Assembly (NCBI GenBank): GCA_043803945.1
Contig: JAZDJN010000087.1
Location: 96,001-160,000, forward strand
Reading direction: 5' to 3'
Length of the DNA stretch: 64,000 nucleotides
Origin: a bacterium
GTDB taxonomy: Bacteria > Bacteroidota > Ignavibacteria > UBA10030
Positions 1 to 64,000 of this stretch are shown here, piece by piece. The notes under the pieces were generated by a model, which saw nothing but the letters and a program-made list of their open reading frames with translations, ran no database searches and was not told the DNA's origin. How positions within the stretch are numbered: the first letter of the stretch is position 1; the number at the start of each line of letters is the position of its first letter. A program made the position numbers and the translations under genes.

Positions 1-269
1 TCTCTGATGAGCAGTCCGACAACTGTATGTATTGGCTCGGTGAAGCATACTTCGGCAAAAAAAACTATTCAGAAGCGATGAAACATTTTGAGAGTGTCTT
101 GACACTGAAGAAATCCGAAAAGAAAGGTGATGCTCAATACATGATTGGCCGTTGCCTTGAACACCAGGGCAAAAAAGCCGAAGCAAAAGCGGCGTATGAA
201 AGGGTCGTGAAAGAATATCCGATGAGCGATAATCTTGAACACGCCAAATTACGGTGGGGAAAGCTCTAA
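1..269 (+). CDS. TPR protein, CpoB/YbgF-like C-terminal part (5'-truncated by window edge)
   Basis: TPR motifs YWLGEAYF..NYSEA and DAQYMIGRC..AKAAYERVVKEYP; frame appears open to the window start. Confidence 0.75.
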   Translation, partial: SDEQSDNCMYWLGEAYFGKKNYSEAMKHFESVLTLKKSEKKGDAQYMIGRCLEHQGKKAEAKAAYERVVKEYPMSDNLEHAKLRWGKL

Positions 270-355
270 GAGACGAGAGAAGAAAGAAGTGAGAAGAGAG
301 AAGAGTAAATCTGATTGATTGAACGGCATCATTCCAAAAGAGCGGTTTTAATGAG

Positions 356-397
356 GCTTCTGACAGTTCTTCATTCTGAATGTCAGAAGTTTTTTTA
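356..397 (+). terminator. Rho-independent terminator-like hairpin
   Basis: GCTTCTGACA...TGTCAGAAGT inverted repeat followed by a T tract, downstream of the TPR gene. Confidence 0.55.
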
Positions 398-570
398 TTA
401 GTCCATTGAACAAACCATTGTTCATTAAGAATTGTTCACTCTCAGCCATCTACAACCCCTTCACTCAAAACTTTCACTCCAAGGCATCCTTCTTCATACT
501 TTATACTTCATCCTCATTGAATCTCACCTCCCCCCTCTGTATATTCCTGACGATGAACCATTACTGAAAA

Positions 571-1929
571 ATGTCAAAAGTCCTGACAAAATACGTTTGT
601 CAATCATGCGGTTATGTTTCTCCCCGCTGGGTGGGGAAATGCCCAAACTGCAATGAATGGAATACCTTTGTGGAAGAGGCTCCCTCCCCGTTAAAATTAC
701 GAAAGGCCACCGGTATCCCATCATCTCTGGAGCCCGTGCCGCTCGAAGACATTGACCGGGAGGAAAGCCCGCGTATCATGACGCATATAGCGGAGTTCGA
801 CCGTGTGCTCGGCGGCGGACTCGTACCCGGATCTCTTATCCTGCTCGGCGGTGATCCCGGCATTGGCAAGTCGACATTGATGATGCAGATTGCCCTGCAC
901 TTGAAGGATCAGATTATCCTATACGTGACAGGGGAAGAATCTGTACGGCAGATAAAATTGCGTGCAGAGCGGCTGCATTCTAAGGATGCAAAGAATATCC
1001 TCCTTCTTGCGGAAACAAATCTCGATTTGATTCTCGATGTCATCGAACGGGGAACCCCCGATCTGCTTATCATTGATTCCATTCAAACCATGTATCGGCC
1101 CGGTCTGGAAAGCGCGCCGGGAAGCGTGAGCCAGGTACGGGAATCGACTGCCTTGTTACTGCGCCTGGCAAAGATCCGCGGCATTCCGATCTTCGTGATC
1201 GGCCACGTAACCAAGGAGGGTGTCATTGCAGGGCCGCGCGTGATCGAACATATGGTCGACACCGTGCTCCAATTTGAGGGAGAAGCGCATTACTCGTACC
1301 GTATTCTCCGCGCGCTGAAAAACCGGTACGGTTCGACCAATGAGATCGGAATTTTTGAGATGCATGACAATGGGCTGCGCGAAGTGCAGAATCCTTCCGA
1401 AGTCTTTCTCTCTGAACGGCAGTACGGCACTTCCGGCTCAACAGTTGTAGCAAGCATCGAAGGGACACGCCCGATCCTGATTGAGGTGCAGGCACTCGTC
1501 ACCCCAACCAGTTACGGCATGCCGCAGCGCAATTCCACCGGGCTGGATTACAGGAGATTAGCGCTGCTTCTTGCAGTTCTCGAAAAGCGCGTCGGACTGC
1601 ACCTTGGCAGCATGGATGTTTTTGTCAATATCGCCGGCGGGGTCAAAATCGATGAGCCCGCTGTCGACCTCGGGATTGCAAGTTCCATTACCTCAAGCCT
1701 GCGTGATGTTCCCGTTGACTCGACTTCAGTTGCAGTGGGTGAAATCGGCCTCGGCGGAGAAATTCGCACTGTTGGCAATATTGAGAAGCGCGTACAGGAG
1801 GCGGCGAAACTGGGATTCAAGCGGATCATCCTTCCACGCAACAATCTTAAGAATGTAAAGTCGCAGAATGGCATCGAGATCGTGGCAGTTCAAACCGTCA
1901 ACGAGGCCATAAAGGAATTGATCAGTTGA
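571..1929 (+). CDS. radA: DNA repair protein RadA/Sms
   Basis: N-terminal CxxC-x10-CxxC zinc finger, Walker A GDPGIGKST, KNRYG motif, Lon-like C-terminal domain. Confidence 0.97.
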   Translation: MSKVLTKYVCQSCGYVSPRWVGKCPNCNEWNTFVEEAPSPLKLRKATGIPSSLEPVPLEDIDREESPRIMTHIAEFDRVLGGGLVPGSLILLGGDPGIGKSTLMMQIALHLKDQIILYVTGEESVRQIKLRAERLHSKDAKNILLLAETNLDLILDVIERGTPDLLIIDSIQTMYRPGLESAPGSVSQVRESTALLLRLAKIRGIPIFVIGHVTKEGVIAGPRVIEHMVDTVLQFEGEAHYSYRILRALKNRYGSTNEIGIFEMHDNGLREVQNPSEVFLSERQYGTSGSTVVASIEGTRPILIEVQALVTPTSYGMPQRNSTGLDYRRLALLLAVLEKRVGLHLGSMDVFVNIAGGVKIDEPAVDLGIASSITSSLRDVPVDSTSVAVGEIGLGGEIRTVGNIEKRVQEAAKLGFKRIILPRNNLKNVKSQNGIEIVAVQTVNEAIKELIS

Positions 1930-2417
1930 TGAGTGCAAACGAGAGCAGTAACCATGAACGGTGGATGCGGGAAGCAATTGAACTGTCGCTGAACAATGTC
2001 GAGAGCGGCAACGGCGGCCCTTTCGCTGCCCTTATCGTAAAAGAAGGAGTCGTGCTTGCGCGAGGAATCAATCGTGTAACGTCTTCAAACGATCCCACCG
2101 CCCATGCAGAGATCGTGGCCATTCGGGAGGCATGCCGGATTTTAAATAGTTTTCAGTTACAGGGTTGTGAAATTTATTCTTCATGCGAACCATGCCCGAT
2201 GTGCCTTGGCGCTATCTACTGGACCCGGCCGAAAGCATTGTATTTCGCGGGAACCCGTATCGACGCTGCCCGCGTTGGTTTTGATGACCACCTGATTTAC
2301 CAGGAGCTTACCGTACCGATTCAGGCAAGAACAATTCCCACACAGCAACTGCTCGGGGATGAGGCACAGTCAGCATTTATTGCATGGGAGAGAAAGAGCG
2401 ACAAAGTGCAATATTGA
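1929..2417 (+). CDS. guaD: Nucleoside/guanine deaminase (cytidine deaminase fold, GuaD-like)
   Basis: GGPF, NDPTAHAE and CEPCPMCLGAIYW motifs; GFDD motif typical of GuaD; ATG overlaps the radA stop. Confidence 0.8.
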   Translation: MSANESSNHERWMREAIELSLNNVESGNGGPFAALIVKEGVVLARGINRVTSSNDPTAHAEIVAIREACRILNSFQLQGCEIYSSCEPCPMCLGAIYWTRPKALYFAGTRIDAARVGFDDHLIYQELTVPIQARTIPTQQLLGDEAQSAFIAWERKSDKVQY

Positions 2418-2566
2418 GGAATACGGAAAGACGGGAATGTGGGAATGGGAAATGCGGGGAGTTAGAAGTTAGTAAAGAAGTAAGAAGTAAAAAGTAAGAT
2501 GGAGAAAGTATAAGAGGAGAGCGGTAACGGCAGCACGGGGTTTCGAAAAGAGGAGGAAGTGAAGGA

Positions 2567-2821
2567 ATGCAGATGATTGGATATGTTGGTCTTGTGGCCC
2601 TCGCTCTCTGTTGGATACCGCAGTCGATAGACACAATCAAGCGCGGAGAGTGCCTTGTGAATTTGCCGTTTCTTCTTCTCTCCTCCATTGGAAGTTTTTG
2701 CCTCGCGCTCTATGCGTTCAGCATTCAGGACACGGTTTTTACTATTCTGAATTCTCTCACCACGGTGGGTGCTGTGGTCAACATCTGCTATAAATTCTTT
2801 CCCAGAAAGTCTGCTGCATGA
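2567..2821 (+). CDS. Small PQ-loop / SemiSWEET-like membrane protein
   Basis: 84 aa, three hydrophobic segments, WIPQ motif after TM1. Confidence 0.65.
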   Translation: MQMIGYVGLVALALCWIPQSIDTIKRGECLVNLPFLLLSSIGSFCLALYAFSIQDTVFTILNSLTTVGAVVNICYKFFPRKSAA

Positions 2822-3408
2822 AGACAATCGTTCTTGCCACACGGAACAACAATAAAATTATTGAGATCAAAACGCTGCTCGAGGGACTGCCTCTTGAAAT
2901 TCGTACGCTGAATGATTTCCCTCAGTGCCCTGCACTGATTGAAGATGGGAATACCTTTAAGGAGAATTCTCTGAAGAAGGCAGAACAGGTGTTTCGCTTT
3001 ACCCATCTTCCTACCCTTGCAGATGATTCGGGATTGGAGGTATTCTACCTCAACGGACGGCCAGGGGTCATCTCTGCACGCTACGCCAGAGATCGGGCGA
3101 GCGATCAGGAGAATAACAAAAAATTATTACGTGAGATGAAAGGCGTTGCTCCCCGAAGAAGGCATGCCCAATTCCGCGCGGTGGTAACACTCTTCAGCGA
3201 TGCGATCCATGAGCAGACTCAAGGCATTTGTGAAGGGAGGCTGGGTGAAGTTCCGAACGGTACGAACGGTTTCGGTTATGACCCGCTATTTATCCCAAAA
3301 GGATTTTCACGCACGTACGCTCAACTCACCGCAGAGGAAAAGAATCAGATCAGCCACCGGGCGAAGGCGCTGGAGAAAATGAAAGAAAAACTTCAGAGGC
3401 TCCTGTAG
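2818..3408 (+). CDS. rdgB: Non-canonical purine NTP pyrophosphatase (RdgB/HAM1)
   Basis: ATRN..K, EDGNTFKENS..K, ADDSGL, GFGYDPLF and SHR motifs. Confidence 0.95.
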   Translation: MKTIVLATRNNNKIIEIKTLLEGLPLEIRTLNDFPQCPALIEDGNTFKENSLKKAEQVFRFTHLPTLADDSGLEVFYLNGRPGVISARYARDRASDQENNKKLLREMKGVAPRRRHAQFRAVVTLFSDAIHEQTQGICEGRLGEVPNGTNGFGYDPLFIPKGFSRTYAQLTAEEKNQISHRAKALEKMKEKLQRLL

Positions 3409-3481
3409 AAAAATTAGTTCCTACAAAGAGGATTGGGGCTACTCACGAAGGACGGGACGCCGTCCCGTCCTACAATAATCG

Positions 3482-4687
3482 TTATTTGAGCCTGCCTTCG
3501 ATCGTTGCGAGCAGCAACTCCAGATCGAACGGCTTCTGTAAAAAACTGTCAACGCCCATGCGCATGCCAGCCCGCACGACAAACTGATCGCTTACGCCGC
3601 TCATCAGCAGGAAGGGGATGTCCTGTAAATTGGTATGCTCACGCACTCTCTGATAAAACTCAAGGCCATTCAGCGATCCCTCCGGAAACAACAAATCGGA
3701 GAGAATCAGCGACGGCGGAGATTGTGCGATCACTTCCAGTGCCTGCTCGACCGTCTCGGCGGTTTTTACTTCATAGCCATGTTTTTTTAGCTGCGCTGCA
3801 AGCGTCAGCAGAATCGAGACTTCATCTTCGACGATAAGGATGGTCGCCTTGGTCGCGGCCGTATTCCTTGCCCAGAGAATTCTCGCCTCTGCGCTCATAT
3901 GCTCTTCCATCGAGATGTTGTACTTCTGCCGCATCATCTGAAGAACCTGGGCCTCGTTCTTCGAGATATTGCCATCACGCCAGGCAATCCGCAACGCCTC
4001 AACATAGGCATCGATCTTTACCTGTTTGATCATCTCCTCATGCTGTTCTTGTGTAATGCCGAACAGGTCGCGCACTTTCTGCAATTCCATCGATTCATCC
4101 TGGTTAATCTTGCCATCGAACAACATCTCCTTCAGCATCTCCTGATACAGGGTAAGGCTTGCTCTTCCAATTTCTCTCCCAACGGGTGCCTCCGGTACCG
4201 GCTCCGGCATTGTGGTTGCTTCCTGCGGTGGAGGAACTGCGTTTGCATAGGCAGTTGCAGATTCCGACGGACCGCCTTGCTCCATCAGGACTTCAATGCG
4301 ATCGGAATAGGAGCGCGCAAAATAATTTGTCGGATCGATTGCATACACTTTTGCTATTTCCTGCAGTGCTTTCGGATATTCTCGGGAATCGATAAAGAAC
4401 TCGGCCGTACGCAACGCTTCCGAGATGATCGCATCCCGTTTTTCCTCATCCATCGCCTCCGTTCGCAATTGCTTGACCGCCTGATCCTTGATGCGCTGCA
4501 TCTGTGTGCGGACACGCTCGAGAAACGAGCGCGCATAGTAGTTCTTCGGATCAAGCTTCAGGGCATTATCGATTTCCACAATTGCCTGCTCATAGTTTCC
4601 CTGTTTGGTCAGGCCATCTGCTGTTCGAAGATGTTTGGCTACTTTTTCTTTTAACGGATTGGTTTGAGGCTCAGATTTTCCGAGCAT
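3482..4687 (-). CDS. Response regulator with N-terminal TPRs, central TerB-like helical repeats and C-terminal receiver domain
   Basis: Start reassigned to ATG 4687 (preceded by AGGAG); TPR 'ALKLDPKN'; two 'DG.I...E...L..R..' repeats; receiver ILIVEDE/LILSD/QKPF. Confidence 0.8.
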   Translation of the reverse strand: MLGKSEPQTNPLKEKVAKHLRTADGLTKQGNYEQAIVEIDNALKLDPKNYYARSFLERVRTQMQRIKDQAVKQLRTEAMDEEKRDAIISEALRTAEFFIDSREYPKALQEIAKVYAIDPTNYFARSYSDRIEVLMEQGGPSESATAYANAVPPPQEATTMPEPVPEAPVGREIGRASLTLYQEMLKEMLFDGKINQDESMELQKVRDLFGITQEQHEEMIKQVKIDAYVEALRIAWRDGNISKNEAQVLQMMRQKYNISMEEHMSAEARILWARNTAATKATILIVEDEVSILLTLAAQLKKHGYEVKTAETVEQALEVIAQSPPSLILSDLLFPEGSLNGLEFYQRVREHTNLQDIPFLLMSGVSDQFVVRAGMRMGVDSFLQKPFDLELLLATIEGRLK

Positions 4688-4885
4688 AGATCTCCTGCAC
4701 AATTGGTTCCTAGAGAGGAAGGTCGTTGTCTCTTCCTGATACTGTTGAAAGCTATCGATTTGCCCTCTCAAAATCAAATCGGCTCTCCGGGCTTCTGATC
4801 GAAGATCGCTGCTCTCTTTCTGTGGTTGCTTCTCCTCACTTTTCTCGTATATTCCCATCTCATAACCATCATTGAGGGTGATCTC

Positions 4886-7483
4886 ATGAAACAATTGTTG
4901 CTCTGTCTTGTCCTTCTTCCACTGTTTCTCTTTTCCCAGTCTTCTCTTCAATCCCCCGAACAAGCCTTTGGATTTAAGGTCGGGACCGACCAGAAATTGA
5001 TCGATTGGACGCAAATTCATTCCTACTTTACCGCTGTCGATAAACAGTCCGGCCGGGTGATTGTTCAGGAGCTTGGAAAGACGACCCTGGGTAAACCCTT
5101 TATCATGGCGATCATCTCCTCCGAGGCAACGATTAAGAACCTCGATCACTATCAATCGCTGCAGCGGCAGCTGGCGAAACCGTACTCGCTCTCCGCGGAC
5201 GCTACCGCGAAAATGATTGAAGAAGGCAAATCGGTTGTCCTGGTCACCATGAATATCCATTCCACAGAAATTGCGTCAAGCCAGGAGTCGGTGGAGTTGC
5301 TCTACGAACTTGCGACTTCAACAACTCCAAAGATCAAAAAGATCCTCGACAATGTGATCATCCTGATGATCCCCTCATTAAATCCGGACGGCCAGCAAAT
5401 GGTTGCCGATTGGTACAAACAAACTGTGGGCACTCCGGCCGAAGGCACTGCTCCTCCTCAATTGTATCATCATTATGCTGGCCATGATAATAACCGCGAC
5501 TGGTTTATGTACAACCTCATAGAAAGCCGGCTCACGGCAAAGGTACTGTATCACGACTGGTTTCCAGAAATTGTTTATGATCAGCATCAAATGGGTTCAG
5601 GGGGCGCGCGCCTTTTTCTCCCTCCTTATACCGATCCTGTTAATCCCAATATCCCCCCTGCATTGAGTGCACAAACCAGTCTGCTTGGAAAATTCATGAC
5701 ATCGGCGATGCATGCCGAAGGATATAAAGGAGTACTCAATGGGGTCAGTTTCAATGCTTTTTTTGAAGGCACCATGTCGAAGACACCGTTGTGGCATAAC
5801 CGCATCGGCATCCTCTCCGAAATGGCAAGCGTGAATATTGCATCGCCTATTTTCTTCCCGAAGAGCAGTGTTCGAGTTGGCCAGCGATCGCCGGACACCA
5901 AAATCCAAAACGATTATCTCGCTCCCTGGGAAGGGGGCTGGTGGCGGCTGCGGGACATCATCGAGTACGAGAAAACGGCAACGTATGCATGCCTGGAATT
6001 TGCTGCATCGTTGAAGGAACAGGTAAAGACTACTTTCTATCGACTGAATCGCGAAGCTATCGACAAAGGAAAGAAGGAAGCACCATTCGGATATCTTTTC
6101 CCCATCGACCAGCATGATCCGAATGCCGCAGCGTTACTGATTAACCGCCTTATGATTTCGGGAGTCGATGCACAACAAACAAACGCACCGATAACAATTG
6201 CCGGACGCATAATTCCAAAGGGCTCTTTCTATATCTCTCTTGCGCAGCCTTGCAGGCCGTACATTAAAGATCTCATGGAAGCTCAGCGCTACCCGAATCT
6301 GTATCAATACCCTGGTGGACCACCCGAACGGCCCTATGATGTTACAGCATGGACTATGCCGATGCAGATGGGTGTTGAACTTGTTCCCTTGAAGCAGAAG
6401 ATCGAAATTGCAGCACACACCATCACAACTGCCGTTGTACCGATCCCGGCTCTTTCCGCTGCAAAGGCGTATCTGGTTGAGAGAAGGTTTTTAAACTCTT
6501 ATGGATTTGTCCATGCATTGTTAAAAAATAATATCCCTGTCTTCGAAACATTAGGGGAAGCTTATCATGATGGCCATCGATATCCGATCGGAACATTTTA
6601 TATTCCTTCGGAAAGCAAGGGCCGAGCCTCGCTGGAGAAGTTTGCCCGGGAGCGGGAAGTACCGATGATTCCAATCAACTCTGAGTTGAAAGGAGCCGAA
6701 CCCGGCAAAGAAATGAAACGCGAGATCCGCTGGGCACGCCTTGCTGTTTATCAACCACTAAACGGAAACATGGACGAGGGATGGACCCGCTGCATGCTCG
6801 ATCAATTTAAAATTGCTTATACATCGCTCCGGCCGGATGATTTTAAAAAGAAAGACTTCAAGCTTCACAACGAGTTCGATGTCATTCTCTTCCCGGAAAT
6901 GTCCTCTGCCGCTATTGTCAGTGGAGCCGGCGGTGGCCGCCCTGGTGAGGAAGAACCGGTGCTTGGTACACCTCAACGACCAAAAGAATATGCGGTCGGG
7001 ATCGGGCAGCAGGGTGTTGACATGGTGAAGGAATTTATCTCTTCCGGCGGAACGGTACTAACCCTCGGCAATGCTTCGGAGTTTGCCATCGAACGATTCC
7101 GCCTCCCCATCGTGAACGAACTGAAAAATGTGTCCAGCAAAGAGTTTTTTGCACCGGGCTCAATTTTTGAAACAATGGTGGATCTTTCACATCCATTGAC
7201 GTACGGGATGGAAGAGAAAGCATATATCTATTTTGATGGAAGTCCTGCGTTTCGCATGCGCCCTTATAATAGAGAAAGCTCGGTTGTATTATCGTACGGC
7301 GATTCCAATCCGCTTCGCAGCGGATGGCTGCTGGGAGCTGAGCTGCTGTATGACAAAGTCGCAATGGCCGAGATCCCTGTCGACAAAGGAAGGGTAATCC
7401 TCTATGGCTTCCGCGTCCAACACCGGGCGCAGACGACAGGAACATATAAATTATTGCTGAATGCACTGGTAATATCAAAATAG
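4886..7483 (+). CDS. M14 family zinc metallopeptidase, secreted
   Basis: Signal peptide from ATG 4886; IHSTE, LNPDG, DNNRD and DQHQM motifs; C-terminal glutamine-amidotransferase-like domain. Confidence 0.9.
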   Translation: MKQLLLCLVLLPLFLFSQSSLQSPEQAFGFKVGTDQKLIDWTQIHSYFTAVDKQSGRVIVQELGKTTLGKPFIMAIISSEATIKNLDHYQSLQRQLAKPYSLSADATAKMIEEGKSVVLVTMNIHSTEIASSQESVELLYELATSTTPKIKKILDNVIILMIPSLNPDGQQMVADWYKQTVGTPAEGTAPPQLYHHYAGHDNNRDWFMYNLIESRLTAKVLYHDWFPEIVYDQHQMGSGGARLFLPPYTDPVNPNIPPALSAQTSLLGKFMTSAMHAEGYKGVLNGVSFNAFFEGTMSKTPLWHNRIGILSEMASVNIASPIFFPKSSVRVGQRSPDTKIQNDYLAPWEGGWWRLRDIIEYEKTATYACLEFAASLKEQVKTTFYRLNREAIDKGKKEAPFGYLFPIDQHDPNAAALLINRLMISGVDAQQTNAPITIAGRIIPKGSFYISLAQPCRPYIKDLMEAQRYPNLYQYPGGPPERPYDVTAWTMPMQMGVELVPLKQKIEIAAHTITTAVVPIPALSAAKAYLVERRFLNSYGFVHALLKNNIPVFETLGEAYHDGHRYPIGTFYIPSESKGRASLEKFAREREVPMIPINSELKGAEPGKEMKREIRWARLAVYQPLNGNMDEGWTRCMLDQFKIAYTSLRPDDFKKKDFKLHNEFDVILFPEMSSAAIVSGAGGGRPGEEEPVLGTPQRPKEYAVGIGQQGVDMVKEFISSGGTVLTLGNASEFAIERFRLPIVNELKNVSSKEFFAPGSIFETMVDLSHPLTYGMEEKAYIYFDGSPAFRMRPYNRESSVVLSYGDSNPLRSGWLLGAELLYDKVAMAEIPVDKGRVILYGFRVQHRAQTTGTYKLLLNALVISK

Positions 7484-7634
7484 CAGGAATACGTCGTAGG
7501 GAACGAGAGCGTTTGAGGGTGGGGGAATATGAGAATGTGAGAGTATGAGAATATGAAAGTATGGGAGTATGAAGTGTACGAGAATAGTAGGGTAAGAAAA
7601 TATTTGATGATCGACGGATTGATCGGATGAAGCA

Positions 7635-8432
7635 ATGACGAAGGTTCAATATTCACCTAACACCAGAAATACAGCCAATGCCATCAAGTCTTCCAACAGC
7701 TTCTCTTTAACGGAAGCTGCTATCCAAGAGAGCAGAATAGAGCACTCTCTGCATTCCCTCTTTTTGATTCTTCTTGTTATATCCTCCCCGTCTCAGCTTT
7801 ATCCCTTTCAACTCAATAGGAGTGATACCTCCTCAGCCCTTGTGTGGAGGCTTGCCGATTTACCCTCCATTATAGTAGAGAGGGATTCACTGATCGGGAA
7901 CCCAGCGCAGATTGCTTCTCCTTTTGGCACTGCATTGCAATTTAATGGAGCTGGAGATGCAATTTTTCTTGATTGTAATCCTCTCAAGAACCTCTATCAA
8001 TTTACCATCGAAGTAATTTTTCAACCCGATAGCGGCGGAAAATCAGAGCAACGGTTTTTACACATTGGAGAAGTACGGGGTAAAAGAGTCTTGCTCGAAA
8101 CGCGACTGATCGATAACCGATGGTGTTTGGATGCATATGTTAAGTCTGGCGATTCTTTATGTACGCTCATTGATCGGAACCTACTTCACCCAACGGATCG
8201 ATGGTATCATGTTGCCTTGACTGTGGACAATGGCAGAATGACGACCTACATCAACGGCCGGAAAGAGTTAGAAGGAACAGTTCCATTTCAACCATTGACA
8301 TCGGGAAGGACCTCGATCGGGGTCCGGCAAAACCGGGTTGACTGGTTCAAGGGGGCGATCTACCTTATCAAGATCTCACCGACGGTAGTGACCCCTGATC
8401 GATTTATCAAACAACGAAATGAAAGAAAGTAA
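7635..8432 (+). CDS. LamG/concanavalin-like jelly-roll domain protein (start uncertain)
   Basis: ALQFNG..D, FTIEV, WYHVALT.D..M..YING and FKG.I motifs. Confidence 0.75.
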   Translation: MTKVQYSPNTRNTANAIKSSNSFSLTEAAIQESRIEHSLHSLFLILLVISSPSQLYPFQLNRSDTSSALVWRLADLPSIIVERDSLIGNPAQIASPFGTALQFNGAGDAIFLDCNPLKNLYQFTIEVIFQPDSGGKSEQRFLHIGEVRGKRVLLETRLIDNRWCLDAYVKSGDSLCTLIDRNLLHPTDRWYHVALTVDNGRMTTYINGRKELEGTVPFQPLTSGRTSIGVRQNRVDWFKGAIYLIKISPTVVTPDRFIKQRNERK

Positions 8433-8613
8433 TAAGACATTTTCCTAACCACCGATGGCACACCCGCCTGCGTGCCTTCGACGGGCAGGCAGATGATCAC
8501 CGAAAAAGAATGATTGACCTCTGGTATTAGAAAATAGCACCTGTGGTAATCGGTGTGTTATCGGTGGTGGATTAAGTGAGCGTTACAATTCTAGTTAGTA
8601 CGGGATAATTTCC

Positions 8614-10167
8614 ATGAACACTCTAAATTCCTCAGCACAGAAGCAATGGTTAGCAAGCCCGATTGTCGTGATCACCGGCTTTGCTCTTATTAAATTGATT
8701 CTGCACTTATTGACGAATGCCTTCGATACGTACGGCTACTTCCGGGATGAACTCTATTATGTTGTTTGCTCTGATAACCTCGCTCCGGGATACGTGGATC
8801 AGCCGCCGCTCTCCCTCTTCTTTCTCGCCGCAAACAGAATGCTGTTTGGCGATTCTCTCTTTGCCCTTCGATTGCTGCCGGCGTTTCTGGGAACACTCAC
8901 AGTGTTTCTCACCGGCCTGATGGCAAAGGAGCTTGGCGGCAAATTGTATGCCCTCTCGCTCGCCTGCCTCGCGTCAATCTTTTCACTTTCATTTCTTGCA
9001 TCGTGCTCCTATTACTCAATGAACAGCTTCGACCTCCTGTGCTGGTCCTTTACATCATACCTGCTTCTTAAGCTGATAAACACAGAGAAGAGTGTGTATT
9101 GGTTCCCTATCGGTATCACGCTTGGTTTTGGTCTTTTGAACAAGACTGGTGTGCTCTGGCTTGGATTTGGAATCTTCGCCGGTTTGATATTCACTCGTGA
9201 GCGCCGATGGCTCAAGACATCCTGGCCATGGGGAGCCGGATGCCTCGCGTTGCTGCTCTTTCTTCCTTATATCATCTGGAACTTCCAGCACGATTTTGCA
9301 CATCTGGAATTTATTCGCAACGCAACTGCGGGAAAATATTCATCTCAGAATGCCATGACGTTTCTCTCCGGCCAGATGCTCCAGCAAAATCCTGTCCTCT
9401 TTCCTCTCTGGCTTCTCGGACTTTGGTACCTCATGATGAAAGCAGATAAAAAATATCGGCTACTGTCGATCGTCTTCTGCTCTGCTGCAGCCATTCTCCT
9501 CATCAATGGACACAGCAAAGCCGAATATCTTTCTCCTGCCTACGCAGTACTCTTTGCCGCCGGAGCGGTTTTTCTCGAACAATTGTTTTCCTCTAAACGA
9601 ACGTTGTGGCTGCGCTATGCATTTGTTCTTCTCATTCTCCTCTCTGCAATGCTCTTTCCTGTCGTGCTGGCGGTCTTGCCCGTGGAATCATTTATTGCCT
9701 ATTCTGAACGCCTGGGTATCACCCCTTCATCAGCGGAAGGAAAAAGGCTTGAGAGCCTCCCGCAATTTTATGCCGACCGGTTTGGGTGGAAAGAAAAAGC
9801 GAAAGCGGTTGCCGATGTGTACCACGCGCTCTCACCGGAAGACCAGGCGAAGTGCGCCATTGTTGCCGATAATTACGGCCGCTGTGCAGCAATCGATTTC
9901 TTCGGGAAACAGTACAACATTCCAAAAACCATCGGAACGCACAACAACTATTGGATTTGGGGGCCGAGAAATTATACGGGAGAAATCCTAATTGTACTGG
10001 GTGGTGATCTTGAAGATAAACAGCAGAGCTTTCAGACTGTAGAAGTCGCCGGCACGGTAACAACACCGTATTGCATGCCCTACGAAAACAACCTGAGGAT
10101 CTATGTATGCCGGGGATTGAAAGGCAACATCGACGAGGCGTGGAGCAGAAAAAAGCACTACATTTGA
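8614..10167 (+). CDS. GT-C / glycosyltransferase family 39 (ArnT/PMT-like) membrane protein
   Basis: YGYFRDELYY, GYVDQPPL and GLLNK motifs; many TM helices. Confidence 0.88.
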   Translation: MNTLNSSAQKQWLASPIVVITGFALIKLILHLLTNAFDTYGYFRDELYYVVCSDNLAPGYVDQPPLSLFFLAANRMLFGDSLFALRLLPAFLGTLTVFLTGLMAKELGGKLYALSLACLASIFSLSFLASCSYYSMNSFDLLCWSFTSYLLLKLINTEKSVYWFPIGITLGFGLLNKTGVLWLGFGIFAGLIFTRERRWLKTSWPWGAGCLALLLFLPYIIWNFQHDFAHLEFIRNATAGKYSSQNAMTFLSGQMLQQNPVLFPLWLLGLWYLMMKADKKYRLLSIVFCSAAAILLINGHSKAEYLSPAYAVLFAAGAVFLEQLFSSKRTLWLRYAFVLLILLSAMLFPVVLAVLPVESFIAYSERLGITPSSAEGKRLESLPQFYADRFGWKEKAKAVADVYHALSPEDQAKCAIVADNYGRCAAIDFFGKQYNIPKTIGTHNNYWIWGPRNYTGEILIVLGGDLEDKQQSFQTVEVAGTVTTPYCMPYENNLRIYVCRGLKGNIDEAWSRKKHYI

Positions 10168-10174
10168 ATCGTCT

Positions 10175-10873
10175 TTACTCAACTGCAAAATAGTTGTGTA
10201 ATTTTTCGAGTGTTGATTCGTCGGTTTTCAAATCGTGAATGATAGAACCACGTTCCAAAATTGCAATACGCTCGCAGACTTCTGTAACATGGTTCAAATC
10301 GTGGCTTGAGATTAAAACAGTCGCTTGATGGTTTGTATGATATTCCTTAAGAATCTTCTTTAACCGGATGACGGACGATGGATCGAGGTGCGGAAACGGT
10401 TCATCGAGTACCAGCACCTCGGGCTTGCTCATCAATGCGGCAGCGATCCCGACCTTCTTTTGGTTTCCCTTCGATAAATCCCTGATGTATTTCTTTTTCT
10501 CCAGAATCTCTCCCTGAAAAAAATCTTCAAACCTCTCCAGGAATTCATTGTACTCCGACACTGTTACACCATAGAGCTTTCGAACAAAATCGAAGTATTC
10601 CTCTGGAGTCAGAAAATCGATGAGAAACCGCTCATCCAAGTAAGACCCTGTATAGCGTTTCCAATGCTCGCTCTGTTTCACATTCTCCTCTTTGGAGGTG
10701 ACCAGACCCTCTGTTGCTTCGATCAAGTCAAGAATCAGACTGAAGAACGTTGTCTTTCCTGCTCCATTATTCCCGACAAGTCCGAAACTTTCTCCCTTGC
10801 TTATGTTCAGGTCTGGAAGATTCAAAACGGTGGTTCCACCATATTATTTGACAAGTGACTGTGTCTGAATCAT
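10175..10873 (-). CDS. ABC transporter ATP-binding protein; natural start at 10873 is followed by an in-frame TAA at codon 10
   Basis: Walker A GNNGAGKT, LSKG signature, LDEP, SSH; 5' extension reads MIQTQSLVK*YGGTTVL with TAA at 10846-10844. Confidence 0.85.
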
Positions 10874-10910
10874 GCGAAGTTACTCCAGTACGTTACACAA
10901 TATTCGTTTC

Positions 10911-12809
10911 TCACATCTGACGGAACCCCGCCGCCATTTTATACTTTTGCTTGGAGAAGTATTTCAGAATAACGGTTAGGAGCGCCCTTTGGAAAATCAG
11001 GCCCAACACTCCAAGTATTCCAAAGATGAACAATGTCCACTCACCAAACCCCAAACGATTGAGCAGGAGGTAGACGACAACCGGGAGAATAAACATCGGT
11101 AGAATTGTCAAGAATTGACTGCTCCCTTTTCCCTGCGTGCTCACGATGCTGGCATTCAGATCTAAGCGTTTTCTTGCCAGCATCGACCAGCCGATCAGTG
11201 CAAACACATTCACGCCCGCGTTATAGAGCATAAGCGTAGCATTAATTGCCAGAAGTTTCCATGAGATAAATGCCGTAAAGCCATTGATGAGGAGACAGAT
11301 CACCCCAAAGATCTGCAGGAGAAGGAACTTCGCGTACAAGTAGTTCCAGAAGTTGACAGGTCGGCTGATGAGTAAGTCAAAATATGCGCTCTCCCAACTG
11401 AACATGAATTGTCCGTAAACGAGCATGAGAAAGCCGGTACTGAGTATTCCCATATAGACGACCATGATCATGACCATGGCGGGGATGCGGCCATCGCCCC
11501 ACCGCGGATTGAGGTTGACAATGGTTGTATCACTCAACACTTGCATCGATCGTATATCCTTCGATTTTCCATCCGGGAGTTTTATCTCATTTTCCCATGT
11601 GCCAAGCGTAAAGATGTAGCGGATTGTTGTTCCATGTTCAAAGGCCACCGATCGGCTCCAGCTTCCCGCCTTCGCACTCTGTGCTCCTGCGGGCGAGCCA
11701 TCGGCCTGGTGCATTAAGGGAAGAAAAGAAGGATTCCATTTCCCCAATGATTGGTGATCTCCCGTAACATAGACATGGGCAGAAGGTGGAATCTGAGAAG
11801 AGGAGACGATAAACGTTACAAGCCGCTGCGTTGATGAAGTTACCGCCAGTGCATTAATGGCCTCGGGAACCCGTTCAGGTACAGGATATTGGTCCAGATA
11901 ACGAACATAGATTCCGCTCATCAGAATAATGGCCGGGATCATGGCAAGGGCCATATACACGGTCGAACGGCTCCGTTTATTCCGGAGGAGAAGCTTCAGC
12001 TCCAGCGAAAGGTAATTTCCAACGTCACCGAATCGATCGAGATAACTTAATCGCGCTTTGCCGATAATTGATTGTGCGGGCGCGATCATCAACCGGTCGA
12101 GATAGAGCGCTCGAGACAAGCTCCGGATATTCAAGGTGTAAACCAATACAAGAATAGCAAGCGGCAGGAGCGAAGCGTACGGAACATCGAGAATCCATTG
12201 AAAGAACTGCTGCGAAACGGATGAGAGTTTGACGAAGACTTCAACGAAATTCATCAGCAGAGCAATCACCACAAGGAATAACACGAATACACGCCGTGGC
12301 TGCAGGAGGAGGGATTTTTCAAGATAGAATAATAAAAAATTAGAACTGAGAATTAAGCAGAGCAGGCTGAACAGCCAGAGCATTGCGGCAGAAAAGGAAG
12401 TGCGAGGAGCGATCAGGGTGAACGCCGCAGGAATAATCACCAGCAAAGGCAGCAGATTGAACATGGAAAAGGTTGATCGCCAGAGAAGAAACCGCACCAA
12501 CTGCTTTCGTGTAAGCGGCAATAGAAGATAGGGTTGGATGATCAGTGCCGGTGTTTTTTGGAACAGGATCCTGAGAACGAGATCAATCAGGAAGAAATAA
12601 GGAAGCAGCATGCCGTTAAACAGTGCCACGTGGTTCGCACCCGGCTGGAGCTGTTTAAGCAGTCCATCGATGAAGATCCCCAGCGACAGAAAATTCAAAG
12701 CAAGGAGAGCGAGAAGGGCACCGACAAAGATATTAGTCCCAAGCTCCCGCTTCCAGAGAATGGAGCGGACCGTGCTTTTCCAAAGATGCTGCGAAAGCAT
12801 GGTGTTCAT
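10911..12809 (-). CDS. DUF5687-like ABC permease with an inserted CBM20 (starch-binding) domain
   Basis: Multi-TM protein, LELKLLLRNKR and YGQFMFSWES motifs; internal VTFIV..VYVTGD..LGKWNP..W..Y.F..G.W segment typical of CBM20. Confidence 0.75.
   Translation of the reverse strand: MNTMLSQHLWKSTVRSILWKRELGTNIFVGALLALLALNFLSLGIFIDGLLKQLQPGANHVALFNGMLLPYFFLIDLVLRILFQKTPALIIQPYLLLPLTRKQLVRFLLWRSTFSMFNLLPLLVIIPAAFTLIAPRTSFSAAMLWLFSLLCLILSSNFLLFYLEKSLLLQPRRVFVLFLVVIALLMNFVEVFVKLSSVSQQFFQWILDVPYASLLPLAILVLVYTLNIRSLSRALYLDRLMIAPAQSIIGKARLSYLDRFGDVGNYLSLELKLLLRNKRSRSTVYMALAMIPAIILMSGIYVRYLDQYPVPERVPEAINALAVTSSTQRLVTFIVSSSQIPPSAHVYVTGDHQSLGKWNPSFLPLMHQADGSPAGAQSAKAGSWSRSVAFEHGTTIRYIFTLGTWENEIKLPDGKSKDIRSMQVLSDTTIVNLNPRWGDGRIPAMVMIMVVYMGILSTGFLMLVYGQFMFSWESAYFDLLISRPVNFWNYLYAKFLLLQIFGVICLLINGFTAFISWKLLAINATLMLYNAGVNVFALIGWSMLARKRLDLNASIVSTQGKGSSQFLTILPMFILPVVVYLLLNRLGFGEWTLFIFGILGVLGLIFQRALLTVILKYFSKQKYKMAAGFRQM
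11664..11696. repeat. 33-bp palindromic element apparently inserted in-frame in the CBM20 domain
   Basis: TCCCGCCTTCGCACTCTGTGCTCCTGCGGGCGA (CCCGC/GCGGG and GCAC/GTGC stems); encodes SPAGAQSAKAG between 'QADG' and 'SW'. Confidence 0.55.
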
Positions 12810-12939
12810 AGTCGATCTTCCTGTGGCCTCTCAGCGATAAAAAGATTGAACACTGATGACTCTGAAAAACACGAGATCACCACAGAAAGTATGGCGGTAC
12901 AGAGGAAAGGGTGTTCTTCAGAATTAAACATAATGCTTC

Positions 12940-13040
12940 ACCTGTGTCTATCAGTGCTTTTCTTGTGTTATCTGCCCGCCTTTCATAGGTCTACGAGGGC
13001 AGGCGGGTGTTCTATTCTTGGTTTTTCATGTGTATAAAAT
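12940..13040. repeat. Intergenic repeat (second copy at 38661-38729) carrying a 33-bp insertion at 12973-13005
   Basis: Flanks TTCTTGTGTTATC and GGTGTTCTATTCTTGG match the uninterrupted copy at 38682-38710. Confidence 0.8.
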
Positions 13041-13459
13041 GTCCTTATTTTAGCTGTTGCATTTTCTTTATCAACTCTCAATCATGTCCAATCGATAGTA
13101 GGGGATATTAAAGAAAAATTCAAACACCATTCCATGATCCTGGATTTACTTTGTCTTGCTACGAAAAGCTGCTGTGAAAGTTTTGCAGGCAATCGGCTGC
13201 ATAATCATCCGTAGCATGAATGGCGAAGATTACCCGATTCTCCTCCATAGAACCATTGAATTTCTCTTTTCTGCCAATCGTGTTTGTTCCGATAGCCCTT
13301 CATGGATATGCAGAATAACGCAACATTATTAGCTGAGAATTTATCACTCTGGATTTTACTATTCTCTAAAAGAAATTGTATCTTTTGCTCGTGCATACAA
13401 GCAACTGGTAAGGGTTCTCTCTACCATTCCTTCACCATCGTAACAAGAAAGGTCTTTCT

Positions 13460-15595
13460 ATGAAACGATTTCTTCACCAAATGACGCTGGTTTTCCTTGT
13501 CGGTTGTTTGGCGTTGATGGTTGGCTGTTCATCATCGCAGGCCGTACGACAGGATATCAGCACCGCACAGAAACTGGGTGTTGTCAAAGCCGGGCCGTTC
13601 GATACCGGCAAGATGTGGACGTTCGATTTTCCCCCCATGGAGTATTTTAAGAAAACGTATAATTTCAATCCCACAAAAGAATGGTTCGAGAAAGCCAGAA
13701 CCGCTGCAGTGCGCATTCCGGGCTGCTCCGGAGCCTTTGTCTCGGAAGACGGGCTCCTGATGACGAACCACCATTGCGCCCGCAGCGCTTTGGTAGCCGT
13801 CAAGAAACAGGGAGAGAAGCTCGAGGTCGATGGCTTCTATGCTCCAACGCTCGAAGAGGAACGGAAGGTTGCCAACAGCTACGTCGATCAATTGCTTGTG
13901 ATCGAAGACGTTACCAAAGAAGTGCTTGCCGCATTCGATAAGGGAACCACGGATAAGGAAAAAGATTCATTGCGTGCAGCGGCGATGAGCGCCATCCGGA
14001 CCCGGTACACCGAAGAGTACAAGAAGAAGAGCAGCGATAACATGATCTTCAACGTGCTCTCATTTTATAACGGCGGCCGCTATTCACTCTATGGCTATAA
14101 ACGCTACAACGATGTGCGTATTGTTTTTGCACCGGAAGAAGCTGTTGCATTCTTTGGCGGCGATCCGGATAATTATACCTATCCGCGCTATGATTTCGAT
14201 GTATCGTTCTTCCGCGTCTATGACAACGGCAAACCGTTGAAGACAACAAATTTCTATTTCCCCTTCAGCAAAGAGGGCGCCCAGGAGGGTGAAGCGGTAT
14301 TCGTTCTCGGCACACCCGGCAGGACCAATCGCCTCTTGACCATTGCCCAGTACGAAACGTTGCGCGATGTCTCCTATCCCGCCCAGATCGACGGTTACAA
14401 CAGCCAGGTGAATGCGATCAACGAATACCTGGAAAAAAATCCCGACAAGAAAGTCGATTACATCAATACGATTTTTGGAATCACCAACATGCAGAAACGA
14501 ATCATCGGGTATCAGGATGGTTTGGTCAATCCTCTGTATTGGGCAAAGAAGGAAGATTTCGAAAAGACCTTCAGAGAGGCGGTGCTTTCCAATACGCAGC
14601 TCAAGGCAAAATATGGCGATTTGTGGAAAGAGATCGGTCTTTACGAAAGCCAGATACGTGCACTAACACCTGAACTGAACGGCTTGACTGCAACAAGTCG
14701 GACACAGTACTTCAGCCTTGCCGCAAGTGCCGTCAACACGGCACGTGGTACTGGAAGAGCCGGAGGAGGCGGCAGGCCGGGAGGCGGTGGTGGTGGCGCC
14801 CGCACAGTTACTCCGGAGATTGAGAAACATATGCTTGTCGATCAACTGGAATTCATGAAAAAGAATCTCGGCAGTGAGTATCCGGCATTCAAAAAACTTC
14901 TCGCCGGGCGCTTGGTGCAGCAGGCCGCTGAGGAGTTTTCGAAAACAGCACTGACGGTTGACAGAGAAAAATTCAATGCGATGAAACCTGAAGATGTTCT
15001 GAAATCGACCGATCCGATTATTACTTTTGTTGCCGAGACGCAGCCTCGCATTACAGAAATCCAGAGGACCCTGACTGAACTGCGGGCAAAGCAGACACCG
15101 TTGATTCAGGCGCTTGGCCGGGCAATGTATGATGTGTACGGCACCAATATTCCTCCCGATGCCAGCGGCTCGCTGCGCATGTCCGACGGCGTGGTAAAAG
15201 GATTCAGCTATAACGGCACTATTGCTCCGCCGGCAACAACGTTCTATGGAATGTACGACCGGTACTACTCGTTCGGGAAGAAAGAACCGTTCTTCCTCCC
15301 GGAACGCTGGGCTAATCCACCGGCAGATTTCAAGATGAGCACACCAATGAATTTCTCATCCACGAACGATATCATCGGCGGCAACTCCGGCAGCTCGGTT
15401 GTGAACAGGAATCTGGAAGTAGTCGGATTGATCTTCGACAGCAACATCGAAGGCCTTGCCGGCAACTCGATTTTCGACACGGAGAAGAATCGGGCGGTCT
15501 CAGTTCACTCAGCCGGAATCGTTGAAGGCTTGGACAAGATTTACAGAGCTACCCGTATCGCGAATGAATTGCGGAGCAGGAAGATTATACAGTAG
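13460..15595 (+). CDS. S46 family dipeptidyl peptidase, lipoprotein (FDSN variant)
   Basis: GKMW, TNHHC, FGGDPDN.TYPR and TNDIIGGNSGS motifs; lipobox MVGC. Confidence 0.93.
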   Translation: MKRFLHQMTLVFLVGCLALMVGCSSSQAVRQDISTAQKLGVVKAGPFDTGKMWTFDFPPMEYFKKTYNFNPTKEWFEKARTAAVRIPGCSGAFVSEDGLLMTNHHCARSALVAVKKQGEKLEVDGFYAPTLEEERKVANSYVDQLLVIEDVTKEVLAAFDKGTTDKEKDSLRAAAMSAIRTRYTEEYKKKSSDNMIFNVLSFYNGGRYSLYGYKRYNDVRIVFAPEEAVAFFGGDPDNYTYPRYDFDVSFFRVYDNGKPLKTTNFYFPFSKEGAQEGEAVFVLGTPGRTNRLLTIAQYETLRDVSYPAQIDGYNSQVNAINEYLEKNPDKKVDYINTIFGITNMQKRIIGYQDGLVNPLYWAKKEDFEKTFREAVLSNTQLKAKYGDLWKEIGLYESQIRALTPELNGLTATSRTQYFSLAASAVNTARGTGRAGGGGRPGGGGGGARTVTPEIEKHMLVDQLEFMKKNLGSEYPAFKKLLAGRLVQQAAEEFSKTALTVDREKFNAMKPEDVLKSTDPIITFVAETQPRITEIQRTLTELRAKQTPLIQALGRAMYDVYGTNIPPDASGSLRMSDGVVKGFSYNGTIAPPATTFYGMYDRYYSFGKKEPFFLPERWANPPADFKMSTPMNFSSTNDIIGGNSGSSVVNRNLEVVGLIFDSNIEGLAGNSIFDTEKNRAVSVHSAGIVEGLDKIYRATRIANELRSRKIIQ

Positions 15596-15640
15596 ACTTT
15601 TTTAGTGAGAAGTAAGACGTTAGAGGTGAGATGATACATG

Positions 15641-15676
15641 AAACGGTCTCGGCGAAAGTCGGGACCGTTTTATTTT
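15641..15676 (+). terminator. Rho-independent terminator
   Basis: AAACGGTCTCGGC GAAA GTCGGGACCGTTT hairpin followed by a T-rich tail. Confidence 0.65.
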
Positions 15677-15840
15677 GGGAGTATGAGAATGTAGGAGTGT
15701 AGGAATGTGTGAGTGTAAGGGTGAATGAGAGCAGGAGTGGGAGAAACGGAGACGGGGAGAGGGGGGATGAAGATGAAAAGGAGAAGCAGTGGTTACACAA
15801 GGGATTATTCATTGATGACTATTGAAGAGAGGTTTATACG

Positions 15841-15888
15841 CTGGGAGGTTGAAAAACTCGCCTGTGGCGAGGAGCTCCAACTCCCGAC
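15841..15888. repeat. CTGGGAG...CCCGAC palindromic repeat family (related copies near 19000, 56097 and, reverse-complemented, 61861-61909)
   Basis: Shared CTGGGAG start, internal hairpin and (GGACAAGTC..)CCCGAC end, seen by eye. Confidence 0.55.
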
Positions 15889-15938
15889 CAATAAGTGCAA
15901 GTGAGATGGGAGATGAATAAACCTCAAGTCACTCCAGT

Positions 15939-16001
15939 GATCCCCGAATGCTTCTATCGGCCTGCCTGCGTGCCGAAGCAACTTCGGCAGGCAGGGGATC
16001 T
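15939..16001. repeat. REP/RPE-like palindrome with a nested 35-bp CCTGCC...GGCAGG element
   Basis: GATCCCCGA-ATGCTTCTA-TCGG[15961-15995]GGATC. Confidence 0.65.
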
Positions 16002-16346
16002 ACAATGCGGAATAATTCAATCCACCTTCAAATTTCTTCTACAAACATTTTGCGTTCAAGCTCTCAAATTCCATATGTAACCAACCCTCACCCTGTCGAT
16101 GATAAATCGCAGGTGGGGTTGACCAAAATGTAGGACGAGTTGACAACTCGTCCACGTTGAGCTAGTGAAAGTATTTAATAATGCACAATCTTGATGTATG
16201 GTATACACCAATAAGTACTTTTTGGACAACCTCATTAAGGGGTGGTGATCACAACAATGGCTGAGCACTATACTATCCCCGCATTTATTCCTATCTTAGA
16301 GACATAACGACTGAATTCAAACTAACACATTATCATTGGACTATTT

Positions 16347-16532
16347 ATGGAAGAAGAACAAAAAGAACCCCAACCCGAGCTGAGTGAATTCAAGGGAAAC
16401 CCTGTGTTAAGAATTCCTCTTGTCAACAATCCTTCGCCGGATGTCACCTGGCATTGGCTTGCGTTTGGTAAAGCCAAAGCAAAGGCTATTGTAAAATATT
16501 TTGAAGCGATTAAAAAGTTTGCGGAAGAATAG
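16347..16532 (+). CDS. Small hypothetical protein (61 aa)
   Basis: Protein-like composition (SEFKGNPVL..., FGKAKAKAIV..IKKF), upstream GGA, sits alone in an AT-rich intergenic region. Confidence 0.65.
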   Translation: MEEEQKEPQPELSEFKGNPVLRIPLVNNPSPDVTWHWLAFGKAKAKAIVKYFEAIKKFAEE

Positions 16533-16805
16533 ACCGCTGATGTCGCAGATTATGGGATTGCACTGAGTGAAAGCTCTATAAAAATTAATTCGGTGAAATC
16601 ACTTAATCAGTGTAAATCAGCGGTAAAGATTCGTATCTTTAAAGGCGTTTGATGGAGTGAGATCTCTGAAGTTGCTGCAGTTTCACTTCTGTCGTATGGA
16701 TCACGGTCTATCGGGTTCCATACCACTGAAGCCGTCCTGCAATAAAACCCCAGAACACAATATTACTCCGTACTACTATCATTCACTTTAAGAAAGGTGA
16801 TCCGT

Positions 16806-18926
16806 ATGAAACATGTTGTCTCAAAGCTTTGGTTGGTTGTTGCGCTGAGCGCAATGATCTTCCTGATCGGCTGCTCGTCGCAACAGGCCGTAAAACCCGA
16901 AGTCGGCAAAGGGTTAGTCAACGTCAAAGCCGGTGAGTTCGATACCGGTAAGATGTGGACCTTCGATTTTCCGCCGATGGACTATTTTAAAAAGACCTAC
17001 AATTTCAATCCGACAAAAGAATGGTTTGAGAAAGCCCGGCTCTCCGCGCTGCGCTTGCCCGGCTGTACAGCCGCCTTTGTTTCGGAGGATGGCCTCGTCA
17101 TGACAAACCATCACTGCGCTCGCGGTGATCTCCAGGCGGCAAATAAAGAGGGTGAACAGTTGCACATCAACGGTTTCTATGCTCCGACGCTGGACGATGA
17201 GAGAAAGACAAGAAGTTATGTCGATCAGTTGATCGTCACTGATGACGTTACCATGGAAATTCAGAAGGCGTTCGACAGTGGTACCACCGAAGCGGAAAAA
17301 GCGAGCCTCCGCGGCCAGAAAATGACTGAAATCATCAGCCGCTATACAATGAAGTATAAGGAATCCACCAAAGACTCCATGACATTCCAGATCGTTACTT
17401 TCTACAACGGGGGACGTTACTCTCTCTACGGGTACAAACGCTATACCGATATCCGCCTTGTCTTTGCCCCTGAAGAAGTGATGGCGTTCTTCGGCGGTGA
17501 TCCCGATAACTTTACCTACCCGCGTTATGACATGGACATCAGTATTTACCGTGTGTATGAAAACGGCAAACCGGTGAAGACTTCGAACTTCTTCAAGTTC
17601 AGCAAAGAGGGAGCAAAAGAAGGCGAAGCCGTGTTTGTGCTCGGCAATCCGGGAGGCACGGGTCGACTGCTTCCTATTTCACAGCTTGAAACCCTGCGCG
17701 ATATTACTTATCCTGCCAACATTAACTTTTTAGAAACTCAGGTCAACGCGTATACTCAGTACATTGAGAAGAACCCTGACAAGAAGTCGCAATACCTCAA
17801 CACTCTCTTCGGTATGGCGAATAGCAGGAAAGCGATCACCGGATATCTTACCGGATTGACCGACCCTGTATTCTGGGCAAAGAAACTCGACTTCGAAAAG
17901 AATTTCCGGAACACCGTCGTGAACAATCCAGGGCTCAAAGCAAAGTATGGCGACCCCTGGAGCCAGATGGCACTTTACGAAGCTGAGCTTCAATCGCTGC
18001 TTCCTGAAGCGAATGCATTAAATGTTTCACGCCGAAGCCAGTATTTCAGCCTGGCGATCAATGCGGTCGCTTATGCCGACTCAGTGAAAGCCGGAAAGAA
18101 TAAGCCGAAGCCGCGATACATGCGGATGTCGCCGATCGAAGTTGATAATATTGCAACCATCGACCTCCTCGCGTTCATGCAGAAGTCACTCGGAACCGAT
18201 TATCCTGCGCTGAAAGCATTGATGAAGAACCGGACTCCGGTTGAGGTAGTTGAGGACTTCGTAAAAAATTCTGCCGCTGCATCAAAAGAGAAATTTGAAA
18301 CGCTGGTGAACGGTTCGCCGGATGCCATCCTGGGCTCCACCGATCCTCTTGTTGCTTTTGTCGTGCAGACTCGTGGACGCCTTGCGCAGCTTCAATTCAA
18401 GATCGGAGATCTGCGGGCAAAACAAGCACCATTGATCCAACTGCTTGGCCGCGCGATGTACGATGTCAATGGCACAAAGATCCCGCCCGATGCTACCTTT
18501 ACTCTGCGAATGGCAGATGGTGTTGTAAAGGGATATGAGTACAATGGAACTATTGCTCCGCCCGTGACAACGTTCTACGGGTTGTATGACCGCTATTATT
18601 CGTTCAGCAAGAAAGATCCATGGGAATTGCCTCAGCGCTGGGTCAATACACCTGCAGATTTTAATCTGAGTACACCAATGAACTTTGTCTCCACCAACGA
18701 TATCATCGGCGGCAACTCGGGCAGTTCTGTTGTAAATAAGAACCTTGAAGTTGTCGGTTTGATCTTCGATGGGAACATCGAAAGCCTGCCGGGATATGTT
18801 ATTTTTGATGAAACGAAGAACCGCAGCGTCTCCGTGCATTCTGCCGGTATTCTTGAGGCACTGGAAAAGATGTACCGTGCCGACCGGATCGTCAAAGAAC
18901 TCCGTCAGGGAAAGATGGCTCAATAA
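16806..18926 (+). CDS. S46 family dipeptidyl peptidase, lipoprotein (FDGN variant, DPP7-like)
   Basis: Same S46 motifs as 13460-15595; lipobox LIGC; AAAGGTG SD upstream. Confidence 0.93.
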   Translation: MKHVVSKLWLVVALSAMIFLIGCSSQQAVKPEVGKGLVNVKAGEFDTGKMWTFDFPPMDYFKKTYNFNPTKEWFEKARLSALRLPGCTAAFVSEDGLVMTNHHCARGDLQAANKEGEQLHINGFYAPTLDDERKTRSYVDQLIVTDDVTMEIQKAFDSGTTEAEKASLRGQKMTEIISRYTMKYKESTKDSMTFQIVTFYNGGRYSLYGYKRYTDIRLVFAPEEVMAFFGGDPDNFTYPRYDMDISIYRVYENGKPVKTSNFFKFSKEGAKEGEAVFVLGNPGGTGRLLPISQLETLRDITYPANINFLETQVNAYTQYIEKNPDKKSQYLNTLFGMANSRKAITGYLTGLTDPVFWAKKLDFEKNFRNTVVNNPGLKAKYGDPWSQMALYEAELQSLLPEANALNVSRRSQYFSLAINAVAYADSVKAGKNKPKPRYMRMSPIEVDNIATIDLLAFMQKSLGTDYPALKALMKNRTPVEVVEDFVKNSAAASKEKFETLVNGSPDAILGSTDPLVAFVVQTRGRLAQLQFKIGDLRAKQAPLIQLLGRAMYDVNGTKIPPDATFTLRMADGVVKGYEYNGTIAPPVTTFYGLYDRYYSFSKKDPWELPQRWVNTPADFNLSTPMNFVSTNDIIGGNSGSSVVNKNLEVVGLIFDGNIESLPGYVIFDETKNRSVSVHSAGILEALEKMYRADRIVKELRQGKMAQ

Positions 18927-18961
18927 CGACCACAGATTACACTGATTACACTGATTATGTA

Positions 18962-19000
18962 AAAGAAAGAGGGGCTCTAAAAAGCCCCTTTTTTCTTTTC
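18962..19000 (+). terminator. Rho-independent (possibly bidirectional) terminator
   Basis: AAAGAAAGAGGGGCT...AGCCCCTTTTTTCTTTT. Confidence 0.7.
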
Positions 19001-19144
19001 TGGGAGGGAGCTCCCGCCAATCCGCCAAAAAAGATGGAGGACGCAATAAGCGTAATAACAACCTGAGGTCGTCCAAAAAGAAAAAATACCAGGGCGTCAC
19101 GAACCACTTCGTGACGCAAAATGCGAAAAACATTCAGATTTAAT

Positions 19145-19170
19145 GTGTCACGGTGTGGACCGTGACACCC
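19145..19170. repeat. GTGTCACGGT-N-ACCGTGACAC palindrome (second copy at 24957-25005)
   Basis: Perfect 10-bp inverted repeat followed by CC in both copies. Confidence 0.7.
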
Positions 19171-19287
19171 TTGGCGTACTTTTTAGTCAGTCTCGGGATA
19201 GGTCTGCACCCGACCACCCTTTCACTTGCTATTCAACCCCTCTTTTAATAATATGGAACACCAAAACATTTACAATCTCACAGGCAT

Positions 19288-19446
19288 ATGAATACCTTGA
19301 AACGTTACTGGTACGAAAAGCCGATACAGATCACGCTGCTGATTCTCTTCATCGGCTCGATTGTTCACGGCATCATGGCCGGCGAACTCACGCTCGTACA
19401 AATTGAGAGCTCGACGCTCTGACTCGATTGTATCGGAATCGGGTGA
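19288..19446 (+). CDS. Small membrane selenoprotein, CD1871A-like with UxxC motif (52 aa; absent from the ORF track)
   Basis: MNTLKRYWYEKPIQITLLILFIGSIVHGIMAGELTLVQIESSTL-U-LDCIGIG*; TGA 19420-19422 sits at the first Cys of the family's C-terminal 'CL.CIG.G' motif; followed by a 4Fe-4S protein. Confidence 0.85.
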
Positions 19447-19452
19447 TTCCGA
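19433..19452 (+). promoter_or_regulatory. SECIS-like hairpin
   Basis: TCGGAATC-GGGT-GATTCCGA, perfect 8-bp stem starting at +11 after the TGA. Confidence 0.8.
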
Positions 19453-19458
19453 AAACAT

Positions 19459-20355
19459 ATGGAACAACAAGAAAAACGAAAATCCTACCGCATCCTTCGA
19501 ACCATCCGCTCAACGGTTGCATTCTCGCTCGGCGGAATCCTTGCTAATAGTTACTTCAAAGTCTTCTCCACAAAGCAAATCTATGACGGCCCATTAAAGC
19601 AGGCATGCGTTCCCGGATTGAATTGTCATGCGTGTCCAACAGCATACATGTCCTGCCCGATCGGGATTATTCAGGCCGGTGCGGCGCAAGGGTGGATTCC
19701 CTTTTCAGTGATCGGATATCTGGGAACGATCGGTATGATTTTCGGCCGCTCGGTGTGCGGGTGGCTGTGTCCCTTCGGATGGTTGCAGGATCAGATGTTT
19801 AAAATAAAAAGTAAGAAGGTTAAGATTCCGGCCTTCCTCAAAAATGGTAACTATGTTTCCCTGGTTGTTCTTGCCATCATTCTTCCTGCGTTGACAGAAG
19901 CGCATTGGTTTTCGCGTATCTGCCCATGGGGAACAATGATTGCAGGCATCCCATGGGTGATATGGAATCCGGTCAATCCGATGATGGCCATGCCGGTCAT
20001 TGAACCGGGAATGGTCGGATGGCTGTATGCGATGAAGATTGTGATTCTGATGTTCTTCCTCATCATGTTTGTTTTGACCAAGCGGCCATTCTGCCGAACG
20101 CTTTGCCCGCTCGGCGCCATCTATGCGCAGTTCAACCGTGTAAGTTATATGAGAATGCAGGTTGAGGGACGCTGTGTCGGTTGCGATCTTTGCGTTGAGG
20201 TTTGTCCCGTTGATATCAAAATTTCTGACGATCCAAATTCTCCCGATTGTATTCGCTGTCTTAAATGTACTGTTTGTAAAAACGTTCACGTTCGATGGGG
20301 GCTAGGCCATGACCCAAGACCCGAAGTCTGTGCTCCAGCAGCTTCCCAAAGTTGA
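19459..20355 (+). CDS. Membrane 4Fe-4S binding protein (NapH/YccM-like)
   Basis: CVPGLNCHACP, GRSVCGWLCPFG, RPFCRTLCPLG, CxxCxxCxxxCP and CIRCLKC motifs; TM helices. Confidence 0.9.
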   Translation: MEQQEKRKSYRILRTIRSTVAFSLGGILANSYFKVFSTKQIYDGPLKQACVPGLNCHACPTAYMSCPIGIIQAGAAQGWIPFSVIGYLGTIGMIFGRSVCGWLCPFGWLQDQMFKIKSKKVKIPAFLKNGNYVSLVVLAIILPALTEAHWFSRICPWGTMIAGIPWVIWNPVNPMMAMPVIEPGMVGWLYAMKIVILMFFLIMFVLTKRPFCRTLCPLGAIYAQFNRVSYMRMQVEGRCVGCDLCVEVCPVDIKISDDPNSPDCIRCLKCTVCKNVHVRWGLGHDPRPEVCAPAASQS

Positions 20356-21727
20356 TAAGCTGCTGGAAGATTCTCGAATTGCCACACTCTTAGAGCACCA
20401 TTCTCGATCAAGAGTGGTGGAGGAAATTCGGAGCTATCTCGATAGCCTCCGATCGGAAATCCTCTCTGCATCAAGGACAACGCTCCCTGAATACGATGCG
20501 TTAGTGGAGCGATTCGTCCGGGATGCAGAGAAGAAACTCCTTCCCGGTTTGCGGCGCAGCATCAACGGAGCCGGCATTATTTTACACACCGCACTTGGCC
20601 GCGCACCGCTTGCATCCGTTGCACAACAAGCGCTGATGATCGCCGTTGACCATTACTCCACGCTTGCGATCAATCTCGAAACGGGAAAGAGGGGCGATCG
20701 CAATGCGGCAGTGGAGAAACTGCTCAAGGCCATCACCGGAGCAGAAGCGGCAGTCGTTGTCAACAATAACGCCGCGGCAACACTGTTGATCCTCAACACG
20801 CTGGCAGAAGGGAAAGAGGTGATCGTCTCCCGCGGTGAACTGGTCGAAATCGGTGGATCGTTTCGCATTCCCGATGTCATGAAGCGGAGTGGAGCAAAAC
20901 TTGTAGAGGTGGGCACAACTAATCGCACGCACCTGAAGGATTACAAAAATGCGATTACTCCAGAGGCCGGCATCATACTTAAAGTACACCAGAGTAATTA
21001 TCGCATCATCGGATTCACCAGTCAGGTTGAAGTCGGCGACCTTGCATCGCTTGCACATCAGCATAATCTCAAGGTTGTCGACGATATCGGCAGCGGAGCT
21101 CTTGTAGACTTCAGCCGCTGGGGATTGCCGAAAGAACCTGTGGTGCAGGAATCTGTTGCCGCCGGTGCCGACGTTACATGTTTTAGCGGCGACAAGCTCC
21201 TGGGTGGCCCACAGTGCGGCATTATCGTAGGCAAAAAGGAGGTAATCGAAAAAATTAAGGGCAACCAATTGATGCGAGCACTGCGCTGCGATAAACTCAC
21301 GTTTGCCGTGCTCGAGGCAACATTGCTGCTCTTTCTCGATGAGGCCAAACTGCTGAAGCGTCATCCCGTCATGAAAATGCTTACGATGCCGCAGGAGGAA
21401 ATCAAACGACGCTGTACCCGCCTCAAGCAGAAACTTGCCAGAGTTATCGGTGAACAAGCGACGATGTCGGTTCAGCAGGATTCTTCCGAAGTCGGCAGCG
21501 GCTCGCTGGCCGCAATGAACTTACCGACGTGGGTACTCTCTCTTGAATTTCATACGCTCTCTGCCGATCTGCTGGCAAAAAAACTCCGGCAATGCACCAT
21601 TCCCATCATCGGCAGAATCAAAGAGAACAAATTTTTGCTCGATGGAAGAACGATTCGTGACGATGAGTTCGAGTTGATCATGCAATCATTTCGTGAACTG
21701 GCAACTACGCTGCTCCCCCATGCCTGA
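20309..21727 (+). CDS. selA: L-seryl-tRNA(Sec) selenium transferase
   Basis: [37 protein letters not shown] and [11 protein letters not shown] (PLP lysine) motifs. Confidence 0.97.
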
Positions 21728-23618
21728 AGCAGGAAACCGACATATCGTTCTCGGCATGGCGGGCCACATTGACCACGGGAAAACAGCACTTGTCAAAGCA
21801 TTGACCGGCACCGACACCGACCGCTTGAAGGAAGAAAAGGAACGAGGGATGACAACCGACCTCGGCTTCGCGTTCTTCGGCGACACCATGACGATTATCG
21901 ATGTGCCGGGCCATGAGAAATTCGTCAAGACCATGGTTGCCGGCGTCAATACTGTGGATATCGCCATGCTCGTCATCGCTGCTGATGACGGTATTATGCC
22001 GCAAACACGCGAACATCTCGAGATCCTTCGCCTGTTGCAGATTTCAAAGGGGCTTGTCGTTCTCAATAAAATCGACATCGTTGAACAAGAGTGGCTCGAC
22101 CTCATCACCGCCGATATCAGGGCATTGCTGAAAGGGAGTTTTCTGGAACATGCCCCCCTTGTATCCGTCAGTGCGCTGACGGGAAAAGGGATACAGAACC
22201 TTAAACGCGAACTTAATACGCTCGCAGGTTCTATTCAGGCAAGGAGAGACAAGGGAATCTTTCGTCTTCCTATTGACCGCGTATTCACTATTAAAGGTTT
22301 CGGCACTATCGTGGCCGGGACAGTCATATCCGGCAGCGTTCACGTCGACGATTCGGTGGAACTTCTCCCGCAGGGAAAAACTCTGAGAGTGCGCGGATTA
22401 CAGATCCACGAGCAGAATGTGTCAGAGAGCCGGATCGGTTTTCGTACGGCAATCAATCTGATGGGAATAGAAAAAGAATCCATTGAGCGGGGCGACGTAA
22501 TCGCGGCACCCGGTTTTTTCAAACCGACGTACATGATCGACGTACAATTTTCCTATCTGGCAGGGGCATTGCACGCACTTGAAAACCGTACACGTGTGCG
22601 CGTCCATATCGGCACCAGTGAAGTTATTGCCCGCATTATCTTACTGGATCGGGAAGCCTTTGAACCGGGCGCAGAGGGATTTGTACAAATCCATTTTGAG
22701 CAGCCAATTGTCGCAGATGCCGGCGATCGATTTGTCGTCCGAAGTTACTCTCTGCTGCAGACCATTGGCGGCGGTTCCGTTCTGGACACTCATCCGGAAA
22801 AACATAAACGATTCAAGGAGGAGGTCCAACACCGGCTGCAAACCATTGCACAGGGCGATACGGAACAGCACATCCTTGAGCATCTCATCCGGCTTGACAA
22901 TGCACTCGTCGATGGCAGCACATTGTCGAAAAACGCAAGCATCCCAATTGACACCTGTCTTCTCCATCTGCAAACCCTGGTGGAAAAGCAACAGGCCATC
23001 CGGTTTGGAGCGGAACAGTGGTATGCCGTTGCCAACCTTTCGATGCTGCGGAACCGTGTCTCGGAGATCCTGAAAAAATTCCACCGTGAACAGTCATTAC
23101 GAACCGGCATGCTGGTTGGAGAATTGCATTCACGAATCAAACCTCCCATTGAAAAGAAATTGTTCGATGCCGTTTGCCGTGCACTGCAGGCGGAGGGTAT
23201 GGTGCAATTTATCGGTGACCGTATTGCGCTCGCGGAATTTTCTATTCAACTGACACCTGAACAGAAGGAACTGAGGAAGAGGATCGAAAAAGAATTTGCT
23301 AAAACACCGCTTATGCCCCCAAATCCGGATGATCTTCTCCCTGGCCTTGGCAAAGAGAGCCAGCACATTTTTCAACTGATGATCGACGAGGGAGAGCTTG
23401 TCCGTCTTGACGAGGGGATTGTGATGCATAGAGAAGGGATTGAGTACGCGAAGAAAGAGATTACCACTTTTCTGAGCCAGAAGGACGCAGCGGCATTGGG
23501 CGAGATCAGGCAGCATCTGGGCATCACCAGAAAATATGCTCTTCCCCTGTTGCTCCATCTTGATACTTTGGGTATTACTGAGCGTGATGGGGATGTCCGA
23601 CGGCTTAAACAACGATAA
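21720..23618 (+). CDS. selB: Selenocysteine-specific elongation factor
   Basis: [30 protein letters not shown]; C-terminal winged helix with [11 protein letters not shown]...T.R.GD.R; ATG 21720 overlaps the end of selA. Confidence 0.97.
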
Positions 23619-23655
23619 CACTATGCTCTGCTCCAGGAAAGGACGATTCATCAAC

Positions 23656-24927
23656 GTGGATCAAACATATCAGGGTTTGTTAAAGGAGATCGGCGTTAAT
23701 CTTGAGTTGCACGATCAGCTCATCGAGTACAACAATCGCAATCACGAACGCACGCACCGTTCGGCTAAGAACCGTCCGAATGAAATGGCATACTTTGATG
23801 AATCGTTTCATGCTTCGCATGGCAGCCGTGTTGCCGAAATCTATGAATACCGGAAACGGGGGGGCAAGTCGATTGGAACATTTTGCATCTATGTGCCTGA
23901 TGAAATTGCACTCGCGGCAAATGTTCTGCCGATCCCGTTGTGCGGCGGAAGCCACTGGTCTGTCGATTATGCCGATAAGATGCTGCCGCGGGATATTTGT
24001 CCACTGATTCGCTCCACGTTTGGTATGGCATTCAGCGGTACCTGCCCTTACAAGAAACTTAAGGATGGCGTGGTTGGAGAAACAACATGCGATGCGAAGA
24101 AGAAAACCTGGGACCTGATGAAGTTTGAGGTTATGGAAGTTCCTCAGAAAAAAAATGAGCGGGACAGGGAGTTATGGCGGGCAGAGGTTCGTGACTTCAC
24201 AACCTATGTCGAAAATCTTTCCGGTGTGAAAGTGACGCCGGAGCGCCTGAAAGAAACCATCGCTCTTGTGAACAGCAAACGGACAGCACTCCAGCGTGTC
24301 AATGAATACCGGAAGCTCCCCCATCCCCCGATTTCAGGACTCGATGCACTGCTTGTCTCACAGGTCGCATTGAATCAGGATATCAAGACGTTTGTCGATG
24401 GCTGCGAACGGCTGCTGGAAGAACTTCACGAACGGGTTGAGAAGGGAATATCGGCATTCTCGAACAGCGGGCCGCGAATTCTGCTTGCGGGGACACCTTC
24501 TCCCATGGGCAATGCAAAGGTACACTATGCCATTGAATCTTCCGGCATGCGAATTGTTGCCGATGAATCGTGCACCGGTATGCGGTACTTCAGAAACATC
24601 GTCGATGATACGCATGACAATCTCGACGACATGCTGGACGCAGTTGCCGACCGCTATTTCAATATCGATTGTTACTGTTTCTCGCCCAATAAAGAGCGGG
24701 TGGACAATATTCAGACGCTGGTTGAGGAGTACAGCGTCGACGGAGTGGTACAAAATATTCTTTCCTTCTGCCAGGGGTATAATGTTGAGGCAAAGGTGAT
24801 TGAAACGGCATTGGTGCAGAGGAAGATTCCATCGATTAAGATTGTCACCGACTATTCGTATGAAGACGTGGAGCAGTTAAGAGTGCGGCTTGAGTCTTTC
24901 CGCGAGATGATGGAGAGTAATTGTTGA
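23656..24927 (+). CDS. Double-cubane-cluster-type anaerobic reductase (HgdB/FldB-like family)
   Basis: GTFCIYVP.E, LCGG, LPRDICPLI, CPY, GETTCD.KKK, ESCTG.RY, C.CFSPN and FCQ motifs; GTG start 23656 after AAAGGA. Confidence 0.8.
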   Translation: MDQTYQGLLKEIGVNLELHDQLIEYNNRNHERTHRSAKNRPNEMAYFDESFHASHGSRVAEIYEYRKRGGKSIGTFCIYVPDEIALAANVLPIPLCGGSHWSVDYADKMLPRDICPLIRSTFGMAFSGTCPYKKLKDGVVGETTCDAKKKTWDLMKFEVMEVPQKKNERDRELWRAEVRDFTTYVENLSGVKVTPERLKETIALVNSKRTALQRVNEYRKLPHPPISGLDALLVSQVALNQDIKTFVDGCERLLEELHERVEKGISAFSNSGPRILLAGTPSPMGNAKVHYAIESSGMRIVADESCTGMRYFRNIVDDTHDNLDDMLDAVADRYFNIDCYCFSPNKERVDNIQTLVEEYSVDGVVQNILSFCQGYNVEAKVIETALVQRKIPSIKIVTDYSYEDVEQLRVRLESFREMMESNC

Positions 24928-25107
24928 AACCATCCGGAGGTGACAATAAAGTTGAAGTGTCACGGTATGCCCGCCCCGTGTTTTTTTCGGGGGACCGTGA
25001 CACCCATAGGATAGCCAACACTCGGCAACACACTGGCAAAACGTGTCTCACCCGCGTAAGCGGGTGTCCAGTGCCTTACCTTCTATTTTGAACTTTCAAG
25101 AAAGGCT

Positions 25108-25160
25108 CTGGATTCCCCCGATACAAAGCATCGGGGCAGGCCGCGTTCGCGGGAATGACA
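25108..25160. repeat. dRS3/REP-like element (CTGGATTCCC...GCGGGAATGAC) with a nested GGCAGGC-ended insertion
   Basis: ATTCCC...GGGAAT ends interrupted by CGATACAAAGCATCGGGGCAGGC. Confidence 0.55.
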
Positions 25161-25218
25161 ATCTTTCTTTTCCCTCCTTATGAAGGGGAGGGATTTATTC
25201 ATCAACATAAACACTCTC

Positions 25219-26316
25219 ATGACACAAGAACAAGACAACACAGCGTCGAAGCCAAGTGGGCGGCAAATTCGCCTGATGAGCTTCAGCGCATGCGCCGGTT
25301 GAGCCGGCAAAGTGAGCCCGGCCAGGTTGGCCGGAATCCTTGACAAATTGCCGCGCGTCAAGTCGCCCGATCTTCTGGTCGACATGGAAACCATGGACGA
25401 CGCCGGTGTGCTACGCCTTTCTTCAGAACTGGCATTGGTGCAAACGCTCGATTTCTTCGAACCGATTGTCCATGATCCGAAAAGCTTCGGACGCATCGTG
25501 GCTGCCAACAGCCTTTCCGACATCTGGGCAATGGGGGGCACTGCATTGACAGCAATGAATATTCTTGCTTACCCCTCGAAGAAAATTTCCATCGATGTGA
25601 TCGAGGAACTGCTCATCGGCGCGTGCGAAAAACTGCAGGAGGCGAATGTCATTCTTGTCGGCGGACACACCATGGAGATGCAGGAGATTTTCTATGGCAT
25701 GAGCGTTACCGGCACAATCCATCCCGATCGTGTGCTCACCAATGCAAAAGCCCGGATTGGCGACAAGCTTCTTCTGACAAAACCGCTCGGTGTTGCCGTC
25801 TATTGCGAAGCGCTTCGCAACGACGGCCTGACGGGCGAACAATACAACGAAGTGATCGGAAGCATGGAGCGATTAAACCTCTATGCCTCACAGGTGCTGC
25901 AACGGTTCGATATCAGCGCTATGACCGATGTCACCGGCTTTGGATTACTCGGCCATGCACTGCCGATCGCCCGCAATGCAGGCGTTACGCTGGCAATAGC
26001 TGTCCATGATATACCTCATCTCTCCTCATTCTTTGATCTCATGCAGCAGTTTCTTCCAACACAAACATGGAAGAGCCATGAATATGTCAAGCCCTTTACA
26101 TGGAGAGATGAGCATATTTCAACAGATCAATATGCACTGCTGGGAGAAGCTCAGACATCAGGAGGATTGCTCGCGGCAATCAATCCCAAGCAAGCAAACG
26201 AAGCGCTGAGCGCATTACACGCTGCGGGAGATACAGCGGCAACGGTGATTGGAGAAGTAGTTGGACTTGTTAATACTTCAGAGGGACATCCGGTTTTTCT
26301 TCAGATTCTCCCCTAA
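25219..26316 (+). CDS. selD: Selenide, water dikinase (selenophosphate synthetase), Sec-containing
   Basis: ATG 25219 reads ...RLMSFSACAG-U-AGKVSP into the 25312 ORF; TGA 25300-25302 is at the catalytic C/U-x-x-K position; DDAGV, QTLDFF, AANSLSDIWAMGG, GGHT, TDVTGFGLLGH and QTSGGLL motifs. Confidence 0.95.
25318..25334 (+). promoter_or_regulatory. SECIS-like hairpin of selD
   Basis: CCGGCC-AGGTT-GGCCGG at +16 to +32 after the TGA. Confidence 0.75.
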
Positions 26317-26483
26317 GCATTGCCCTGTCACTTACCTTCCTCCTTTCCTGTCGCCATTTTTCCTGACTGATCTCCCGGCATTGAATTAACATAGACAACC
26401 AAGTTCGTATTCATAGTGCGGTCTTAACGTAACGGGAGTACAGTTACTTTCTCTCATCATCACACCTATTAAAGGAGATCACC

Positions 26484-27290
26484 TTGAAACAACTCAAGAA
26501 CATTACACTGAAGAATGTACAGGAGGTGTACAACGGAGCAGAAGGAGATCTTTGGGAGCTCGTTATGGGAGAACAAATCCATATCGGCGGATTCAGTTCT
26601 TCGATGGCGCTGGCAGAGAAAGCCGGAATTGGCGGCGGAATGCAGGGAGTCGATCTCTGCTGCTGCAATGGCGCAGGGATGCGTTTCCTTGTACGCTTCC
26701 GCGGTGTCGAAAAAATGACGGGTGTGGACGCAACCGAAACTGTTGTTAATCGGGGACGGATGCGCTGTGAGAAAGAGGGATTCACGGAGAAAATTCAATT
26801 CAATCTGGCTGACGTGACCGCCAGCGGTTTACCAAACGAATCGGCAGATTTTATCTGGGGTGAAGATGCCTGGTGCTATGTTGAAGACAAACCGAAATTG
26901 ATTTCCGAGGCTGCGCGTATTGTTAAACGAGGCGGCACTCTCGCGTTCACCGACTGGGTGGAAGGCCCGACCGGATTGACCGATGACGAAGCAAATCGAT
27001 TCCTGACGTTCATGAAGTTCCCAACACTTCCTTCCATTCAGGAATATGCCGATCTCTTGAAGAGTAATGGCTGCCAGGTGCTTGTTGCCGAAGATACCGG
27101 CCAATTTGCTCCCCATGTTGATCTGTATCTGGATATGCTCAACAAACAATTAACCTATGATGCTCTCAAAATCATTGGGTTCAATGTGAATCTGATGCAG
27201 GCGATGGGAGGAGAGATGATCTTTATGCAGGGATTAGCCCGTGCCGGGAAGATTGCCCAGGGCAGGTTTATCGCGAAAAAGAACTTTTGA
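26484..27290 (+). CDS. Class I SAM-dependent methyltransferase with a Cys-Cys-Cys motif I
   Basis: VDLCCCNG.G in place of DLGCG.G; TGVD; ADFIW.EDAW; EAARIVKRGG; strong AAAGGAG SD before TTG. Confidence 0.85.
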   Translation: MKQLKNITLKNVQEVYNGAEGDLWELVMGEQIHIGGFSSSMALAEKAGIGGGMQGVDLCCCNGAGMRFLVRFRGVEKMTGVDATETVVNRGRMRCEKEGFTEKIQFNLADVTASGLPNESADFIWGEDAWCYVEDKPKLISEAARIVKRGGTLAFTDWVEGPTGLTDDEANRFLTFMKFPTLPSIQEYADLLKSNGCQVLVAEDTGQFAPHVDLYLDMLNKQLTYDALKIIGFNVNLMQAMGGEMIFMQGLARAGKIAQGRFIAKKNF

Positions 27291-27297
27291 CCATCCT

Positions 27298-28275
27298 ATG
27301 AAAAAAAATCTCTACACAAGCCCTTTTATTCCTGCCGAATGGATTGCCGCACATGGCTTGCAGCCCTGCCGTGTCATCCCGGATTTCCAGGAGAACGAGG
27401 AGGAGTGTAATCCATCGCAAGGGATCTGCCGCCATATGTGGCAGTCAGTGCAGCAGGTCAACCGCGACACCGAAGCTGCCGGTTCAATTTTCACGACGAT
27501 CTGCGATCAGATGCGCCGCGCTCCGGAATGCCTCGATGCTTCCGCCTCCTCCCGTTCCTTTCTCTTCCACGTTCCAAAAACATGGCAATCATCTTCGTCA
27601 TTTGAATGGTACGTTGCCGAACTTCGGCGATTGGGTTCCTATCTGATCCAGCGTGGCGGCATCGAACCATCCGCAGATTACTTAAAGAACATTCTGCAGT
27701 CCTATGATAAAAACCGCAGGATACTTTTGTCTGTCAGGCCATACATGCCTGCGACCGCATACGCCGAACTTCTCTATCGTTTTTACACAACAGGAATAGT
27801 CGATTCTCCTCCGATCGACCGAGCTTATCGAGAGTTCGGAATTCCACTTGCACTGATCGGCGGACCCTTGGCACGAATCAACTGGTCGCTCATCAATGAA
27901 GTGGAAACTGCGGGTGGCACCATTGTTCTCGATGGCACTGAAAACGGTGAACGGACATTTCCCGCGCCGTTCGATCAAGCTCGATTATCGGAAAATCCAT
28001 TCCTCGAAATGGCGCATGCGTACTTCGATTTCATTCCCGATATTTTCCGCAGACCTAATGATGGCTTCTTCCACTGGCTTCACCGCGCTCTGTCAGCCCG
28101 GTCCATTCGCGGGGTCATTCTCATTCGAAACGTTTGGTGCGACCTCTGGCATGCAGAAGTGCAAAGGATCCGTGAGAGTATCCGGGAGCCTCTTCTTGAT
28201 CTCGACGTCGATGGCGGAGATGCATTCGCAAGAAACCAGACAAGAATTCAAGCCTTTCTTGAGTCCCTCCAATGA
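27298..28275 (+). CDS. 2-hydroxyacyl-CoA dehydratase subunit-like (HgdB/FldB family) protein
   Basis: SPFIPAEWIAA.G, GIC, TTICDQMRR, WCDLW and TRIQAFLE motifs. Confidence 0.8.
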   Translation: MKKNLYTSPFIPAEWIAAHGLQPCRVIPDFQENEEECNPSQGICRHMWQSVQQVNRDTEAAGSIFTTICDQMRRAPECLDASASSRSFLFHVPKTWQSSSSFEWYVAELRRLGSYLIQRGGIEPSADYLKNILQSYDKNRRILLSVRPYMPATAYAELLYRFYTTGIVDSPPIDRAYREFGIPLALIGGPLARINWSLINEVETAGGTIVLDGTENGERTFPAPFDQARLSENPFLEMAHAYFDFIPDIFRRPNDGFFHWLHRALSARSIRGVILIRNVWCDLWHAEVQRIRESIREPLLDLDVDGGDAFARNQTRIQAFLESLQ

Positions 28276-29684
28276 CCGAGCCTCCACAACAACTTACACT
28301 CCATCAGTGGGATTCCCGGTATGTTGAACTGACAGCCTTCGGGTGGTCTCCACGCTGGTACGACGGCCCGCTTTGCCGCCATGCCGAGGGGGGCGATACA
28401 CGCCTTCTCCGCCTCAGGTTCGATAATTCCACGGAAGCATTAACGCTCTGGAATTTTTTACTCACCGAGGAAGACCGGCTGAAACATTTTCGTGAACAGG
28501 GTGCTATTCTGATTGGGACGATGAAAGACCTTGGCACTGTACCGGTGATGGCATTTGCACTTCCGAATGTCGTTGCCTTCTACCCTGATGGTGCCTGGTG
28601 GATACCATGTGTTATGGAGATGTCAACGGGGCTTTTGGAGATTGCCGACTCTCTGGGAATCGATGAATCGTTCTGCCCCGTCCGTGCCATGCTCGGTGCG
28701 TTTGTTACACAGAAGCATTTTCCAATTCCGGATCAGCTCATTTGCAGTGTTGGCGCAACGTGTGATGATTTTTCTGCCATCGCACAGCGTCTGGAAGCCA
28801 TGGGGCATCCCATTATGTGGTGGGAAATTCCACATCGCAATCCGCCGCAAGAAGGAGAAGAAGCCGTTACACTTCCCGGAGGATTTCAAGCATCGCCGCC
28901 ACAATTGTCCTTCGTTAAACACGAGTTAGAAAGAGTCAAAGGTATTTTGGAATCCGCATCGGGATCTGTCCTTGACGATGAAATGCTCTCAGCCGGAATT
29001 CAACGGGCAAATACCGTACGGCGCTGTTTGAAAGAGTTGCGACATCTCACGTTTACTGCGCCGCTCTGTCCTATGCCCGCTCTCGAGATGCTCATCGCCG
29101 AGATGCTCGCCATTCATTTCTGTTCCGACAGAGATGAATCCCTGTTCGTTCTTGAGGGATTGTTGAACCGGGTCCGCCAGCGGATTGCTGATCGACAGGG
29201 ATATTTTGGCGAAGATGCTGCACGGATCTTTTGGGTTAATCCAGTTGCAGACCTTCGGGCGATGAACATTCTTGAACGGTGCGGGGGTCGCCTCTGCGGT
29301 ACGGAATATCTCTTCAGCCACGCATTGGATGAGATTCCAACCGGCATTGCCCCTCTTGAGGCATTAGCACAGATGGCTCTTGCGGATCCAATGGTTGGTT
29401 CAACGGCTGATCGAGCCGATCGCATTATCCGCGACATACAACTGTATGGCGCCGAGGGGCTCATCATTTCGCGGATTCCCGGTGCGAGCCATTGCGCCCT
29501 TGAAGGAAAGATTATTGCCCGGCAGGTTCAGGAAGCACTCAATCTTCCCGTTTTGGAAATAGAGGTGCCACCATTATCCGATGCATTTCGCCTGGCACTC
29601 AATACTCGTATTTCCGCACTGGTCGAAGTGATTCACGGCCGGAGGGCAAAGGAACTTTCGCTCCAATCTCGTTCTCTATCATGA
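28272..29684 (+). CDS. 2-hydroxyacyl-CoA dehydratase subunit-like (HgdB/FldB family) protein
   Basis: FCPVRAMLG, GATCDD, SHCA and TRISALVE motifs; ATGA overlap with the previous gene. Confidence 0.78.
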   Translation: MTEPPQQLTLHQWDSRYVELTAFGWSPRWYDGPLCRHAEGGDTRLLRLRFDNSTEALTLWNFLLTEEDRLKHFREQGAILIGTMKDLGTVPVMAFALPNVVAFYPDGAWWIPCVMEMSTGLLEIADSLGIDESFCPVRAMLGAFVTQKHFPIPDQLICSVGATCDDFSAIAQRLEAMGHPIMWWEIPHRNPPQEGEEAVTLPGGFQASPPQLSFVKHELERVKGILESASGSVLDDEMLSAGIQRANTVRRCLKELRHLTFTAPLCPMPALEMLIAEMLAIHFCSDRDESLFVLEGLLNRVRQRIADRQGYFGEDAARIFWVNPVADLRAMNILERCGGRLCGTEYLFSHALDEIPTGIAPLEALAQMALADPMVGSTADRADRIIRDIQLYGAEGLIISRIPGASHCALEGKIIARQVQEALNLPVLEIEVPPLSDAFRLALNTRISALVEVIHGRRAKELSLQSRSLS

Positions 29685-29790
29685 AGTCCATAGCAATGGC
29701 ACGACCGGCGGGAAAATGGCAAAGAGCAGCAGCTTAGAGAACGAATGCCATTATCGGGTGAGGTCGTATACGGTGAGCTCTTATTCTCGC

Positions 29791-32349
29791 CTACTCCGGT
29801 TGACGCAACTTCTTATAGTGTCCATAGAGCTCGTTCATGCAGTCGGGACAAATCCCGTGGCTGAATTCTGCTTCTGAGTGTTCATGAATATATGCTTCCA
29901 ACTGGCTCCAGTACCCTTTATCGTCGCGGATCTTTTTACACTTTGCACAGATCGGAATCAAGCCATGTAAGGTCTTAATTTTTGCTATCGCTTCATTGAC
30001 CCTGGTTTGTAATTCTTCCTCCCTCCTTTTTAAAACCATAACACGAGCCCTGTAGATTCCCCCAACTGTTGCAAGAACAACCACTACGCAAAGGAGAGAG
30101 AACCACGTTGTCTGATAGAAATAGGGTTCCAATTCAATCTGAAGGGAAGCACCTTGTTCATTCCAATAGCCGTCAGAATTCCGTGCCTGAACCCTGAATG
30201 TGTACTCGCCGGGAGGAATATTGGTAAAGTACGCTGCACGCCGCATACCGACCTCCTTCCATTCTTTATTAAATCCTTCCAATTTAAATTTGAAGAGAAT
30301 TTTTTCCGAGACGATAAAGCTCAGGCCGGTATAATGAATTTCCAGATAACTGTAACCCGGTAAGACAAGAATTTTCTGTGTCAGGGGTATCCGCTGATTG
30401 TCGATGCTGATGGATTCGATCTTCACCGGCGGCGGCACAGAATTCAGCGGAATGTCGTCGGGGTTTAGAATCGCTACACCGTTGGTTGTCGGGAACCACA
30501 TCTTTCCATCACTCGCCCTAATCCCTGCCGGTTGAGAATTCCCGTTGCATTCACTGCTTCGCATTCCATCCGCTGTGCCATAGCCAATGCAGATAATCTC
30601 GGGTGTATTTTTATCGGCAAACTCATTTAACGATTTACGTGAGATGCGGAAAACACCTTTGTTTGAACTCATCCACAGATGCCGATCGTCATCTTCAAGG
30701 ATTTGATAGATCGTGTCATCAAACAATCCATCTTGTGATGTATAGCGGAAAATCTTGTCCCCCTTGAGCCGGAATAATCCATCACCAAAGGTGCCAAGCC
30801 AGACTGTCCGGTCGTCGTCTTCGTAGATGGCAAACACGTCGGAGGGGATGCCGTTTCTTGCATCATAGAGTGTGGTTTTACCTTTCTGCCATCGAGCTAA
30901 TCCTGAGGAGTACCCTGCCCACATAGTATTATCCCGCCCACGATACACCACTCGAATCCTTGTCGCAGGGATTCCCTCCTTTTCCAGGTTCTCAAATCTC
31001 CCGTTGCGCAAACGATCGATTCCACCTTCAGCGTACGCCACCCATAAATTCCCCTCAAAATCCTCCGTCAATCCGCGTACATATTCATAGGTAAGGCTAT
31101 TCTGAGTGGTGTAGTTCTTAAATGTCCGGCCGTTAAATTGTGATAGTCCTTTTCTCATACCAATCCAGAGCTTGCCGCGTGAATCGACATAGACTGAACG
31201 GATCTGATTGTTGAGCAATCCATCCTGTGTTGTATAGTTGGTGATCACACCATTTTTCCAGTGTGACAGCCCCGTCTCAGTTCCAATCCAAAAAGATCCT
31301 CCGCGACCTTCGAAAATCGACCAAACCTGGGGACCGGCAAGACCTTCTGGAGTTGAGTACGATTCAAATTTCCCACGCCATAATTTATTGACGCCATGAT
31401 AATACGTACCGGCCCAGATATTCCCTTCATGATCTTCCATCAGCGAAAGAATATGAACCGCTGAGAGCCCTTCTCGTGAAGATAAATTTTCCAGAGATCC
31501 ATCCATGAACCGATATAATCCGTTCTTCTCTGTACCGATCCACACACTTCCGGTTCTATCTGTATAGAGTGAATGAATTAACGATGATGATATCTCCGAA
31601 AGTTTTTCACACTGTCGATTTTTAGAGTTCCTGAGAAAGTATAATCCTTCAGCCGTTCCAACCCAGAGTGTTTGGTCTTTGCCCAGACAGAGAGCATAAA
31701 TGATAATGGATCGGGGAAAACCCTGAATGGGAACATCGTGTAGTTCCCCCCCTCTCAAGACCTTAAGGCCTACATTCGTTCCAACCCATAGTGTTCCTTG
31801 TTGATCCTCAGTCAGAGCAGTGACAGTCAGATCCTTGAGGTTTTGATGTGCAGGACTGACTGCTACCATTCCATTGCGAACAGTAAGGAGCCCCACTCTG
31901 GAACCTATCAAGAGGTTTCCGTTATGATCGAGAAAGAGAGTGTTACATATGAATACACCAATGGATGGATCAGCGGGAACCGGTGTAAACACTCCATGAA
32001 AATACTTTACCAAACCGCGAATCGTGCCAATCCACAGAATCCCAGTGCTGTCTTCAACTATTGAGATAATCTCGTTGTGGGTAAATGCGGGTGTGTTTTT
32101 TTGATCGAACGTCTCAAAACGGACACCGTCAAAACGAACCAGGCCTTCCTGTGTTCCAAACCAGACATACCCATCTCTTGTCTGGCACATTGTCTTAATC
32201 TTATTATTTGGAAGCCCGTCTTTCGTTGACCAACTGACCAGATTGTATTGTGCCAGCGGGACAGCAGGTTTGACCTGGGAATGCGAGAGGTGGATTCCTA
32301 TTACAGGGAACAATGAGAGGAGAAAAATTCTTACGGGATGTGAAACCAT
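29791..32349 (-). CDS. Two-component-regulator propeller + Y_Y_Y membrane sensor with a C-terminal Cys4 tail (no kinase domain)
   Basis: DGL.N..I...D..G.LW.GT repeats, Y_Y_Y domain, TM helix, then GLIPICAKCKKIRDD...SHGICPDC. Confidence 0.85.
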   Translation of the reverse strand: MVSHPVRIFLLSLFPVIGIHLSHSQVKPAVPLAQYNLVSWSTKDGLPNNKIKTMCQTRDGYVWFGTQEGLVRFDGVRFETFDQKNTPAFTHNEIISIVEDSTGILWIGTIRGLVKYFHGVFTPVPADPSIGVFICNTLFLDHNGNLLIGSRVGLLTVRNGMVAVSPAHQNLKDLTVTALTEDQQGTLWVGTNVGLKVLRGGELHDVPIQGFPRSIIIYALCLGKDQTLWVGTAEGLYFLRNSKNRQCEKLSEISSSLIHSLYTDRTGSVWIGTEKNGLYRFMDGSLENLSSREGLSAVHILSLMEDHEGNIWAGTYYHGVNKLWRGKFESYSTPEGLAGPQVWSIFEGRGGSFWIGTETGLSHWKNGVITNYTTQDGLLNNQIRSVYVDSRGKLWIGMRKGLSQFNGRTFKNYTTQNSLTYEYVRGLTEDFEGNLWVAYAEGGIDRLRNGRFENLEKEGIPATRIRVVYRGRDNTMWAGYSSGLARWQKGKTTLYDARNGIPSDVFAIYEDDDRTVWLGTFGDGLFRLKGDKIFRYTSQDGLFDDTIYQILEDDDRHLWMSSNKGVFRISRKSLNEFADKNTPEIICIGYGTADGMRSSECNGNSQPAGIRASDGKMWFPTTNGVAILNPDDIPLNSVPPPVKIESISIDNQRIPLTQKILVLPGYSYLEIHYTGLSFIVSEKILFKFKLEGFNKEWKEVGMRRAAYFTNIPPGEYTFRVQARNSDGYWNEQGASLQIELEPYFYQTTWFSLLCVVVVLATVGGIYRARVMVLKRREEELQTRVNEAIAKIKTLHGLIPICAKCKKIRDDKGYWSQLEAYIHEHSEAEFSHGICPDCMNELYGHYKKLRQPE

Positions 32350-32495
32350 ACGCTGATACCGTTTCTGCAACAAGCCGGGGGGCGACAAATTGATGCCCTG
32401 GGAGTCGTTCGCCTAAAAGTAGAGAAACGATGAGAAGAAAGCAAATAGATGGAGCGCTACTGCAGCATTCGAGAAAATCTGTGAGAAGAATCGAA

Positions 32496-33221
32496 TCATT
32501 TCTTCTTCATTTCATCCAAAAGAGAATCATGGTTCCTATCTGTCAAGGTGCTCTTCAAGAATCTTTCTTTTCGCCACTGCGAAATCTGATACCAACCGAG
32601 CCCTCCGTAGAACAGAAATCCCCAGGTGATCGAATCGATCATCGGTGTTTCGCTGCTCGTCTCTACACCTCCCCGAGTGAGGAGATCTTTATAGTATGAA
32701 TTGACCTCATCGGTAATACCAAGCTGCGGCATCGGGATAAAGCCGGTAACAAGCCCGCCGCCGATGAACAGTGCGGCAGAGAGCACCAATCGTTCAAACA
32801 CCTTTTCCTTTTCCGGGCCCTGAGCAGGAAGGTAATACATGGTATGAGCGACTTGTGCCAGGTTCCGGATCCAGTACACAACCATGATCCAGGTCGTACC
32901 AATCTGGTATGCCACCACAGAGCCAAGGAGTGCATAGAGGCTGCAATGAAGAAAGAAGATTCTATTCTGTCTCCCTCTGCTCATGGATTTTTCACGAAGC
33001 GAGAGTGCTGCACCCGTCAGAACGATGATGAAAAATTCAAGCAGGATAAATGCAAGGGAGCTGAGAATATATTCATCGCTGAATCTTGATGGAGCAATCC
33101 AGATCGCGAGATAGGATACAGCCATCGCGAGATCGGCATAGGCCTGTGAGAGAAAATAATAGTTGCCAAGCCAGGTGCGGCTTTGTGTCAGGACCCATCC
33201 TTCTCTTGAATTACTCTTCAT
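32496..33221 (-). CDS. Hypothetical multi-pass membrane protein
   Basis: 241-aa ORF with about six hydrophobic segments. Confidence 0.65.
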   Translation of the reverse strand: MKSNSREGWVLTQSRTWLGNYYFLSQAYADLAMAVSYLAIWIAPSRFSDEYILSSLAFILLEFFIIVLTGAALSLREKSMSRGRQNRIFFLHCSLYALLGSVVAYQIGTTWIMVVYWIRNLAQVAHTMYYLPAQGPEKEKVFERLVLSAALFIGGGLVTGFIPMPQLGITDEVNSYYKDLLTRGGVETSSETPMIDSITWGFLFYGGLGWYQISQWRKERFLKSTLTDRNHDSLLDEMKKK

Positions 33222-33547
33222 ACCACTATAGAAAGAGGCACTGTGGACGTGATCGTTACTTACTCGAAATTACGGTCGTTCAAATAAGAATCTTGCTCAA
33301 TGTGATAGAGGAACACAGGGATCATTGTACCAAAGTACATTATCAATTCCCACAAAAAAGAACCGTCATTGAATATTCAATTTCTCGAGAAAAGATGTCA
33401 ACACCAATGGGAACATTTGCTTCTTCGGCTTATCTGTTGCAGACAACATTAATAGATGCTATATTCTTTCGAGTTGAATCTTGCTCTGCGGGATTACCTG
33501 CAGATTAACATCATAACCAATGCAGTAATATACCGATGTTGTTCTCC

Positions 33548-33643
33548 GGGGATGAATGAGGACCTGGTGGCCTTCGCGGACTTCAAATCCGTTGTCCCGC
33601 CCCGAGAGGGGTGGGAGGTGGGTTCGATTCCTACCCGTCCCCG
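33548..33643 (+). tRNA. selC: tRNA-Sec (anticodon TCA)
   Basis: GGGGATGA/CCGTCCCC extended acceptor stem; anticodon arm GCGGA-CTTCAAA-TCCGT (TCA at 33583-33585); long variable arm TCCCGCCCC..GGGGTGGGA; T-arm GTGGG-TTCGATT-CCTAC; discriminator G; CCA not encoded. Confidence 0.95.
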
Positions 33644-33870
33644 CTAAGATTACTCTGCGATGGGACGAGGCTCGTCCGCCGAAGGCGAGACGGCCCGTCC
33701 CCGCTAAAAGAATCGCCGCCAAGTTCGCCAAGAACTAAGAGAGTGGAAGAGTGGAGGGTGCACACGATATACAAGCGTATTCTGTTAGAATCGTGAGACT
33801 TTACAATAGCTCTTTTATTTCTTTGTGTTCTTGGCGCCTTGGCGGCACACTATAGAGGAGGAACCAATCG

Positions 33871-34398
33871 ATGAAACAATATCATCTCTTGTTTATCGCT
33901 CTCCTGTTCCTTCTGCCTGCCTGTTCAAGCGAGCCTGAACACCCCGATCTGGAACAGGCAGCAAAGGCAGTCGAGTACCTCGTCGCACCATTCAGTGCCC
34001 CGAAGGTCTCCTTTTTTGCGGTACTGCCGAATGGCACTCCCAAACAATTTGTCAGTTGGTTTTTCTCTTCCATGGGGAGCGCCGATTGGCCGCCGATAGA
34101 GGGAACGTCTGAATTTTCACCGGATGAGCTTGCCTCCATGCGGCAAATCGGCATTCCGCTGCGGCCGAAGGATGTGTTCTACCGGCATACGCAGCCTGAT
34201 CCAAACATTCAGAAACAGATCGTTCTGAAATGGAACGACACCGAAGGGACGGTGATTCTTGAAGGGTATATTGATCCCAAACAATCCGCCGTCTTGACAC
34301 GATCGTTCAAACTCCCCAAAGGAGTGATCCCCAACGAGATGGCACGGCTTGTGGTACAATCGAACCTCGAAAGCGGGATGCGGTATCAATCGTTTTGA
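33871..34398 (+). CDS. Hypothetical lipoprotein
   Basis: GAGGAGG SD, signal peptide with lipobox LPAC. Confidence 0.75.
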   Translation: MKQYHLLFIALLFLLPACSSEPEHPDLEQAAKAVEYLVAPFSAPKVSFFAVLPNGTPKQFVSWFFSSMGSADWPPIEGTSEFSPDELASMRQIGIPLRPKDVFYRHTQPDPNIQKQIVLKWNDTEGTVILEGYIDPKQSAVLTRSFKLPKGVIPNEMARLVVQSNLESGMRYQSF

Positions 34399-34439
34399 TT
34401 TCTAAAATCGCCCTCATCAACCACACGCACATCAAGACC

Positions 34440-37400
34440 ATGAAAGCGTGCGATATTCATCCCCTAGGCACTATTCGCTTCCGGCTCATTCTCCTTCTCC
34501 AACTGACAGTTGCACTTCTGCATGCTCAACAGTATCTCTTCAAGACATACAACCGCGCCTCGGGCCTTCCCAGCGATTATATTCTCTGCATCTACCAAGA
34601 TCGGGATGGGTTTTTCTGGTTTGGGACAGACCGCGGCGCATGCCGGTATGATGGTAAAACATATATCATCTATACCACGACGGATGGGCTGGGAAGCAAT
34701 TTTGTGATATCGATTTTTCAGGACCATAGCGGTGCGATGTGGTTCGGACTGTACGAAGGAGGCGTGACGAAACTCGATCGGCATGGATGTGTGACATTCA
34801 ATAAGAACCATGGATTTCCGGGAAAAAGCGTGATCAACATTCTTCAGGACAGCTTTGAACGCCTCTACTTCGATACGGACGAAGGAATTTGCGTGTTGCA
34901 TCATGATACTGTTACGTGTCTCCCTTTTCACAGCCAAAGCCGATTGCTTGCTCTGGTGAAAGACGGAAGCGTTTTGATTGAAGACTCATTGTCATTCTCC
35001 CTTATTCAACCATCGGCTGACTGTACTCTCCGGCTGAAAAGCGTTCAATTACCTTCTCATGTAAGGGATTTTTTTAAACTGAGATTTGGTCCTCGACATG
35101 CCATACTGCGGAAAAATGGAAATGTCTGCCTTGTGGGTATTCCCGGCTTAATCGAGCTCACAGGCATAACGAGCCGCTATCCATCGGCGGTAACAGAACT
35201 CTCCAATATTTCAATCGAATCCATCGTTGAGGACAGCGAGGAGACTATCTGGTGTGGAACGGAGCTTTCCGGCATCATCAAGATTGCGGCGAGGGGGAAG
35301 ACTTCTTATATGACCGTCAAGGGCGTTACACAAAAAAGAATCAGCGCTACCCTTTGTGACTATGAGGGAAATCTCTGGTTCGGTACGATGGGAGAAGGAG
35401 TACACAAATTGCTCGGCACACATGTTCTTGCATACGACGCTCAAAGCGGACTCCCTTCTTCCGATGTCACAACGATCTTTCAAGATTCCCAACACAATAC
35501 CTGGTTTGGAACCCGCGTCGGCATTGCGATCATCAACAATAATCGACCGCTGAAGCTCCCCCCGTATTATGCAACAATGAAAGAGGTCCGGGCTATCGGG
35601 GAAAGTGCGGCTGGATATTACATCGGCACATTCGAGCAACTCATTGGGCCGCAAACTCTCTCCAACCTGAGATCATTTTCGCCTCCTCCCTTTCGATGGG
35701 TCGGCTACGGCACATCATCACTCTATATTGATCAATCACACTCTCCTTCGGTCGTATGGCTTTCCACTTATGGCGGCGGCACGTTTCGCTTTTCCGAACA
35801 TGATACAATGCAGTACTTCGAGAGGAATGACAAGTTCTTTGTCAAAGGCAATATTGTCAGCGAGATGATTGAAGGGATCGTTCCGGGATATAACTCGCTG
35901 TGGTTCCTTTCGCGTAACCTTGGCGCAAGCAGGTACAAAAACGGATCGTTTGAAAATTATTCAACGCTGAATGGCCTTCCCTCCAACGCGGTATATTCTG
36001 TCTATGAACAGGAAGATGGTGTACTGTGGTTTGGAACCGATGCGGGCGTTGCCCGTTTGACTCCTCATGGGACACAACTGTTTTCAAGTAAGGAGGGCTT
36101 AAAGGGGAAGTATGTTTTGGCAATCATACCCGTGCAGGCGGGGAAGGCGTTCACCGATTCGAAGGGTGAGTACTGGATCGTCAGTGATCAATCGCTCCAT
36201 AAATATACTCGAGGAACACTGAAGAGTTACGGCAGTTATCATATCCTGCCATCTCCTGAAGCGAGTATGAACAGTGTGTGCCCCGTGAACGGAGGCTCCA
36301 CACTCTGGCTCGCGACAACCGAGGGAGGTATGAAAGTGGATCTCTCGAAAATTCATGACCGGTCAATTCCGCCCCGAATTTCAATTACAAGCGCACACCA
36401 CGACAGCGTTCCCTTTTTCAGTACAATACCGGGCTCTGTCGCGCACGATAACGGCACTCCTATCACACTTGCCTCAGACCAAAACCGTGTCTCAATTTCA
36501 TTTTCAGGATTGAGCTTTTATAATGAAAAATATGTGTCGTATGCTTACAAGCTCTCCGGCTTAACCGAGAATTGGTCCAGACCGATCGAAGAACGCATTG
36601 TCAGATTTCACAACCTTGATCCGGGCCAGTATGAGTTTGCCGTTGTGGCGATCAATCCGGATGGTGTTCGTTCTTTGGAACCGGCGAGAATCGCTTTTGT
36701 CATCACACCCCCATTCTGGAGCAAAGCATGGTTTTTTGCACTTCTTTCGCTGGCCTTTCTTGGAATGCTTTCCGGTTCAGTTCGTTATCTTTCCACCCAA
36801 AAATTGCGGAAGAAAGTTGTACGGCTGGAGCGAGAACGAGAGCTCCAACTTGAACGGGAGCGGACACGGTCGCACATTGCACGCGATCTCCATGACGACA
36901 TCTCGTCAACGCTGGGAAGCATTGCCCTCTATTCAGAATCGCTAAAACGGCAATCCCATCAGCTCTCAGAACGGCAGCGTTCCATGCTTGAACGAATCGG
37001 CTCTCTCGCTTCGGAAGCCGTCGATCATATGGGTGATATTGTCTGGTCGGTGGATCCGGGGCATGATACCTTCAATGATTTATTGTCACGCATGCGCAAC
37101 CTCGCTGTGGAACTGTGCAGCATTAATAAGATGGAATACGAGATTGACGTGCAAGCCGCTCCTACAGATTTTTCACTGGCGGAAGATGTCCGGAGAAATA
37201 TCTATCTCACATTTAAAGAAGCATTGAACAACATTATCAAACACTCCCGTGCATCCAGGGTAACCATTTCTGCCCATCTGCACGAAGGACTTTTTGAGAT
37301 GATGATCGAGGACGACGGGAATGGATTCAGGCTGACAGACACAGCCAGCCCCGCAAAACGGGGAGCGAAACAGGTACGGCCGGGGCATGGATTGCGCAAT

Positions 37401-37496
37401 CTAAAACAGCGAGCGGCAGAAATTGGTGCAAACCTCGAAATCAATTCGGTACCTGGTAAGGGAACAACAATCACCTTCAGAAAAAGAATGACATAG
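34440..37496 (+). CDS. Propeller/Y_Y_Y sensor histidine kinase (HisKA_3 type)
   Basis: Regulator propeller repeats, TM helix, IARDLHDD H-box, EALNNI.KH, DDGNGF and G.GL.N motifs; start uncertain. Confidence 0.92.
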   Translation: MKACDIHPLGTIRFRLILLLQLTVALLHAQQYLFKTYNRASGLPSDYILCIYQDRDGFFWFGTDRGACRYDGKTYIIYTTTDGLGSNFVISIFQDHSGAMWFGLYEGGVTKLDRHGCVTFNKNHGFPGKSVINILQDSFERLYFDTDEGICVLHHDTVTCLPFHSQSRLLALVKDGSVLIEDSLSFSLIQPSADCTLRLKSVQLPSHVRDFFKLRFGPRHAILRKNGNVCLVGIPGLIELTGITSRYPSAVTELSNISIESIVEDSEETIWCGTELSGIIKIAARGKTSYMTVKGVTQKRISATLCDYEGNLWFGTMGEGVHKLLGTHVLAYDAQSGLPSSDVTTIFQDSQHNTWFGTRVGIAIINNNRPLKLPPYYATMKEVRAIGESAAGYYIGTFEQLIGPQTLSNLRSFSPPPFRWVGYGTSSLYIDQSHSPSVVWLSTYGGGTFRFSEHDTMQYFERNDKFFVKGNIVSEMIEGIVPGYNSLWFLSRNLGASRYKNGSFENYSTLNGLPSNAVYSVYEQEDGVLWFGTDAGVARLTPHGTQLFSSKEGLKGKYVLAIIPVQAGKAFTDSKGEYWIVSDQSLHKYTRGTLKSYGSYHILPSPEASMNSVCPVNGGSTLWLATTEGGMKVDLSKIHDRSIPPRISITSAHHDSVPFFSTIPGSVAHDNGTPITLASDQNRVSISFSGLSFYNEKYVSYAYKLSGLTENWSRPIEERIVRFHNLDPGQYEFAVVAINPDGVRSLEPARIAFVITPPFWSKAWFFALLSLAFLGMLSGSVRYLSTQKLRKKVVRLERERELQLERERTRSHIARDLHDDISSTLGSIALYSESLKRQSHQLSERQRSMLERIGSLASEAVDHMGDIVWSVDPGHDTFNDLLSRMRNLAVELCSINKMEYEIDVQAAPTDFSLAEDVRRNIYLTFKEALNNIIKHSRASRVTISAHLHEGLFEMMIEDDGNGFRLTDTASPAKRGAKQVRPGHGLRNLKQRAAEIGANLEINSVPGKGTTITFRKRMT

Positions 37497-37540
37497 ATAT
37501 GTCATTGAAAAAATGAACTCCTCTGTTCATCTTCTCTTGA

Positions 37541-38191
37541 GTGATTGATAGGAGCGACCTGGTGCCGATACATGTGATCATAGTCGAAGACCACGAAGAC
37601 TTCCGTGAAGGGCTGTATCACATGCTGCAAAGCACGGAAGGGTTTCGTTGCACCGGCAGATTCGATTCCATGGAAGATGCACTGCAGAGACTTCCTCAGG
37701 CAGATGTCGTCCTGCTCGACATTGGACTGCCCGGGAAATCCGGCATTCAGGGTATCCCTGAAATACGGAAGCGGCTTCCGAAAACCCAGATTGTCATGCT
37801 CACCGGTCGTGATGACGACAAGCTTGTGTTCCAGTCTATTCTCGCCGGTGCAAATGGGTATCTGCTGAAGAAAACGCCTCCTGCCCGCCTGTTGCATGCA
37901 ATCGAAGATGCCGCTTCGGGCGGTATGCCGATGACGCCGGTAATCGCTAAGAAAGCCTTTGAAATGTTCAAGAAATGGGTTCCTTTGCCTACCGAGCAGA
38001 TCACGCTCACGCAGCGGGAAGAAGAAATCCTCGCTCTCCTTGCCGAGGGAATGAACTACAATATGATCGGTGAGAAGCTCTACATCAGTCTCGATACCGT
38101 CCGCAACCACATCCGGCATATCTACGAGAAACTCCATGTCCATTCCAAATCCGAAGCCGTCGCCAAAGCACTGAGGCAGGGATTGATCTAA
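37541..38191 (+). CDS. NarL/LuxR family response regulator
   Basis: VEDH, LLDIGLPG, GYLLK, LTQREEEIL..L..G and TVRNHI..IY.KL motifs; start may lie slightly downstream. Confidence 0.93.
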   Translation: MIDRSDLVPIHVIIVEDHEDFREGLYHMLQSTEGFRCTGRFDSMEDALQRLPQADVVLLDIGLPGKSGIQGIPEIRKRLPKTQIVMLTGRDDDKLVFQSILAGANGYLLKKTPPARLLHAIEDAASGGMPMTPVIAKKAFEMFKKWVPLPTEQITLTQREEEILALLAEGMNYNMIGEKLYISLDTVRNHIRHIYEKLHVHSKSEAVAKALRQGLI

Positions 38192-38365
38192 CCCTAATAT
38201 AATTCTCTCGTTGTCTTGTTCCACACCGTTTTTCTTTCGTCATCTCTTGCGTCCATAGCCAAGATGACATTCCTATGTCATTGTTACTCTTCATGGAAGT
38301 GAATAGTTTTGTTCAGAAAAAATTCTTTTCGGATGCGAATCCATATGTGATTACTTGGAGTATCT

Positions 38366-38620
38366 ATGAAAACAAACGAACAACGTTATGTGGAGCCCTC
38401 TTGATCGCCACGGTGATGGTATCAACCAGTATGGTGTATTCTCAAACCGCCTTTTGGAAACAAATCAATGTGCCAGGCAGCAGTGATGTAAATGCTCTTG
38501 CGGTGAATTCCAAAATGGATTTACAAGTATGAATGTTACAGCGCTTGCAGTGAATAAGAGCGGTGTCTTATTGGCAGGGACATTTGCCACTAGGGTATTC
38601 CGTTCAATGGACAATGGTTT
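38366..38620 (+). pseudogene. Degraded remnant of a secreted BNR/beta-propeller gene
   Basis: Signal-peptide-like segment and blade fragments (DVNALAVN; NVTALAVNKSGVLLAGT..VFRSMDNG) spread over different frames. Confidence 0.55.
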
Positions 38621-38773
38621 TACGAGTAAAGAATGGTCTTCAGAATTATTCATCATACTTCATCTGTGACTATCAGTGCGTTTCTTGTGTTATCGGTGTT
38701 CTATTCTTGGTTTTTCGTATGTATAAAATTGCTATCTGAGTTACCAATAAACTTTAAGTATATAGAGGTGGAT

Positions 38774-40840
38774 ATGAAAAAGTTATTCTTCCTCTCGTTG
38801 ATAATCACACAAACCGTATTTGCTCAATGGTTCTGGCAAAATCCCCTTCCGTTAAGTCATATACTCCAAAGTGTCCACTTCACCGATGCCAATACAGGAA
38901 CGGCTGTGGGGTTTGGCGGCTCAATTCTACGTACTACGAATGGAGGTATAAGCTGGACGATTCAGTTTTTCAACAATGAGCTTATTTTCAATAGCGTCTT
39001 CTTCATAGATGCAAATAATGGAACAGCAGTGGGAGTTCCTGGTGTCATTTATCGTACCACCAATGGCGGTGCAAAGTGGACGAGCCAAACCAGCGGAACG
39101 ACAAATAACCTCAATGGTGTCTTCTTCACCGATCCCAACACGGGAACAGCGGTGGGAGATGGCGATAAAATTCTCCGCACGACCAATGGTGGTGCAACCT
39201 GGACGAGTCAAACGAGCGGAATAACAAGCGCTCTCAGAAGTGTTTTCTTCACTGATGCCAATACTGGGACAGTGGTTGGAAATAGTGGAACCATTCTTCG
39301 CACTACGAATGGTGGAGCGACCTGGGTGAGCCAAACAAGTGGAACAACGACTGGCTTTTCAAATATCTTCTTCACCAACGCCAATGTTGGAACAGCCGTT
39401 GGCGGTGGTGGAAAAATTCTCCGCACTACTGATGCCGGTGCCACCTGGACGAGCCAAACAAGCGGAACAACCAGACCACTTATGTGCGTCTTCTTCACCG
39501 ATACTAACACAGGAACGGCGGTGGGAGAAAGTGGCACAATTCTTCGGACCACCAATGGAGGTGCCGCATGGACAAGTCAATCAAGCGGTACAATTTATAC
39601 ACTCTATGGTGCCTTCTTCACTAATGCGAACACTGGAATAGTGGTCGGAATGTACGGTACGATTCTTCGCACCACTGACAGTGGTGCAAGTTGGGTGAAC
39701 CAATTATCTGGAAATTCAAGCCAGATCTTTGGTGTCGCCTTCACCAGTGCCACGACAGGAACAGCGGTGGGAGCAGGGACAATTCTTCGTACCACCACTG
39801 GCGGCGCAAGCTGGACAAGCCAATCTGTCGGAGTAACTGTCGGACTCAATGGTGTATCGTTCACCGACGCCAATATAGGAACAGCGGTGGGAACAGGCGG
39901 TGCAATATTTCGCACTACCAATGGGGGAACAACATGGACGCTCCAGACAAGTGGAACAAAGACTGATCTCAATAGTGTCTCCTTTACCGATGCTAATAGA
40001 GGAACAGCGGTGGGATGGTATGGCACAATCCTTCGCACAAACGATGGTGGTGCAACCTGGACGAGCCAGACTAGCGGAATCACAACCACGCTCTATGGCG
40101 TCTTTTTCACCGATGCCAACATAGGAACCGCAGTTGGAGATGGCACGGCAATATTACGCACAACAAATGGCGGAGCAAGCTGGACAAAACAGTCAATGAT
40201 GTACAATCTCCGGGGCGTTTATTTTAGCGATACCAATACAGGAACTGTGGTAGGAGAAAGTGGCAGAATTTTTCGTACTACCGATGGCGGCACAACATGG
40301 ACAAGGCAAACAAGTGGAACGGTATTTAATCTTTATGGCGTCTCCTTCATCGGTACCAACATAGGAGTTGCAGTAGGAACCTGGGGCACAATTCTACGCA
40401 CTACCAATGGTGGTTCAAGTTGGACAATCCAATCAAGCGGAACGACGAATGGGCTGCGCGCTGTCTCTTTCACCGATGCGAATACAGGAACAGCGGTTGG
40501 AGAAATCGGGACAATTCTTCGCACCACCAATGGCGGGATTACTGCGGTTGAAGAGTCTGTCGGTACGACAATCCCTGCAGGTTTTTCGTTACTGCAGAAC
40601 TACCCGAACCCATTTAATCCGAGTACAATAATCAGTTATCAGTTGCCGGTTCAAAGTTTTGTTAATTTAAAGGTGTTCGATGTGATTGGTCGAGAAGTGG
40701 AAACTCTTGTGAACGAAAGTCAATCTCCAGGTTTCTATCAAGTCCCATGGCAACCGAAATTTCTTTGTAGCGGGATATACTTTTATCGCATGACCACCGA
40801 TCGGTATTCACTTGTTAGGAAGATGATACTTCAGAGATAA
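38774..40840 (+). CDS. YCF48-like/BNR repeat protein (14 ~41-aa repeats) with T9SS C-terminal domain
   Basis: ATG 38774 after GAGGTG; repeats 'L..V.F.D.N.G.AVG..G.ILRTT.GG.TW'; LLQNYPNPFNP...SGIYFY..KM. Confidence 0.9.
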   Translation: MKKLFFLSLIITQTVFAQWFWQNPLPLSHILQSVHFTDANTGTAVGFGGSILRTTNGGISWTIQFFNNELIFNSVFFIDANNGTAVGVPGVIYRTTNGGAKWTSQTSGTTNNLNGVFFTDPNTGTAVGDGDKILRTTNGGATWTSQTSGITSALRSVFFTDANTGTVVGNSGTILRTTNGGATWVSQTSGTTTGFSNIFFTNANVGTAVGGGGKILRTTDAGATWTSQTSGTTRPLMCVFFTDTNTGTAVGESGTILRTTNGGAAWTSQSSGTIYTLYGAFFTNANTGIVVGMYGTILRTTDSGASWVNQLSGNSSQIFGVAFTSATTGTAVGAGTILRTTTGGASWTSQSVGVTVGLNGVSFTDANIGTAVGTGGAIFRTTNGGTTWTLQTSGTKTDLNSVSFTDANRGTAVGWYGTILRTNDGGATWTSQTSGITTTLYGVFFTDANIGTAVGDGTAILRTTNGGASWTKQSMMYNLRGVYFSDTNTGTVVGESGRIFRTTDGGTTWTRQTSGTVFNLYGVSFIGTNIGVAVGTWGTILRTTNGGSSWTIQSSGTTNGLRAVSFTDANTGTAVGEIGTILRTTNGGITAVEESVGTTIPAGFSLLQNYPNPFNPSTIISYQLPVQSFVNLKVFDVIGREVETLVNESQSPGFYQVPWQPKFLCSGIYFYRMTTDRYSLVRKMILQR

Positions 40841-40933
40841 CTGGATTGTTAACGAAATGGATGATGTAGTAGTACGACAGATTTCTAGAAAGAATAGTTC
40901 ATGTTAATTCGGTTTTCGATAAGGGGAACCTAT

Positions 40934-42280
40934 ATGAAAAAGTTTTTCTCTTGCCTGCTACCGTTGATCATAACTGCATTAGCTTTGGTTGGAGAGACTT
41001 CACCTCTCAAAGCGCAAACCCCAGGCTGGAGTGTTTCGCTCTGTAAGGTATGTTTCACCCCACAACAAAAAGAAGGGTATTGTGTAGGATGTAAAGAGTA
41101 CAAGAGCTTAACAAATGAAGAAGCTAAAATATGTACACATTGTTATGTAAAAACTGATATGTATATAAAGAATTGTTGTTATGTATGTTCAAGTAACGCT
41201 GGAAGAGGCGGTTTTGCACGATTATGCCGAAGTTGTGCTAAAAAAAATCAATGTATTGATTGCAGAAAATATTTAGGCAGCGGTAATGCTCCTGACGAAA
41301 CAGGAGACACTCGAAAAGTGATAGAACGGTACACCGTGAGAATTACAATCCCTGGTCAAAAAGAAATATTCATGAGTAGCTTCAATAAAGGAGTTGAAGC
41401 TCTCGGGAACAAAGAATACGAAGAAGCGATAAAATATTTCGATATAGAAATTAAGGAGGATCCTGACTACTACGAAGCCTATTATCAAAAGGCATCAACT
41501 CTGATTTCATTAAAGAGAGAGGAAGAAGCTGGACCCTTCCTAAAAAAAGCGATTGATCTTAACGTTCCTTATAGTAATTCCTATCTAGTCTATGCCGGCA
41601 TTTGTGAATTATATCATAAAGATTATGAGCAGGCAATAAAATACTATGAACTGGGATTCGAGCTTAAACCAGAGGAAACTGGTTTTAGAGGGAATCTTAT
41701 CGGTCTTTATCAACAATTAGGCAAACTTGATGATGCATTAAAGCATGCCAACATATTGTGCACTCTTTTGCCTAATAGTGCTGAAGCGTTATCTCAAAAA
41801 GCGGAGTTGCTATTTAACTCTAAGAAGTGGAATGAGGCGATACCGATCTATGAGCAAATAATATCAATGGATCCGGACCATGCAATTGGTGCTTACTATT
41901 ACTTGGGACTTTCTCTATATCAGGTGGATCAATTTGAAAACGCCAGAGAGAATTGGAAAAAGTTTGCTGAGATTGACGAAAAGAAAAGATCCGATCCTTA
42001 TGCTTTACTTGCCGTTTGTGAAATGAAATTAAATAATCCTATTGAAGCAGAAAAGTACTGTGAAACAACTCTTGAGCTATTGAAGGATGAGAATCCGTCT
42101 GTTTTTTACAACCTTGCATGTGCCTATTCGTTGTTAAACAAAGTTGATAAAGGCTTAGAACTTTTAGAAAAAGCGTTGAAGACCGGACAAGTAAATATTC
42201 CTTATATGGAATCGGATAAGGATTTAATAAATGTAAGACAAACCGAGGGCTACAAAGAGCTGATATCTAAATATAAATAG
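40934..42280 (+). CDS. Secreted protein with a six-CxxC zinc domain (PHF5-like) followed by TPRs
   Basis: Signal peptide; CKVC/CVGC/CTHC/CYVC/CRSC/CIDC; multiple TPRs ending YNLAC.YS...D.DL. Confidence 0.85.
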   Translation: MKKFFSCLLPLIITALALVGETSPLKAQTPGWSVSLCKVCFTPQQKEGYCVGCKEYKSLTNEEAKICTHCYVKTDMYIKNCCYVCSSNAGRGGFARLCRSCAKKNQCIDCRKYLGSGNAPDETGDTRKVIERYTVRITIPGQKEIFMSSFNKGVEALGNKEYEEAIKYFDIEIKEDPDYYEAYYQKASTLISLKREEEAGPFLKKAIDLNVPYSNSYLVYAGICELYHKDYEQAIKYYELGFELKPEETGFRGNLIGLYQQLGKLDDALKHANILCTLLPNSAEALSQKAELLFNSKKWNEAIPIYEQIISMDPDHAIGAYYYLGLSLYQVDQFENARENWKKFAEIDEKKRSDPYALLAVCEMKLNNPIEAEKYCETTLELLKDENPSVFYNLACAYSLLNKVDKGLELLEKALKTGQVNIPYMESDKDLINVRQTEGYKELISKYK

Positions 42281-42363
42281 CACTTGGTTATAGAGAAAAT
42301 AATGTGAGCGAATGAATCTAACCCTAAGATGTCTATCAACAATACCATAAAGGAGTGACCACA

Positions 42364-43131
42364 ATGAGAAAGCTATCACTCATTATTCTCATGCTGCTGC
42401 CATTCATGATTTCGACAGCACAGTATCAGGATGAATTTTACAACAACGGGACTGCCATCGGTGTCTGTTATACTTCTATTGGACATAATATGACTCCAGT
42501 CAGAGGAAAAGTCACTACGAGCGATGGAGAGAGACCCTATAAATCAAGCGGAAGCATGTTTGGCTTCACACTGTTTACCGAATGGAATCAAACAGGTGCA
42601 TGGAAGTATAATTGGAGTTACAAATCGCACTTTATCGATGATTTCGTTGCCATCCTGCAAGCTATCAAGAATATGAACGACGCTAACAAAGAGGCATCGC
42701 CATGGTTCTATTGTTTTCTTGAAGCCAATAACGGGCTGAATGTGTATTACGATCGATCAACAAGGGTTGCTGCCGGTTTATCGTTCAACATTTTTCAGCT
42801 CGAATTTTGGGCAAGCAATGGAGAGTATAATGCCCAGCGCGGCCTCTATTTTAATTTCGGACCCTATGTGAACGGTGACTATATGCTCTCGAATGACCTT
42901 CTCTTGAAAATGGGGTTTTCGACCACCTTTCCTGTGAGCGGCGTCAAGGGTGCAAAAAAACCGGTCTTTATAAACTTTACGCCCGGAATTATGATGAATA
43001 ACGGGCTGTACTTCGGCATCGATTACACCATCATCAGCGGGTTGGAAGATTCTGCACCGGGTAAAACCGGCACAAGCTTAAGCGGCTCTCGATTTGAATT
43101 AAAGTTCGCTCTGTTTACCGATATTCTGTAA
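42364..43131 (+). CDS. Hypothetical exported protein, probable outer-membrane beta-barrel
   Basis: Signal peptide, alternating aromatic beta-strand pattern; AAAGGAG SD. Confidence 0.65.
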   Translation: MRKLSLIILMLLPFMISTAQYQDEFYNNGTAIGVCYTSIGHNMTPVRGKVTTSDGERPYKSSGSMFGFTLFTEWNQTGAWKYNWSYKSHFIDDFVAILQAIKNMNDANKEASPWFYCFLEANNGLNVYYDRSTRVAAGLSFNIFQLEFWASNGEYNAQRGLYFNFGPYVNGDYMLSNDLLLKMGFSTTFPVSGVKGAKKPVFINFTPGIMMNNGLYFGIDYTIISGLEDSAPGKTGTSLSGSRFELKFALFTDIL

Positions 43132-43193
43132 CTACTTCAGCAATCGAAGCATGACCCAACCCACGAACCATTATTACGCAGGAGGATCTATTC

Positions 43194-45656
43194 ATGAAAC
43201 CCAGATTGATTGTTCTTTCGCTGTTCCTCGTCATCGTTACCATCTCAGCCCAACAAGTACCCAAGTGGGCGCTTGAATTAGACGATCCGATAGAAGGTTA
43301 TAGTTTTTTGCGTGATGGAAATTTCCTTTTTCTCAGGGCTGCAGAAAATGCCTACCTTTATGATGCGACTTCCGGTCAGAAAGTGTATGCCCTCAATGTC
43401 GATGGGTATGAAGCAAAAGGTGTACACGAGCTTGTCGGAGAGAAGTATCTTGTAAGCACGAGCGATAATCTTCGATGCTATGATGCAATGATAGGCAAAT
43501 TGCTCTGGGAAAAAGAATACAAGGATATCGATCAGGATGAATTCACAGAGCTTCGGTTTATCGGGGATATCTGTGTTTTGCGTTATGGGTTGAATCACGT
43601 TGCCATTAACCTGACTGCCGGAAACGAGATCTGGCGCCAGCGCCTTTCGTACAACAAAGACGTATCCGATAAAGGCGGTTGGAACATCCTGTCGCTCGAT
43701 AAGCAAAAGAAGCTATTGGTATTACTCGATTCAGATGCACTCGGGCTGTATAATTATTCAGATGGAAAAGAAACGTTATATCAAAAAGATATTGAAATAG
43801 ACGGAGACCTTGTTGAGAAGAAGCAACAATGGTGTTACATCTCGCAGGATCAACGCTATGTTCTCTTCACTCTCGATGGCGCTGTGGCTATTATTGATGT
43901 CCAGGGGAATAAGGAAATATTCAGAAAGAAAACCTCGTTCGACGATGAAAAGGGGGCAGTTTTTCCTACGGAGAGCGGGTGCGCTGTGCTCGGCAAGGAA
44001 GCGGTGGTGTTCCTCGATCAAAATACCGGAAAGGTCGCAGAAGTTGATGTATCGATAGATGATTTTCGAACATTTGAAATTATGAAGGTCGGCAACCAGG
44101 AAATTCTCTTTGCCGGCCTGAAACATGAAATGTTTGCTGTCGACCTTGCAGCAGGAATAGTTCTCTGGAGATCGAAGAAAGATGATCCTCAGTTCAAGGG
44201 ATATGCCCATCGGTACATTAAGATGGATGGCAACGCTCTGATCGTTACCTATACCTGGACTGGTGGTAACGGTTGTGATCTCTTTCTCATGAGTATCGAT
44301 GCTCTCACAGGAAAAGTAAATTACCGAACACCGTCATTAAGCAACTGTCCCTATGCAACTGCAGATTGGGCACGATCGATTTTTGGCGGGCTGTCAAAAT
44401 TCCTCGGCGCAAAAGACGTTGCCCGATCCCTGGGATGGGATAATATCGGGTACAATTACATTGTGGAAGAGTTTGAGGGAAATCTCGTGTTCGGTGTTCT
44501 TTCTATAAGTCCGCTGCGGAATCCTCAGACCGAAGAATCGGCTGGCGACGGCATTGCCATTATTAATCCCAAGACCGGTGAAGTAGTGTTCAAAGATTAC
44601 CTGCGCTTGAGTGATTACTCCCTTTTGTCTGTTGGTGCAATACGCTATGCCGATATGATGCCCTACATCGATGGCAACATTGCCTATCTGATAGGAGATG
44701 AAAATATCGCAGCGTACGATCTCAAAGCAAAGAAGCGACTGTGGCTGAACAAGGAAACCATCAAAGCGATCCCGAGAGAGGCCATGGTGGTTGATGGTGT
44801 TCTGTTTGTTAAATTCGGAGAATACAAATTCAATGTCTCTGTCACCGAGCCAGCCATACCGCCATTTGATTCCCCCTCGATGACGATACAGGATAAATGG
44901 GACAAAGATCCCTATGGCTTTGCTGCCTACGATGCATCGACCGGGGCACTGCTCTGGCGCATTGAAACAGAAGTCGATCCCAGCTTTTTGACGCCAAACT
45001 TTTCATTGAAGAACAATTACGATCCGGCGACAAAACGGTTGTACTACGGTGATGAGGAAAATATTTATGCATTACAGATGCGGCGCGATGGAGGGAAGTT
45101 CGACTACACTTTCAATTTGAGTAAGAATAATCTTGGAGAAATGTCTTTCAAAAAAACCTATGCAATCTCAGAATGGCCCATCGGCAGCGTGCGATATGGA
45201 TTCTATGATACCTATACGGAAGTAACCACCACGGTTGGGGGAAAAGAATTTGGCAGATTCATTTCAGCAGCAGAAGAAGCAGATGCGACAACAAGTTATT
45301 CTTTCTTCTTTACGGTGTGGGGCGTCGCAGCAAAGAAATGTCTCAGGGTCGTGTATGATCAGAATGCAATCTTCACCATGGCAAAGGAAGGAATTGCTCT
45401 CATTAATGCTGCGGATGGTAAACCCCGGTGGGTCCATCCATGGGAGTACGATCAGGATAATGTTCAATATTCCCCGGTAATCATCGGCGATAAACTCGTG
45501 TATTGTATTGAACGACAGCTCACATCTGTTGATATGAAAACCGGAAAGACTCTCTGGCAGTCAAAGGAATCAAAACGACCAATCGTCCTGATATCACCGA
45601 ATGAGAAATATATCTATACGATCGATAAAGAACTGATCAAAGGATATCAACTCTAA
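43194..45656 (+). CDS. PQQ-like beta-propeller repeat protein
   Basis: Repeated 'A.D..TG..(L/V)W' motifs; signal peptide; AGGAGG SD. Confidence 0.8.
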   Translation: MKPRLIVLSLFLVIVTISAQQVPKWALELDDPIEGYSFLRDGNFLFLRAAENAYLYDATSGQKVYALNVDGYEAKGVHELVGEKYLVSTSDNLRCYDAMIGKLLWEKEYKDIDQDEFTELRFIGDICVLRYGLNHVAINLTAGNEIWRQRLSYNKDVSDKGGWNILSLDKQKKLLVLLDSDALGLYNYSDGKETLYQKDIEIDGDLVEKKQQWCYISQDQRYVLFTLDGAVAIIDVQGNKEIFRKKTSFDDEKGAVFPTESGCAVLGKEAVVFLDQNTGKVAEVDVSIDDFRTFEIMKVGNQEILFAGLKHEMFAVDLAAGIVLWRSKKDDPQFKGYAHRYIKMDGNALIVTYTWTGGNGCDLFLMSIDALTGKVNYRTPSLSNCPYATADWARSIFGGLSKFLGAKDVARSLGWDNIGYNYIVEEFEGNLVFGVLSISPLRNPQTEESAGDGIAIINPKTGEVVFKDYLRLSDYSLLSVGAIRYADMMPYIDGNIAYLIGDENIAAYDLKAKKRLWLNKETIKAIPREAMVVDGVLFVKFGEYKFNVSVTEPAIPPFDSPSMTIQDKWDKDPYGFAAYDASTGALLWRIETEVDPSFLTPNFSLKNNYDPATKRLYYGDEENIYALQMRRDGGKFDYTFNLSKNNLGEMSFKKTYAISEWPIGSVRYGFYDTYTEVTTTVGGKEFGRFISAAEEADATTSYSFFFTVWGVAAKKCLRVVYDQNAIFTMAKEGIALINAADGKPRWVHPWEYDQDNVQYSPVIIGDKLVYCIERQLTSVDMKTGKTLWQSKESKRPIVLISPNEKYIYTIDKELIKGYQL

Positions 45657-45766
45657 TCAGCGATAGTATGTTGAGCAGTAAACTTCTTCTGTTAGAATTG
45701 ATCTGACACAGAATGGGGACAATTCAATTCTCTTGAAATTGTTCCCCCATAGAGAGGGGATTATCT

Positions 45767-48700
45767 ATGCGTTCACTCCTTCGAATATTCACGTTTATCC
45801 TTACTACAGCTGTTACCCTTGCACAGGTTCCAACCATTACATCATTCTCACCTCGCTCTGGTCCTATGGAAACCATGGTAACAATACAAGGCACAAATTT
45901 CAGCACAGTACCAAGCGAGAATATCGTCTACTTTGGCGGCGTGCGGGCAACCGTAACTTCGGCAACTTCGACATCCCTCGGAGTTGCCGTTCCGCCAGGT
46001 GCGATGCTCGCACCTGTGACAGTCACTGTCGGCGGTCTCACTGCTGCCTCAACGTTGCCATTTATCACAACATTCGCAGGCAGTCAAAGCATTGACAATT
46101 CCTCCTTTGCTCCAAAGGCCGACTTTTCAACGCAGGTACCTTCTGAGATCGTTCACACTGCCGATCTGAATAGTGATGGCAAACTTGACATCATTACAAG
46201 CTATAATATTCTGCGTAACACCAGCTCAACCGCCCTCTCGTTCGCCGCAGGTGTTCCACATACGTTGGGACTGGGGGCTTTTGGTACCGATATGGCTGCC
46301 GACGACTTTGATGGCGATGGCAAACTTGACTTATGGGGGTACTCTCAAAGCAGCGGATTTCTTTACATCGCTCGAAATACATCCTCAGGCGATGGTATTT
46401 CTTTTACCACTCCAATCAGCATATTAATATCTTCTATTCGATCTCTTTCCATAGGGGATCTCGATTTCGATGGGAAACCTGATATTCTTGTTTGTGCTGG
46501 CATAACAATTGGAGTCTATCGCAATACCAGCACGAAAGGATCTATCTCCTTTGCGCCGCTTACTACAATCAGCACATGGATTACCTCGTTTCCATCAAGC
46601 GCTGTGCTTTCCGATCTTGACAATGACGGTAAGAATGAGGTGGTCGTTTCTAGTGGTGATAATTCAATGGTGGTCTTTAAGAATTCAAGCACGCCGGGAA
46701 ACTTCTCCTTCCCATCGCCCACAACGATCCCTGTGAATGCGACAGGATTTCGGATGACCTCCGCTGATCTGGATAATGACGGGACAATTGATCTGATGCT
46801 CGAACGAAATAATGTGATCTCGGTACTCCGGAATACGACAACGCCCGGCTCGTTCTCGTTCGCTGCACCATTCACTCTACAACTCAACTCGACCGCAGTG
46901 CAGAATTATGACCTTGGAGATCTGAATGGCGACGGCAAGATCGATCTTGTCATCGTCAATCAAAACGATGTACGGATCATTCTCAATAAAAGCACCTCAG
47001 GAAATCTCTCATTCTCGCCTGTTGTCAACATTGAACTTGGTGTTCAATTATGGCCTTTTGGGGTTGCAGTCGGTGATTTCGATAATGATGGACGTTCGGA
47101 TATCGCATCTGCAAATAAGTACTCTATGTCCACATCAGTATTTCGCAACGTGGTAACACCACCGCCTCAAAATGTCCTCACAATCACATCGGTAAGCCCG
47201 TTGTCGGGTCCCATCGGAACCACGGTGACAATTACAGGCAGCAATTTCAATGTAACTCCTTTGAACAATGTCGTCTACTTTGGCGCGACTCGTGCAACTG
47301 TGGTTACCGCCTCCTCTGTTTCCCTGACAGTAACCGTTCCTCTGGGTGCGACCCATGAACCGATTACTCTAGTGACTAATGGCATGATGACGCATTCGGC
47401 TTCGGAATTCAACGTAACCTTTCCGAGTCAGAATGTAATCCACACCGGCGCATTCTTCCGTAACATCGATATACCAACCGCAAAGAAGCCTATCGATATG
47501 GTCGTTAACGATTTTGATAACAACGGAAAATCTGATATCGCTTTGATCGGACGGGCAGATACGATGATTCAGATATTCAGGAATACAAGCGATTACGGCA
47601 CGCCGCCCTTCACGAAACATCTGGAACTGCCAGCCATACGTTCGGGAAAGGGATTAACAGATTTCTTCATCTACAGCCTTTGCGGCGGTGATGTCAACAG
47701 CGATGGCAAATTGGATCTCATAGCAATCTGCTACGACACAATTGTGGTTTATCCAAACACCAGCACGGCTGGATCAATATCCTTTGGCACCAAGGTGAGC
47801 TTTCCGGCGGAGGGGATCCAGTGGGGTGATGCTGCACTTGGCGATCTGGATGCCGATGGAAAGCTTGATCTTGCCGTGATAAAAACCGATGCAACACTCT
47901 CCATCATGCGCAATCTCAGCTCAGGCTCAACCATTCTCTTTGGATCACCCAGTCCAGTCGCAGCAGCGGTTGCCCACGACATTAAGGTCATCGACCTTGA
48001 TGCGGATGGACGACCTGAAATCATCGTACGCGGCGGTGAAACCAACATTCAGGTTTTCCGCAATACGAGCACACCAGGTGCAATTTCATTTGCCTCGCCA
48101 CTTATATTCACAACAGATCTGAACGCTACCTCGCTCGACATCGCCGATATCAACAACGATGGGAAACAGGATATCGTTGTTGCCTGTTGGGGCGGATTTT
48201 CGGTTTTCCTGAACTCCAGCAGTGCTGGCACATTGTCGTTAGCTCCAAAACAAACGATTACGCCTGCCATGGGAATCGAAGTTCAAGCATTAGCCTTCAG
48301 TGATATTGACGGTGATGGAAAACCCGATATGGTCGTAACCTGGTACAGCGTTCAAGGCTATGGCTCCTTCTTCAAAGTACTGAAGAACACCAGCTCCGGC
48401 AGCACAGTATCGTTTTCTTCTGCAGTGAATTTCATGACCCCGGATCGCTGCAACCCATTTTTCGTTGCCGATCTGGACAATGATTCGAAGCCCGATATTC
48501 TTATCCCCAATCCAGCGAAGAATACATTCTCGCTCTATTGGAACACCGTCTGGCCGCCGCAAATCAGCAAGCCGGTGATTCAATCCATCTCGCCCACAAC
48601 CGGTCAAATGGGAACAAAATTTACAATCACCGGCTCTGGCTTCGATCCAACACCAACGAAAAACAATGTCTATTTCGGTGGTGCGCGGGCAGAGATTCTC

Positions 48701-50266
48701 ACCGCATCACCATCAACGCTGTATATGCGAGTGCCGGCTGGTGCATTCAGTGGACCGGTTACCGTGACCCAGTATGGATTGACTGCAAAATCCAGCACAC
48801 CATTTCAGATCCTTCTGCCGGGCAGTCATGGATTCGACTCCACCTCATTTAATTTTGCCGCCAACCTTACGGTGACGTATAACAATGTCAGTTATCCCTA
48901 TACTACGGAATCCATCAAAGTTGCCGATTTCAATTGCGATGGAAAGCTCGAAGTAATGGCTTCACTCACCACCACACAAACACACCAGCTCATCACCTGG
49001 CTCAATGCAGGTATAAAAGATTCACTCAAATTCTCTATAAGTGGAAGCGGGGGCATGGCCGGTATGATTTCCATTAATGATTATGATGGAGATGGAAGAT
49101 TAGATATTGCCACGGGGGGGCTTGATGTGTGTCAGAATATCTCGCAGGGGCAGGAATCGGTCTTTGGCTATGTTAGCTATTTGACAGGGAATGCTCCAAA
49201 GGGAGTTGCCTCTGGAGATTTTGACGACGATGGGAAACCCGATATCGCTACGGTTGATAATACCGCGAATATACTCTCCGTTTTTCGAAATACCAGCATC
49301 CCAGGCACTATCTCTTTCGAGAAGAAAATTGATTATGCCACGGGCAGTGGCCCTTACTGCGTCGCCGTGGGCGATCTTACCGGTGACGGGAAACTCGATA
49401 TTGCCGTGACAAACCGAATGGCGAGCACCGTCTCACTCTATCGTAATACAAGTTCATCAGGAACAATTTCCTTCGCCTCGAAAGTAGACCTTGCTGCAGG
49501 AACATCCCCATGGGGTGTTGAAATAGCTGACATCAACAATGATGGAATTCCCGATCTGGTCGTAGCATGCACCTCCGATCGAGTGGTAACCATTTACCGC
49601 AATCTTGGTTCAGGCAGTACATTCAGCTTTGCTCCCAGGGTATCTTTCACTGCCGGCACCAGCACCAGCGGTCCTTTGGGACTCTCTCTTGCTGACCTTG
49701 ACGGCGACGGAAAACTCGATATCGGTGTGGCAATCAGTATTTACAATGTCAAGATGTTTTCACTGTTTCGAAATATCAGTACATTATCAGAGATTAAATT
49801 CGAATCTCGTCTCGATTTTTCGATGTCGACCTCGATCAACGCTTACGAAATTGCACTGGCAGACGTTGACCTCGACGGCAAGGTCGATGTTCTCTATGGC
49901 GGGTACGGCACCGGAGGAATCTCAATTTTCAAGAACATGCTTCCAGTCGTTGTTGGTGTGGAACAGGAACAAACCGGTATGCCGGCTGAATTTCGACTCG
50001 AACAGAATTACCCGAACCCCTTTAATCCTGCGACCTTCATTCGTTATCAACTTCCGGCAGCGTCAAGGGTTTCCATTAAAATTTTTAATGTGCTCGGCCA
50101 GGAAGTGGCTACGCTTGTGAACGGGGAACAGGATGCCGGTTCATATTCCATACAATGGAATGCAACCGCACCAAGCGGAATCTACTTCTGCCAAATGAGA
50201 GCATGGCCTGCTACAGGACAGAGGTCGGGGTTTGTCAAAACAAACAAAATGGTTTTACTCCATTAA
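45767..50266 (+). CDS. IPT/TIG + FG-GAP (VCBS) repeat surface protein with T9SS C-terminal domain
   Basis: Three 'P.I.S.SP..G..GT.(V)TI.G..F...P..N.VYFG' domains, many D.D.DGK.D repeats, LEQNYPNPFNP. Confidence 0.9.
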   Translation: MRSLLRIFTFILTTAVTLAQVPTITSFSPRSGPMETMVTIQGTNFSTVPSENIVYFGGVRATVTSATSTSLGVAVPPGAMLAPVTVTVGGLTAASTLPFITTFAGSQSIDNSSFAPKADFSTQVPSEIVHTADLNSDGKLDIITSYNILRNTSSTALSFAAGVPHTLGLGAFGTDMAADDFDGDGKLDLWGYSQSSGFLYIARNTSSGDGISFTTPISILISSIRSLSIGDLDFDGKPDILVCAGITIGVYRNTSTKGSISFAPLTTISTWITSFPSSAVLSDLDNDGKNEVVVSSGDNSMVVFKNSSTPGNFSFPSPTTIPVNATGFRMTSADLDNDGTIDLMLERNNVISVLRNTTTPGSFSFAAPFTLQLNSTAVQNYDLGDLNGDGKIDLVIVNQNDVRIILNKSTSGNLSFSPVVNIELGVQLWPFGVAVGDFDNDGRSDIASANKYSMSTSVFRNVVTPPPQNVLTITSVSPLSGPIGTTVTITGSNFNVTPLNNVVYFGATRATVVTASSVSLTVTVPLGATHEPITLVTNGMMTHSASEFNVTFPSQNVIHTGAFFRNIDIPTAKKPIDMVVNDFDNNGKSDIALIGRADTMIQIFRNTSDYGTPPFTKHLELPAIRSGKGLTDFFIYSLCGGDVNSDGKLDLIAICYDTIVVYPNTSTAGSISFGTKVSFPAEGIQWGDAALGDLDADGKLDLAVIKTDATLSIMRNLSSGSTILFGSPSPVAAAVAHDIKVIDLDADGRPEIIVRGGETNIQVFRNTSTPGAISFASPLIFTTDLNATSLDIADINNDGKQDIVVACWGGFSVFLNSSSAGTLSLAPKQTITPAMGIEVQALAFSDIDGDGKPDMVVTWYSVQGYGSFFKVLKNTSSGSTVSFSSAVNFMTPDRCNPFFVADLDNDSKPDILIPNPAKNTFSLYWNTVWPPQISKPVIQSISPTTGQMGTKFTITGSGFDPTPTKNNVYFGGARAEILTASPSTLYMRVPAGAFSGPVTVTQYGLTAKSSTPFQILLPGSHGFDSTSFNFAANLTVTYNNVSYPYTTESIKVADFNCDGKLEVMASLTTTQTHQLITWLNAGIKDSLKFSISGSGGMAGMISINDYDGDGRLDIATGGLDVCQNISQGQESVFGYVSYLTGNAPKGVASGDFDDDGKPDIATVDNTANILSVFRNTSIPGTISFEKKIDYATGSGPYCVAVGDLTGDGKLDIAVTNRMASTVSLYRNTSSSGTISFASKVDLAAGTSPWGVEIADINNDGIPDLVVACTSDRVVTIYRNLGSGSTFSFAPRVSFTAGTSTSGPLGLSLADLDGDGKLDIGVAISIYNVKMFSLFRNISTLSEIKFESRLDFSMSTSINAYEIALADVDLDGKVDVLYGGYGTGGISIFKNMLPVVVGVEQEQTGMPAEFRLEQNYPNPFNPATFIRYQLPAASRVSIKIFNVLGQEVATLVNGEQDAGSYSIQWNATAPSGIYFCQMRAWPATGQRSGFVKTNKMVLLH

Positions 50267-50354
50267 GGCTCGACCATAGACGACCGTATCTCCATCGTCA
50301 TGGCCGTTTATTGAAGTGCGCCGTATTACAAACCCCCTTCCAGCACACCGAAAC

Positions 50355-50402
50355 GGGGACAAGCTCAAACGCTTGAATTTGTCCCCTTCTTTTTGTTCTT
50401 TT
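50355..50402 (+). terminator. Rho-independent terminator
   Basis: GGGGACAAG...TTTGTCCCC followed by a T-rich tail. Confidence 0.6.
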
Positions 50403-50436
50403 ATACAGAACAAGTTGGTTATTCCTCTCTCCCTCA

Positions 50437-50667
50437 ATGAAAAACAAACTCATCGATACCGTTCTTGTCCTTGTCTACATTACTGCCCTCTTCTCTATAG
50501 GTTTTTCTTTTTCGAGTTGTGTCTCTTCCGAACTTGCTCTCCAAATGGAAACCTCGGTCAACTGTCCGTTAATGAAGAATCTTCAGGACAACGACGAAGA
50601 TCTCTTTCAAATTGAAGACGGCATTGGCGCCGTTGGGGAGGCCTCAGCCTGCCCCACGTGAGGGTAG
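50437..50667 (+). CDS. Small lipoprotein selenoprotein ending CPT-U-G (DUF4266-like)
   Basis: Lipobox FSSC; ...GIGAVGEASA-C-P-T-TGA(50659-50661)-GGG-TAG; CxxU motif and downstream SECIS-like hairpin. Confidence 0.8.
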
Positions 50668-50671
50668 GTCC

Positions 50672-50691
50672 TATGTTTCAGGTGAAACATA
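50672..50691 (+). promoter_or_regulatory. SECIS-like hairpin
   Basis: TATGTTTC-AGGT-GAAACATA, perfect 8-bp stem at +11 after the TGA; same geometry as 19433-19452. Confidence 0.8.
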
Positions 50692-51707
50692 CGAATACTA
50701 TCTCTCGAGTTCGCATCCTCTTCGGAGTGCTGGTTGCGGCTATACTGTTCTCTCCCTCACCTGTTACTGCGCAAGGATATGACGATGCTTTCGAAATGAG
50801 AAGCAAGCTCAAGGTAGAGGTACAATATGCCGACTATGGGGAGTACGAATACCCTGAGCCAATCCTTTACCAGTATGGTCTCTCACCCTATCAACAACGT
50901 TATCCTTACATCGTCAATTTTCCTGAGCGGCGGGGACTCATCAAATTCAGCAGATTGGTGAGTAGTGAGACGGTTCTTGGATTCAAATATCAATTCTCCG
51001 ATCTCCGTGAAGATGTCAAGCAGCATCTCTTCGAAACAAAACTGACGAAAACACTGGATATCGGAATTATCGGTATAGCTGCGGCACAGCTTCTTCGTGA
51101 TTCCCGGGGATTTTCTGCGGTTCAATACGGAACAGGAATAAGCTGGGAGCCAAACGCAATCACATTGTTCCAGGGAGACATCCAGTATTATTATCGAGGA
51201 GATGCTGCTAGTAGTGTGGGCGGAAGATTAGGAACTGCCAATGCACGTTTGAAGTTCAGACAAGTCTTAACGCTTTCAACCGCCCTGCAAGCCGAGTATA
51301 GTTTCTATAACGCAGCGGGCAACTCGTTGAAGTTCAACTCGCAGAGCCTGGCACTGTGGCTCAGCCAATTTTTCAAGACACAAACAGCTATTCATGTCAA
51401 TGGCCGGTTCTATACAAACACGATGGGCATTCAATCCTTCTCCCCCTCTCTGGAAATTGCTCAATATATCGACTGGGCGACCGTTCTCTGGCTGAAGTTC
51501 CGGTACTATACAAACGAGAGCAGGAATGTCTCCTTCGGTGAGCAGGGTGTCTATATCCCCAACGGTTTAAGATCGACCTCGGTGAGCGCGCAGGTAAATC
51601 ATGAACTAACTCCCTCTCTGCTGGTTTACGGGAAATATCGGTACTACAAGAGTAACCTAAACATCCAGATGAATACCTATCTCACTGGATTGGTCTATTC
51701 CTTTTAG
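50673..51707 (+). CDS. Outer-membrane beta-barrel protein (DUF3570-like by context)
   Basis: Signal peptide, amphipathic beta-strands rich in Y/R, C-terminal ..GLVYSF. Confidence 0.75.
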   Translation: MFQVKHTNTISRVRILFGVLVAAILFSPSPVTAQGYDDAFEMRSKLKVEVQYADYGEYEYPEPILYQYGLSPYQQRYPYIVNFPERRGLIKFSRLVSSETVLGFKYQFSDLREDVKQHLFETKLTKTLDIGIIGIAAAQLLRDSRGFSAVQYGTGISWEPNAITLFQGDIQYYYRGDAASSVGGRLGTANARLKFRQVLTLSTALQAEYSFYNAAGNSLKFNSQSLALWLSQFFKTQTAIHVNGRFYTNTMGIQSFSPSLEIAQYIDWATVLWLKFRYYTNESRNVSFGEQGVYIPNGLRSTSVSAQVNHELTPSLLVYGKYRYYKSNLNIQMNTYLTGLVYSF

Positions 51708-51836
51708 ACCACTGATTATCGCTGATTAACACTGATTATCACTGAGAAAAGTAAGTAGGTTGAGATCTTGTTCGAAGAAATAGCAAATAGAATCTTTGTC
51801 TGCGTTCGGGGCTGACTAAAAAGAGAACTCGCGGAC

Positions 51837-51985
51837 TGTCATTCCGGCAATCTTCTAGCCGCCTGCCTGACGAAGTGTTCGTCACGCAGGCAGGGAATCC
51901 AGACAAAGGCTAAATCAATACACTGGACACCGGATTGAAGTTCCGCTGTACGGGATGCCGTAAAGCGGCACATTCCGGTGTGACG
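51837..51985. repeat. REP/RPE-like composite palindrome with a nested 33-bp CCTGCC...GGCAGG element (51862-51894)
   Basis: GTCATTCCGGC..GCCG[insert]GAATCCAG....CTGGACACCGG...CCGGTGTGAC. Confidence 0.65.
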
Positions 51986-52051
51986 CGTCATTTCTTTTTA
52001 GACGACCCCAAATTGGCGTGCCATCGGTGGAGAATTTACTTAATTACAGCA

Positions 52052-52825
52052 ATGAACAGAACTCGCGCTATAGGATTGTTGCTCTTTCTTCTCTCCTGGT
52101 TCTTGCTGCAGCAGTGCGGCGAGGCTCCTCCGACAATTCCGGAACTGTTTACCGGATCGCTTAAAATAACGGCATCTGATCCGGCAATCAAATCTCTGGC
52201 AATCGACCTTGACGACATAAAGCTTGGTCTCTTTCCGAATCCGGCATTGGTATCAGATCTTACAATCGGCACTCATAAACTTCTGGTCACCGGAGACAAT
52301 AAGGCTTCATCAGTACTACTCGTAACCATCGCACGAAATCAGCAAACCAATATTGTTCTCGAATTGCTGGCCGAAGGTGCGTTTCTAGGACAGAAAGCTC
52401 CAGATTTTGCTGTGACGACTATCCTGAATGAGCGATTCTCCCTTGAGTCGCAGAAAGGCAAAGTGGTGCTTCTTGCCTTTTTTGAACATACCTGACTGGA
52501 GTGCATTCAGGCGGAGTTGCCGTCTGTGCAATGGGTTGTCGGAGCAGCATTCTCGCCCGAGCAGTTGACGATATTGGGCGTGAATACTACATCCTCAACT
52601 GAGTGGTTGTTGAATTATCGCACCCAGTCGGGTATCACATTCCCATTCGCGTACGATCAGAAGAGCGAATTGTTTACCAAGTACAAAATCGGCGGAACGT
52701 ATGGATACTATCCGCCGACGTATATCATCATCGATCAGAACGGTATTGTCCGGTACAGAATTGACAACACCTTTAAACGAGCAGTGGAAATGGCAACTTG
52801 CATAAAAGGATTACTCACAAACTAA
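52052..52825 (+). CDS. TlpA/peroxiredoxin-like thioredoxin-fold selenoprotein (UxxC) with N-terminal PEGA-like domain, probable lipoprotein
   Basis: G.KAPDF...GKVVLLAFFEHT-TGA(52493-52495)-LECIQAELP joins ORFs 51935 and 52517 in one frame; later YPPTYIIIDQNG.VRY. Confidence 0.9.
52502..52530 (+). promoter_or_regulatory. SECIS-like hairpin
   Basis: TGCA..CAGGCGG-AGTTG-CCGTCTG.TGCA. Confidence 0.7.
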
Positions 52826-52851
52826 CCAAGGCAAACCTTGATGGAGGCGCT

Positions 52852-55161
52852 ATGAAAACGAAAGTGAGTATTATAATTCTGCTGATCCCGGTGATGATTG
52901 TGTCACAGAGCAAATCTTGGGAAGCGATGGGTCCAGAGGGGGGAAGAATTGCTGCGTTCGCCCAGGATCCTCAAAACGGCGCCATCTTGTACACAACAAC
53001 CTATGGATATCCCAGCAAAATCTTTAAGTCTTCAACTCACGGACAACAATGGAACGTGGTTGGATCGATCAACGATTATATCAGTGGATTTGCTATTGAT
53101 CCACGTATAAGCGCAATCATCTATGTGTTCTCCTCGAGCCGGCTCTATCGAAGCACAAATGGCGGGCAGATCTGGTCATCGATTCCGTTGCCGGCGAATT
53201 ATTACCTCTATGACATTTGCCTCGATCCGATAAAATCCAACACGATTCATGCAAGCGGCTATCATTACGTCTCCGGCACAACATACCAGTCGTACGTCGC
53301 TTATCTGAACAGCACGAACGCCGGTGCATCCTGGACAACAAACGATATTCTGCTGACGTTGAGCTACAATGAGGGATATGGGCGAGCCATCGCTGTCGAT
53401 AGTTCTGATAATCAAACAATCCTCATTGGGGGTTACGTCTATGTACTCTCTGGCAGTTTGTACAACGGATATGGCAAACTCCTTCGCAGCACAAACAGCG
53501 GCGTTAGTTTTTCCGACGTGACACCATCGGGTTCAGGGTATTTCTACGATGTTGCTATCGATCCGAAAAATTCCGGGAAGGCCTACGCAGCATCGTCGGG
53601 TGGTGTCTATCGAACAACAGACAAGGGATTAACCTGGCTGCGGAATAATGGTTTTGTGGGCATCTGTTACTATCTTTCCCTCGATAAGGCGAATCCCAAT
53701 AACCTTCTCGCTCAATCATACGGCCAACTCTACCGGAGCACTGACGCTGGAATCAACTGGCTTCAATCACTTACGACCGGGTCGGGGTATTCGGGGATCA
53801 TCATGGAGAACTCTCCATCGCAGTACATGTTTTATGCCAACGACGCCGGCATTTTCCAATCCAGCAACCGCGGCAACACCTGGGAACCCTGCAATCGCGG
53901 TATTACCTCTGCAAATATCACCTCACTGTATACTCCATCTTCCTCGATGCCAATCCTGTATGCAGGATTCCAATACAATACAGTATTCAAAACCACGGCT
54001 GCAACTAACCCGTCGGTATCGTGGCAGATGCTGGATCGATTTTACACATGCACCAATATCAACGCAATACTCTCATTGCCGGAAGATCCGAACAAGCTTT
54101 ATGCTCTGGAGGGCGGCGGCTGAGGTAACTCTGGGCTCTATATGAGCACAAACGGCGGCGCCGCTTGGAAACAACTCAACCAGACGCTTGATGAAGGATA
54201 CGCAGTTGTCACTGTCCCCGGAAGTGTTTTTACCGGAGGATGTCTTGTCGATAGTGCGCTTTCAAAGATGGCTGTTATCAAACTCACCATTGATGGTACG
54301 CTAACCAACACATCGATCCTGAGTTCTGAAGCCGGTGAGGTGAAGGCCATGGCTGTCCATCCCATAAATTCTTCTATCGTGTATGCGGGTGGAACCTATC
54401 GTGATATTTCATACTATAACTGCAGTCGATTATATAAAACGATAAATGGCGGAAGCAGTTGGTTTGAAATCGGTAAAACTAGTTTCAACATCAAAAACGA
54501 TGGAGTGTACGGTCTCTGTGTCGATCCATCGAATCCGGCTAAACTTCTTGCCGCAACAAACCTTGGTGTTCTTGTCAGTGAAAACGAGGGTACGACATGG
54601 AGCTCGGCAGCGCAGAAATTAAATTGCACCTCGCTTCTCCCCGACCCTTTAACGCCCAACCGGTATTTTCTCGGAACAAGAACCGGCGTCTATATCAGCA
54701 TTGATGGCGGGAAGTCCTGGCAGCAACTCGGGGGCCAATTAACTGCAACACCGGTTCTCTCGCTCGCTTATGATAAAATAGCAAAGGTCCTTTATGCCGG
54801 GACAGAAGGGCAGGGTGTTTACCGCTATAGCCTCTCGACAACAAATGTTGCTTCAGCACCCTTTGATGTGCCCGACGAATTTGCGCTGTACCAGAATTAT
54901 CCCAACCCGTTTAATCCATTGACAATAATCGATTTTCAATTGCCGATTACCACAATGGTGACACTTAGTGTTTTTGACCTTCTCGGCCGCGAGGTGGCAA
55001 TACTGGTGAATGAAGAAAAAACGGCGGGAAGGTACTCCGTTTCATGGAATGCATCGAACACTCCGAGCGGTATTTATTTTTACAGACTGTTGACCGGCGA
55101 CGCCAACCATGAACCAAGGGCAAGTCTCTGTCAGACAAAAAGAATGATCATCCTGAGATAA
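52852..55161 (+). CDS. BNR/VPS10-type beta-propeller selenoprotein with T9SS C-terminal domain (769 aa, Sec424)
   Basis: Signal peptide, W..MGPEGG start, S.N.G..W Asp-box repeats; YALEGGG-TGA(54121-54123)-GNSGLYMSTNGG joins ORFs 52798 and 54142 in frame; LYQNYPNPFNP. Confidence 0.8.
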
Positions 55162-55211
55162 TTTTTCGAATCTACTGTCTCTTCAAGCAGGACTATTATC
55201 GGACGGAAAGT

Positions 55212-56084
55212 TTGAGTACCTTGCTTTTATCCTATCACTTTGCAGCGACAATGATCCTTGCCCCAATGACTCCCTTACTGGCACAGCGACTCTGTGCTGC
55301 ACTTCACTGCAGCCTCCCCACAAAAAAAATGGTCGACGATATTTATCGGGCTGCACCAGTAAAACTTGCACCGCAGCCTATCCCCCCCAGCGGTGCCATG
55401 ATAACGGTGCCCGTGTTTGCCGCTCATAATGATTCGGTGCGACAATAACGCTCTGCTTCATTATCACAATTTCCCCTGGGTGTTCTGATAGGCGGAACAA
55501 AGAAGGATGTAATTATCTCAAACAGAATTTATACCAACCTAAAAATAAATGTCCCCAAGCCGGTCGTGATTTATGGATGGCATAAGCTCGATGGAACACC
55601 GATACAACCCGTCTATAACGGCCACGAGCAGACCTACGCCGATTACAGCCATGGCATTCGCCTTGTGAAGGATACCGTGCTGGTTGATGGTATCCCGAGA
55701 TTTCTCTCTTCGGTGCTTGCTGATCCGGTGTATCATCTTCTCTTGAGCGACGAAGGAATCATTTCCATTCCCTATTACACTTTATCTACCCATGTATTAC
55801 CCGAAGAGGTTCCACCGCCCTATCAATTTCAACTCCATCAAAACTATCCAAATCCATTCAACCCAATTACAACAATCTGTTTTACTGTGTCATCTTCTGG
55901 TAAGTATCAGCTCAGGGTGTACACCTTAACAGGAAAGGAAGTTAGCGTACTTGAATATCAGGAGTTGTATGCGGGTAATCAGACGGTTCGGTATGATGCT
56001 CGTGATCTGCCCTCGGGAACATATTTCTACAAATTAGAGAGCAAGAACGGTGCACTCATCAGAAAAATGACGCTGGTGAAATGA
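55212..56084 (+). pseudogene. 5'-truncated T9SS-domain protein gene with an internal TAA
   Basis: PMTPLLAQR...HNDSVRQ-TAA(55446-55448)-RS...GGTKKDV..VVIYGWH..YADYSHGIRLV..QNYPNPFNP in one frame; no signal peptide or credible start. Confidence 0.75.
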
Positions 56085-56420
56085 AAGATCCTGAGATGGG
56101 AGAGAGTTCCGCCAATCCGCCAAAAAGATGGCGGACAAGTCCACCCCCGACATTAAAGCGTTGAACTGCCGGTCATCCGCCTGAATAGACCTAATCGTTC
56201 GCTGCTCAGCGAAATCTGATAGAAAGCGAATGAACTTTCACGGCGAGATTACTCTCTCTTTCGTTGCCGAAAGATATGGTTCGGGTATTTATCATTACCA
56301 CATTTAAAAGGTGAGCAGCATTTTCACGCGCAGAGTATTTTTTTGAAAGACCATTTTCCCAAACCATGTGATGGTTGCCTTTCACCTGAAACTCGTGTAG
56401 CTTTAATTCACTGAGGGTTG

Positions 56421-56452
56421 AATCCCCCGCTGCTTGCGGCGGGGAGCTTCAT
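56421..56452. mobile_element. Possible isolated IS200/IS605-type end hairpin (no transposase)
   Basis: AATCCCCCGCTGCTTGCGGCGGGGAGCTTCAT, imperfect GC-rich hairpin resembling IS605-family ends. Confidence 0.35.
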
Positions 56453-56500
56453 TTTTATCACTGTTCTTTTTTTATCATCTGCCTGAAAGCTCCTGCCGAT

Positions 56501-58933
56501 ATGCCAAGAATAATGCTGCTTGTTTTTCTCCTTGCTGCGTCTACACTCCAGGCTCAGGTGGCGCTGGATACTCTTTCTTCGTTCCCTGTGGCACCCGGTG
56601 TAATCCATACCACCATCGTTGCCCCGTCTGTTCCATGGACAATCAACCTGCTCCAGATCGACCTTACCAATCCCCTCATTAGCGTCAAAACGGTCAAAGC
56701 GAACGACCGCATGGCGGGTCTGGAACGAACAAGCTCCATGGCGGCACGGAATAGCCGCGAAGGTCACCTGGTTGCAGCCGCAGTTAATGGAGATGCTTAT
56801 GCGGCCGGTGGTATTCCCACCAACATGCAACTGGTCGACGGTGAGCCTGTTCACAAAGAGGTCGACAACGTCTGTATCGGGCTCGACCTGACCAAGAAAC
56901 CGATGATGAAGATGGTGAATTTCGACGGCGAAGTCCGGACCGCAAAGGAGGTCTATCATTTTTCCAGCATCAATCAGGCACGAGGATCCGATCAGCTTGT
57001 GCTCTTCAACCGCTTCTACGGAAACTCAACAGGTACCGATGCCAACGGTGCAGAGGCGCTTTTGACGCCTCTGTCGGAATGGTATGCCAATGGCCTCGTG
57101 GCATGCCGGGTCGATACAATTGTCAACGGCGCAGGGAACACGTCATTTCCCTCTTCAAAAGTTATCCTTTCAGGTCATGGCGCCGCTCGAACATTTCTAA
57201 CATCACGAATACAACAAGGTGACACGCTCCATCTCTTTCTCGGCCTGTCGCCCTCTCTAAAAAAAATGAAACAGATGATTGGGGGATTTTCTATCCTCGT
57301 GTCCGAGGGAAAAGTTAATACTACGCGTATCACGGTCCGTGAGCCGCGCACCATTGCAGGTTTCTCTGCCGACAGCACAAAACTCTATCTTGCGACCATC
57401 GATGGACGGTCGGCATCGAGTCTCGGGATGACTTACTTTGAGCTTGCCGATTTTATGCTCCAGATGGGGATGGCTTTCGGCATTAACCTGGACGGCGGCG
57501 GATCGACCACAATGGTCGTCCGGGATCAAATAACCAACCGCCCGTCAGACGGCCAGGAGCGAATGGTAGGCAATTCCATCGTCGTCGTTTCCACCGCGCC
57601 GAAAGGTCAGTTGACAAAGATTCAGATACTGCCGAATCGGGCAAAAGTTTTTATCGGAGATACGTTTCAGTTCTCGGCGCAGGGTGTTGATGAATATTTT
57701 AATCCGTATCAGCTCGATCCTTCCCTAATCACTTTTTCCGTTCATCCCTCCCTGGGAACGATATCCCCGACGGGACTTTTCAAACCGAGCGGGTTAAAAG
57801 AAAGCGGATTTGTCTACATCTCTTATGGATCGCTTATCGATTCCGCAGCAGTGTTGCTCCGAACGATCCGGCGAATAGCGATAACACCGAAATTTGCTGT
57901 CACCGATCTTTCCCGCCCAATTCCTTTTTCGCTGAATGGATTTGACGAGGACGGTATGGCACATAAACCCGGCCTTTATCAAATTCAATGGAGGCTCACG
58001 AATCCTTCGCTTGGACAGATTTCGCCGGAAGGCGTTTTTACTCCACAGGCCAGGGGAATCTCGCTTCTTATTGCCTCCATGAACAATACGGCAGCAGACA
58101 CAGCGCTGATCCGGGTGGAGACAGGAAGCGGAACGCTCGTGATCGATTCATTGGAATCGAGAGGGAACTGGAAAATCTCTATGTTGAATATCGAACAGGC
58201 CGCCGTGAGTATTGCTCCAACTGTCAGTTCATTAGGCCGGTTTTCTCTGCAAATCGATTATTCATACCGGTATGATTCAAGCGTCCCCTCGTACATCTAC
58301 ATCGATTCTTTGTTTTCGTTATACGGTGTACCGGATTCACTCTCGGTTGACTGCCGCGCCGATAGTGCACGGTACCGTCTCTATTTCATTGTCGAGGATG
58401 ACAACAGGGAATTATTCCGTTTCTTCGGGCATACATTTGCTGATCAGCCAAACATCTTCAAACAGATTCGGGCATCGACTGCTACTCCTCAGATGGTTGG
58501 CACCTCGGGAGTTTTCAATTTTCCTATCACGCTGAAACGTATCGAAATACAGTTGATGGGAACGGGAAAATTTTCAGGGACTCATTACAATGGTACGTTG
58601 TATCTGGATAATCTCACCGTTCATTATCCGGGAATTCCCACCGTTGCAGAACGGGAGATCTCTCCTCCTCGAACTTTTTCTCTTCTGCAAAACTTCCCCA
58701 ATCCCTTCAATCCGACAACGACCATCCGGTTTACGGTTCCTCACAATGGCCTATACCGCTTGACCGTTCATAACCTGCTGGGTCAGGAAGTGATTATGGT
58801 ACTGCACAAGACTCTTTCAGCAGGGTATTATTCGGTACTGTTCGATGCAGAGCAGTTAAGCTCGGGTATGTACGTTTACAAGCTCGAAGGGGGTGCGTTA
58901 ACCCTTACGAAGAAAATGCTGATCGTGAAGTAA
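56501..58933 (+). CDS. Phosphodiester glycosidase (NAGPA-like) protein with Ig-like domains and T9SS C-terminal domain
   Basis: AAVNGD, EPRT..G, TIDGR, GMT..ELA, NLDGGGSTT and NRPSDG.ER motifs; LLQNFPNPFNP. Confidence 0.9.
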   Translation: MPRIMLLVFLLAASTLQAQVALDTLSSFPVAPGVIHTTIVAPSVPWTINLLQIDLTNPLISVKTVKANDRMAGLERTSSMAARNSREGHLVAAAVNGDAYAAGGIPTNMQLVDGEPVHKEVDNVCIGLDLTKKPMMKMVNFDGEVRTAKEVYHFSSINQARGSDQLVLFNRFYGNSTGTDANGAEALLTPLSEWYANGLVACRVDTIVNGAGNTSFPSSKVILSGHGAARTFLTSRIQQGDTLHLFLGLSPSLKKMKQMIGGFSILVSEGKVNTTRITVREPRTIAGFSADSTKLYLATIDGRSASSLGMTYFELADFMLQMGMAFGINLDGGGSTTMVVRDQITNRPSDGQERMVGNSIVVVSTAPKGQLTKIQILPNRAKVFIGDTFQFSAQGVDEYFNPYQLDPSLITFSVHPSLGTISPTGLFKPSGLKESGFVYISYGSLIDSAAVLLRTIRRIAITPKFAVTDLSRPIPFSLNGFDEDGMAHKPGLYQIQWRLTNPSLGQISPEGVFTPQARGISLLIASMNNTAADTALIRVETGSGTLVIDSLESRGNWKISMLNIEQAAVSIAPTVSSLGRFSLQIDYSYRYDSSVPSYIYIDSLFSLYGVPDSLSVDCRADSARYRLYFIVEDDNRELFRFFGHTFADQPNIFKQIRASTATPQMVGTSGVFNFPITLKRIEIQLMGTGKFSGTHYNGTLYLDNLTVHYPGIPTVAEREISPPRTFSLLQNFPNPFNPTTTIRFTVPHNGLYRLTVHNLLGQEVIMVLHKTLSAGYYSVLFDAEQLSSGMYVYKLEGGALTLTKKMLIVK

Positions 58934-59007
58934 CGGATGATTCTTTTAGAGAAATTGGTTATCATTAGACCAGAGCTTAAGAAAGCGATTGCCAGAAAGA
59001 ATCCAGC

Positions 59008-59514
59008 ATGGTCCGTCCAAATATCAGAACTCTAGCAACCCTGTTTATTCTTTTCGTTGTACCATCGTTGATCTCCCATGCACAGGAAGGCCTCAAAGCA
59101 GGAATGAAAGCACCAGACTTCGAGCTCTCCGACATTAACGGAAACAAGGTTTCTCTCTCTTCCTTCCTCAATAAAAACATCGTCGTCATTCACTTCTGGA
59201 AATCGAAGTGAAGAGAATGCCAGGCGGAGTTTCCGTCTCTCATCGATCTGCAGGAAGAAATTAAAGAAGTAAAAGTCCTCTCCATCAACACCATTGACAT
59301 GGCGAGAAGGGTACAGTCCGATGCCAGAGCTTTCGGCCTCCCCTTCGATGTCCTTGTCGGCAGGGATTCGAACATCCTTACCGTTTACAAAGTCACAAAA
59401 CTCCCCCGGGTGCTTATTGTCGGAAAGAAGGGGACTGTTGTCTTCACCGAAAAGTTTGCCTCCTATGAAAAGCTCAAAGAAGAAGTTGAAAAAGCATTGA
59501 AGAAGGGATTATAG
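59008..59514 (+). CDS. Exported TlpA-like thioredoxin-fold selenoprotein (UxxC, 168 aa)
   Basis: G.KAPDFEL.D.NG.KVSLS...VVIHFWKSK-TGA(59209-59211)-RECQAEFP; open frame to 59514 including LPRVLIVGKKG. Confidence 0.92.
59222..59238 (+). promoter_or_regulatory. SECIS-like hairpin
   Basis: AGGCGG-AGTTT-CCGTCT; shares CAGGCGGAGTT.CCGTCT with the 52508 hairpin. Confidence 0.7.
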
Positions 59515-59815
59515 CAATATCATACTCAGCCAATAAGTGCCACAAAGAAAAAAGAAAACTATAAAGAGTTCTTTCTTCGTGTAGCTTCGTGCCTCCTTCG
59601 TGCTCTTCGTGTAACGCTATTAAAAACTTTACACTAAGTGACACGAAGGAAAAGAGAAGACACAGAGGCGTAAAATAACGAGTGTTAATAATTGTCGTAA
59701 AGCAAGATAGAATAGAATCCATACATTAAGTCATCATAATCCTGTAAGTGTTTCACTTGGTGCCTTATAGACTTCGTGGCACATTTTTCGTCGAGAACTA
59801 AGTAAGGAGAATCAC

Positions 59816-61852
59816 ATGAATCTCATCACCAGAAGAATTTCAGGGTGCATCGTTTTGATGTTCCTGTTTTGCGGGCTCCTTTTCTGTCAGAAAGCTCAAT
59901 GGGAGTCTCTCGGTCCCGACGGCGGTATGATTCAAAGCCTCCTCAAAGATCCGGGTAATGGTAACATTCTTTACTGTGCCGCTCAGGGGAAACCATACCG
60001 CATCTTCCGCTCGACAGACGGAGGGAACCACTGGTCGCAGGTTTCGAAGATCGACGATCAAGTGCTCGCCTTTGGGAATCATCCCACAGTGAAATCGATG
60101 CTCTATGTGCTCGCCTACAAAGTGAGCACAGACAATACACGACCGACACGGGAGAACACACTCTACATCAGCACGGATGGCGGAACAAGCTGGCTGACTA
60201 AAGAGCTTCCGGAGCAGACATTTATTTCAAAGATTGCTCTTGATCCGGTAAGCCCGACAATTATCCACGCAATGGGATTGCTGCAGCCGGATTATAAGCG
60301 GGCATACTTTAAAAGCACGGATGAGGGAAAGAGCTGGACTCAAACCATCATTGCATCGGGGCGTGGTTCTGCAAGCGTCCTTGGAATCGATCCAAAGAAT
60401 CCCAACATCATCTATGTCGGCGGTTATACCCTGAATGATTCCAACAAACTCGTGCCCGCATTCTATAAGAGTGTCGATGGCGGAGCACATTTCGAGCAGA
60501 TGTCCCTGAAGATCACCACTCCCGCAGTTGCCATCATTTCAGATATTGCCATCGACCCCACGGCCTCCGGCAGGCTCTTCATTTCAATTTCCAATGCCGT
60601 CTATCGAAGCACCAACGGCGGCGAATCATGGGAAAAGAACAGCAGTACAATCCTCGCAGTGCAGCGGCTCTGGCTCGACCCGAATGATTCGAACCATCTC
60701 TTTGCCGCAACTTCTCCGGGGATTATCGAGAGCAAGGATGGCGGCGTAACGTGGAAATCGCTCACCGGCAAATATCCCGGCCGAACAACGAATGGTCTCA
60801 TGTTCAAGTCAAAGCCAATGCCCACGGTGCTTGTTACCAACTCCTCCGGTATCTGGCGAACGGTGGATGGAGGAAAAACATGGAAGTCAAGCCACAGTGG
60901 CATTCTCGGTACAACGGTCACGGCGTTAAGTATCGCCCCATCGTCACCGAACATTTTATATTCCGATGTAAAGTTCAATGCGCTCTATAAAACAACAGTC
61001 GCTGCAAAACCAACTGTTGTATGGAAACAGCTTCCGGTTTTCTATACGTGTACAGAGTTAAGCAGCCTGATGATCTCGGAGAAAGATCCCGATAAAATCA
61101 TCGCCCTCGAAGGCGGTGGCTGAGGAAACTCAGGGCTCTTTGTGAGCACAGACGGCGGCGCCGTTTGGAACGAACAGGATAAGACACTTGATGACGGATT
61201 TGCACTTGCATTGGGATCGGCCCTCTATCAGGCGGGCAGTTGGAAACCGGATCCGAAGAATACGCTGATTCGAATGGCGGTCTTTAAGAGTTCTGACAAG
61301 GGCGAAACCTGGCAGCATAAAACACTCAGCGACAGCGCAGGGGTGGTCAAGGCGCTGGTGGTTCACCCTACAAACAAGAACATTCTCTTTGCCGGCGGGA
61401 CAGTCTGGTGGAACCGGTTTATGAAAAACGCTGTCACTAAAAGCGTTCTCTACGCTACTCAGGACGCTGGAGAAACCTGGATAGAAATCGAAGGATTGAA
61501 CGGCAAGTCGGATTGTATTAACGGCCTTGTCTTTGAACCAGGCAATCCTAATCGACTGCTTGCTGCCATGAACAATGGTGTTGCCATCAGCGAAGATGGA
61601 GGAAAGATATGGAAGCTGCCATCGCAGCAGGTAGCGGCACTTTGTATTGTTGCCGACCAGCTTCAAAAAGGGCGCTTTTTCATTGGCGGCCCGAAGGGTG
61701 CCTGGAGGAGCGATGACGGCGGAATCACGTGGAAAGAACTCAATGAGGGCTTGACCATTCGCTCGATTCTCTGTCTGACATATGATTCGAAAAATTCGAT
61801 ACTGTATGCCGGCACTGAAAGCGGCGGCACAGTACGGTTGCACCTGAAATAA
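59816..61852 (+). CDS. BNR/VPS10-type beta-propeller selenoprotein, no T9SS domain (678 aa, Sec436)
   Basis: TAAGGAG SD; WESLGPDGG; S.DGG..W repeats; IALEGGG-TGA(61121-61123)-GNSGLFVSTDGG joins ORFs 59816 and 61142. Confidence 0.8.
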
Positions 61853-62134
61853 CCCGATATGGTCGGGAGCAGACTTGTCCCGACGTTTTTGTCGGGAGCT
61901 CCCTCCCAGATACCGAACCGTTCTCTCCTTCCGGTGTTCATAGAGAAGGGAACGGTTCGTTTCGTACTATCGCTTTACAGTAATCAAGAGACTTCGTACA
62001 TTGTACTTGCCTGCCGGGAGAATGTGGGGAAGGTTCGGGCTGCGCGATGTGTAACGCACATCGCGCGATCATCAACACGTTCAGGACATCGTTCTCACAT
62101 GTTTATTCCACACAGCACAATCAGAGAGGTACAA

Positions 62135-63769
62135 ATGAAACCGTTCATTGTTGCTCTTGCTCTTCTTTTTGCGTTCTCCCTCCGCGCACAGGAAACGATC
62201 ATCACCGGCACACTGCTTGGTTATGACGGCAAACCGATGCAGATGACAAACATTCATCTTCAAAAACCGGGACAAAAACCAAAAGAAACTGTCCGGGCAG
62301 AGAAGGATGGTTCGTTCAAACTGATCGTTAAGGATACCGGCATTGTTCTTATCAAGTTTGCCGGACTCTTTCATCTGTCGGAAGATATTCCCTTTCTCAT
62401 CAAGCAACCGTCTACCATCAAGCTTTCGCTTCAGTTAGGGACATACCATTGCAATAAAAAACCACTAGACCCAAAGATTCTTGGAAGTTTTAATAATTGG
62501 AACTTATCGAAGCCTTTCGACCTGAAAGAAGAAAAGGATGGGACATATTCCGCGGAATTTGAAACAGCAGAAAAGGAATTTTCCTATCAGGTTCAGGGTT
62601 TTGAATCAACCGGTCGAACCGTTAACGGTACGCTTTCCGAACGGTATGAATACGACGGCGACGGTGATTATCGATCGATTGTGACACCAAAGGATGGAAA
62701 GATAAAAATTGTTTTTGATCCCTCTAAGGTTCTTGTCTCTTCCGCCCTGCCAAAACTCCAATTCGACGATCCCGGAAGCCGTGCGGCTCGCTATAGCACT
62801 TACCGCTTCGATGTCCTACGGTTGATACGGGAACGCTCATGGGCTCTCCTCGACTTTATTAACTCCGGAGGTGAGTCTAAAGACTTCAAGTTCGACAAGG
62901 ATTATTCGTCTGAGATGACCGCCTGCGCACAAGAAATAAAGAAGGAGAGTGATCCGCTGCTTCGTGATTTACTCTTTTTAAAATATTTTTACTACCCGCC
63001 TGAGAAAGGAGATATTGAAATTGCCAGACTCTACTTGAAGGTACTTCCCGACTTAATGAAACATCAACCTAGCGCGGGTGAGATCTCAGTTTTCTCTTCA
63101 CTTCTCTCGATCGGTAAAATGATGCAGTATAACGATGAATACATGAGCTCCTTTTTCGAGATCATTGATAATTCCAAAAGTGCAATTCTAAATTACAATT
63201 TGATCAATAATGTAATGAGAAATTTGAAGACACAGAACGATGCTGCGGCAGTAAAAGCATTCTACACGAAAGCGTTGGAAAAACTGGAAGGCACATCGTG
63301 GCTAAGGTCTTTCAAACAGCAATATGCTCCGAAAGCAGTAATTGCCGCAGGCGAAGCGGTTCCCTCTTTCTTAGTCAAGTCGCTGGAAGACAATACAAAA
63401 ATCTACACCAATCAAACAATGAAAGGCAAAGTGTACCTGGTACACTTCTGGGCGTCATGGTCCGAACCATCGTTGAAAGAGATGGAGAATCTTCACAAAA
63501 CGTATGAACAGTACAAAACAAAGAACTTTGAAATTCTCAGTCTCTCAGTTGATGCTTCACCGGAAGAGGGAACAGCGTTTCGTAAAAAGAAATGGGCGAT
63601 GCCCTGGCTCCATGCCTTTGCATCGACGGAGAAGAATTTGTTGGCCGACTTTGGGGTGCTTGCACCGCCAAAATTGATACTGATCGATACAAAGGGGATT
63701 GTCGTCGCAATGGACGCAGAGCTTCAGGGTGCAGCGTTGGGACAAACGCTTGCTCGTATTCTAAAATGA
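62135..63769 (+). CDS. Exported multidomain protein with a C-terminal TlpA-like domain whose CxxC is replaced by SxxS
   Basis: ATG 62135 after GAGGT; carboxypeptidase-regulatory-like N-terminus; GKVYLVHFWASWSEPSLKEM; PP..ILID.KG.VV. Confidence 0.85.
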   Translation: MKPFIVALALLFAFSLRAQETIITGTLLGYDGKPMQMTNIHLQKPGQKPKETVRAEKDGSFKLIVKDTGIVLIKFAGLFHLSEDIPFLIKQPSTIKLSLQLGTYHCNKKPLDPKILGSFNNWNLSKPFDLKEEKDGTYSAEFETAEKEFSYQVQGFESTGRTVNGTLSERYEYDGDGDYRSIVTPKDGKIKIVFDPSKVLVSSALPKLQFDDPGSRAARYSTYRFDVLRLIRERSWALLDFINSGGESKDFKFDKDYSSEMTACAQEIKKESDPLLRDLLFLKYFYYPPEKGDIEIARLYLKVLPDLMKHQPSAGEISVFSSLLSIGKMMQYNDEYMSSFFEIIDNSKSAILNYNLINNVMRNLKTQNDAAAVKAFYTKALEKLEGTSWLRSFKQQYAPKAVIAAGEAVPSFLVKSLEDNTKIYTNQTMKGKVYLVHFWASWSEPSLKEMENLHKTYEQYKTKNFEILSLSVDASPEEGTAFRKKKWAMPWLHAFASTEKNLLADFGVLAPPKLILIDTKGIVVAMDAELQGAALGQTLARILK

Positions 63770-63840
63770 TTATTGATTAATGCTCTCTAGAGAATGATAT
63801 TGAACTTGTTATTCACTCACTACTATGTGGAGGTGACTCA

Positions 63841-64000
63841 ATGAACCTTAACTCACGTATGATCTTCCCGGCGATTGTGCTGCTTCTCCTTCTGCCGCTG
63901 CTGCTGGCCGGGCAAACCCGCCTGCCATTGAAGACCACTTCAAGCGGGCAGGGCGGAACGTGGGAGCCAATTGGACCTGAAGGAGGAAGTATGACTGCAC
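63841..64000 (+). CDS. N-terminus of a third BNR/VPS10 propeller paralog (3'-truncated by window edge)
   Basis: GGAGG SD; MNLNSRMIFPAIVLLLLLPLLLAGQ...TWEPIGPEGGSMTA matches WEAMGPEGG and WESLGPDGG of the two Sec propellers. Confidence 0.75.
   Translation, partial: MNLNSRMIFPAIVLLLLLPLLLAGQTRLPLKTTSSGQGGTWEPIGPEGGSMTA

What the first reader, a model, noticed from the sequence alone, without database searches (positions are those of the whole stretch)
41030..41280. Bacterial secreted protein with a PHF5A/Rds3-like zinc-knot domain
Seen: LCKVC..GYCVGCKEY..AKICTHCY..CCYVC..ARLCRSC..QCIDC, i.e. three internal repeats of two CxxC pairs, after a signal peptide and before TPRs, in a visibly AT-rich gene. 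Established (from memory): the spliceosomal protein PHF5A/Rds3 has the pattern LCEKC..GKCVICDSY..VRICDECNY..RCVIC..AYYCKEC..GCP and folds as a three-zinc triquetra knot. Inference: a prokaryotic, more symmetric homolog or analog of this fold, relevant to its origin or to horizontal transfer. It could also be a Cys-rich client of the nearby thioredoxins.
Basis: partly seen in the sequence, partly recalled or inferred. Interest (0 to 1): 0.7.

Follow-up and report, generated by a model that had tools for sequence, protein, structure and literature searches.

The report
Bacterial exported PHF5A-like triple zinc domain
A rare exported bacterial scaffold protein starts with a small cysteine-rich module that is predicted to bind three zinc ions and to fold like PHF5A/Rds3, a knotted spliceosome protein so far known only from eukaryotes.

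Summary
Gene 40934..42280 (+) encodes a 448-aa protein with a signal peptide, six CxxC motifs (41042-41263), a conserved linker and a TPR array.

The Cys module is very rare. I collected 13 distinct sequences, all fused to TPRs, from two genera of another family of the same class, from metagenomes, and from this genome. Here the gene is AT-rich (GC 0.37 vs 0.48) and absent from 60 relatives, so it was probably acquired by transfer.

Cys-to-His or Cys-to-Asp changes at two knuckles, and the lack of DsbA/DsbB/VKOR in 5 of 5 host genomes, point to zinc sites rather than disulfides.

Sequence profiles do not support membership. The Pfam PHF5 model stays under its cut-off for 13 of 13, at the same level as RecR's zinc finger.

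Verdict: probably a PHF5A-like three-zinc fold on a periplasmic TPR scaffold. Homology, the knot and zinc binding are unproven, and function is inferred only.

The parts
40934..42280 (+). Whole gene: 448-aa exported Cys-module + TPR protein (P0001). An alternative upstream start lies at 40901.
   Evidence: 58% identical over its whole length to P0002. GC 0.369.
40934..41014 (+). Sec signal peptide (residues 1-27), with predicted signal peptidase I cleavage ..LKA|Q that leaves an N-terminal Gln
   Evidence: The sequence shows a basic N-terminus, a hydrophobic core and KAQ. The Gln is invariant in 13 of 13 members. Neighbouring exported ORFs also show A|Q. The Q-rule of Bacteroidetes is from PMC5837995 (search listing). 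No signal-peptide predictor was available.
41015..41281 (+). Three-zinc Cys module (mature residues 1-89), predicted PHF5A/Rds3-like fold
   Evidence: AF2 model mbf074cce5a34, block pLDDT 75-88 for residues 1-89. Foldseek, VIA and VIA-wide hit only PHF5A/Rds3.
41042..41053 (+). K1 CxxC (C37, C40), helix-type. The second ligand is C, H or D across the family.
41081..41092 (+). K2 CxxC (C50, C53), knuckle-type, invariant
41132..41143 (+). K3 CxxC (C67, C70), helix-type, invariant
41177..41188 (+). K4 CxxC (C82, C85), knuckle-type. Family variants are HxxC, CxxD and Cx4C. The extra Cys 81 is not conserved.
41225..41236 (+). K5 CxxC (C98, C101), helix-type, invariant
41252..41263 (+). K6 CxxC (C107, C110), knuckle-type. 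It always lies 5 residues after K5. It is Cx6C in one member (P0008).
41312..41359 (+). Conserved linker motif (RKVIERYTVRITIPGQ), probably strand-forming and of unknown role
   Evidence: Conserved in 13 of 13 members (Y and P invariant). Modelled with low confidence when taken in isolation (pLDDT 40-56).
41375..42277 (+). TPR array ending in a TPR end-of-group domain
   Evidence: Pfam TPR_2, TPR_1 and others. NCBIfam NF047558 60.5 bits against a cut-off of 32.

Best explanation
The gene encodes a Sec-exported, signal-peptidase-I-processed TPR scaffold protein of a Bacteroidota-type bacterium. It has no lipobox and no T9SS tail, so it is most likely periplasmic. Its mature N-terminus is a module of about 85 residues in which six CxxC-type knuckles bind three zinc ions. 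The knuckles are predicted to pair in an interleaved way (1+4, 2+5, 3+6), which gives the compact triangular fold otherwise known only from the spliceosomal protein PHF5A/Rds3. A sixth CxxC takes the place of PHF5A's two lone cysteines. The module most likely serves as a rigid, zinc-stapled binding knob at the end of the TPR solenoid, which recruits or holds a partner in the cell envelope. The gene probably entered this genome by horizontal transfer from a low-GC relative. Shown here: the motifs and their conservation, the domain architecture, the rarity, the AT-richness, the model's exclusive likeness to PHF5A, and the missing Dsb genes. Inferred: zinc occupancy, the pairing, export, the role as a binding knob, and the transfer.
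Confidence: 0.55

Rival explanations
1. The module is three independent, consecutive small zinc ribbons or knuckles (K1+K2, K3+K4, K5+K6), a beads-on-a-string 'triple zinc ribbon' akin to the double zinc ribbon domains common in bacteria. The PHF5A-like model would then be an AlphaFold artefact.
For: Sub-threshold Pfam hits to DZR_2 in 9 of 13 and DZR in 7 of 13 members. The three CxxC-loop-CxxC units look like repeats of one another. The top two ESM Atlas structure neighbours belong to clusters that carry DZR domains, though TM is 0.37 or less. The 2-sequence AF2 run gave no fold.
Against: No DZR hit reaches the cut-off (best 23.3 against 27 bits). The 13-sequence model is compact and matches only PHF5A/Rds3 among 48,161 chains. 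The K5-K6 spacer is fixed at 5 residues, which is short for a ribbon hairpin. Ligand variation would be spread over two sites instead of one.
Confidence: 0.25
2. The cysteines form up to six disulfide bonds in an exported, disulfide-knotted module, possibly handled by the thioredoxin-fold proteins encoded further along the window.
For: The protein has a signal peptide. Three Redoxin-type domains lie in the window at 52388-52777, 59095-59481 and 63347-63718.
Against: Single Cys are replaced by His or Asp, the classical zinc ligands, in 9 of 13 members without loss of a partner Cys. No DsbA, DsbB or VKOR was found in 5 of 5 genomes. The Redoxin genes are 11-22 kb away, and this genome has 11 such hits. 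No Redoxin-type gene was seen beside the homologues, although only some flank genes were scanned.
Confidence: 0.07
3. The Cys4 sites bind iron (rubredoxin-like) or act as a redox or metal sensor or store in the envelope, rather than as purely structural zinc sites.
For: CxxC...CxxC sites can bind Fe. No tool here tells Zn from Fe.
Against: No match to rubredoxin or Fe-S families below E 1. The best structural match is a structural zinc protein. His/Asp variants suit zinc.
Confidence: 0.05

Closest known systems
PHF5A / Rds3 (Pfam PF03660), the U2 snRNP SF3b subunit with a trefoil-knotted triple zinc finger
   Different: It is bacterial and carries a signal peptide, so it is extracytoplasmic rather than nuclear. 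It has six CxxC instead of five plus two lone Cys. The first inter-knuckle loop is 6-10 residues here and is short in PHF5A (my recollection). There is no long N-terminal strand before K1 (9 residues), so PHF5A's 'stem' is probably missing. It is below the Pfam cut-off. One site tolerates His or Asp. The knot is unverified.
Double zinc ribbon domains (Pfam DZR_2 PF18912, DZR PF12773)
   Same: Runs of CxxC pairs in bacterial proteins. These are the most frequent weak Pfam hits (9 of 13 and 7 of 13).
   Different: All hits are under the cut-off. This module has six knuckles, not four. The model is one compact domain, not separate ribbons.
[quoted passage not shown]
   Same: Each predicted site joins a knuckle CxxC with a CxxC at a helix start. 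Rds3 is described as three GATA-like treble clefs at the corners of a triangle (PMC4999995, passages read).
Exported bacterial TPR scaffold proteins (NCBIfam TPR_END_plus NF047558)
   Same: The C-terminal 300 residues are an ordinary TPR array with the end-of-group domain.
   Different: Apart from this small family, no TPR protein carrying this N-terminal module was found in the protein searches.

Membership tests
PHF5 (Pfam PF03660) | Scores over the family's curated cut-off (26.7 bits) | tested here: not met
   0 of 13 members are over the cut-off. 1 of 13 reaches 18.1 bits, E 0.0033. The same model gives RecR 20.3 bits in this genome. 0 of 401 genomes of the phylum match at E 1e-4 or better, though no positive control was possible.
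PHF5 (Pfam PF03660) | Twelve Cys ligands arranged as five CXXC plus two lone Cys (PMC5458519 section 9) | tested here: inconclusive
   Twelve ligand positions are present, but as six CxxC. A sixth CxxC stands where one lone Cys is expected and the N-terminal lone Cys is absent. The equivalence is inferred from alignment ranges only.
PHF5 (Pfam PF03660) | Triangular three-zinc fold | tested here: met
PHF5 (Pfam PF03660) | Interleaved pairing of CXXC 1+4 and 2+5, and a left-handed trefoil knot | not testable with these tools
   No model coordinates are given out. The pairing is inferred from the fold match and from ligand variation confined to K1 and K4.
PHF5 (Pfam PF03660) | Eukaryotic nuclear protein, subunit of SF3b / U2 snRNP | tested here: not met
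   Bacterial genome context with T9SS-tailed neighbours. Signal peptide with an invariant cleavage-site Gln.
Double zinc ribbon (Pfam DZR_2 PF18912) | Scores over the cut-off (27 bits) | tested here: not met
   Best 23.3 bits, E 5.7e-5. 9 of 13 members match at E 10 or better.
TPR proteins with end-of-group domain (NCBIfam NF047558; Pfam TPR_1/TPR_2) | Scores over the cut-offs | tested here: met
   TPR_2 99.4 bits against 27, TPR_1 96.2 against 27.8. NF047558 60.5 against 32.
Bacteroidetes Q-rule substrates of signal peptidase I | Gln as the first residue after the signal peptide | tested here: met
   Gln follows ..KAQ or ..NAQ in 13 of 13 members. Cleavage and pyroglutamate formation were not tested. 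The rule is taken from the search listing of PMC5837995.
Structural zinc-binding domain (any) | Metal actually bound by the Cys/His/Asp set | not testable with these tools
   Inferred from C-to-H and C-to-D replacements and from the missing Dsb genes.

The most novel reading that the evidence does not exclude
This is the first PHF5A/Rds3-type interleaved, possibly knotted, triple zinc finger outside eukaryotes. It is a true relative, or a surviving symmetric form, of the spliceosomal protein: three tandem copies of one CxxC-loop-CxxC unit with all six knuckles intact. That would show how the PHF5 fold arose by triplication. It works with zinc in the bacterial envelope, fused to a helical-repeat solenoid much as PHF5A sits inside SF3B1's HEAT solenoid.
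Probability: 0.25. Interest if true: 0.8.

Novelty: new variant of a known kind. Interest (0 to 1): 0.62.

Why it matters
The authors of the PHF5A crystal structure found only Rds3 with a similar fold in the PDB (PMC5458519). Rds3 is described as having a unique knotted topology (PMC4999995).

A bacterial protein with that fold would give a second, independent context for a rare knotted zinc fold. It is more symmetric, exported and fused to TPRs. It would be a small, tractable model for how such a knot folds around metal after Sec transport. It would also be a data point on where one spliceosome part came from.

A study of spliceosome origins classed 33 ancestral units as eukaryotic inventions (PMC9887622). 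Whether PHF5A is among them is in supplements that I could not open.

The narrow spread of the bacterial family (two genera plus this genome) makes it an unlikely ancestor. Capture from a eukaryote and convergence both stay open.

It would also be an uncommon case of Cys4 zinc sites outside the cytoplasm, in bacteria that lack the Dsb oxidation pathway.

Tried and rejected
Multihaem cytochrome c: none of the six motifs is CxxCH. A cytochrome c7 hit at E 0.14 is noise. Rejected.

Word-based protein search with the window sequence alone found only itself. The first genome-contig scan found 0 relatives among 51 pattern matches.

AF2 with 2 sequences failed (pLDDT 34).

Viral structure library: nothing (best probability 0.16).

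ESM Atlas: feature hits of 0.82 or less and TM of 0.40 or less. These are leads only, and none names PHF5.

PDB sequence searches gave only chance-level Cys-pattern hits: PARP14, cytochrome c7, an MTF2 PHD finger, a LIM domain, ZCCHC4.

Complex prediction of the module (with 3 Zn) against the protein's own TPR array: no verdict, score 0.00. It counts neither way.

Gene context: there are no shared neighbours between the window and L010. In the other family's loci the flanks hold TPR, WG-repeat and WD40 proteins and unknowns. No function could be read from this.

I searched for prior reports of a bacterial PHF5-like domain with four full-text searches. These were 'PHF5-like' + 'bacterial' (2 unrelated papers); 'triquetra' + 'zinc' + 'knot' (5 papers, none bacterial); 'AlphaKnot' + 'PHF5' (0); and 'PHF5A' + 'bacteria' + 'homolog' + 'zinc' + 'trefoil knot' (0).

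The statement that many anaerobes without DsbA/DsbB keep exported Cys reduced is my recollection (Dutton et al. 2008), not from a call.

Full report
**What is there.** The finding lies in one ORF, 40901/40934..42280 on the + strand.
- From the ATG at 40934 it gives a 448-aa protein, P0001. The database relative P0002 starts with the same residues.
- It begins with a typical Sec signal peptide: basic N-terminus, hydrophobic core, then ..LKA|Q.
- Next comes a Cys-rich stretch with six CxxC motifs, which I call K1 to K6. They lie at residues 37-40, 50-53, 67-70, 82-85, 98-101 and 107-110, window 41042-41263.
- A conserved linker follows, then a TPR array (TPR_2 E 2.4e-29) that ends in NCBIfam's TPR end-of-group domain (60.5 bits against a cut-off of 32).
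- With 13 Cys in 98 residues, only 91 of 100,000 shuffles reach six CxxC.
- The gene's GC is 0.369 against 0.479 for the window.

**How common it is.** The module is very rare.
- phmmer against 1.84 billion representative proteins found one relative, P0002, at E 1.9e-30.
- The metagenome locus that encodes P0002 (L010) holds a second, tandem paralogue, P0003.
- Two profile searches for proteins longer than the module added P0004 to P0008.
- In whole genomes the module was not credibly found in 60 relatives of the same family and order. The best E was 0.006, on short pieces, many with stop codons.
- It was found in 2 of 401 genomes sampled from the phylum, counting the window's own.
- It was found in 3 real cases of 401 sampled from the class. 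A fourth row had four stop codons.
- It was found in 6 of 166 genomes of another family of the same class, in two genera: 3 of 21 and 3 of 9.

Together this gives 13 distinct module sequences (alignment A5). All have the same plan: signal peptide, module, linker, TPRs. One also has a C-terminal lectin-like 3-keto-disaccharide-hydrolase domain.

**Transfer.** Loci of the other family have GC 0.33-0.36. The window gene has 0.37, amid neighbours at 0.44-0.52. The gene is 56-58% identical to the proteins of the other family. Horizontal acquisition is the simplest reading. The PQQ-type propeller gene just downstream (43194-45656) is 70% identical to a gene that lies about 8.5 kb from the homologue in locus L021. 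It may have come along with the gene.

**Metal or disulfide.** Nine of the twelve paired Cys columns are invariant. The variation is telling.
- The second ligand of K1 is Cys in 6, His in 6 and Asp in 1 of the 13.
- K4 is HxxC in one member, CxxD in one and Cx4C in two.
- K6 is Cx6C in one member.

His and Asp are zinc ligands. A lost disulfide partner would leave an odd Cys, and no compensating loss is seen.

The Pfam models for DsbB, VKOR and DsbA found nothing in 5 of 5 genomes that carry the gene, all at least 95% complete. They rang in 6, 3 and 9 of the 14 control genomes. So these bacteria seem to lack the usual disulfide-forming pathway. That makes thiolate-zinc sites outside the cytoplasm plausible. 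That last step is my inference from recalled literature.

**Export.** The invariant Gln after the signal peptide (13 of 13) fits the Bacteroidetes Q-rule for signal peptidase I substrates (PMC5837995 and PMC10653852; I saw the search listings only). Neighbouring ORFs with signal peptides in the window show the same A|Q junction.

**Fold.**
- AlphaFold2 on a 2-row alignment failed (pLDDT 34).
- On the 13-row alignment it gave mean pLDDT 74.5 and pTM 0.60. Residues 1-89 scored 75-88 and the linker under 56.
- Foldseek against 350,542 PDB chains listed PHF5A or Rds3 at ranks 1-17. The best row had E 0.031, probability 0.96, target TM 0.49, rmsd 3.3 A over 76 columns and 24% identity. RING fingers followed at probability 0.07 or less.
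- As a control, I ran the same sequence as the junk model through Foldseek. It gave 34 rows and no PHF5A. The match therefore comes from the model's shape, not from cysteine letters.
- BFVD gave nothing.

**Agreement with the PHF5A description.** In PHF5A the first and fourth CXXC bind one zinc and the second and fifth another. The third binds a zinc together with two lone Cys. The first, third and fifth are helical and the second and fourth are knuckles. The authors found only Rds3 with a similar fold in the PDB (PMC5458519 section 9, passages read). Rds3 is described as three GATA-like treble clefs at the corners of a triangle (PMC4999995).

In my model K1, K3 and K5 lie at the starts of helices 11-20, 41-46 and 72-77, while K2, K4 and K6 are non-helical. 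If the pairing is the same, K6 supplies the two ligands that are lone Cys in PHF5A. All changes of ligand type in the family (K1 and K4) then fall on one zinc site. No member has non-Cys ligands in both. This is consistent but weak evidence.

The three units also resemble one another by hhalign (B vs C 83.5%, A vs C 71.4%, A vs B 1.5%). That fits an origin by triplication.

**What speaks against it.**
- Sequence methods do not link the module to PHF5. The Pfam model is under its cut-off for 13 of 13, with one hit at 18.1 bits.
- In this genome its best hit is RecR's zinc finger at 20.3 bits. It also rang below cut-off in 4 of 14 control prokaryotes.
- PHF5A is absent from four PDB sequence or profile searches.
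- Sub-threshold hits to double zinc ribbon models are commoner: DZR_2 in 9 of 13.
- The alignment is shallow, and AlphaFold2 has seen PHF5A.
- I could not inspect coordinates, so zinc geometry, the pairing and the knot are unverified.

I therefore do not file the module as a member of the PHF5 family. I say that it probably folds like it.

**Function.** Nothing in the neighbourhood fixes a role.
- The window flanks are a Ycf48/BNR propeller with a T9SS tail, an unknown 258-aa protein, a PQQ-type propeller and an FG-GAP/TIG giant with a T9SS tail.
- The other family's loci hold TPR, WG-repeat and WD40 proteins.

My best reading is a periplasmic TPR adaptor whose zinc-stapled N-terminal knob binds a partner. 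This is inference from the architecture. A test of whether the module docks on its own TPRs gave no verdict.

**Novelty.** I rate it a new variant of a known kind, conditional on the model being right.

My rough odds:
- 0.85 that it is a three-metal Cys/His/Asp domain.
- 0.55 that it has the PHF5A-like interleaved fold on an exported TPR scaffold.
- 0.25 that it is a true relative of PHF5A.

Noticed in passing
window 38633-40840 (+): 735-aa protein made of many Ycf48/BNR-like propeller repeats (PSII_BNR E 3.7e-56) with a T9SS C-terminal sorting domain. It lies directly upstream of the finding. Several long antisense and off-frame ORFs inside it are repeat artefacts.
   Followed up: partly
window 43194-45656 (+); L021 33-1052: The 820-aa PQQ_2/BamB-like propeller protein is 70% identical to a gene about 8.5 kb from the Cys-TPR homologue in a genome of another family. 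It may have been transferred together with the finding's gene. Its GC is 0.45.
   Followed up: partly
window 52388-52777, 59095-59481, 63347-63718 (+): Three Redoxin/TlpA-type thioredoxin-fold domains, among 11 such hits in the genome. Two of the three matches are flagged with one in-frame TGA inside the matched stretch. I did not look into this.
   Followed up: no
whole genome G000 and G238, G472, G475, G485: No DsbB, VKOR or DsbA-family match in any of the five genomes, while control genomes ring. These bacteria seem to lack the classical periplasmic disulfide-forming pathway.
   Followed up: partly
L010 6001-7860 and 7902-9977 (+): Two diverged paralogues of the Cys-TPR gene sit in tandem (P0003, P0002). 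P0002 has lost the second Cys of K1 (Asp instead) and gained a C-terminal lectin-like 3-keto-disaccharide-hydrolase domain.
   Followed up: partly
L018, L019, L020, L021 (flanks of the homologues): The neighbours of the homologues are mostly other repeat proteins: a 282-aa TPR protein, a 411-aa WG_beta_rep protein, a 358-aa WD40 propeller and several proteins with no Pfam family. A pyridine-nucleotide disulfide oxidoreductase lies next to the gene in three loci. This looks like a cluster of scaffold proteins of unknown purpose.
   Followed up: partly
G000:C29:1212-1355 (L023 368-964, minus strand): The best match of the Pfam PHF5 model in this genome (20.3 bits) falls in a 198-aa ORF that I read as RecR from its translation. 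I ran no family scan on it. It is a useful yardstick for noise with Cys-rich models.
   Followed up: yes
window 42355-43131 (+): 258-aa ORF with a signal peptide and an A|Q junction, with no Pfam family. It lies between the finding and the propeller gene, inside the GC dip (GC 0.44).
   Followed up: no
window 29791-32388 (-) and 34395-37496 (+): Two Reg_prop + Y_Y_Y proteins. The second also carries HisKA_3 and HATPase_c domains, so it is a sensor kinase of the propeller type.
   Followed up: no

Follow-up and report, generated by a model that had tools for sequence, protein, structure and literature searches.

The stretch of DNA analysed here (64,000 nucleotides, hereafter the window) carries a conserved operon for exported selenoproteins, which accompanies the machinery for selenocysteine (Sec) incorporation and which, we propose with moderate confidence, most likely constitutes an extracytoplasmic thiol/selenol reducing pathway. 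Comparison of related loci supports the view that the genes are genuine, decode Sec, are conserved and specify exported proteins. With few exceptions, the bacterial selenoproteins known so far are, to our knowledge, redox enzymes of the cytoplasm or periplasm with familiar folds. The operon would add two protein types, a GH74-shaped tandem propeller (in part secreted by T9SS) and a tiny lipoprotein ending in CxxUG, neither of which is in the 2026 table of 119 selenoprotein families (PMC13188914, Table 1).

The conserved core of the operon consists of a lipoprotein ending in CPTUG, a DUF3570-like outer-membrane barrel, a TlpA-type lipoprotein whose motif reads TUxxC, and a tandem propeller of GH74-like type that contains C...GGGUG and carries a T9SS tail; a second TlpA-type protein (KUREC) is often encoded 3' of it. 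In the window, where every feature described here is on the + strand, the small lipoprotein (50437..50667; 76 aa on read-through translation, Sec codon 50659-50661) is followed by the barrel gene (50673..51707), by TlpA1 (52052..52825; 257 aa, Sec codon 52493-52495), in which Pfam places a Redoxin domain with FFEHTULEC after a lipobox and an N-terminal domain, and by propeller 1 (52852..55161; 769 aa, Sec codon 54121-54123 within GGGUGNSG), a BNR/Sortilin protein by Pfam with the T9SS tail. Downstream are additional TlpA/propeller pairs lacking that tail: TlpA2 (59008..59514; 168 aa with an apparent signal peptide, Pfam-assigned, Sec codon 59209-59211 in FWKSKUREC) with propeller 2 (59816..61852; 678 aa, likewise recognised by Pfam, Sec codon 61121-61123, again GGGUGNSG), and TlpA3 (62135..63769), in which a long N-terminal region precedes the TlpA domain, with the start of propeller 3 (63841..64000). 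Propeller 3 continues beyond the window; the equivalent site in it, about 1.2 kb past the window end, holds a seventh in-frame TGA. The five in-frame TGAs listed in the first-pass annotation (50659, 52493, 54121, 59209 and 61121) were all found where it had placed them when sequence and translations were checked; the threefold succession of TlpA and propeller was also seen, and hydrophobic segments resembling signal peptides or lipoboxes are visible at the N-termini of all five translations. Two genes for T9SS cargo, a small protein and a protein with a NAGPA domain by Pfam, are inserted between the modules (55566..58933); they are not members of the system elsewhere, as none lies between propeller and TlpA2 in loci G273, L116 and L117.

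The TGA is kept at the identical codon in every orthologue examined, a comparison that the first-pass annotation had proposed: 17/17 for the lipoprotein, 10/10 for TlpA1, 6/6 for TlpA2 and 10/10 for the propeller. Because TGA is an ordinary stop codon in this genome (it terminates 805 of 2379 long open frames) and yet is fixed at the same codons across loci whose proteins are just 29-72% identical, this conservation exceeds chance. In each of the four families a hairpin with compensatory base changes lies 13-29 nt 3' of the Sec TGA. The hairpin of TlpA1 (52509..52525 by folding, AGGCGG-AGUUG-CCGUCU) is homologous to that of TlpA2 (59222..59238), and in their alignment 100% of cells are paired, with compensatory change in two pairs. 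The propeller hairpins begin 29 nt past the TGA (54150..54166 in propeller 1, from alignment A5; 61150..61166 in propeller 2, from folding and alignment); over helix columns 30-46 of the alignment 96% of cells are paired, against 30-38% in slid controls, and three pairs show compensatory changes. Taken by itself, the portion following the TGA is identified as Sortilin-Vps10/BNR in nine of nine propellers tested. It is highly improbable that the TGAs are plain stops in genes that are split, decayed or mis-assembled: gene callers did predict shortened N-terminal products and, as separate entries, the C-terminal portions, and stops of this kind are common here, but against this stand the fixed codon, downstream parts that stay in frame, conserved and recognisable as propeller domains, covarying hairpins and a full set of Sec genes nearby. 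As had been anticipated, standard annotation truncates the genes, with all 30 database copies of the lipoprotein terminating at CPT and propeller copies stopping at EGGG or beginning just past the Sec site, so that these selenoproteins are hidden in current databases.

The window also contains, as first described, selA (20309..21727; Pfam SelA, 505 bits), selB (21693..23618; GTP_EFTU, SelB barrel and winged-helix domains by Pfam), selD (25180..26316; AIRS and AIRS_C domains) and a tRNA-Sec gene with anticodon TCA (33548..33644), found by ARAGORN and as Rfam RF01852 (62.9 bits). The tRNA was the only match in the Rfam search, which returned none for the Sec hairpins. SelD is itself a selenoprotein, reading CAGUAGK through a TGA at 25300-25302; this sixth in-frame Sec codon was missing from the earlier list. 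Analysis of neighbourhoods links the selenoprotein genes to selABD and tRNA-Sec: in five loci sel genes are no more than about 25 kb from the operon, directly adjoining it in L117, L119 and L032 (as selB, selD or selA), 5-10 kb away in G273, whose own genome has selA and tRNA-Sec, and 17-30 kb away here. In a sample of 151 genomes of the order SelA turned up in two, the same ones that have the operon and its barrel; the barrel occurred in 2 of 401 genomes when the phylum was sampled separately. From the restriction of SelA to operon-bearing genomes and the position of sel genes beside the operon, the Sec trait of this lineage seems to be kept mainly for the exported system.

The lipoprotein gene ends in TGC CCN ACN TGA GGG followed by a stop in 17/17 loci. 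This final stop varies (TAG in 13, TAA in 2, TGA in 2) but is always a stop, while the preceding TGA is invariant, indicating that the frame is read past the TGA. The hairpin begins 13 nt after the TGA (50672..50691; by folding, 8 bp here, with loop AGGU). All 14 distinct sequences keep its 5-bp core paired, one pair being CG in eight and UA in six, with no mispairs; in most loci, however, the core is no longer than these 5 bp, and the hairpin contains the start codon of the barrel gene, so that its function may instead be to regulate barrel translation. For the lipoprotein, then, there is the alternative that the protein truly ends at CPT and that the invariant TGAGGGTAGG and the hairpin act as ribosome-binding site and translational control of the barrel gene. 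The barrel ATG or GTG does lie inside the hairpin, about 10 nt after a Shine-Dalgarno-like GAGGG, and the Cys form, ending in CPTCG, is absent among the 30 database copies, so that the case for Sec in this protein is built on codon conservation and the hairpin. We nevertheless consider this alternative distinctly unlikely, since it is opposed by the invariant TGA ahead of a shifting stop two codons on, by a loop (AGGU, AGUU or AGGC) whose +13 position matches the spacing of the operon's other Sec hairpins, and by the coherent redox pair that a CxxU protein would form with the neighbouring UxxC TlpA. In 'Star' selenoproteins (UXX-star, KCU-star; PMC13188914, Table 1) Sec is at or near the C-terminus. 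The protein ending in CxxUG is likewise small and has Sec no more than three residues from its end; it differs in being a lipoprotein tied to a barrel, and it matches no NCBIfam model and no Pfam model at E up to 10.

As for the TlpA-type proteins, AhpC-TSA scores of 65.5 (P0003), 71.5 (P0005) and 46.4 bits (P0007) lie above the Pfam cut-off of 26. The proposed equivalence of Sec and Cys holds for TlpA1 (TULEC) and TlpA2 (KUREC), in which U is aligned with the leading Cys of the WCGPC motif found in ordinary TlpA. It does not extend to TlpA3 as a redox partner: its site is the degenerate WSEPS, with neither Cys nor Sec, although the L032 orthologue reads AGPC. In the comparison with curated NCBIfam selenoprotein redoxin models, TlpA1 and TlpA2 remained under the cut-offs (WAxxUGC_long, 29.5 versus 300 bits; TUGYCR, 26.7 versus 100 bits). 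They resemble the known thioredoxin-fold selenoproteins with UxxC (Prx-like thiol:disulfide oxidoreductase, cd02966 thiol-disulfide isomerase-like, PF08534 Redoxin; PMC13188914, Table 1) in being Redoxin/AhpC-TSA proteins whose CxxC has U in place of its first Cys, and TlpA1 differs from them by its extra lipidated N-terminal domain.

The propellers resemble glycoside hydrolases in shape. An AF2 model of propeller 2 (pLDDT 86.5, pTM 0.83) had GH74 enzymes as at least its top 20 Foldseek matches (TM 0.61-0.66); with GH74 xyloglucanases such as 2cn3_A the modelled protein shares the tandem seven-bladed BNR fold (Foldseek E 3e-26, TM 0.64; PDB profile E 3e-36). In contrast to these enzymes, to which it is 17% identical, the propeller has a conserved Cys/Sec pair and a TlpA partner for each gene, and the conserved core contains no genes for carbohydrate use; HMMER alignments with GH74, whose catalytic Asp pair is in the cleft between the domains, shift from repeat to repeat. 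The conserved Cys lies 24 residues upstream of Sec (Cys412 and U436). Among seven distant full-length relatives the Sec position is occupied by Cys in two, Ser in two and other residues in three, and the closest full-length relatives have K/T or D there, not Cys. The T9SS tail (Por_Secre_tail; 35-37 bits in propeller 1, P0004, cut-off 27) is present in 6/6 propellers that follow a lipoprotein-barrel pair, counting L129 with only 23 bits, versus 0/3 others (P0006, P0129 and L032). This association of the tail with the lipoprotein-barrel pair fits a relay from the periplasm to the surface.

The closest known system is the flavinylation-associated cluster of DsbD, a Trx-like protein, DUF4266, DUF3570 and ApbE (Meheust et al. 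2021, eLife, PMC8238504). It parallels the operon in that adjacent genes encode a redoxin of TlpA type, a small lipoprotein (about 75 aa) whose C-terminus holds a redox pair, and a barrel of DUF3570 type. We confirmed this arrangement in canonical loci of this phylum. In the clusters so described, DUF3570 has two [S/T]GA[S/T] motifs and a neighbouring ApbE gene; canonical DUF3570 proteins had at least two motifs in 7/7 cases, whereas the motif is absent in 29/30 members of the operon's barrel family, the window barrel included. The operon has no gene for ApbE, which was looked for across operon loci, or for DsbD. It differs from the flavinylation clusters further in that its redoxin carries Sec, that a propeller selenoprotein is added and that its lipoprotein ends in CPTUG and not in the GGCGCN of DUF4266. 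The lipoprotein was rejected as a DUF4266 (PF14086; hhalign probability 5.7%), the likeness being limited to the size, the lipobox, a redox pair at the C-terminus and the position of the gene. The operon would be a natural Sec-for-flavin variant of these uncharacterised DUF4266/DUF3570/TlpA clusters and could help to reveal their role.

Assignment of the barrel to DUF3570 is weak by sequence. The protein (P0002) scores 12.7 bits against PF12094, under the Pfam cut-off of 25; of three tagged homologues retested, P0191 (25.9 bits) and P0194 (28.2) pass and P0198 (24.6) fails. The barrel search gave 78 matches including itself, mostly at 53-64% identity. By hhalign the relation to DUF3570 has a probability of 66% (E 5.5e-5), and the predicted structural neighbour in the ESM Atlas is a DUF3570 protein (TM 0.76). 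The predicted complex of barrel and lipoprotein scored 0.57, against 0.02 for the best control (at least 31% of contacts agreeing, partner pLDDT at least 37), which is weak support: of 78 solved pairs 51 pass the mark of this test, as do 2 of 108 mismatches, scores up to 0.60 include only 5 of the 78 solved pairs but all 4 mismatches that passed, and a weak pass is more often false than true except where the guess was a likely one beforehand.

We propose that an inner-membrane DsbD-type protein, for which two genes (DsbD_TM) are found elsewhere in the genome, would reduce the periplasmic TlpA proteins, in which the attacking Cys of CxxC is replaced by Sec, and that each TlpA would reduce the propeller encoded next to it. 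We place the propeller Sec in the B-C loop of blade 1 in the second of the tandem propellers, and the conserved Cys in the loop entering that blade; blade topology suggests that the two are close. They might cycle via a selenenylsulfide and reduce an oxidised extracytoplasmic substrate, possibly a peroxide, sulfoxide, disulfide or polysulfide. For the T9SS-exported propeller, the CxxU-tailed lipoprotein and the DUF3570-like barrel would form the link by which reducing equivalents reach or cross the outer membrane. Of the periplasm-to-surface selenium redox relay put forward in the first-pass annotation, the conserved exported Sec proteins, their linkage to sel genes and U at the TlpA CxxC stand, and the pattern of T9SS tails fits; the third TlpA does not, and the contact between barrel and lipoprotein is backed by the weak prediction above. 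A fuller version is tentative, and we rate it as possible but rather improbable: a Sec-based electron relay that crosses the outer membrane, from DsbD through TlpA (UxxC) and the CxxU tail of the lipoprotein, which would pass through, or be presented by, a DUF3570-type barrel free of flavin, to a T9SS-anchored, GH74-shaped surface selenoenzyme that is thereby kept reduced. It would be the first thiol/selenol route by which reducing power reaches the surface of a bacterial cell, with two new selenoprotein families, inherited with selABD and tRNA-Sec as a 'selenium island'. One point against the barrel as an electron conduit is that it contains neither a conserved Cys nor a flavin motif.

The barrel may, alternatively, be a Slam-like translocon that moves the Sec lipoprotein to the surface and does not itself conduct electrons, which would be compatible with the reducing pathway. 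A substrate-like lipoprotein gene lies directly 5' of the barrel gene, the shared hairpin couples their translation, the complex prediction is weakly positive, and among the barrel's ESM Atlas feature neighbours are Slam (SlipAM) clusters (score 0.94, a lead only). However, the barrel has no match to Pfam SlipAM at E up to 10, its structural neighbour is DUF3570 and not Slam, and weak passes of the complex test are more often false without a likely guess beforehand; we therefore think this role unlikely.

Pairs such as CxxU and C...U are good ligands for soft metals. The system might thus bind or process a metal or metalloid (a species of Hg, Cu, As, Se or Te, or S or Se in elemental form at the surface), or traffic selenium for the Sec pathway, and not be a general reductase relay. 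Consistent with this, the lipoprotein is strongly acidic with NLQDNDEDLFQIEDG invariant among database copies, the operon tightly adjoins selD, selA and selB, and the published table (PMC13188914) contains several metal-linked selenoproteins. On the other hand, the conserved core showed no transporter for metals, no regulator of the MerR/ArsR type and no domain known to bind metal, and three TlpA-type reductases favour disulfide or selenenylsulfide exchange, making a metal-directed function a minority possibility next to the reducing pathway. As part of the genomic context, a gene for a polyferredoxin-type membrane protein (19459..20355; Pfam Fer4_5, 59 bits) is directly 5' of selA in the window, and a Fer4_5 gene precedes selA in L032 as well.

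The first-pass annotation had singled out five in-frame TGA codons, at positions 50659, 52493, 54121, 59209 and 61121, and translation of the window bore all of them out: with TGA read as selenocysteine (Sec, U), five complete exported proteins with N-terminal hydrophobic segments result. They are a 76-aa lipoprotein (50437-50667) with Sec (TGA 50659) in its C-terminal CPTUG, directly before the stop; TlpA1 (52052-52825; TGA 52493), a TlpA/Redoxin protein with a lipobox and the motif FFEHTULEC; propeller 1 (52852-55161; TGA 54121), a 769-aa BNR/Sortilin propeller with the motif GGGUGNSG and a T9SS tail (C-terminal Por_Secre_tail domain); TlpA2 (59008-59514; TGA 59209), 168 aa with FWKSKUREC; and propeller 2 (59816-61852; TGA 61121), 678 aa, with GGGUGNSG as in propeller 1. 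Between the lipoprotein and TlpA1 genes lies that of a 344-aa barrel protein (50673-51707), which has a signal peptide and ends in ...VYSF. The threefold succession of TlpA and propeller genes proposed at first pass holds as to order, but the third TlpA (TlpA3, 62135-63769) has WSEPS in place of UxxC. Propeller 3 starts at 63841 and runs beyond the window, where the genome sequence has a TGA in GGGUGNSG as in the other two propellers. Genome-wide reassignment of TGA is ruled out, TGA closing 805 of 2379 long open frames. As had been anticipated, standard annotation truncates these genes: all 30 database copies of the lipoprotein stop at ...ACPT, and database propellers end at ...EGGG or start just 3' of the Sec site.

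The conserved core of the operon has the order lipoprotein(U), barrel, TlpA1(U), propeller(U) with T9SS tail, and was found in the window, in the related genome G273 and in the related loci L116, L117, L118, L120, L121, L124 and L129. TlpA2(U) often comes next after the propeller; in L129 it lies ahead of it. In the window, propeller 1 is followed by an insertion of two unrelated T9SS cargo genes and then by two additional pairs, TlpA2/propeller 2 and TlpA3/propeller 3; a further related locus, L032, has the order TlpA2, TlpA3, propeller. The T9SS tail is present in 6 of 6 propellers downstream of a lipoprotein-barrel pair (in L129 with just 23 bits) and absent from all three propellers that lack this pair upstream (propellers 2 and 3 and that of L032).

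To assess conservation of the Sec codons, we drew on several searches. Scanning metagenomes with the lipoprotein alignment yielded 15 related loci; the barrel, sought in 401 genomes sampled from the phylum, was found in one genome besides the source, G273; and a propeller pattern scan of species genomes (4-row alignment, two peptide patterns) picked up a single close locus, L032, but not G273. No propeller 2 homologue at E <= 1e-30 was seen in 60 other genomes, a sample of relatives. At the sites that the first-pass annotation had called Cys-equivalent or paralog-conserved, the TGA is kept in the lipoprotein (17/17 sequences), TlpA1 (10/10 loci), TlpA2 (6/6 loci) and the propeller (all 10 copies extending to the site). 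The lipoprotein gene ends in TGC CCN ACN TGA GGG and a stop in all 17 sequences, and no Cys form of this protein was found among the 30 database copies. In alignments with ordinary TlpA, the U of the TlpA proteins falls on the first Cys of the WCGPC motif. The propeller parts that follow the TGA were called propeller domains by themselves in 9 of 9 cases. At the position 8 residues ahead of the Asp-box, two of seven distant full-length propeller relatives have Cys, two have Ser and three another residue, and several of the seven also keep the upstream Cys. The L032 propeller gene (L032:5929-7970) is frameshifted near codon 208, on a contig that, to judge by its name, stems from a long-read assembly; because the remainder is intact and the TGA is kept, the gene is probably misassembled, not decayed. 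L032:1790-3310, immediately 5' of the TlpA2 module of this locus, encodes a thioredoxin-like protein with TPR repeats and an in-frame TGA in SPTUGGC, likely a further exported selenoprotein, which is absent from the window.

A hairpin follows every TGA of the four families, and overall the Sec gene system noticed at first pass is confirmed and extended. The propeller stem begins 29 nt past the TGA, with 96% of cells paired versus 30-38% when the partners are slid, and with both-sided changes at three pairs. TlpA1 and TlpA2 share a common hairpin, AG(A/G)CGG-AGUU-CCG(U/C)CU, which is 100% paired and has two compensatory pairs. In the lipoprotein gene the stem begins 13 nt past the TGA and its 5-bp core is paired in every sequence, one pair being CG in eight sequences and UA in six. 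In the barrel N-terminus the latter change replaces F by S and K by R, which points to selection on the RNA and not on the protein.

AF2 modelled propeller 2 with confidence (pLDDT 86.5, pTM 0.83). The PDB structures that match the model best are GH74 xyloglucanases, enzymes built as tandem seven-bladed propellers (TM ~0.64, 17% identity). A PDB profile search with the propeller gave repeat-shifted alignments, and for this reason the Sec site was not placed on the GH74 catalytic residues. In the strand map of the model the conserved Cys412 stands immediately ahead of strand 414-420, and U436, in the same blade, lies in the loop from strand 428-433 to strand 441-444; with the topology usual for propellers, the two loops would share one face.

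The operon resembles the DUF3570/DUF4266 clusters, in which ApbE flavinylates DUF3570 at two [S/T]GA[S/T] motifs and of which the DsbD/Trx-like/DUF4266 type is described as a hybrid thiol/flavin system for electron transfer whose function is unknown (Meheust et al. 2021, PMC8238504). Many genomes of the phylum (68 of 301) have canonical DUF3570 genes, and the loci examined have the order Redoxin, DUF4266, DUF3570, ApbE, with DsbD_N after ApbE in three; canonical DUF4266 is a 74-78-aa lipoprotein with the C-terminal GGGGCGCN. Single-sequence AF2 gave no usable model of the barrel (pLDDT 28), and the barrel matches Pfam DUF3570 weakly (12.7 bits, cut-off 25). Of three homologues with a precomputed PF12094 tag, two are over the 25-bit cut-off and one is just under it (24.6); hhalign against canonical DUF3570 gives a probability of 66% (E 5.5e-5), and the ESM Atlas model of the exact barrel protein has DUF3570 as structural neighbour (TM 0.76). 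A redoxin, a barrel and a small lipoprotein whose C-terminus has a redox pair are common to both systems. In contrast to those clusters, however, the present operon is without ApbE, the flavin motifs are missing from 29 of 30 homologues of its barrel (at least two motifs in 7 of 7 canonical DUF3570 proteins), its lipoprotein is not homologous to DUF4266, both redox partners contain Sec, and there is an extra propeller selenoprotein. The operon is a Sec-based, flavin-free variant of a known, uncharacterised redox cluster.

Table 1 of a 2026 review (PMC13188914), through which alone the families of Haft & Tolstoy 2025 (mSystems) were compared, has 119 prokaryotic selenoprotein families, including UxxC redoxin/TlpA types and C-terminal 'star' selenoproteins; that table is without a propeller, BNR, Sortilin or GH74 family and without such a lipoprotein. 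In the comparison with curated selenoprotein models proposed at first pass, NCBIfam redoxin selenoprotein models match far under their cut-offs, and in release 20 no model matches the lipoprotein or the barrel. Literature searches turned up no account of a selenoprotein that is a propeller or a CPTUG lipoprotein, and the words 'propeller', 'BNR', 'lipoprotein' and 'Ignavibacter' have 0 occurrences in the BSepDB paper, whose supplements or website could still list these families. The TlpA selenoproteins are new members of already known kinds, and the propeller and the lipoprotein each appear to represent a selenoprotein family not yet described.

The selA (20309-21727), selB (21693-23618), selD (25180-26316) and tRNA-Sec (33548-33644) genes reported at first pass were all located in the window, and selD is a selenoprotein gene as well (Sec in CAGUAGK). 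A TGA in the methyltransferase gene 3' of selD (26484-27290) looks like an ordinary stop, and this candidate was rejected. Upstream of the operon, tRNA-Sec lies at ~17 kb, selD at ~24 kb and selA at ~29 kb in the window, and tRNA-Sec at 5 kb and selA at 10 kb in G273. In L117 and L119, selB, an HGD-D-like gene, a BcrAD-type ATPase gene and selD are followed directly by the operon, and in L032 the TlpA/propeller module is directly 5' of Fer4_5, selA, selB and an HGD-D-like gene. No sel gene was found within 1.9 kb upstream of the operon in L129, where the neighbour is an MtaB-like gene on the opposite strand. SelA occurs in 2 of 151 sampled genomes of the order, namely the source genome and G273, which are also the two with the barrel, the two samples having been drawn separately and related genomes not being independent observations.

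Most likely, the operon encodes a reducing pathway outside the cytoplasm. DsbD, of which two DsbD_TM genes lie elsewhere in the source genome, would reduce TlpA(UxxC); TlpA would reduce a Cys/Sec centre in the propeller, which would then reduce an oxidised substrate; and the CxxU lipoprotein with the barrel would serve the T9SS-secreted, surface-exposed propeller form. The relay envisaged at first pass is supported in part: the Sec codons and their conservation, the hairpins, the N-terminal hydrophobic segments, the folds, the gene order and the sel linkage stand, and we infer every electron-transfer step, the pairing of Cys with Sec, what the barrel does and what the substrate is. A role of the operon in metal or selenium handling is a rival to this pathway. 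Another is that the barrel is Slam-like and displays the lipoprotein. Complex prediction for the two proteins of the window, without the UG tail, lends weak support to their association (0.57, best control 0.02; contacts agreeing in at least 31%, partner pLDDT at least 37), on a test that 51 of 78 solved pairs passed, as did 2 of 108 mismatches, and in which scores of 0.60 or less comprise only 5 of those 78 pairs and all 4 passing mismatches. A third, less probable rival is translational control by the TGA region of the lipoprotein gene; the stop two codons downstream of the invariant TGA is variable yet ever-present (TAG 13, TAA 2, TGA 2), as expected if the ribosome passes the first TGA.

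The surroundings of the sel genes have further features. HGD-D-like genes (2-hydroxyacyl-CoA dehydratase D-component) lie between selB and selD in the window, L117 and L119, followed in the latter two by the gene of a BcrAD/BadFG-type activator ATPase; in L032 the HGD-D-like gene is just past selB, and the locus ends before any selD. The stretches concerned are 23536-24927, 27241-28275 and 28272-29684 of the window, L117:882-2976, L119:2496-4590 and L032:12631 onward, and such a conserved insert within a sel gene cluster is unusual. Directly 5' of selA is the gene of a Fer4_5 (NapH-like polyferredoxin) membrane protein (window 19459-20355, L032:8332-9200). Between tRNA-Sec and the operon are large T9SS cargo genes, 38633-40840, 43194-45656 and 45767-50266, encoding a PSII_BNR propeller, a PQQ_2/BamB-like protein and a 1499-aa FG-GAP/TIG protein; their main frames have no in-frame TGA. 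Reg_prop/Y_Y_Y-type propeller proteins are encoded on either side of tRNA-Sec, at 34395-37496, a histidine kinase by domain scan, and at 29791-32388 (minus strand), similar by eye, and these might be regulators of the region.

Follow-up and report, generated by a model that had tools for sequence, protein, structure and literature searches.

The end of a 76-codon gene raises the question considered here. In a 64,000-nucleotide stretch of bacterial DNA (the whole stretch analyzed, called the window below), a small lipoprotein gene reads Cys-Pro-Thr-TGA-Gly-stop at its 3' end and is followed at once by a gene for an outer-membrane beta-barrel. We ask whether this TGA encodes selenocysteine (Sec), whether the two genes are a Sec version of the DUF4266/DUF3570 pair, and whether the tail could serve as a swinging selenol arm in the barrel, as a first-pass annotation of the sequence had proposed. 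In the available part of Meheust et al. (2021, eLife, PMC8238504), DUF4266, DUF3570, thioredoxin-like and ApbE genes form clusters, often with DsbD, and canonical DUF3570 proteins carry two [S/T]GA[S/T] sites that are flavinylated by ApbE; the clustering on which the proposal drew is documented there as well as in the canonical loci that we compared. We observe that the lipoprotein opens a conserved, rare four-gene envelope cassette with three selenoproteins, laid out as follows.

50437-50667, + strand: tail lipoprotein gene, 76 codons; homologues: 29 in databases, plus 15 more distinct DNA loci
50659-50661, + strand: TGA, Sec codon U75 of the lipoprotein, followed by GGG (Gly76) and TAG (50665-50667)
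50673-50690, + strand: SECIS-like hairpin AUGUUUC-AGGU-GAAACAU, from RNA folding and an alignment of 15 loci; contains the barrel ATG
50673-51707, + strand: outer-membrane beta-barrel gene, 344 aa, signal peptide, about 16 strands
51708-52051, no strand: spacer between the barrel and thioredoxin genes, with two dispersed repeat units
52052-52825, + strand: TlpA/ResA-like thioredoxin-fold lipoprotein gene, 257 aa, with Sec148
52852-55161, + strand: GH74/PorZ-like double beta-propeller gene, 769 aa; two open reading frames under table 11

Results

The TGA codon of the tail lipoprotein

The lipoprotein reads M...FSFSS-C28...EASAC72-P-T-TGA-GGG-TAG, with an N-terminal signal peptide, a lipobox cysteine (Cys28, 50518-50520), an acidic middle (NLQDNDEDLFQIEDG) and a tail of small residues that ends A-C72-P-T-U75-G-stop. 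All 29 database homologues are called as ending in ...CPT, and TGA GGG followed by a stop is found in 20 of 20 DNA copies (the window and 19 loci), none of which closes CPT with TAA or TAG or lacks Cys/Sec at that position. Across the 16 distinct copies (15 distinct related loci plus the window), TGA and GGG are each present in 16/16 and a stop codon invariably comes next, spelled TAG in 13, TAA in 2 and TGA in 1, and the codons before the TGA vary synonymously (Thr as ACG, ACC, ACA or ACT; Pro as CCC or CCT). Variable sites at codon positions 1, 2 and 3 number 17, 10 and 42 over the 49 mature codons, a third-position bias that is the pattern of coding sequence. The in-frame UGA is conserved, then, and the frame continues past it to a conserved end. 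Together with the hairpin described below, the invariant TGA-GGG and the differently spelled stop after it bear out the C-terminal CxxU-G that had been claimed, and we conclude that the lipoprotein almost certainly ends in cysteine-x-x-selenocysteine-glycine.

No Cys form of the lipoprotein was found among 30 matches (E up to 10, 5.8 billion clusters) in a search that needs shared five-residue words and that distant Cys forms could escape. The homologues ending in CxxCG that the first-pass annotation had suggested looking for did not turn up, and the usual Sec/Cys alignment test is missing because all 29 database matches are the truncated Sec form. Pfam and NCBIfam, including the NCBIfam models for C-terminal star selenoproteins, gave zero matches (for the window lipoprotein against Pfam, at E up to 1). 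ESM Atlas, queried with the 74-aa form, gave no usable feature match, and its structure matches carry no meaning, the peptide being disordered (pLDDT 0.52). We also weighed a RiPP or bacteriocin precursor and set this reading aside, since every member begins with a lipoprotein signal peptide. A sigma-70 promoter scan of the upstream + strand returned nothing with a model that leaves out Bacteroidota-type promoters. We regard the lipoprotein as a real, apparently undescribed selenoprotein family.

The SECIS-like hairpin over the barrel start

Shortly after the UGA lies a hairpin with a G/U-containing loop, which we judged by the distance and loop rules expected of SECIS elements. Its core consists of 5 bp (50675-50679 paired with 50684-50688), with a stem consensus of GUYUC/GARAC and an AGGU loop that begins 18 nt past the UGA. 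Alignment A5 covers 15 loci; all five core pairs are standard in 15/15 sequences, paired cells amount to 86.7% versus at most 57% with the partner columns slid, and one core pair, 50677 with 50686, covaries (C-G in 8, U-A in 7, unpaired in 0). This compensatory pair falls in codons 2 and 5 of the barrel signal peptide, which is otherwise unconserved.

The covariation comes from this single pair, in a short conserved stem of 5 bp, and conservation of the GGG and of the region 3' of it could also reflect the ribosome-binding site of the barrel gene. Rfam (50000-55500, E up to 10) contained no match for the hairpin and returned only a chance sRNA match. An alternative barrel start at GTG 50658 was rejected because the ATG is preceded in the window by one additional base, so that the extension is out of frame in the other loci.

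The cassette and its genomic setting

All four components of bacterial Sec decoding, tRNA-Sec, selA, selB and selD, are present in the window, 17-30 kb upstream of the cassette; selB matches at 377 bits (cut-off 242), and the selD gene itself has an in-frame UGA and is Sec-containing. Among the related loci with at least 1000 nt of upstream sequence, selD lies just upstream of the cassette in 10/15, corresponding to 9/13 distinct loci, and in locus L019 the order is selB, HGD-D, BcrAD-type ATPase, selD, lipoprotein. This selD linkage, seen in most related loci, was left out of the first-pass annotation.

The barrel ATG (50673) lies 5 nt past the lipoprotein stop. A barrel follows the lipoprotein in 19/20 loci (in the remaining one the contig ends first), and the thioredoxin gene is third in all 13 loci that are long enough, confirming that the lipoprotein-barrel-thioredoxin order first noticed in the window is conserved in every related locus reaching that far. 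The gap between barrel and thioredoxin genes is short in the related loci, unlike in the window, where the repeat units of the spacer have 52 matches in the same genome (the query's own place counted).

The thioredoxin-fold protein matches AhpC-TSA in Pfam (E 5.8e-18) and the ResA subfamily (E 7.2e-14), and it stays below the cut-off of every NCBIfam model. Its Sec148 is encoded by TGA 52493-52495 within FFEHT-U-L-E-C, with a hairpin (CAGGCGG-AGUUG-CCGUCUG) on the 3' side, and the thioredoxin motif contains a TGA in 12/12 loci read as well as in the window. The propeller combines BNR repeats with a T9SS C-terminal sorting domain; its Sec424 (TGA 54121-54123 in EGGG-U-GN) is kept in 8/8 copies and its Cys400 is invariant. 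In both genes the distance from UGA to hairpin is the same as in the lipoprotein gene, which makes three conserved UGA codons with hairpins in one cassette. The Sec residues of the thioredoxin and of the downstream propeller had been left out of the first-pass annotation. We also observe that the window as a whole is rich in T9SS cargo.

ApbE is found neither in the window nor among the conserved neighbours of related loci. The genome's single ApbE match lies on another contig (C38), in line with the absence from the window that had been remarked on before. DsbD is likewise absent from the window and is encoded by two genes elsewhere in the genome.

Relationship to DUF4266 and DUF3570

The DUF4266 model (PF14086) gave no match at E up to 10 in 30/30 lipoprotein members, and the same model does detect a canonical neighbour gene (52.9 bits). 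Searches of the own genome with PF14086 and with PF12094 (DUF3570) gave no match, but the controls of these searches gave none either. A whole-length hhalign comparison of the lipoprotein with DUF4266 reached a probability of 70% (E 4e-5), spanning only the signal peptide, lipobox and P-x-M; this match was rejected because the probability was 0.7% (E 0.083, 8 columns) once the signal peptides were trimmed and the mature parts alone were aligned.

A recognisable DUF4266 open reading frame is present in 35/50 canonical loci, with a tail of GGCGC plus 1-2 residues in 35/35; no Sec form of canonical DUF4266 was found in the 50 loci, and no stop stands at a Cys position in the 35 frames. The Gly-rich stretch followed by Cys-x-Cys is absent from the window lipoprotein, whose tail is C-P-T-U-G where the canonical one is G-G-C-G-C-N. 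The two do share a lipobox, a terminal redox pair, a mature part of similar length (49 residues versus 53-56), a P-x-M that is similarly placed and a gene position directly upstream of a DUF3570-type barrel, here a distant relative. The small protein copies the DUF4266 layout; sequence homology to DUF4266, part of the original proposal, could not be demonstrated.

The AlphaFold2 model of the barrel has about 16 strands (pLDDT 72.6, pTM 0.68), and its Foldseek matches are outer-membrane barrels only. Against Pfam DUF3570 (PF12094) the barrel scores 12.7 bits (E 0.056) over model positions 282-340, below the 25-bit gathering score, and its wider relatives either match that same region, at 12.6-24.2 bits, or show no match. 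An hhalign comparison with DUF3570 gave a probability of 80% (E 1.4e-5, 159 columns) and covers the C-terminal half of the barrel only. Searched against a library of 1.84 billion proteins, the barrel profile recovers, at E 3.3e-5 and 7.1e-4, two genuine members of DUF3570 that score 137 bits in Pfam, and it matches six canonical DUF3570 genes of a sister family at E 7.6e-9 to 2.5e-6, with an RYY-x-D/N-x-x-G-I motif common to the barrel and the DUF3570 matches. No wider barrel relatives (P0036-P0046, P0054) were found in 401 genomes sampled in the phylum.

The [S/T]GA[S/T] flavinylation motif is absent in 12/12 close and 11/11 wider barrel relatives, and at least one such motif is present in 18/18 canonical DUF3570 proteins. 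The barrel has no Cys, and the barrel family has no conserved one; with neither a flavinylation motif nor a conserved Cys, the barrel presumably cannot itself carry electrons. Judged by these profile comparisons, whose values are marginal, it appears to be a real but distant, sub-threshold relative of DUF3570, and it is best read as a probable descendant of DUF3570 stock that has lost the covalent-flavin sites. The early description of the barrel as DUF3570-like therefore keeps common descent at the profile level and at a distance; the Pfam threshold, the flavinylation sites and a nearby ApbE do not go with it.

Discussion

A possible relay at the outer membrane

The best explanation, which we hold with moderate confidence, is that the Sec-tailed lipoprotein is encoded by the first gene of a barrel-redoxin-propeller redox cassette acting as a thiol/selenol relay, and the gene set is best read as placing this relay at the outer membrane. 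The UGA would be decoded as selenocysteine with the aid of the hairpin beyond the stop codon and over the next gene's start, and the mature product would be a lipid-anchored peptide of about 49 residues with a flexible Cys-Pro-Thr-Sec-Gly end. The thioredoxin-like protein may draw its reducing power from one of the two DsbD proteins of the genome and would exchange a selenenylsulfide with the CxxU tail of the lipoprotein. The barrel would hold or thread this tail, as a dock or conduit and not a carrier since it has no conserved Cys, and the tail would then serve the Cys/Sec site (Cys400...Sec424) of the surface propeller. What we infer here is the direction of the relay (who reduces whom), its topology and its final substrate.

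Co-folding of the barrel with the mature peptide, entered without its last two residues, scored 0.53 (runs of 0.53, 0.01 and 0.53) versus 0.01 for the best control, which is a weak pass of a mark reached by 58/80 solved complexes and 2/110 mismatched pairs, since passes at 0.60 or under (7/80 solved complexes and both passing mismatches) form a class that is oftener wrong than right; over these runs contact agreement was at least 0% and partner pLDDT at least 28. The swinging selenol arm of the first-pass annotation may gain something from this result, as an arm that would pass through a barrel that is itself no carrier. A bolder version strikes us as distinctly unlikely when taken as a whole: a path would lead from the UxxC redoxin to the CxxU-Gly arm through the flavin-less barrel and on to the Cys/Sec of the T9SS propeller, reducing power or selenium would move between the surface and the SelD pathway, and the hairpin would couple barrel synthesis to Sec insertion. 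The last element comes from the position of the SECIS hairpin on the barrel start codon, by which barrel synthesis would depend on Sec insertion into the partner.

Alternative explanations

We give very little credence to the reading that takes the TGA for a normal stop codon, with a protein that ends in ...ACPT and a GGG-stop-hairpin that is only the ribosome-binding site of the barrel with a translational-coupling structure. Such a reading agrees with a GAGGG 8-12 nt before the barrel ATG, a hairpin that includes this ATG, gene callers that end 29/29 homologues at Thr74, and the lack of a Cys homologue to anchor the Sec position. However, the stop after GGG in 16/16 distinct copies, spelled three ways, implies selection for a stop that is sensible only if ribosomes read past the TGA; in each of the next two operon genes a conserved UGA occupies a position that is undoubtedly Sec, followed by an equally spaced hairpin; the cassette travels with selD; and C-x-x-U spacing directly before a protein end is a recognised redox motif in the available part of the 2026 selenoproteome review (PMC13188914). 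It is also quite improbable, in our judgment, that an unrelated lipoprotein-barrel pair merely resembles DUF4266/DUF3570, with a barrel that, for example, exports or displays the lipoprotein or the propeller and Sec residues that are locally catalytic in each protein. The undetectable DUF4266 homology of the small protein, the restriction of the DUF3570 similarity to the C-terminal half of a barrel (beta-barrels share compositional patterns), the resemblance of the propeller to GH74 enzymes and to PorZ, a T9SS surface component, and the abundance of T9SS cargo in the window would all suit it. Yet the DUF3570 matches always fall on model region 282-340, including RYY-x-D/N-x-x-G-I, and the only borderline-significant matches of the profile among 1.84 billion proteins are genuine members of DUF3570; small lipoprotein, barrel and thioredoxin stand in the canonical order, and a canonical locus of the sister family also has a T9SS propeller right after the barrel.

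Possible, if unlikely, is a role in selenium or metal(loid) trafficking, in which the Cys/Sec sites of propeller, tail and redoxin would bind selenium or a soft metal, and Se-S/Se-Se adducts or metal would be handed across the outer membrane, as a supply for SelD, for example. The position of the cassette directly downstream of selD in 9/13 distinct loci, the gene order of L019 and the selA, selB, selD and tRNA-Sec genes 17-30 kb upstream in the window fit selenium handling as well as redox transfer, but selenoprotein and sel genes may cluster through the common Sec trait, so that their linkage need not imply selenium transport. A barrel without a redox group is what a channel would look like, although the cassette has no inner-membrane transporter, and an uptake system requiring three Sec residues would fail in selenium shortage. 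Moreover, U as the nucleophile of a thioredoxin fold is the classic redox arrangement. As for known relatives and analogues, SaoC lipoproteins are also described with a Cys-Sec end in the available part of Haft and Gwadz (2022 preprint, 10.1101/2022.07.06.499078), whereas the DUF3570 relatives of the barrel sit in electron-transfer clusters in the available part of PMC8238504. On balance, the thiol/selenol relay is the reading that we prefer.

Comparison with known systems

The cassette resembles the DUF4266/DUF3570 clusters in having a small lipoprotein with a terminal redox pair just before an envelope protein of about 340-480 aa, a thioredoxin-like protein alongside, and a barrel that is a distant DUF3570 relative. 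It differs from them in its [S/T]GA[S/T] sites (0/12 here versus 18/18), in the lack of a nearby ApbE, in the Sec of its thioredoxin and an added Sec-containing T9SS propeller, and in that neither window protein reaches the Pfam threshold. In mammalian thioredoxin reductase a C-terminal Gly-Cys-Sec-Gly forms a flexible arm whose selenolthiol swings between two sites. In the tail described here, a flexible C-terminal extension likewise carries Sec as its last residue but one, ahead of a Gly and with a Cys nearby, but there is no homology, the motif is CxxU and not CU, and the arm would be a free-standing lipid-anchored envelope peptide and not part of a flavoenzyme. With the TlpA/ResA/DsbE-like UxxC selenoproteins, the neighbour at 52052-52825 shares the fold and a Sec at the first CxxC position, differing by an extra N-terminal domain and a lipobox.

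According to the available part of the preprint 10.1101/2022.07.06.499078, SaoC is the CD2366-family Cys-Cys-COOH lipoprotein of the SAO system, with few Cys-Sec-COOH members. Like the lipoprotein described here, for whose Sec decoding it is a precedent, it has a terminal Cys/Sec pair, a UGA that adjoins the true stop, and a SECIS hairpin with a GGU-type loop that lies past the stop and beside the following gene's start. It is nevertheless of an unrelated family (about 158 aa versus 76, with no NCBIfam match here), its Sec is the last residue and rare in the family whereas every copy seen here has Sec, in the penultimate position, and its neighbours are an ABC transporter and a MerB-like lyase instead of a barrel, redoxin and propeller. 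The bacterial C-terminal star selenoproteins described in the available part of PMC13188914 (UXX-star, GUXX-star, KCU-star and UXPK-star) also have Sec within a few residues of the C-terminus, a position that requires the SECIS to be at or beyond the stop codon. No family listed in that part of the review is a lipoprotein paired with a barrel, and its text makes no mention of DUF4266, lipoprotein, BNR or propeller.

Implications

Two apparently new selenoprotein families emerge from this locus, a C-terminal CxxU-Gly lipoprotein and a Sec-containing T9SS-exported propeller, and both are missing from the collection gene calls, NCBIfam release 20 and the available part of the 2026 review (PMC13188914). 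Gene callers truncate or split all three selenoprotein genes, so that the genome annotation needs correcting. The SECIS that overlaps the start of the next gene is a compact case of Sec insertion versus translational coupling. The cassette is a selenium-based, flavin-free cousin of a known and poorly understood bacterial redox module, DUF4266/DUF3570. With the flavin removed and selenium at the remaining candidate redox positions, it suggests that the module works through the tail of the small protein and through the thioredoxin. If the relay reading is true, the cassette would let chemistry proceed across the outer membrane with neither haem nor flavin.

Lipoprotein Gene with a Conserved In-Frame UGA

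The first-pass annotation had described a 76-aa lipoprotein ending in C-P-T-U-G, followed by a barrel and then a thioredoxin, and this observation is correct as written. The cassette comprises the following features, with the last line referring to related loci.

50437-50667, forward strand: lipoprotein ORF, 76 codons with TGA as Sec; signal peptide, lipobox ...FSS-C28
50659-50661, forward strand: in-frame TGA of the lipoprotein, putatively read as Sec
50673-50690, forward strand: hairpin AUGUUUC-AGGU-GAAACAU, thirteen bases after the lipoprotein UGA
50673-51707, forward strand: barrel gene, 344 aa, signal peptide; ATG five bases after the lipoprotein stop
52052-52825, forward strand: thioredoxin-fold lipoprotein gene (AhpC-TSA, E 5.8e-18; ResA subfamily, E 7.2e-14)
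52852-55161, forward strand: propeller gene, 769 aa; two ORFs (441 and 339 aa) under table 11
L011 3545-4252, L018 2482-2904, L024 1349-1717: second redoxin paralogue, differing motif G-U-G-G-G-C

The lipoprotein has an acidic middle (NLQDNDEDLFQIEDG) and a tail, GAVGEASA-C-P-T-U-G, that is followed by TAG. We found 29 homologues in a 5.8-billion-cluster collection, with nearly invariant mature parts and all of them called as ending ...ACPT. The first-pass annotation had reasoned that a Sec reading would fail if homologues ended at CPT with TAA or TAG; DNA fetched and read for the related loci instead has TGA, GGG, and then a stop in the window and 19/19 loci. L019, L020, L023, and L027 duplicate L011, L012, and L026; without them, 16 distinct copies remain, with TGA and GGG each kept in 16/16 and the next codon being TAG (13), TAA (2), or TGA (1). 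Directly 5' of the TGA, the codons for Thr and Pro differ synonymously among these copies, and variable sites in the mature region are distributed 17/10/42 over the three codon positions. It is difficult to account for a stop retained yet respelled two codons past the TGA if ribosomes do not read through the TGA.

The hairpin core consists of five pairs, with a standard pair in 15/15 sequences of a 15-locus alignment (A5), and one of these pairs alternates between C-G (8) and U-A (7) with none unpaired. Hairpin cells are paired in 86.7% of cases, versus 26.7 to 57.1% when the partner is slid by 1 to 3 columns, and the observed covariation score was reached by 0/500 column shuffles, a control that is inflated by the relatedness of the sequences. 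The C-G/U-A switch alters codons 2 and 5 of the barrel signal peptide in concert (F/K becomes S/R); elsewhere this signal peptide is not conserved, which indicates selective constraint on the RNA. In size, in its G/U loop, and in how far it lies from the UGA, the hairpin fits bacterial SECIS elements. The same three properties agree with the element of SaoC, a lipoprotein ending in Cys-Sec; Haft and Gwadz place that element 3' of the stop, with a stem of 7 bp and GGU in the loop (10.1101/2022.07.06.499078). Weak points are that only one pair covaries, that no Rfam model matches, and that GAGGG may also serve as the barrel ribosome-binding site. We regard an ordinary stop at the lipoprotein TGA as very improbable. 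Within 50647-50669, the Ala-Cys-Pro codons can also pair with GGG-UAG-G (8 bp), placing the UGA in a 7-nt loop, with one pair lost in copies whose final stop is TAA or TGA.

Redoxin and Propeller

In tblastn searches of the window proteins against 20 related loci, the gene order is lipoprotein, barrel, thioredoxin-like protein, followed by two ORFs that correspond to 52798-54123 and 54142-55161 of the window. The thioredoxin-like gene, split into two ORFs by table 11, carries an in-frame TGA (52493-52495) absent from the first-pass annotation, at the first position of the CxxC motif (FFEHT-U-L-E-C). This TGA is kept in the window and 12/12 loci read, as is a hairpin 3' of it (loop AGUUG). The second redoxin paralogue, found in three loci between the barrel and the main redoxin, also has an in-frame TGA.

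The two propeller ORFs are one gene: they are in frame with a TGA (54121-54123) between them in the window and 7/7 loci reaching that far (EG[AG]G-U-GN..; EGGG-U-GN in the window), and this UGA, like that of the redoxin, has a conserved hairpin 3'. In the product (769 aa), BNR/sortilin repeats occur together with a T9SS sorting domain. Its predicted fold is a double propeller (pLDDT 79.6), with GH74 enzymes (xyloglucanases) being the closest fold matches and PorZ also among the matches. Besides Sec424 there is one invariant Cys (Cys400, 7/7 sequences), and the two flank a beta-hairpin in the secondary structure of the model. Since UGA codons are conserved in redoxin and propeller too, the cassette is predicted to encode three selenoproteins, and each carries an export signal. 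For a bacterial selenoprotein, display at the cell surface appears unusual.

The barrel-thioredoxin spacer (51708-52051) is filled by two short repeats, one at query positions 22-100 and the other at about 101-305; they are dispersed, with 52 matches across the genome's contigs, the query's own place included. The gap is only short in related loci, which marks the spacer as a recent insertion inside the operon. Large T9SS-sorted surface proteins surround the cassette (45767-50266, 38633-40840, and 55566-58933): a 1499-aa FG-GAP/TIG protein, a Ycf48/BNR propeller, and a NAGPA-domain protein.

Relationship to DUF4266/DUF3570 Clusters

The first-pass annotation took the lipoprotein and barrel for a Sec version of a DUF4266/DUF3570 pair. 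Meheust et al. (PMC8238504) describe clusters of DUF4266, DUF3570, thioredoxin-like, and ApbE genes, often with DsbD, and show that ApbE flavinylates DUF3570 at two [S/T]GA[S/T] sites; Haft's myxosortase preprint mentions the same trio of neighbors. We gathered canonical DUF3570 loci from 68/301 sampled genomes of the phylum.

For the barrel, the proposed likeness holds as distant homology. It scores 12.7 bits on PF12094 (cutoff, 25), and hhalign matches its family to 18 canonical proteins (80%, E 1.4e-5, 159 columns), with an RYY..GI motif common to both. Over 1.84 billion representatives, the barrel profile retrieved only 28 proteins at E ≤ 0.001; the last full-length matches, P0058 and P0060, belong to DUF3570 proper (137 bits). 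A wider profile matches canonical genes of a sister family (E 7.6e-9 to 2.5e-6), and 10/14 members of the extended set match PF12094 at E ≤ 0.1, always at positions about 282-340. Because of the subcutoff score and these profile-level matches, the barrel is best regarded as a distant DUF3570 offshoot and, by Pfam's rule, a nonmember. The flavinylation motif occurs in 0/12 barrels and 0/11 wider relatives, versus at least one motif in 18/18 canonical proteins, and the window copy has no Cys. A search of the genome bore out the absence of ApbE near the barrel.

The small protein resembles DUF4266 in layout (lipobox, small-residue tail, terminal redox pair, place just before the barrel) and has P-x-M at a similar offset, with a mature part of 49 residues versus 53 to 56 in DUF4266. 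Sequence comparison did not establish homology: 30/30 family members have no Pfam match, and a whole-length hhalign match of 70% falls to 0.7% once signal peptides are cut. Canonical DUF4266 tails are GGCGC plus 1 to 2 residues in 35/35 ORFs recognized in 50 loci searched, and 0/35 have a stop at a Cys position. We treat the small protein as an analogue of DUF4266; common descent is possible on these comparisons.

At a canonical locus in a same-order genome (L063), the DUF4266-DUF3570 pair lies between two propellers (PD40/HZS-alpha upstream; T9SS, NHL/arylesterase-like, downstream), with no ApbE or thioredoxin within 8.5 kb. A secreted propeller beside the barrel may be a theme common to the cassette and the canonical locus.

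Sec Machinery and selD Linkage

Genes for Sec biosynthesis and decoding are present in the window.

20309-21727: selA (Pfam SelA, E 1.5e-151)
21693-23618: selB (377 bits; cutoff, 242)
23536-24927: HGD-D family protein, in the Sec machinery block
about 25219-26316: selD, own Sec codon 25300-25302, active site CAG-U-AGK
27241-29684: two more HGD-D ORFs, near the Sec block
33548-33644: tRNA-Sec, 7 kb past selD

With tRNA-Sec, selB, selA, and selD all in the window, the organism is able to decode Sec. The selA-selB-HGD-D-selD block (20.3-26.3 kb) lies ~24 kb before the cassette; in related loci, selD is the gene just upstream of the cassette, preceded by a BcrAD/BadFG-type ATPase and an HGD-D protein, with selB ahead of these in L019. 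This placement of selD is seen in 10/15 loci with at least 1,000 nt upstream, or 9/13 when L011/L020 and L010/L013 are each counted once, and was not found in L010/L013, L012, L018, and L029. The HGD-D protein and activator-like ATPase lie between selB and selD in several related loci (L019 1463-4687; also L017, L026, and L028). Judged from gene neighborhoods, this tie of a dehydratase-activator pair to Sec biosynthesis genes appears to be conserved.

Possible Function

Redox-capable groups that are conserved or at motif positions occur in the tail (C72/U75), the redoxin (U148/C151), and the propeller (C400/U424), with none of these in the barrel, and two DsbD genes lie elsewhere in the source genome. 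The simplest scheme would be the canonical model minus flavin: DsbD would reduce the redoxin, the redoxin would reduce the lipoprotein tail, and the barrel would hold or thread the tail, which would serve the surface propeller.

The barrel-tail contact of the first-pass annotation, a selenol arm working through or into the barrel, found weak support in cofolding: barrel (alignment A6) and mature peptide (alignment A8, residues 28-74, without U-G) scored 0.53 in two of three runs and 0.01 in the third, against 0.01 for the best control. Of solved complexes, 58/80 reach the mark, as do 2/110 mismatched pairs, and passing scores ≤ 0.60 comprise only 7 of the 80 solved complexes and both passing mismatches. 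Contact agreement among the runs is at least 0%, with a partner pLDDT of at least 28, and the models nudge the odds weakly towards such contact. The cassette's closeness to selD leaves room for a selenium- or metal-handling role, which we consider rather unlikely; the 2026 selenoproteome review (PMC13188914) notes such roles for other C-terminal Sec proteins.

Distribution and Novelty

The cassette family is rare. The barrel occurs in 1/41 close relatives (the sole match being the source genome itself) and in 2/401 genomes sampled in the class, and the four named genome records come from MAGs of Ignavibacteria or Bacteroidota. For the small protein, NCBIfam release 20 has no match; for redoxin and propeller, all its matches fall below threshold. 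The available text of the 2026 review contains no DUF4266, lipoprotein, BNR, ResA, WAxxUGC, or propeller, and no description of the family was found in the literature listed for DUF4266/DUF3570, for selenoproteins in general and with Ignavibacteria, or for selenocysteine with T9SS; supplementary tables could contain relevant clusters. Because C-terminal Sec in bacteria, even in the lipoprotein SaoC, is already known (PMC13188914; 10.1101/2022.07.06.499078), the kind of protein is not new. What is new is the lipoprotein family, together with its cassette of three selenoproteins and a DUF3570 derivative that lacks flavin sites.

Follow-up and report, generated by a model that had tools for sequence, protein, structure and literature searches.

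The window, by which we mean the whole 64,000-nucleotide stretch of DNA that we analyzed, carries three neighboring genes for Asp-box propeller proteins with a conserved in-frame TGA. All features described here lie on the forward strand. Gene 1 (52798..55161) codes for 787 amino acids when read from TTG 52798 and has a single in-frame TGA (54121..54123), read as selenocysteine (Sec, U442); ATG 52852 (MKTKVS...) is a likelier start and leaves the protein with a hydrophobic signal-like N-terminus. Gene 2 (59816..61852) codes for 678 amino acids, again with a single in-frame TGA (61121..61123, read as U436). Only the start of the third paralog (63841..64000) is visible before the window ends; its full product of 685 amino acids, with the motif ALEGGG-U-GNSG, is encoded at positions 1393-3447 of L002.

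Gene calling with translation table 11 splits gene 1 into 52798-54123 and 54142-55161, and gene 2 into 59816-61123 and 61142-61852, while readthrough of the TGA returns one continuous frame for each. Both flanks of the TGA have positive codon-usage scores in the two genes, and the two products can be aligned continuously across it (34% identity over 684 alignment columns, E 2e-131). A conserved Cys codon lies 23 residues upstream of the Sec codon (TGC at 54049..54051 in gene 1; TGT, C412, at 61049..61051 in gene 2, with the same C-x23-U spacing). A conserved Glu codon falls within the ALE-GGG-U motif of gene 1 (GAG, 54109..54111), and the sequence alignment places its equivalent in gene 2 at 61109..61111 (GAA, E432). 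A previous sequence-only reading of this DNA had claimed that genes 1 and 2 share LEGGG-U-GNSG together with C-x23-U. Both genes indeed read ALEGGG-U-GNSG at this site. We found this similarity to be far above chance, and the codons that it quoted on both sides of the TGA match those of the two genes.

Directly 5' of gene 1 lies a gene for an AhpC/TSA-Redoxin-like selenoprotein (51935..52825; FFEHT-U-LEC, TGA at 52493-52495), and a second one precedes gene 2 (59008..59514; FWKSK-U-REC, TGA at 59209-59211). Further upstream of gene 1, a 349-aa protein with no Pfam match (50658..51707) has a homolog at the equivalent place in L034 (genome G037) and in L035. The arrangement of a gene of the 51935..52825 type with a propeller gene recurs in G171, G037 and L035, and a gene of the 59008..59514 type adjoins a propeller gene in all five genomes with the TGA form. 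The window also hosts all four components of the Sec machinery, in the same gene island as the propellers: selA (20333..21694; 593.6 bits, cut-off 267.9), selB (21744..23609; 377 bits, cut-off 242.25), selD (25270..26193; 324.4 bits, cut-off 125), which has one in-frame TGA of its own, and a tRNA-Sec with anticodon TCA (33548..33644).

Conservation of the TGA and co-occurrence with the Sec machinery

We collected 10 distinct genes for which DNA was available, namely the three paralogs of the window genome and seven genes from four other Ignavibacteriota-type genomes and three metagenome contigs. All 10 have TGA at the same alignment column and a Cys 23 residues upstream, although identity among the TGA-bearing genes falls to about 27%. 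TGA is the only stop seen at this site, the frame stays open beyond it in each case, and every gene retains the downstream part. At least 23 more database proteins terminate precisely at the Sec site, 22 of them among the 120 matches listed. Public databases carry these genes as truncated halves, and at least 23 entries look mis-annotated. The halves were never found as separate genes with variable spacing, and the internal start at which the downstream half had been suggested to initiate independently is ATG or GTG in only 4 of the 10 genes, being AAG, AGG or CGG in the other six.

To see which residues distinguish the family, we compared nine aligned Sec members with 30 relatives. Out of 49 columns that do not vary among the Sec members, just three hold a residue that is rare in the relatives, namely C412 (0%), E432 (7%) and U436 (0%). 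Cys412, Glu432 and Sec436 are therefore the sole family-specific invariant residues of the nine aligned members. An exception to the Glu is a subgroup of eight truncated proteins, covered as protein sequence, in which the C-terminus reads ILAGG, the Glu is missing and the spacing from the Cys is Cys-x22. A single relative, P0169, has Gly at the Sec column, and the tree places it within the Sec clade. No homolog with Cys at this column was found in 353 proteins, 4 genome loci and 80 metagenome loci among the matches listed; within this sample, the family has no Cys counterpart of the kind by which selenoprotein families are usually recognized. With no Cys forms found, Sec may be irreplaceable here, and the family may be useful for the question of selenium versus sulfur.

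The distribution of the TGA form follows that of the Sec machinery. SelB occurs in all five genomes with the TGA form (the window genome and four others), and a search of G176, whose homolog has neither the Cys nor the TGA, did not find it. Within the order sample, SelB is present in 3 of 201 genomes, which are precisely the three with the TGA gene. The propeller gene marks every SelB-positive genome found in this sample, and may thus explain why the Sec trait is retained there. An AhpC/TSA UxxC selenoprotein adjoins the propeller gene in five out of five genomes, an adjacency that is confounded with the presence of the whole Sec island because the Sec-related genes all occur together in those three of the 201 genomes. 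Such a neighbor was not seen in the available flanks of the three metagenome contigs.

A two-hairpin RNA element downstream of the UGA

Two conserved hairpins follow the UGA, a mini-hairpin from +15 to +27 and a second one of 7-8 bp from +29 to +47. Folding and alignment locate hairpin 1 (GCUCN-NNN-NGAGC) at 54135..54147 in gene 1 and at 61135..61147 in gene 2. The SECIS-like hairpin 2 spans 54149..54167 in gene 1, with loop (C)GGC(G), one A.C mismatch and -5.5 kcal/mol, and 61149..61167 in gene 2, with loop GGC, 8 bp and -9.9 kcal/mol. Hairpin 1 is the GCTC-N5-GAGC hairpin that the sequence-only reading had described at +12 and considered weak. It is present as described, but it is not the whole signal, since the second hairpin fits the SECIS consensus and covaries.

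The two-hairpin structure has 92.3% of its cells paired, as compared to only 33-44% in slid controls. Changes on both sides are detectable in 5 of the 13 pairs, hairpin 2 shows compensatory changes, and none of 500 shuffles reached the observed covariation score; the covariance analysis proposed for the downstream RNA thus returned a positive answer. Hairpin 2 with all seven pairs is formed in 9 of the 10 Sec-adjacent blades and in none of the 75 remaining Asp-box blades that these genes encode. The codons used within the element are also fixed, with Leu CUC, Ser AGC and Thr ACA each found in 10 out of 10 genes versus an overall usage of 34%, 29% and 24%, respectively.

The consensus of bacterial SECIS elements comprises an apical loop of 3-9 nt with a G within its first two positions, a stem of 4-16 bp, a distance of 16-37 nt from the UGA and a folding energy of -7.5 kcal/mol or lower (PMC13188914, section 5). 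In all 10 genes hairpin 2 agrees with it in structure (7-8 bp stem, N-G-G-N-N loop, 32-33 nt spacing), and in nine its energy is -7.5 kcal/mol or lower, the exception being gene 1. No Rfam family matched the element at the gathering threshold. We propose that the UGA would be read as selenocysteine through this two-hairpin signal, embedded in the Asp-box coding sequence. Hairpin 1 would compact the long spacer and bring hairpin 2 to about the distance at which the neighboring AhpC-like genes have their SECIS. If so, a SECIS can hide inside a protein repeat motif, and single-hairpin models that expect a stem immediately after the UGA could miss elements of the propeller type.

Fold, secretion and position of the Sec site

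The AlphaFold2 model of the product has a mean pLDDT of 90.6, and its DSSP strand pattern corresponds to 14 blades, that is two seven-bladed propellers in tandem. When the model was compared to the PDB with Foldseek, the top matches were all GH74 enzymes (E 1.2e-26 to 7.7e-22, TM 0.61-0.66, identity 14-19%), and a profile search against PDB sequences returned 2cn3_A as best match (E 6.9e-29). As modeled, the product consists of two GH74-like Asp-box propellers of seven blades each, with predicted export. In the same model, the UGA maps to the loop that joins strands B and C of blade 9, which is blade two of the C-terminal propeller. The assignment to the VPS10 type in the sequence-only reading does not hold, as the Foldseek matches indicate two seven-bladed propellers rather than one with ten blades. 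Sortilin and SorLA, representatives of the single ten-bladed propeller, reach a TM of only 0.23-0.27, and the Pfam matches to PF15902 (E 1.4e-38) derive from the repeated blades.

Gene 1 ends with a T9SS C-terminal sorting domain (54898..55101; PF18962, E 1.7e-8) that is translated only upon decoding of the TGA. PF18962 tails are detectable in gene 1 and in five of the six other C-termini scanned, hence in 6 of the 10 genes and always downstream of the TGA. The scan of gene 2 found none, and the third paralog and the L032 gene, which were outside the scan, end right after the propeller. In the genes with such a tail, secretion would require Sec insertion. The AhpC-like neighbors have a signal-like N-terminus as well, and hence are likely to reside in the same compartment as the propellers. 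The propeller protein therefore appears to be secreted through the T9SS, a compartment unreported for selenoproteins: our literature search turned up no selenoprotein reported to be secreted in this way.

Interpretation and comparison with known systems

Taken together, these data indicate that the conserved in-frame TGA of the three neighboring genes most likely encodes selenocysteine, and we are confident that the genes form a genuine selenoprotein family with a Cys/Glu/Sec site and the RNA signal described above. The claim of a new family made in the sequence-only reading is upheld by the TGA column in 10 out of 10 genes, the Sec machinery in the window, the co-occurrence with SelB and the lack of a catalogued counterpart. 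The homolog search that it had proposed likewise found the TGA kept in all 10 genes, and no Cys homologs. The thioredoxin-like fold accounts for most catalogued selenoproteins (PMC13188914, section 7), and no propeller or BNR family is present among the 119 families of the 2026 catalogue (PMC13188914, Table 1), in line with the initial remark that Asp-box propellers are not a fold associated with Sec. Judged against that table, the family would be previously uncatalogued among bacterial selenoproteins, and would add Sec to a beta-propeller, glycosidase-like scaffold, a fold uncatalogued for it.

Since the Cys lies immediately before strand A and the Sec in the B-C turn, the two residues are expected to share one face of the blade. 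The chances are about even that they form a redox-active selenylsulfide center, which would fit the modeled blade topology. The co-encoded AhpC/TSA-like UxxC selenoproteins, which bear putative signal peptides, would then recycle this center. A different and rather doubtful mechanism, still that of a selenoprotein, is that Sec, Cys and Glu bind a metal or metalloid, the product being either a metalloenzyme or a protein that binds or senses at the cell surface. As the sole family-specific invariants, the three residues are a plausible ligand set, and several catalogued bacterial selenoproteins bind metal (PMC13188914, Table 1). The three distant metagenome members, with no thiol-reductase neighbor in the available flanks, also agree with such a site. 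However, no additional His, Cys or Asp that could act as a ligand is conserved across the nine aligned Sec members, the Glu is missing from the ILAGG subgroup, and partners of the thiol:disulfide UxxC type adjoin the propeller in five out of five genomes.

Sec insertion in bacteria competes with termination. The UGA could for this reason act mainly as a regulated stop, with an N-terminal product of around 435 amino acids as the usual form and the full length only at plentiful selenium, and the T9SS tail behind the UGA in 6 of 10 genes would make the fate of the protein depend on decoding. We consider this very unlikely, because the fragment would break off halfway through blade 9, with only two of its four strands, and would lack blades 10-14 altogether, because all genes conserve the part behind the UGA, and because a full-length product still needs Sec decoding. 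Even less credible is the reading of the UGA as a standard amino acid (Gly, Trp or Cys) through near-cognate decoding or an altered code: P0169 does have Gly at the column, one base away from UGA, but TGA serves as an ordinary stop codon at the end of family genes in this lineage (such as those of G037 and L036), the TGA form occurs only together with SelB, and in all genes the UGA is followed by a hairpin of the SECIS type. Nonsense pseudogenes, or two separate genes at each locus, have next to no chance of being correct despite the split table 11 calls and the database halves, which appear to be annotation errors, given a same-column TGA in all 10 genes with a continuing frame, coding signal on both flanks and an internal start codon in only four.

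Returning to Sec decoding, we tentatively outline a broader scenario, to which we give somewhat less than an even chance. The product may be an obligate-Sec enzyme without Cys-using relatives, built on a glycosidase-like double propeller and exported by the T9SS to the cell surface, where the Cys/Glu/Sec site would serve an undescribed extracellular redox or metalloid chemistry. The propeller protein may be the reason why soil bacteria of the Ignavibacteriota type retain the small and patchily distributed Sec island (selABCD, propeller and UxxC partners), and the SECIS would represent a new two-hairpin class within Asp-box coding sequence.

GH74 enzymes have a conserved catalytic Asp pair in the cleft between their propellers. 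The tandem seven-bladed Asp-box propeller is common to the family and to the GH74 xyloglucanases and oligoxyloglucan cellobiohydrolases (PDB 2cn3, 4lgn and 1sqj), whereas in the alignment an Asp pair is not invariant among the nine Sec members: E432 and D308 are the only acidic residues that all of them share, the latter being a generic Asp-box Asp found in 90% of 30 non-Sec relatives. The catalogue table (PMC13188914) does not include any GH74 enzyme among its selenoproteins. A recently predicted outer-membrane selenoprotein is likewise beta-rich, located in the cell envelope and with a Cys close to the Sec; it differs in being a barrel rather than a propeller, in its CxxU motif and in having reported Cys homologs, of which we found none for the propeller family.

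Prx-like and thiol:disulfide oxidoreductase selenoproteins with UxxC (PF00578, cd02966) are listed in PMC13188914, Table 1, and those at 51935-52825 and 59008-59514 are neighbors of the propellers in the same island as the Sec machinery. They have the thioredoxin fold, their UxxC motif spans four residues and their genes have one SECIS hairpin, at +14, while in the propeller family 23 residues separate the Cys from the Sec and the RNA element has two hairpins. A selenylsulfide between sequence-distant residues is found in eukaryotic selenoprotein S (Sec188-Cys174; PMC3628699). Its fold, kingdom and SECIS type are unrelated to those of the propellers, in which the bond is putative. The chemistry that we propose would nevertheless be alike, with the Sec bonding a resolving Cys and a thioredoxin-type partner then reducing the bond.

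In-frame TGA codons in the propeller genes and their homologs

Under the standard bacterial code, two propeller genes in the window are each split into a pair of open reading frames, at 52798-54123 and 54142-55161 (gene 1) and at 59816-61123 and 61142-61852 (gene 2). When TGA is read through, both become one frame with a single TGA, which corresponds to U442 of 787 amino acids in gene 1 (54121-54123) and to U436 of 678 amino acids in gene 2 (61121-61123). The two proteins share the motif FYTC-x19-ALEGGG-U-GNSGL-x2-ST-[ND]-GG. We confirmed on the DNA of both genes the LEGGG-TGA-GNSG motif and the synonymous codon differences quoted in the sequence-only reading, and the positions of the Cys codons (54049-54051 and 61049-61051) return the identical C-x23-U spacing that it had claimed. 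The proteins are 34% identical (E 2e-131) in an alignment that is uninterrupted across the TGA, and codon-usage scores are above zero both upstream and downstream of it in both genes. The Sec codons at 54121 and 61121 lie exactly 7000 bases apart, which we read as a coincidence because the genes between them are unrelated.

A six-frame search of the genome that hosts the window returned 53 matches, the best three with one TGA each and the other 50 without TGA. The third paralog (685 amino acids, 45% identical, ALEGGG-U-GNSG) starts at 63841 and extends past the end of the window. Among 201 genomes of the same order, matches at E 1e-40 or better were found in four, including the window's own genome. 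Two of these, G171 and G037, belong to another family and carry one TGA gene each (37% identity), its TGA in the column shared by the window's genes; genome G176 has a homolog with 27% identity, no stop, and neither the Cys nor the Sec loop. A scan of species-representative genomes recovered the genes of G171 and G037 (loci L033 and L034) and added L032 and L035, both with TGA. At least three distinct members came from a scan of metagenomes (L036, L037 and L038; 26-28% identity, Cys-x23-TGA kept); L039 duplicates L037 and was not counted separately, and loci L040-L115 yielded no additional members. The propeller gene at L032:4000-6033 changes frame near L032:4600, which may be an assembly error or specific to the strain, since the N-terminal half is intact in P0254, a near-identical database protein.

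Overall, both the Cys and the TGA are retained, with the TGA at one column, in all ten distinct genes for which DNA sequence is available. We therefore rejected a split or broken gene, because the stop is always TGA, always at this column, and the frame continues beyond it. Independent initiation of the downstream halves at ATG 54142 and GTG 61142, raised in the sequence-only reading, was likewise discarded, because the equivalent codon is AAG, AGG or CGG in six of the ten genes.

Truncated database entries are known from protein sequence alone and not from the codon, but point to the same site. Protein P0003 ends exactly there (...FYTCTS...ALEGGG), as do 22 of the 120 proteins listed in the database search. 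The C-terminus is [AG][LM]EG[GSAT]G with Cys-x23 in 14 of the 22, two of which are products of genes already counted. The other eight (P0266, P0270, P0276, P0282, P0289, P0293, P0297 and P0341) have the spacing Cys-x22, lack the Glu and terminate in ...[IL][LMA][ATVK]G[GA]; ILAGG is one such ending. Judging from these ends, the second group could represent a sister subfamily whose stop falls at this same structural position.

We found no Cys at the Sec column in any protein, genome-locus or metagenome search. The lack of a Cys form among the 600 metagenome stretches listed, out of at least that many matches to a single generic Asp-box pattern, is weak evidence; the phylum search, with two candidates scored per genome, is also a weak negative. 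Multi-repeat proteins dominated a profile search under the 'longer' length setting, and the ESM Atlas returned only generic Sortilin/BNR clusters. In P0169, from an organism named as candidate division WOR-3, the Sec column is occupied by Gly (ALEGSG-G-GNAEL), whose codon is one base from TGA, while the Cys is retained and a T9SS tail is present. A quick maximum-likelihood tree placed the Sec genes in two groups, joined the three paralogs of the window's genome with 97% support, and placed P0169 inside one of the two groups. Given this nesting, Sec appears to have been lost secondarily in P0169.

The RNA signal downstream of the UGA

The 60 nucleotides after the UGA have a mean identity of 79% across the ten genes, as compared to protein identities down to about 27%. 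Two conserved hairpins lie in this region. Hairpin 1 (columns 15-27, GCUCN-NNN-NGAGC) has four invariant pairs and a fifth that is C-G, U-A, U.G or unpaired. A stem of 7-8 bp and the loop N-G-G-N-N make up hairpin 2 (columns 29-47), and three of its stem pairs alternate between A-U, G-C, C-G and U-A, with one unpaired cell in 30. In the two-hairpin structure 92.3% of cells are paired and both sides have changed in 5 of 13 pairs; its covariation score was matched by none of 500 shuffles, and slid registers pair only 33-44%. The RNA after the UGA therefore covaries, with the covariation carried by hairpin 2. No signal emerged when 121-nucleotide windows were folded (z -0.27 and -0.84).

Since the hairpins lie in coding sequence, the remaining Asp-box blades of these ten genes served as a control. 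None of 75 such blades formed all seven pairs in the register of hairpin 2 (the best reached six, once); the Sec-adjacent blades did so in nine of ten genes. We thus rejected the idea that hairpin 2 simply results from coding for an Asp-box. In addition, the element uses Leu CUC, Ser AGC and Thr ACA in all ten genes, as compared to overall usages in these genes of 34%, 29% and 24%, respectively.

In the bacterial SECIS model given in PMC13188914, the loop is N1-G-[G|U]-N-N2, the stem has 4-16 bp and the loop lies 16-37 nucleotides from the UGA. Hairpin 2 agrees with this model in loop pattern, stem length and distance (32-33 nucleotides). Its folding energy is between -7.5 and -11.0 kcal/mol in nine of the ten genes, and only -5.5 kcal/mol in gene 1 because of an A.C mismatch. 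The hairpin that had been noted at +12 is present as hairpin 1, but is not by itself the signal: its loop has no conserved G, and both the consensus loop and the covariation are found in hairpin 2.

The two AhpC/TSA-Redoxin-like selenoprotein genes of the window differ from the propeller genes in having one canonical SECIS hairpin, AGRCGG-AGUUN-CCGYCU, from +14, with the loop A-G-U-U-N 16 nucleotides from the UGA. Hairpin 1 may fold the extra spacer and so hold hairpin 2 at an effective distance similar to that in the AhpC-like genes.

Selenocysteine machinery and neighboring genes

The machinery for Sec insertion is complete and forms a compact island of approximately 13 kb (20333-33644). The island is composed, in order, of selA (20333-21694), selB (21744-23609), an HGD-D-like gene, selD (about 25270-26193, itself with one TGA), a methyltransferase gene, two HGD-D-like genes, a gene for a Reg_prop/Y_Y_Y protein, and the tRNA-Sec gene (33548-33644), which is the only Rfam match at the gathering threshold. 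SelB scored above the curated cut-off in all four other genomes with a TGA gene; no SelB was found in G176 (95% complete). Across the 201 genomes of the order, the three in which SelB was found are precisely those that carry the TGA gene. In G037, G171 and the genome of L032, no more than about 13 kb separates selB from the propeller gene. With SelB in so few genomes of the order sample, and these from two families, the Sec trait is patchy, which could reflect transfer or repeated loss.

The conserved TGA, the covarying SECIS-type element, the complete machinery and the strict co-occurrence with SelB together support the new selenoprotein family that the sequence-only reading had put forward as a candidate. 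We are highly confident that these genes encode a genuine selenoprotein family, and only slightly less so that its site and RNA signal are as described here.

Both AhpC-like genes of the window encode UxxC selenoproteins with signal-like N-termini, at 51935-52825 (FFEHT-U-LEC, TGA at 52493) and 59008-59514 (FWKSK-U-REC, TGA at 59209). The FWKSK-U-REC type adjoins the propeller gene in all five genomes and the FFEHT-U-LEC type in four of the five; no AhpC-like neighbor was seen within the available flanks of the three metagenome contigs. Of the 201 genomes, a DNA pattern for FWKS[KR]U[RK]ECQAEFP matched only the three that carry the TGA gene. As SelB is distributed identically, this co-occurrence is evidence that the island travels together and not, in itself, evidence for a specific partnership.

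Further genes surround these loci. A 349-amino-acid protein with no Pfam match (50658-51707) has counterparts in L034 and L035, where it likewise immediately precedes the AhpC-like selenoprotein; as a guess from its sequence pattern, it may be an outer-membrane protein. Between two propeller genes, a 636-amino-acid protein (61859-63769) has a C-terminal thioredoxin-like domain with FWASWSEPS and no Cys at the expected CxxC, and its L032 counterpart has one Cys (FWATWAGPC); the protein may be a relative that is redox-inactive or relies on a single Cys. A BNR/PSII_BNR propeller of 735 amino acids with a T9SS tail and no in-frame TGA lies between the tRNA-Sec and the Sec propeller genes (38633-40840). 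The 1499-amino-acid FG-GAP/TIG-repeat T9SS protein at 45767-50266 has a weak repeat-type match to TcdB_toxin_midN in Pfam (E 3.3e-13), inside the FG-GAP repeats.

Propeller fold, Cys-Sec site and known selenoproteins

Pfam assigned Sortilin-Vps10, BNR and PSII_BNR repeats to the proteins and a T9SS sorting tail to gene 1; in NCBIfam no selenoprotein model matched, and F510_1955, a glycosylhydrolase repeat model, was the sole hit. T9SS tails were present in gene 1 and in five of the six other C-termini tested, always downstream of the TGA. The AlphaFold2 model of the gene 2 protein, built from 39 sequences (mean pLDDT 90.6, pTM 0.89), has strands for 14 blades. The closest structures in the PDB are without exception GH74 xyloglucanases (E 1.2e-26, TM 0.61-0.66), whereas sortilin reaches a TM of only 0.23-0.27. 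Of the BNR/VPS10 propeller originally proposed, the BNR and Sortilin-Vps10 repeat matches therefore stand, but membership in VPS10, or in Ycf48, is rejected on fold. HMM alignments to GH74 chains are offset by whole blades, so that GH74 catalytic positions could not be placed.

Read against the Asp-box positions, the strand list of the model makes the Sec blade blade 9, the second of the C-terminal propeller. In the model, Cys412 precedes strand A (414-420) by two residues, and the turn that joins strand B (428-433) to strand C (439-444) holds Sec436. In propeller topology, the loop before strand A and the B-C turn are on the same face of the blade, and the Cys412 and Sec436 loops are thus predicted to share one blade face. 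Across nine Sec members, 49 columns are invariant, of which 46 are scaffold residues common to 30 non-Sec relatives. The only family-specific invariant residues are C412, E432 and U436 (found in 0%, 7% and 0% of these relatives, respectively). The GH74-type catalytic Asp pair is not conserved, since the sole invariant Asp is the generic Asp-box residue.

The main rival reading of the site, which we regard as possible but doubtful, is that it binds a metal or metalloid. We give roughly even chances to a redox-active selenylsulfide, in which Cys412 and Sec436 would pair with assistance from Glu432 and the AhpC-like selenoproteins would recycle the bond.

None of the 119 prokaryotic selenoprotein families inventoried in 2026 in Table 1 of PMC13188914 is a propeller, BNR, sortilin or glycosidase family. 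BNR, sortilin, propeller, glycosyl hydrolase and photosystem are unmentioned in the text of this inventory and of the deep-Sep paper (PMC12013277), as is WD40 in the text of PMC13188914; the supplements, such as Table S2 of deep-Sep, may list more. In the literature library searched, we found nothing joining selenoprotein with BNR and selenocysteine, or selenoproteome with Ignavibacteria. The mechanism of Sec insertion is already known; the novelty lies in the protein family with its fold, in the route of secretion, in the arrangement of the signal in two hairpins and in the apparent lack of any Cys form.
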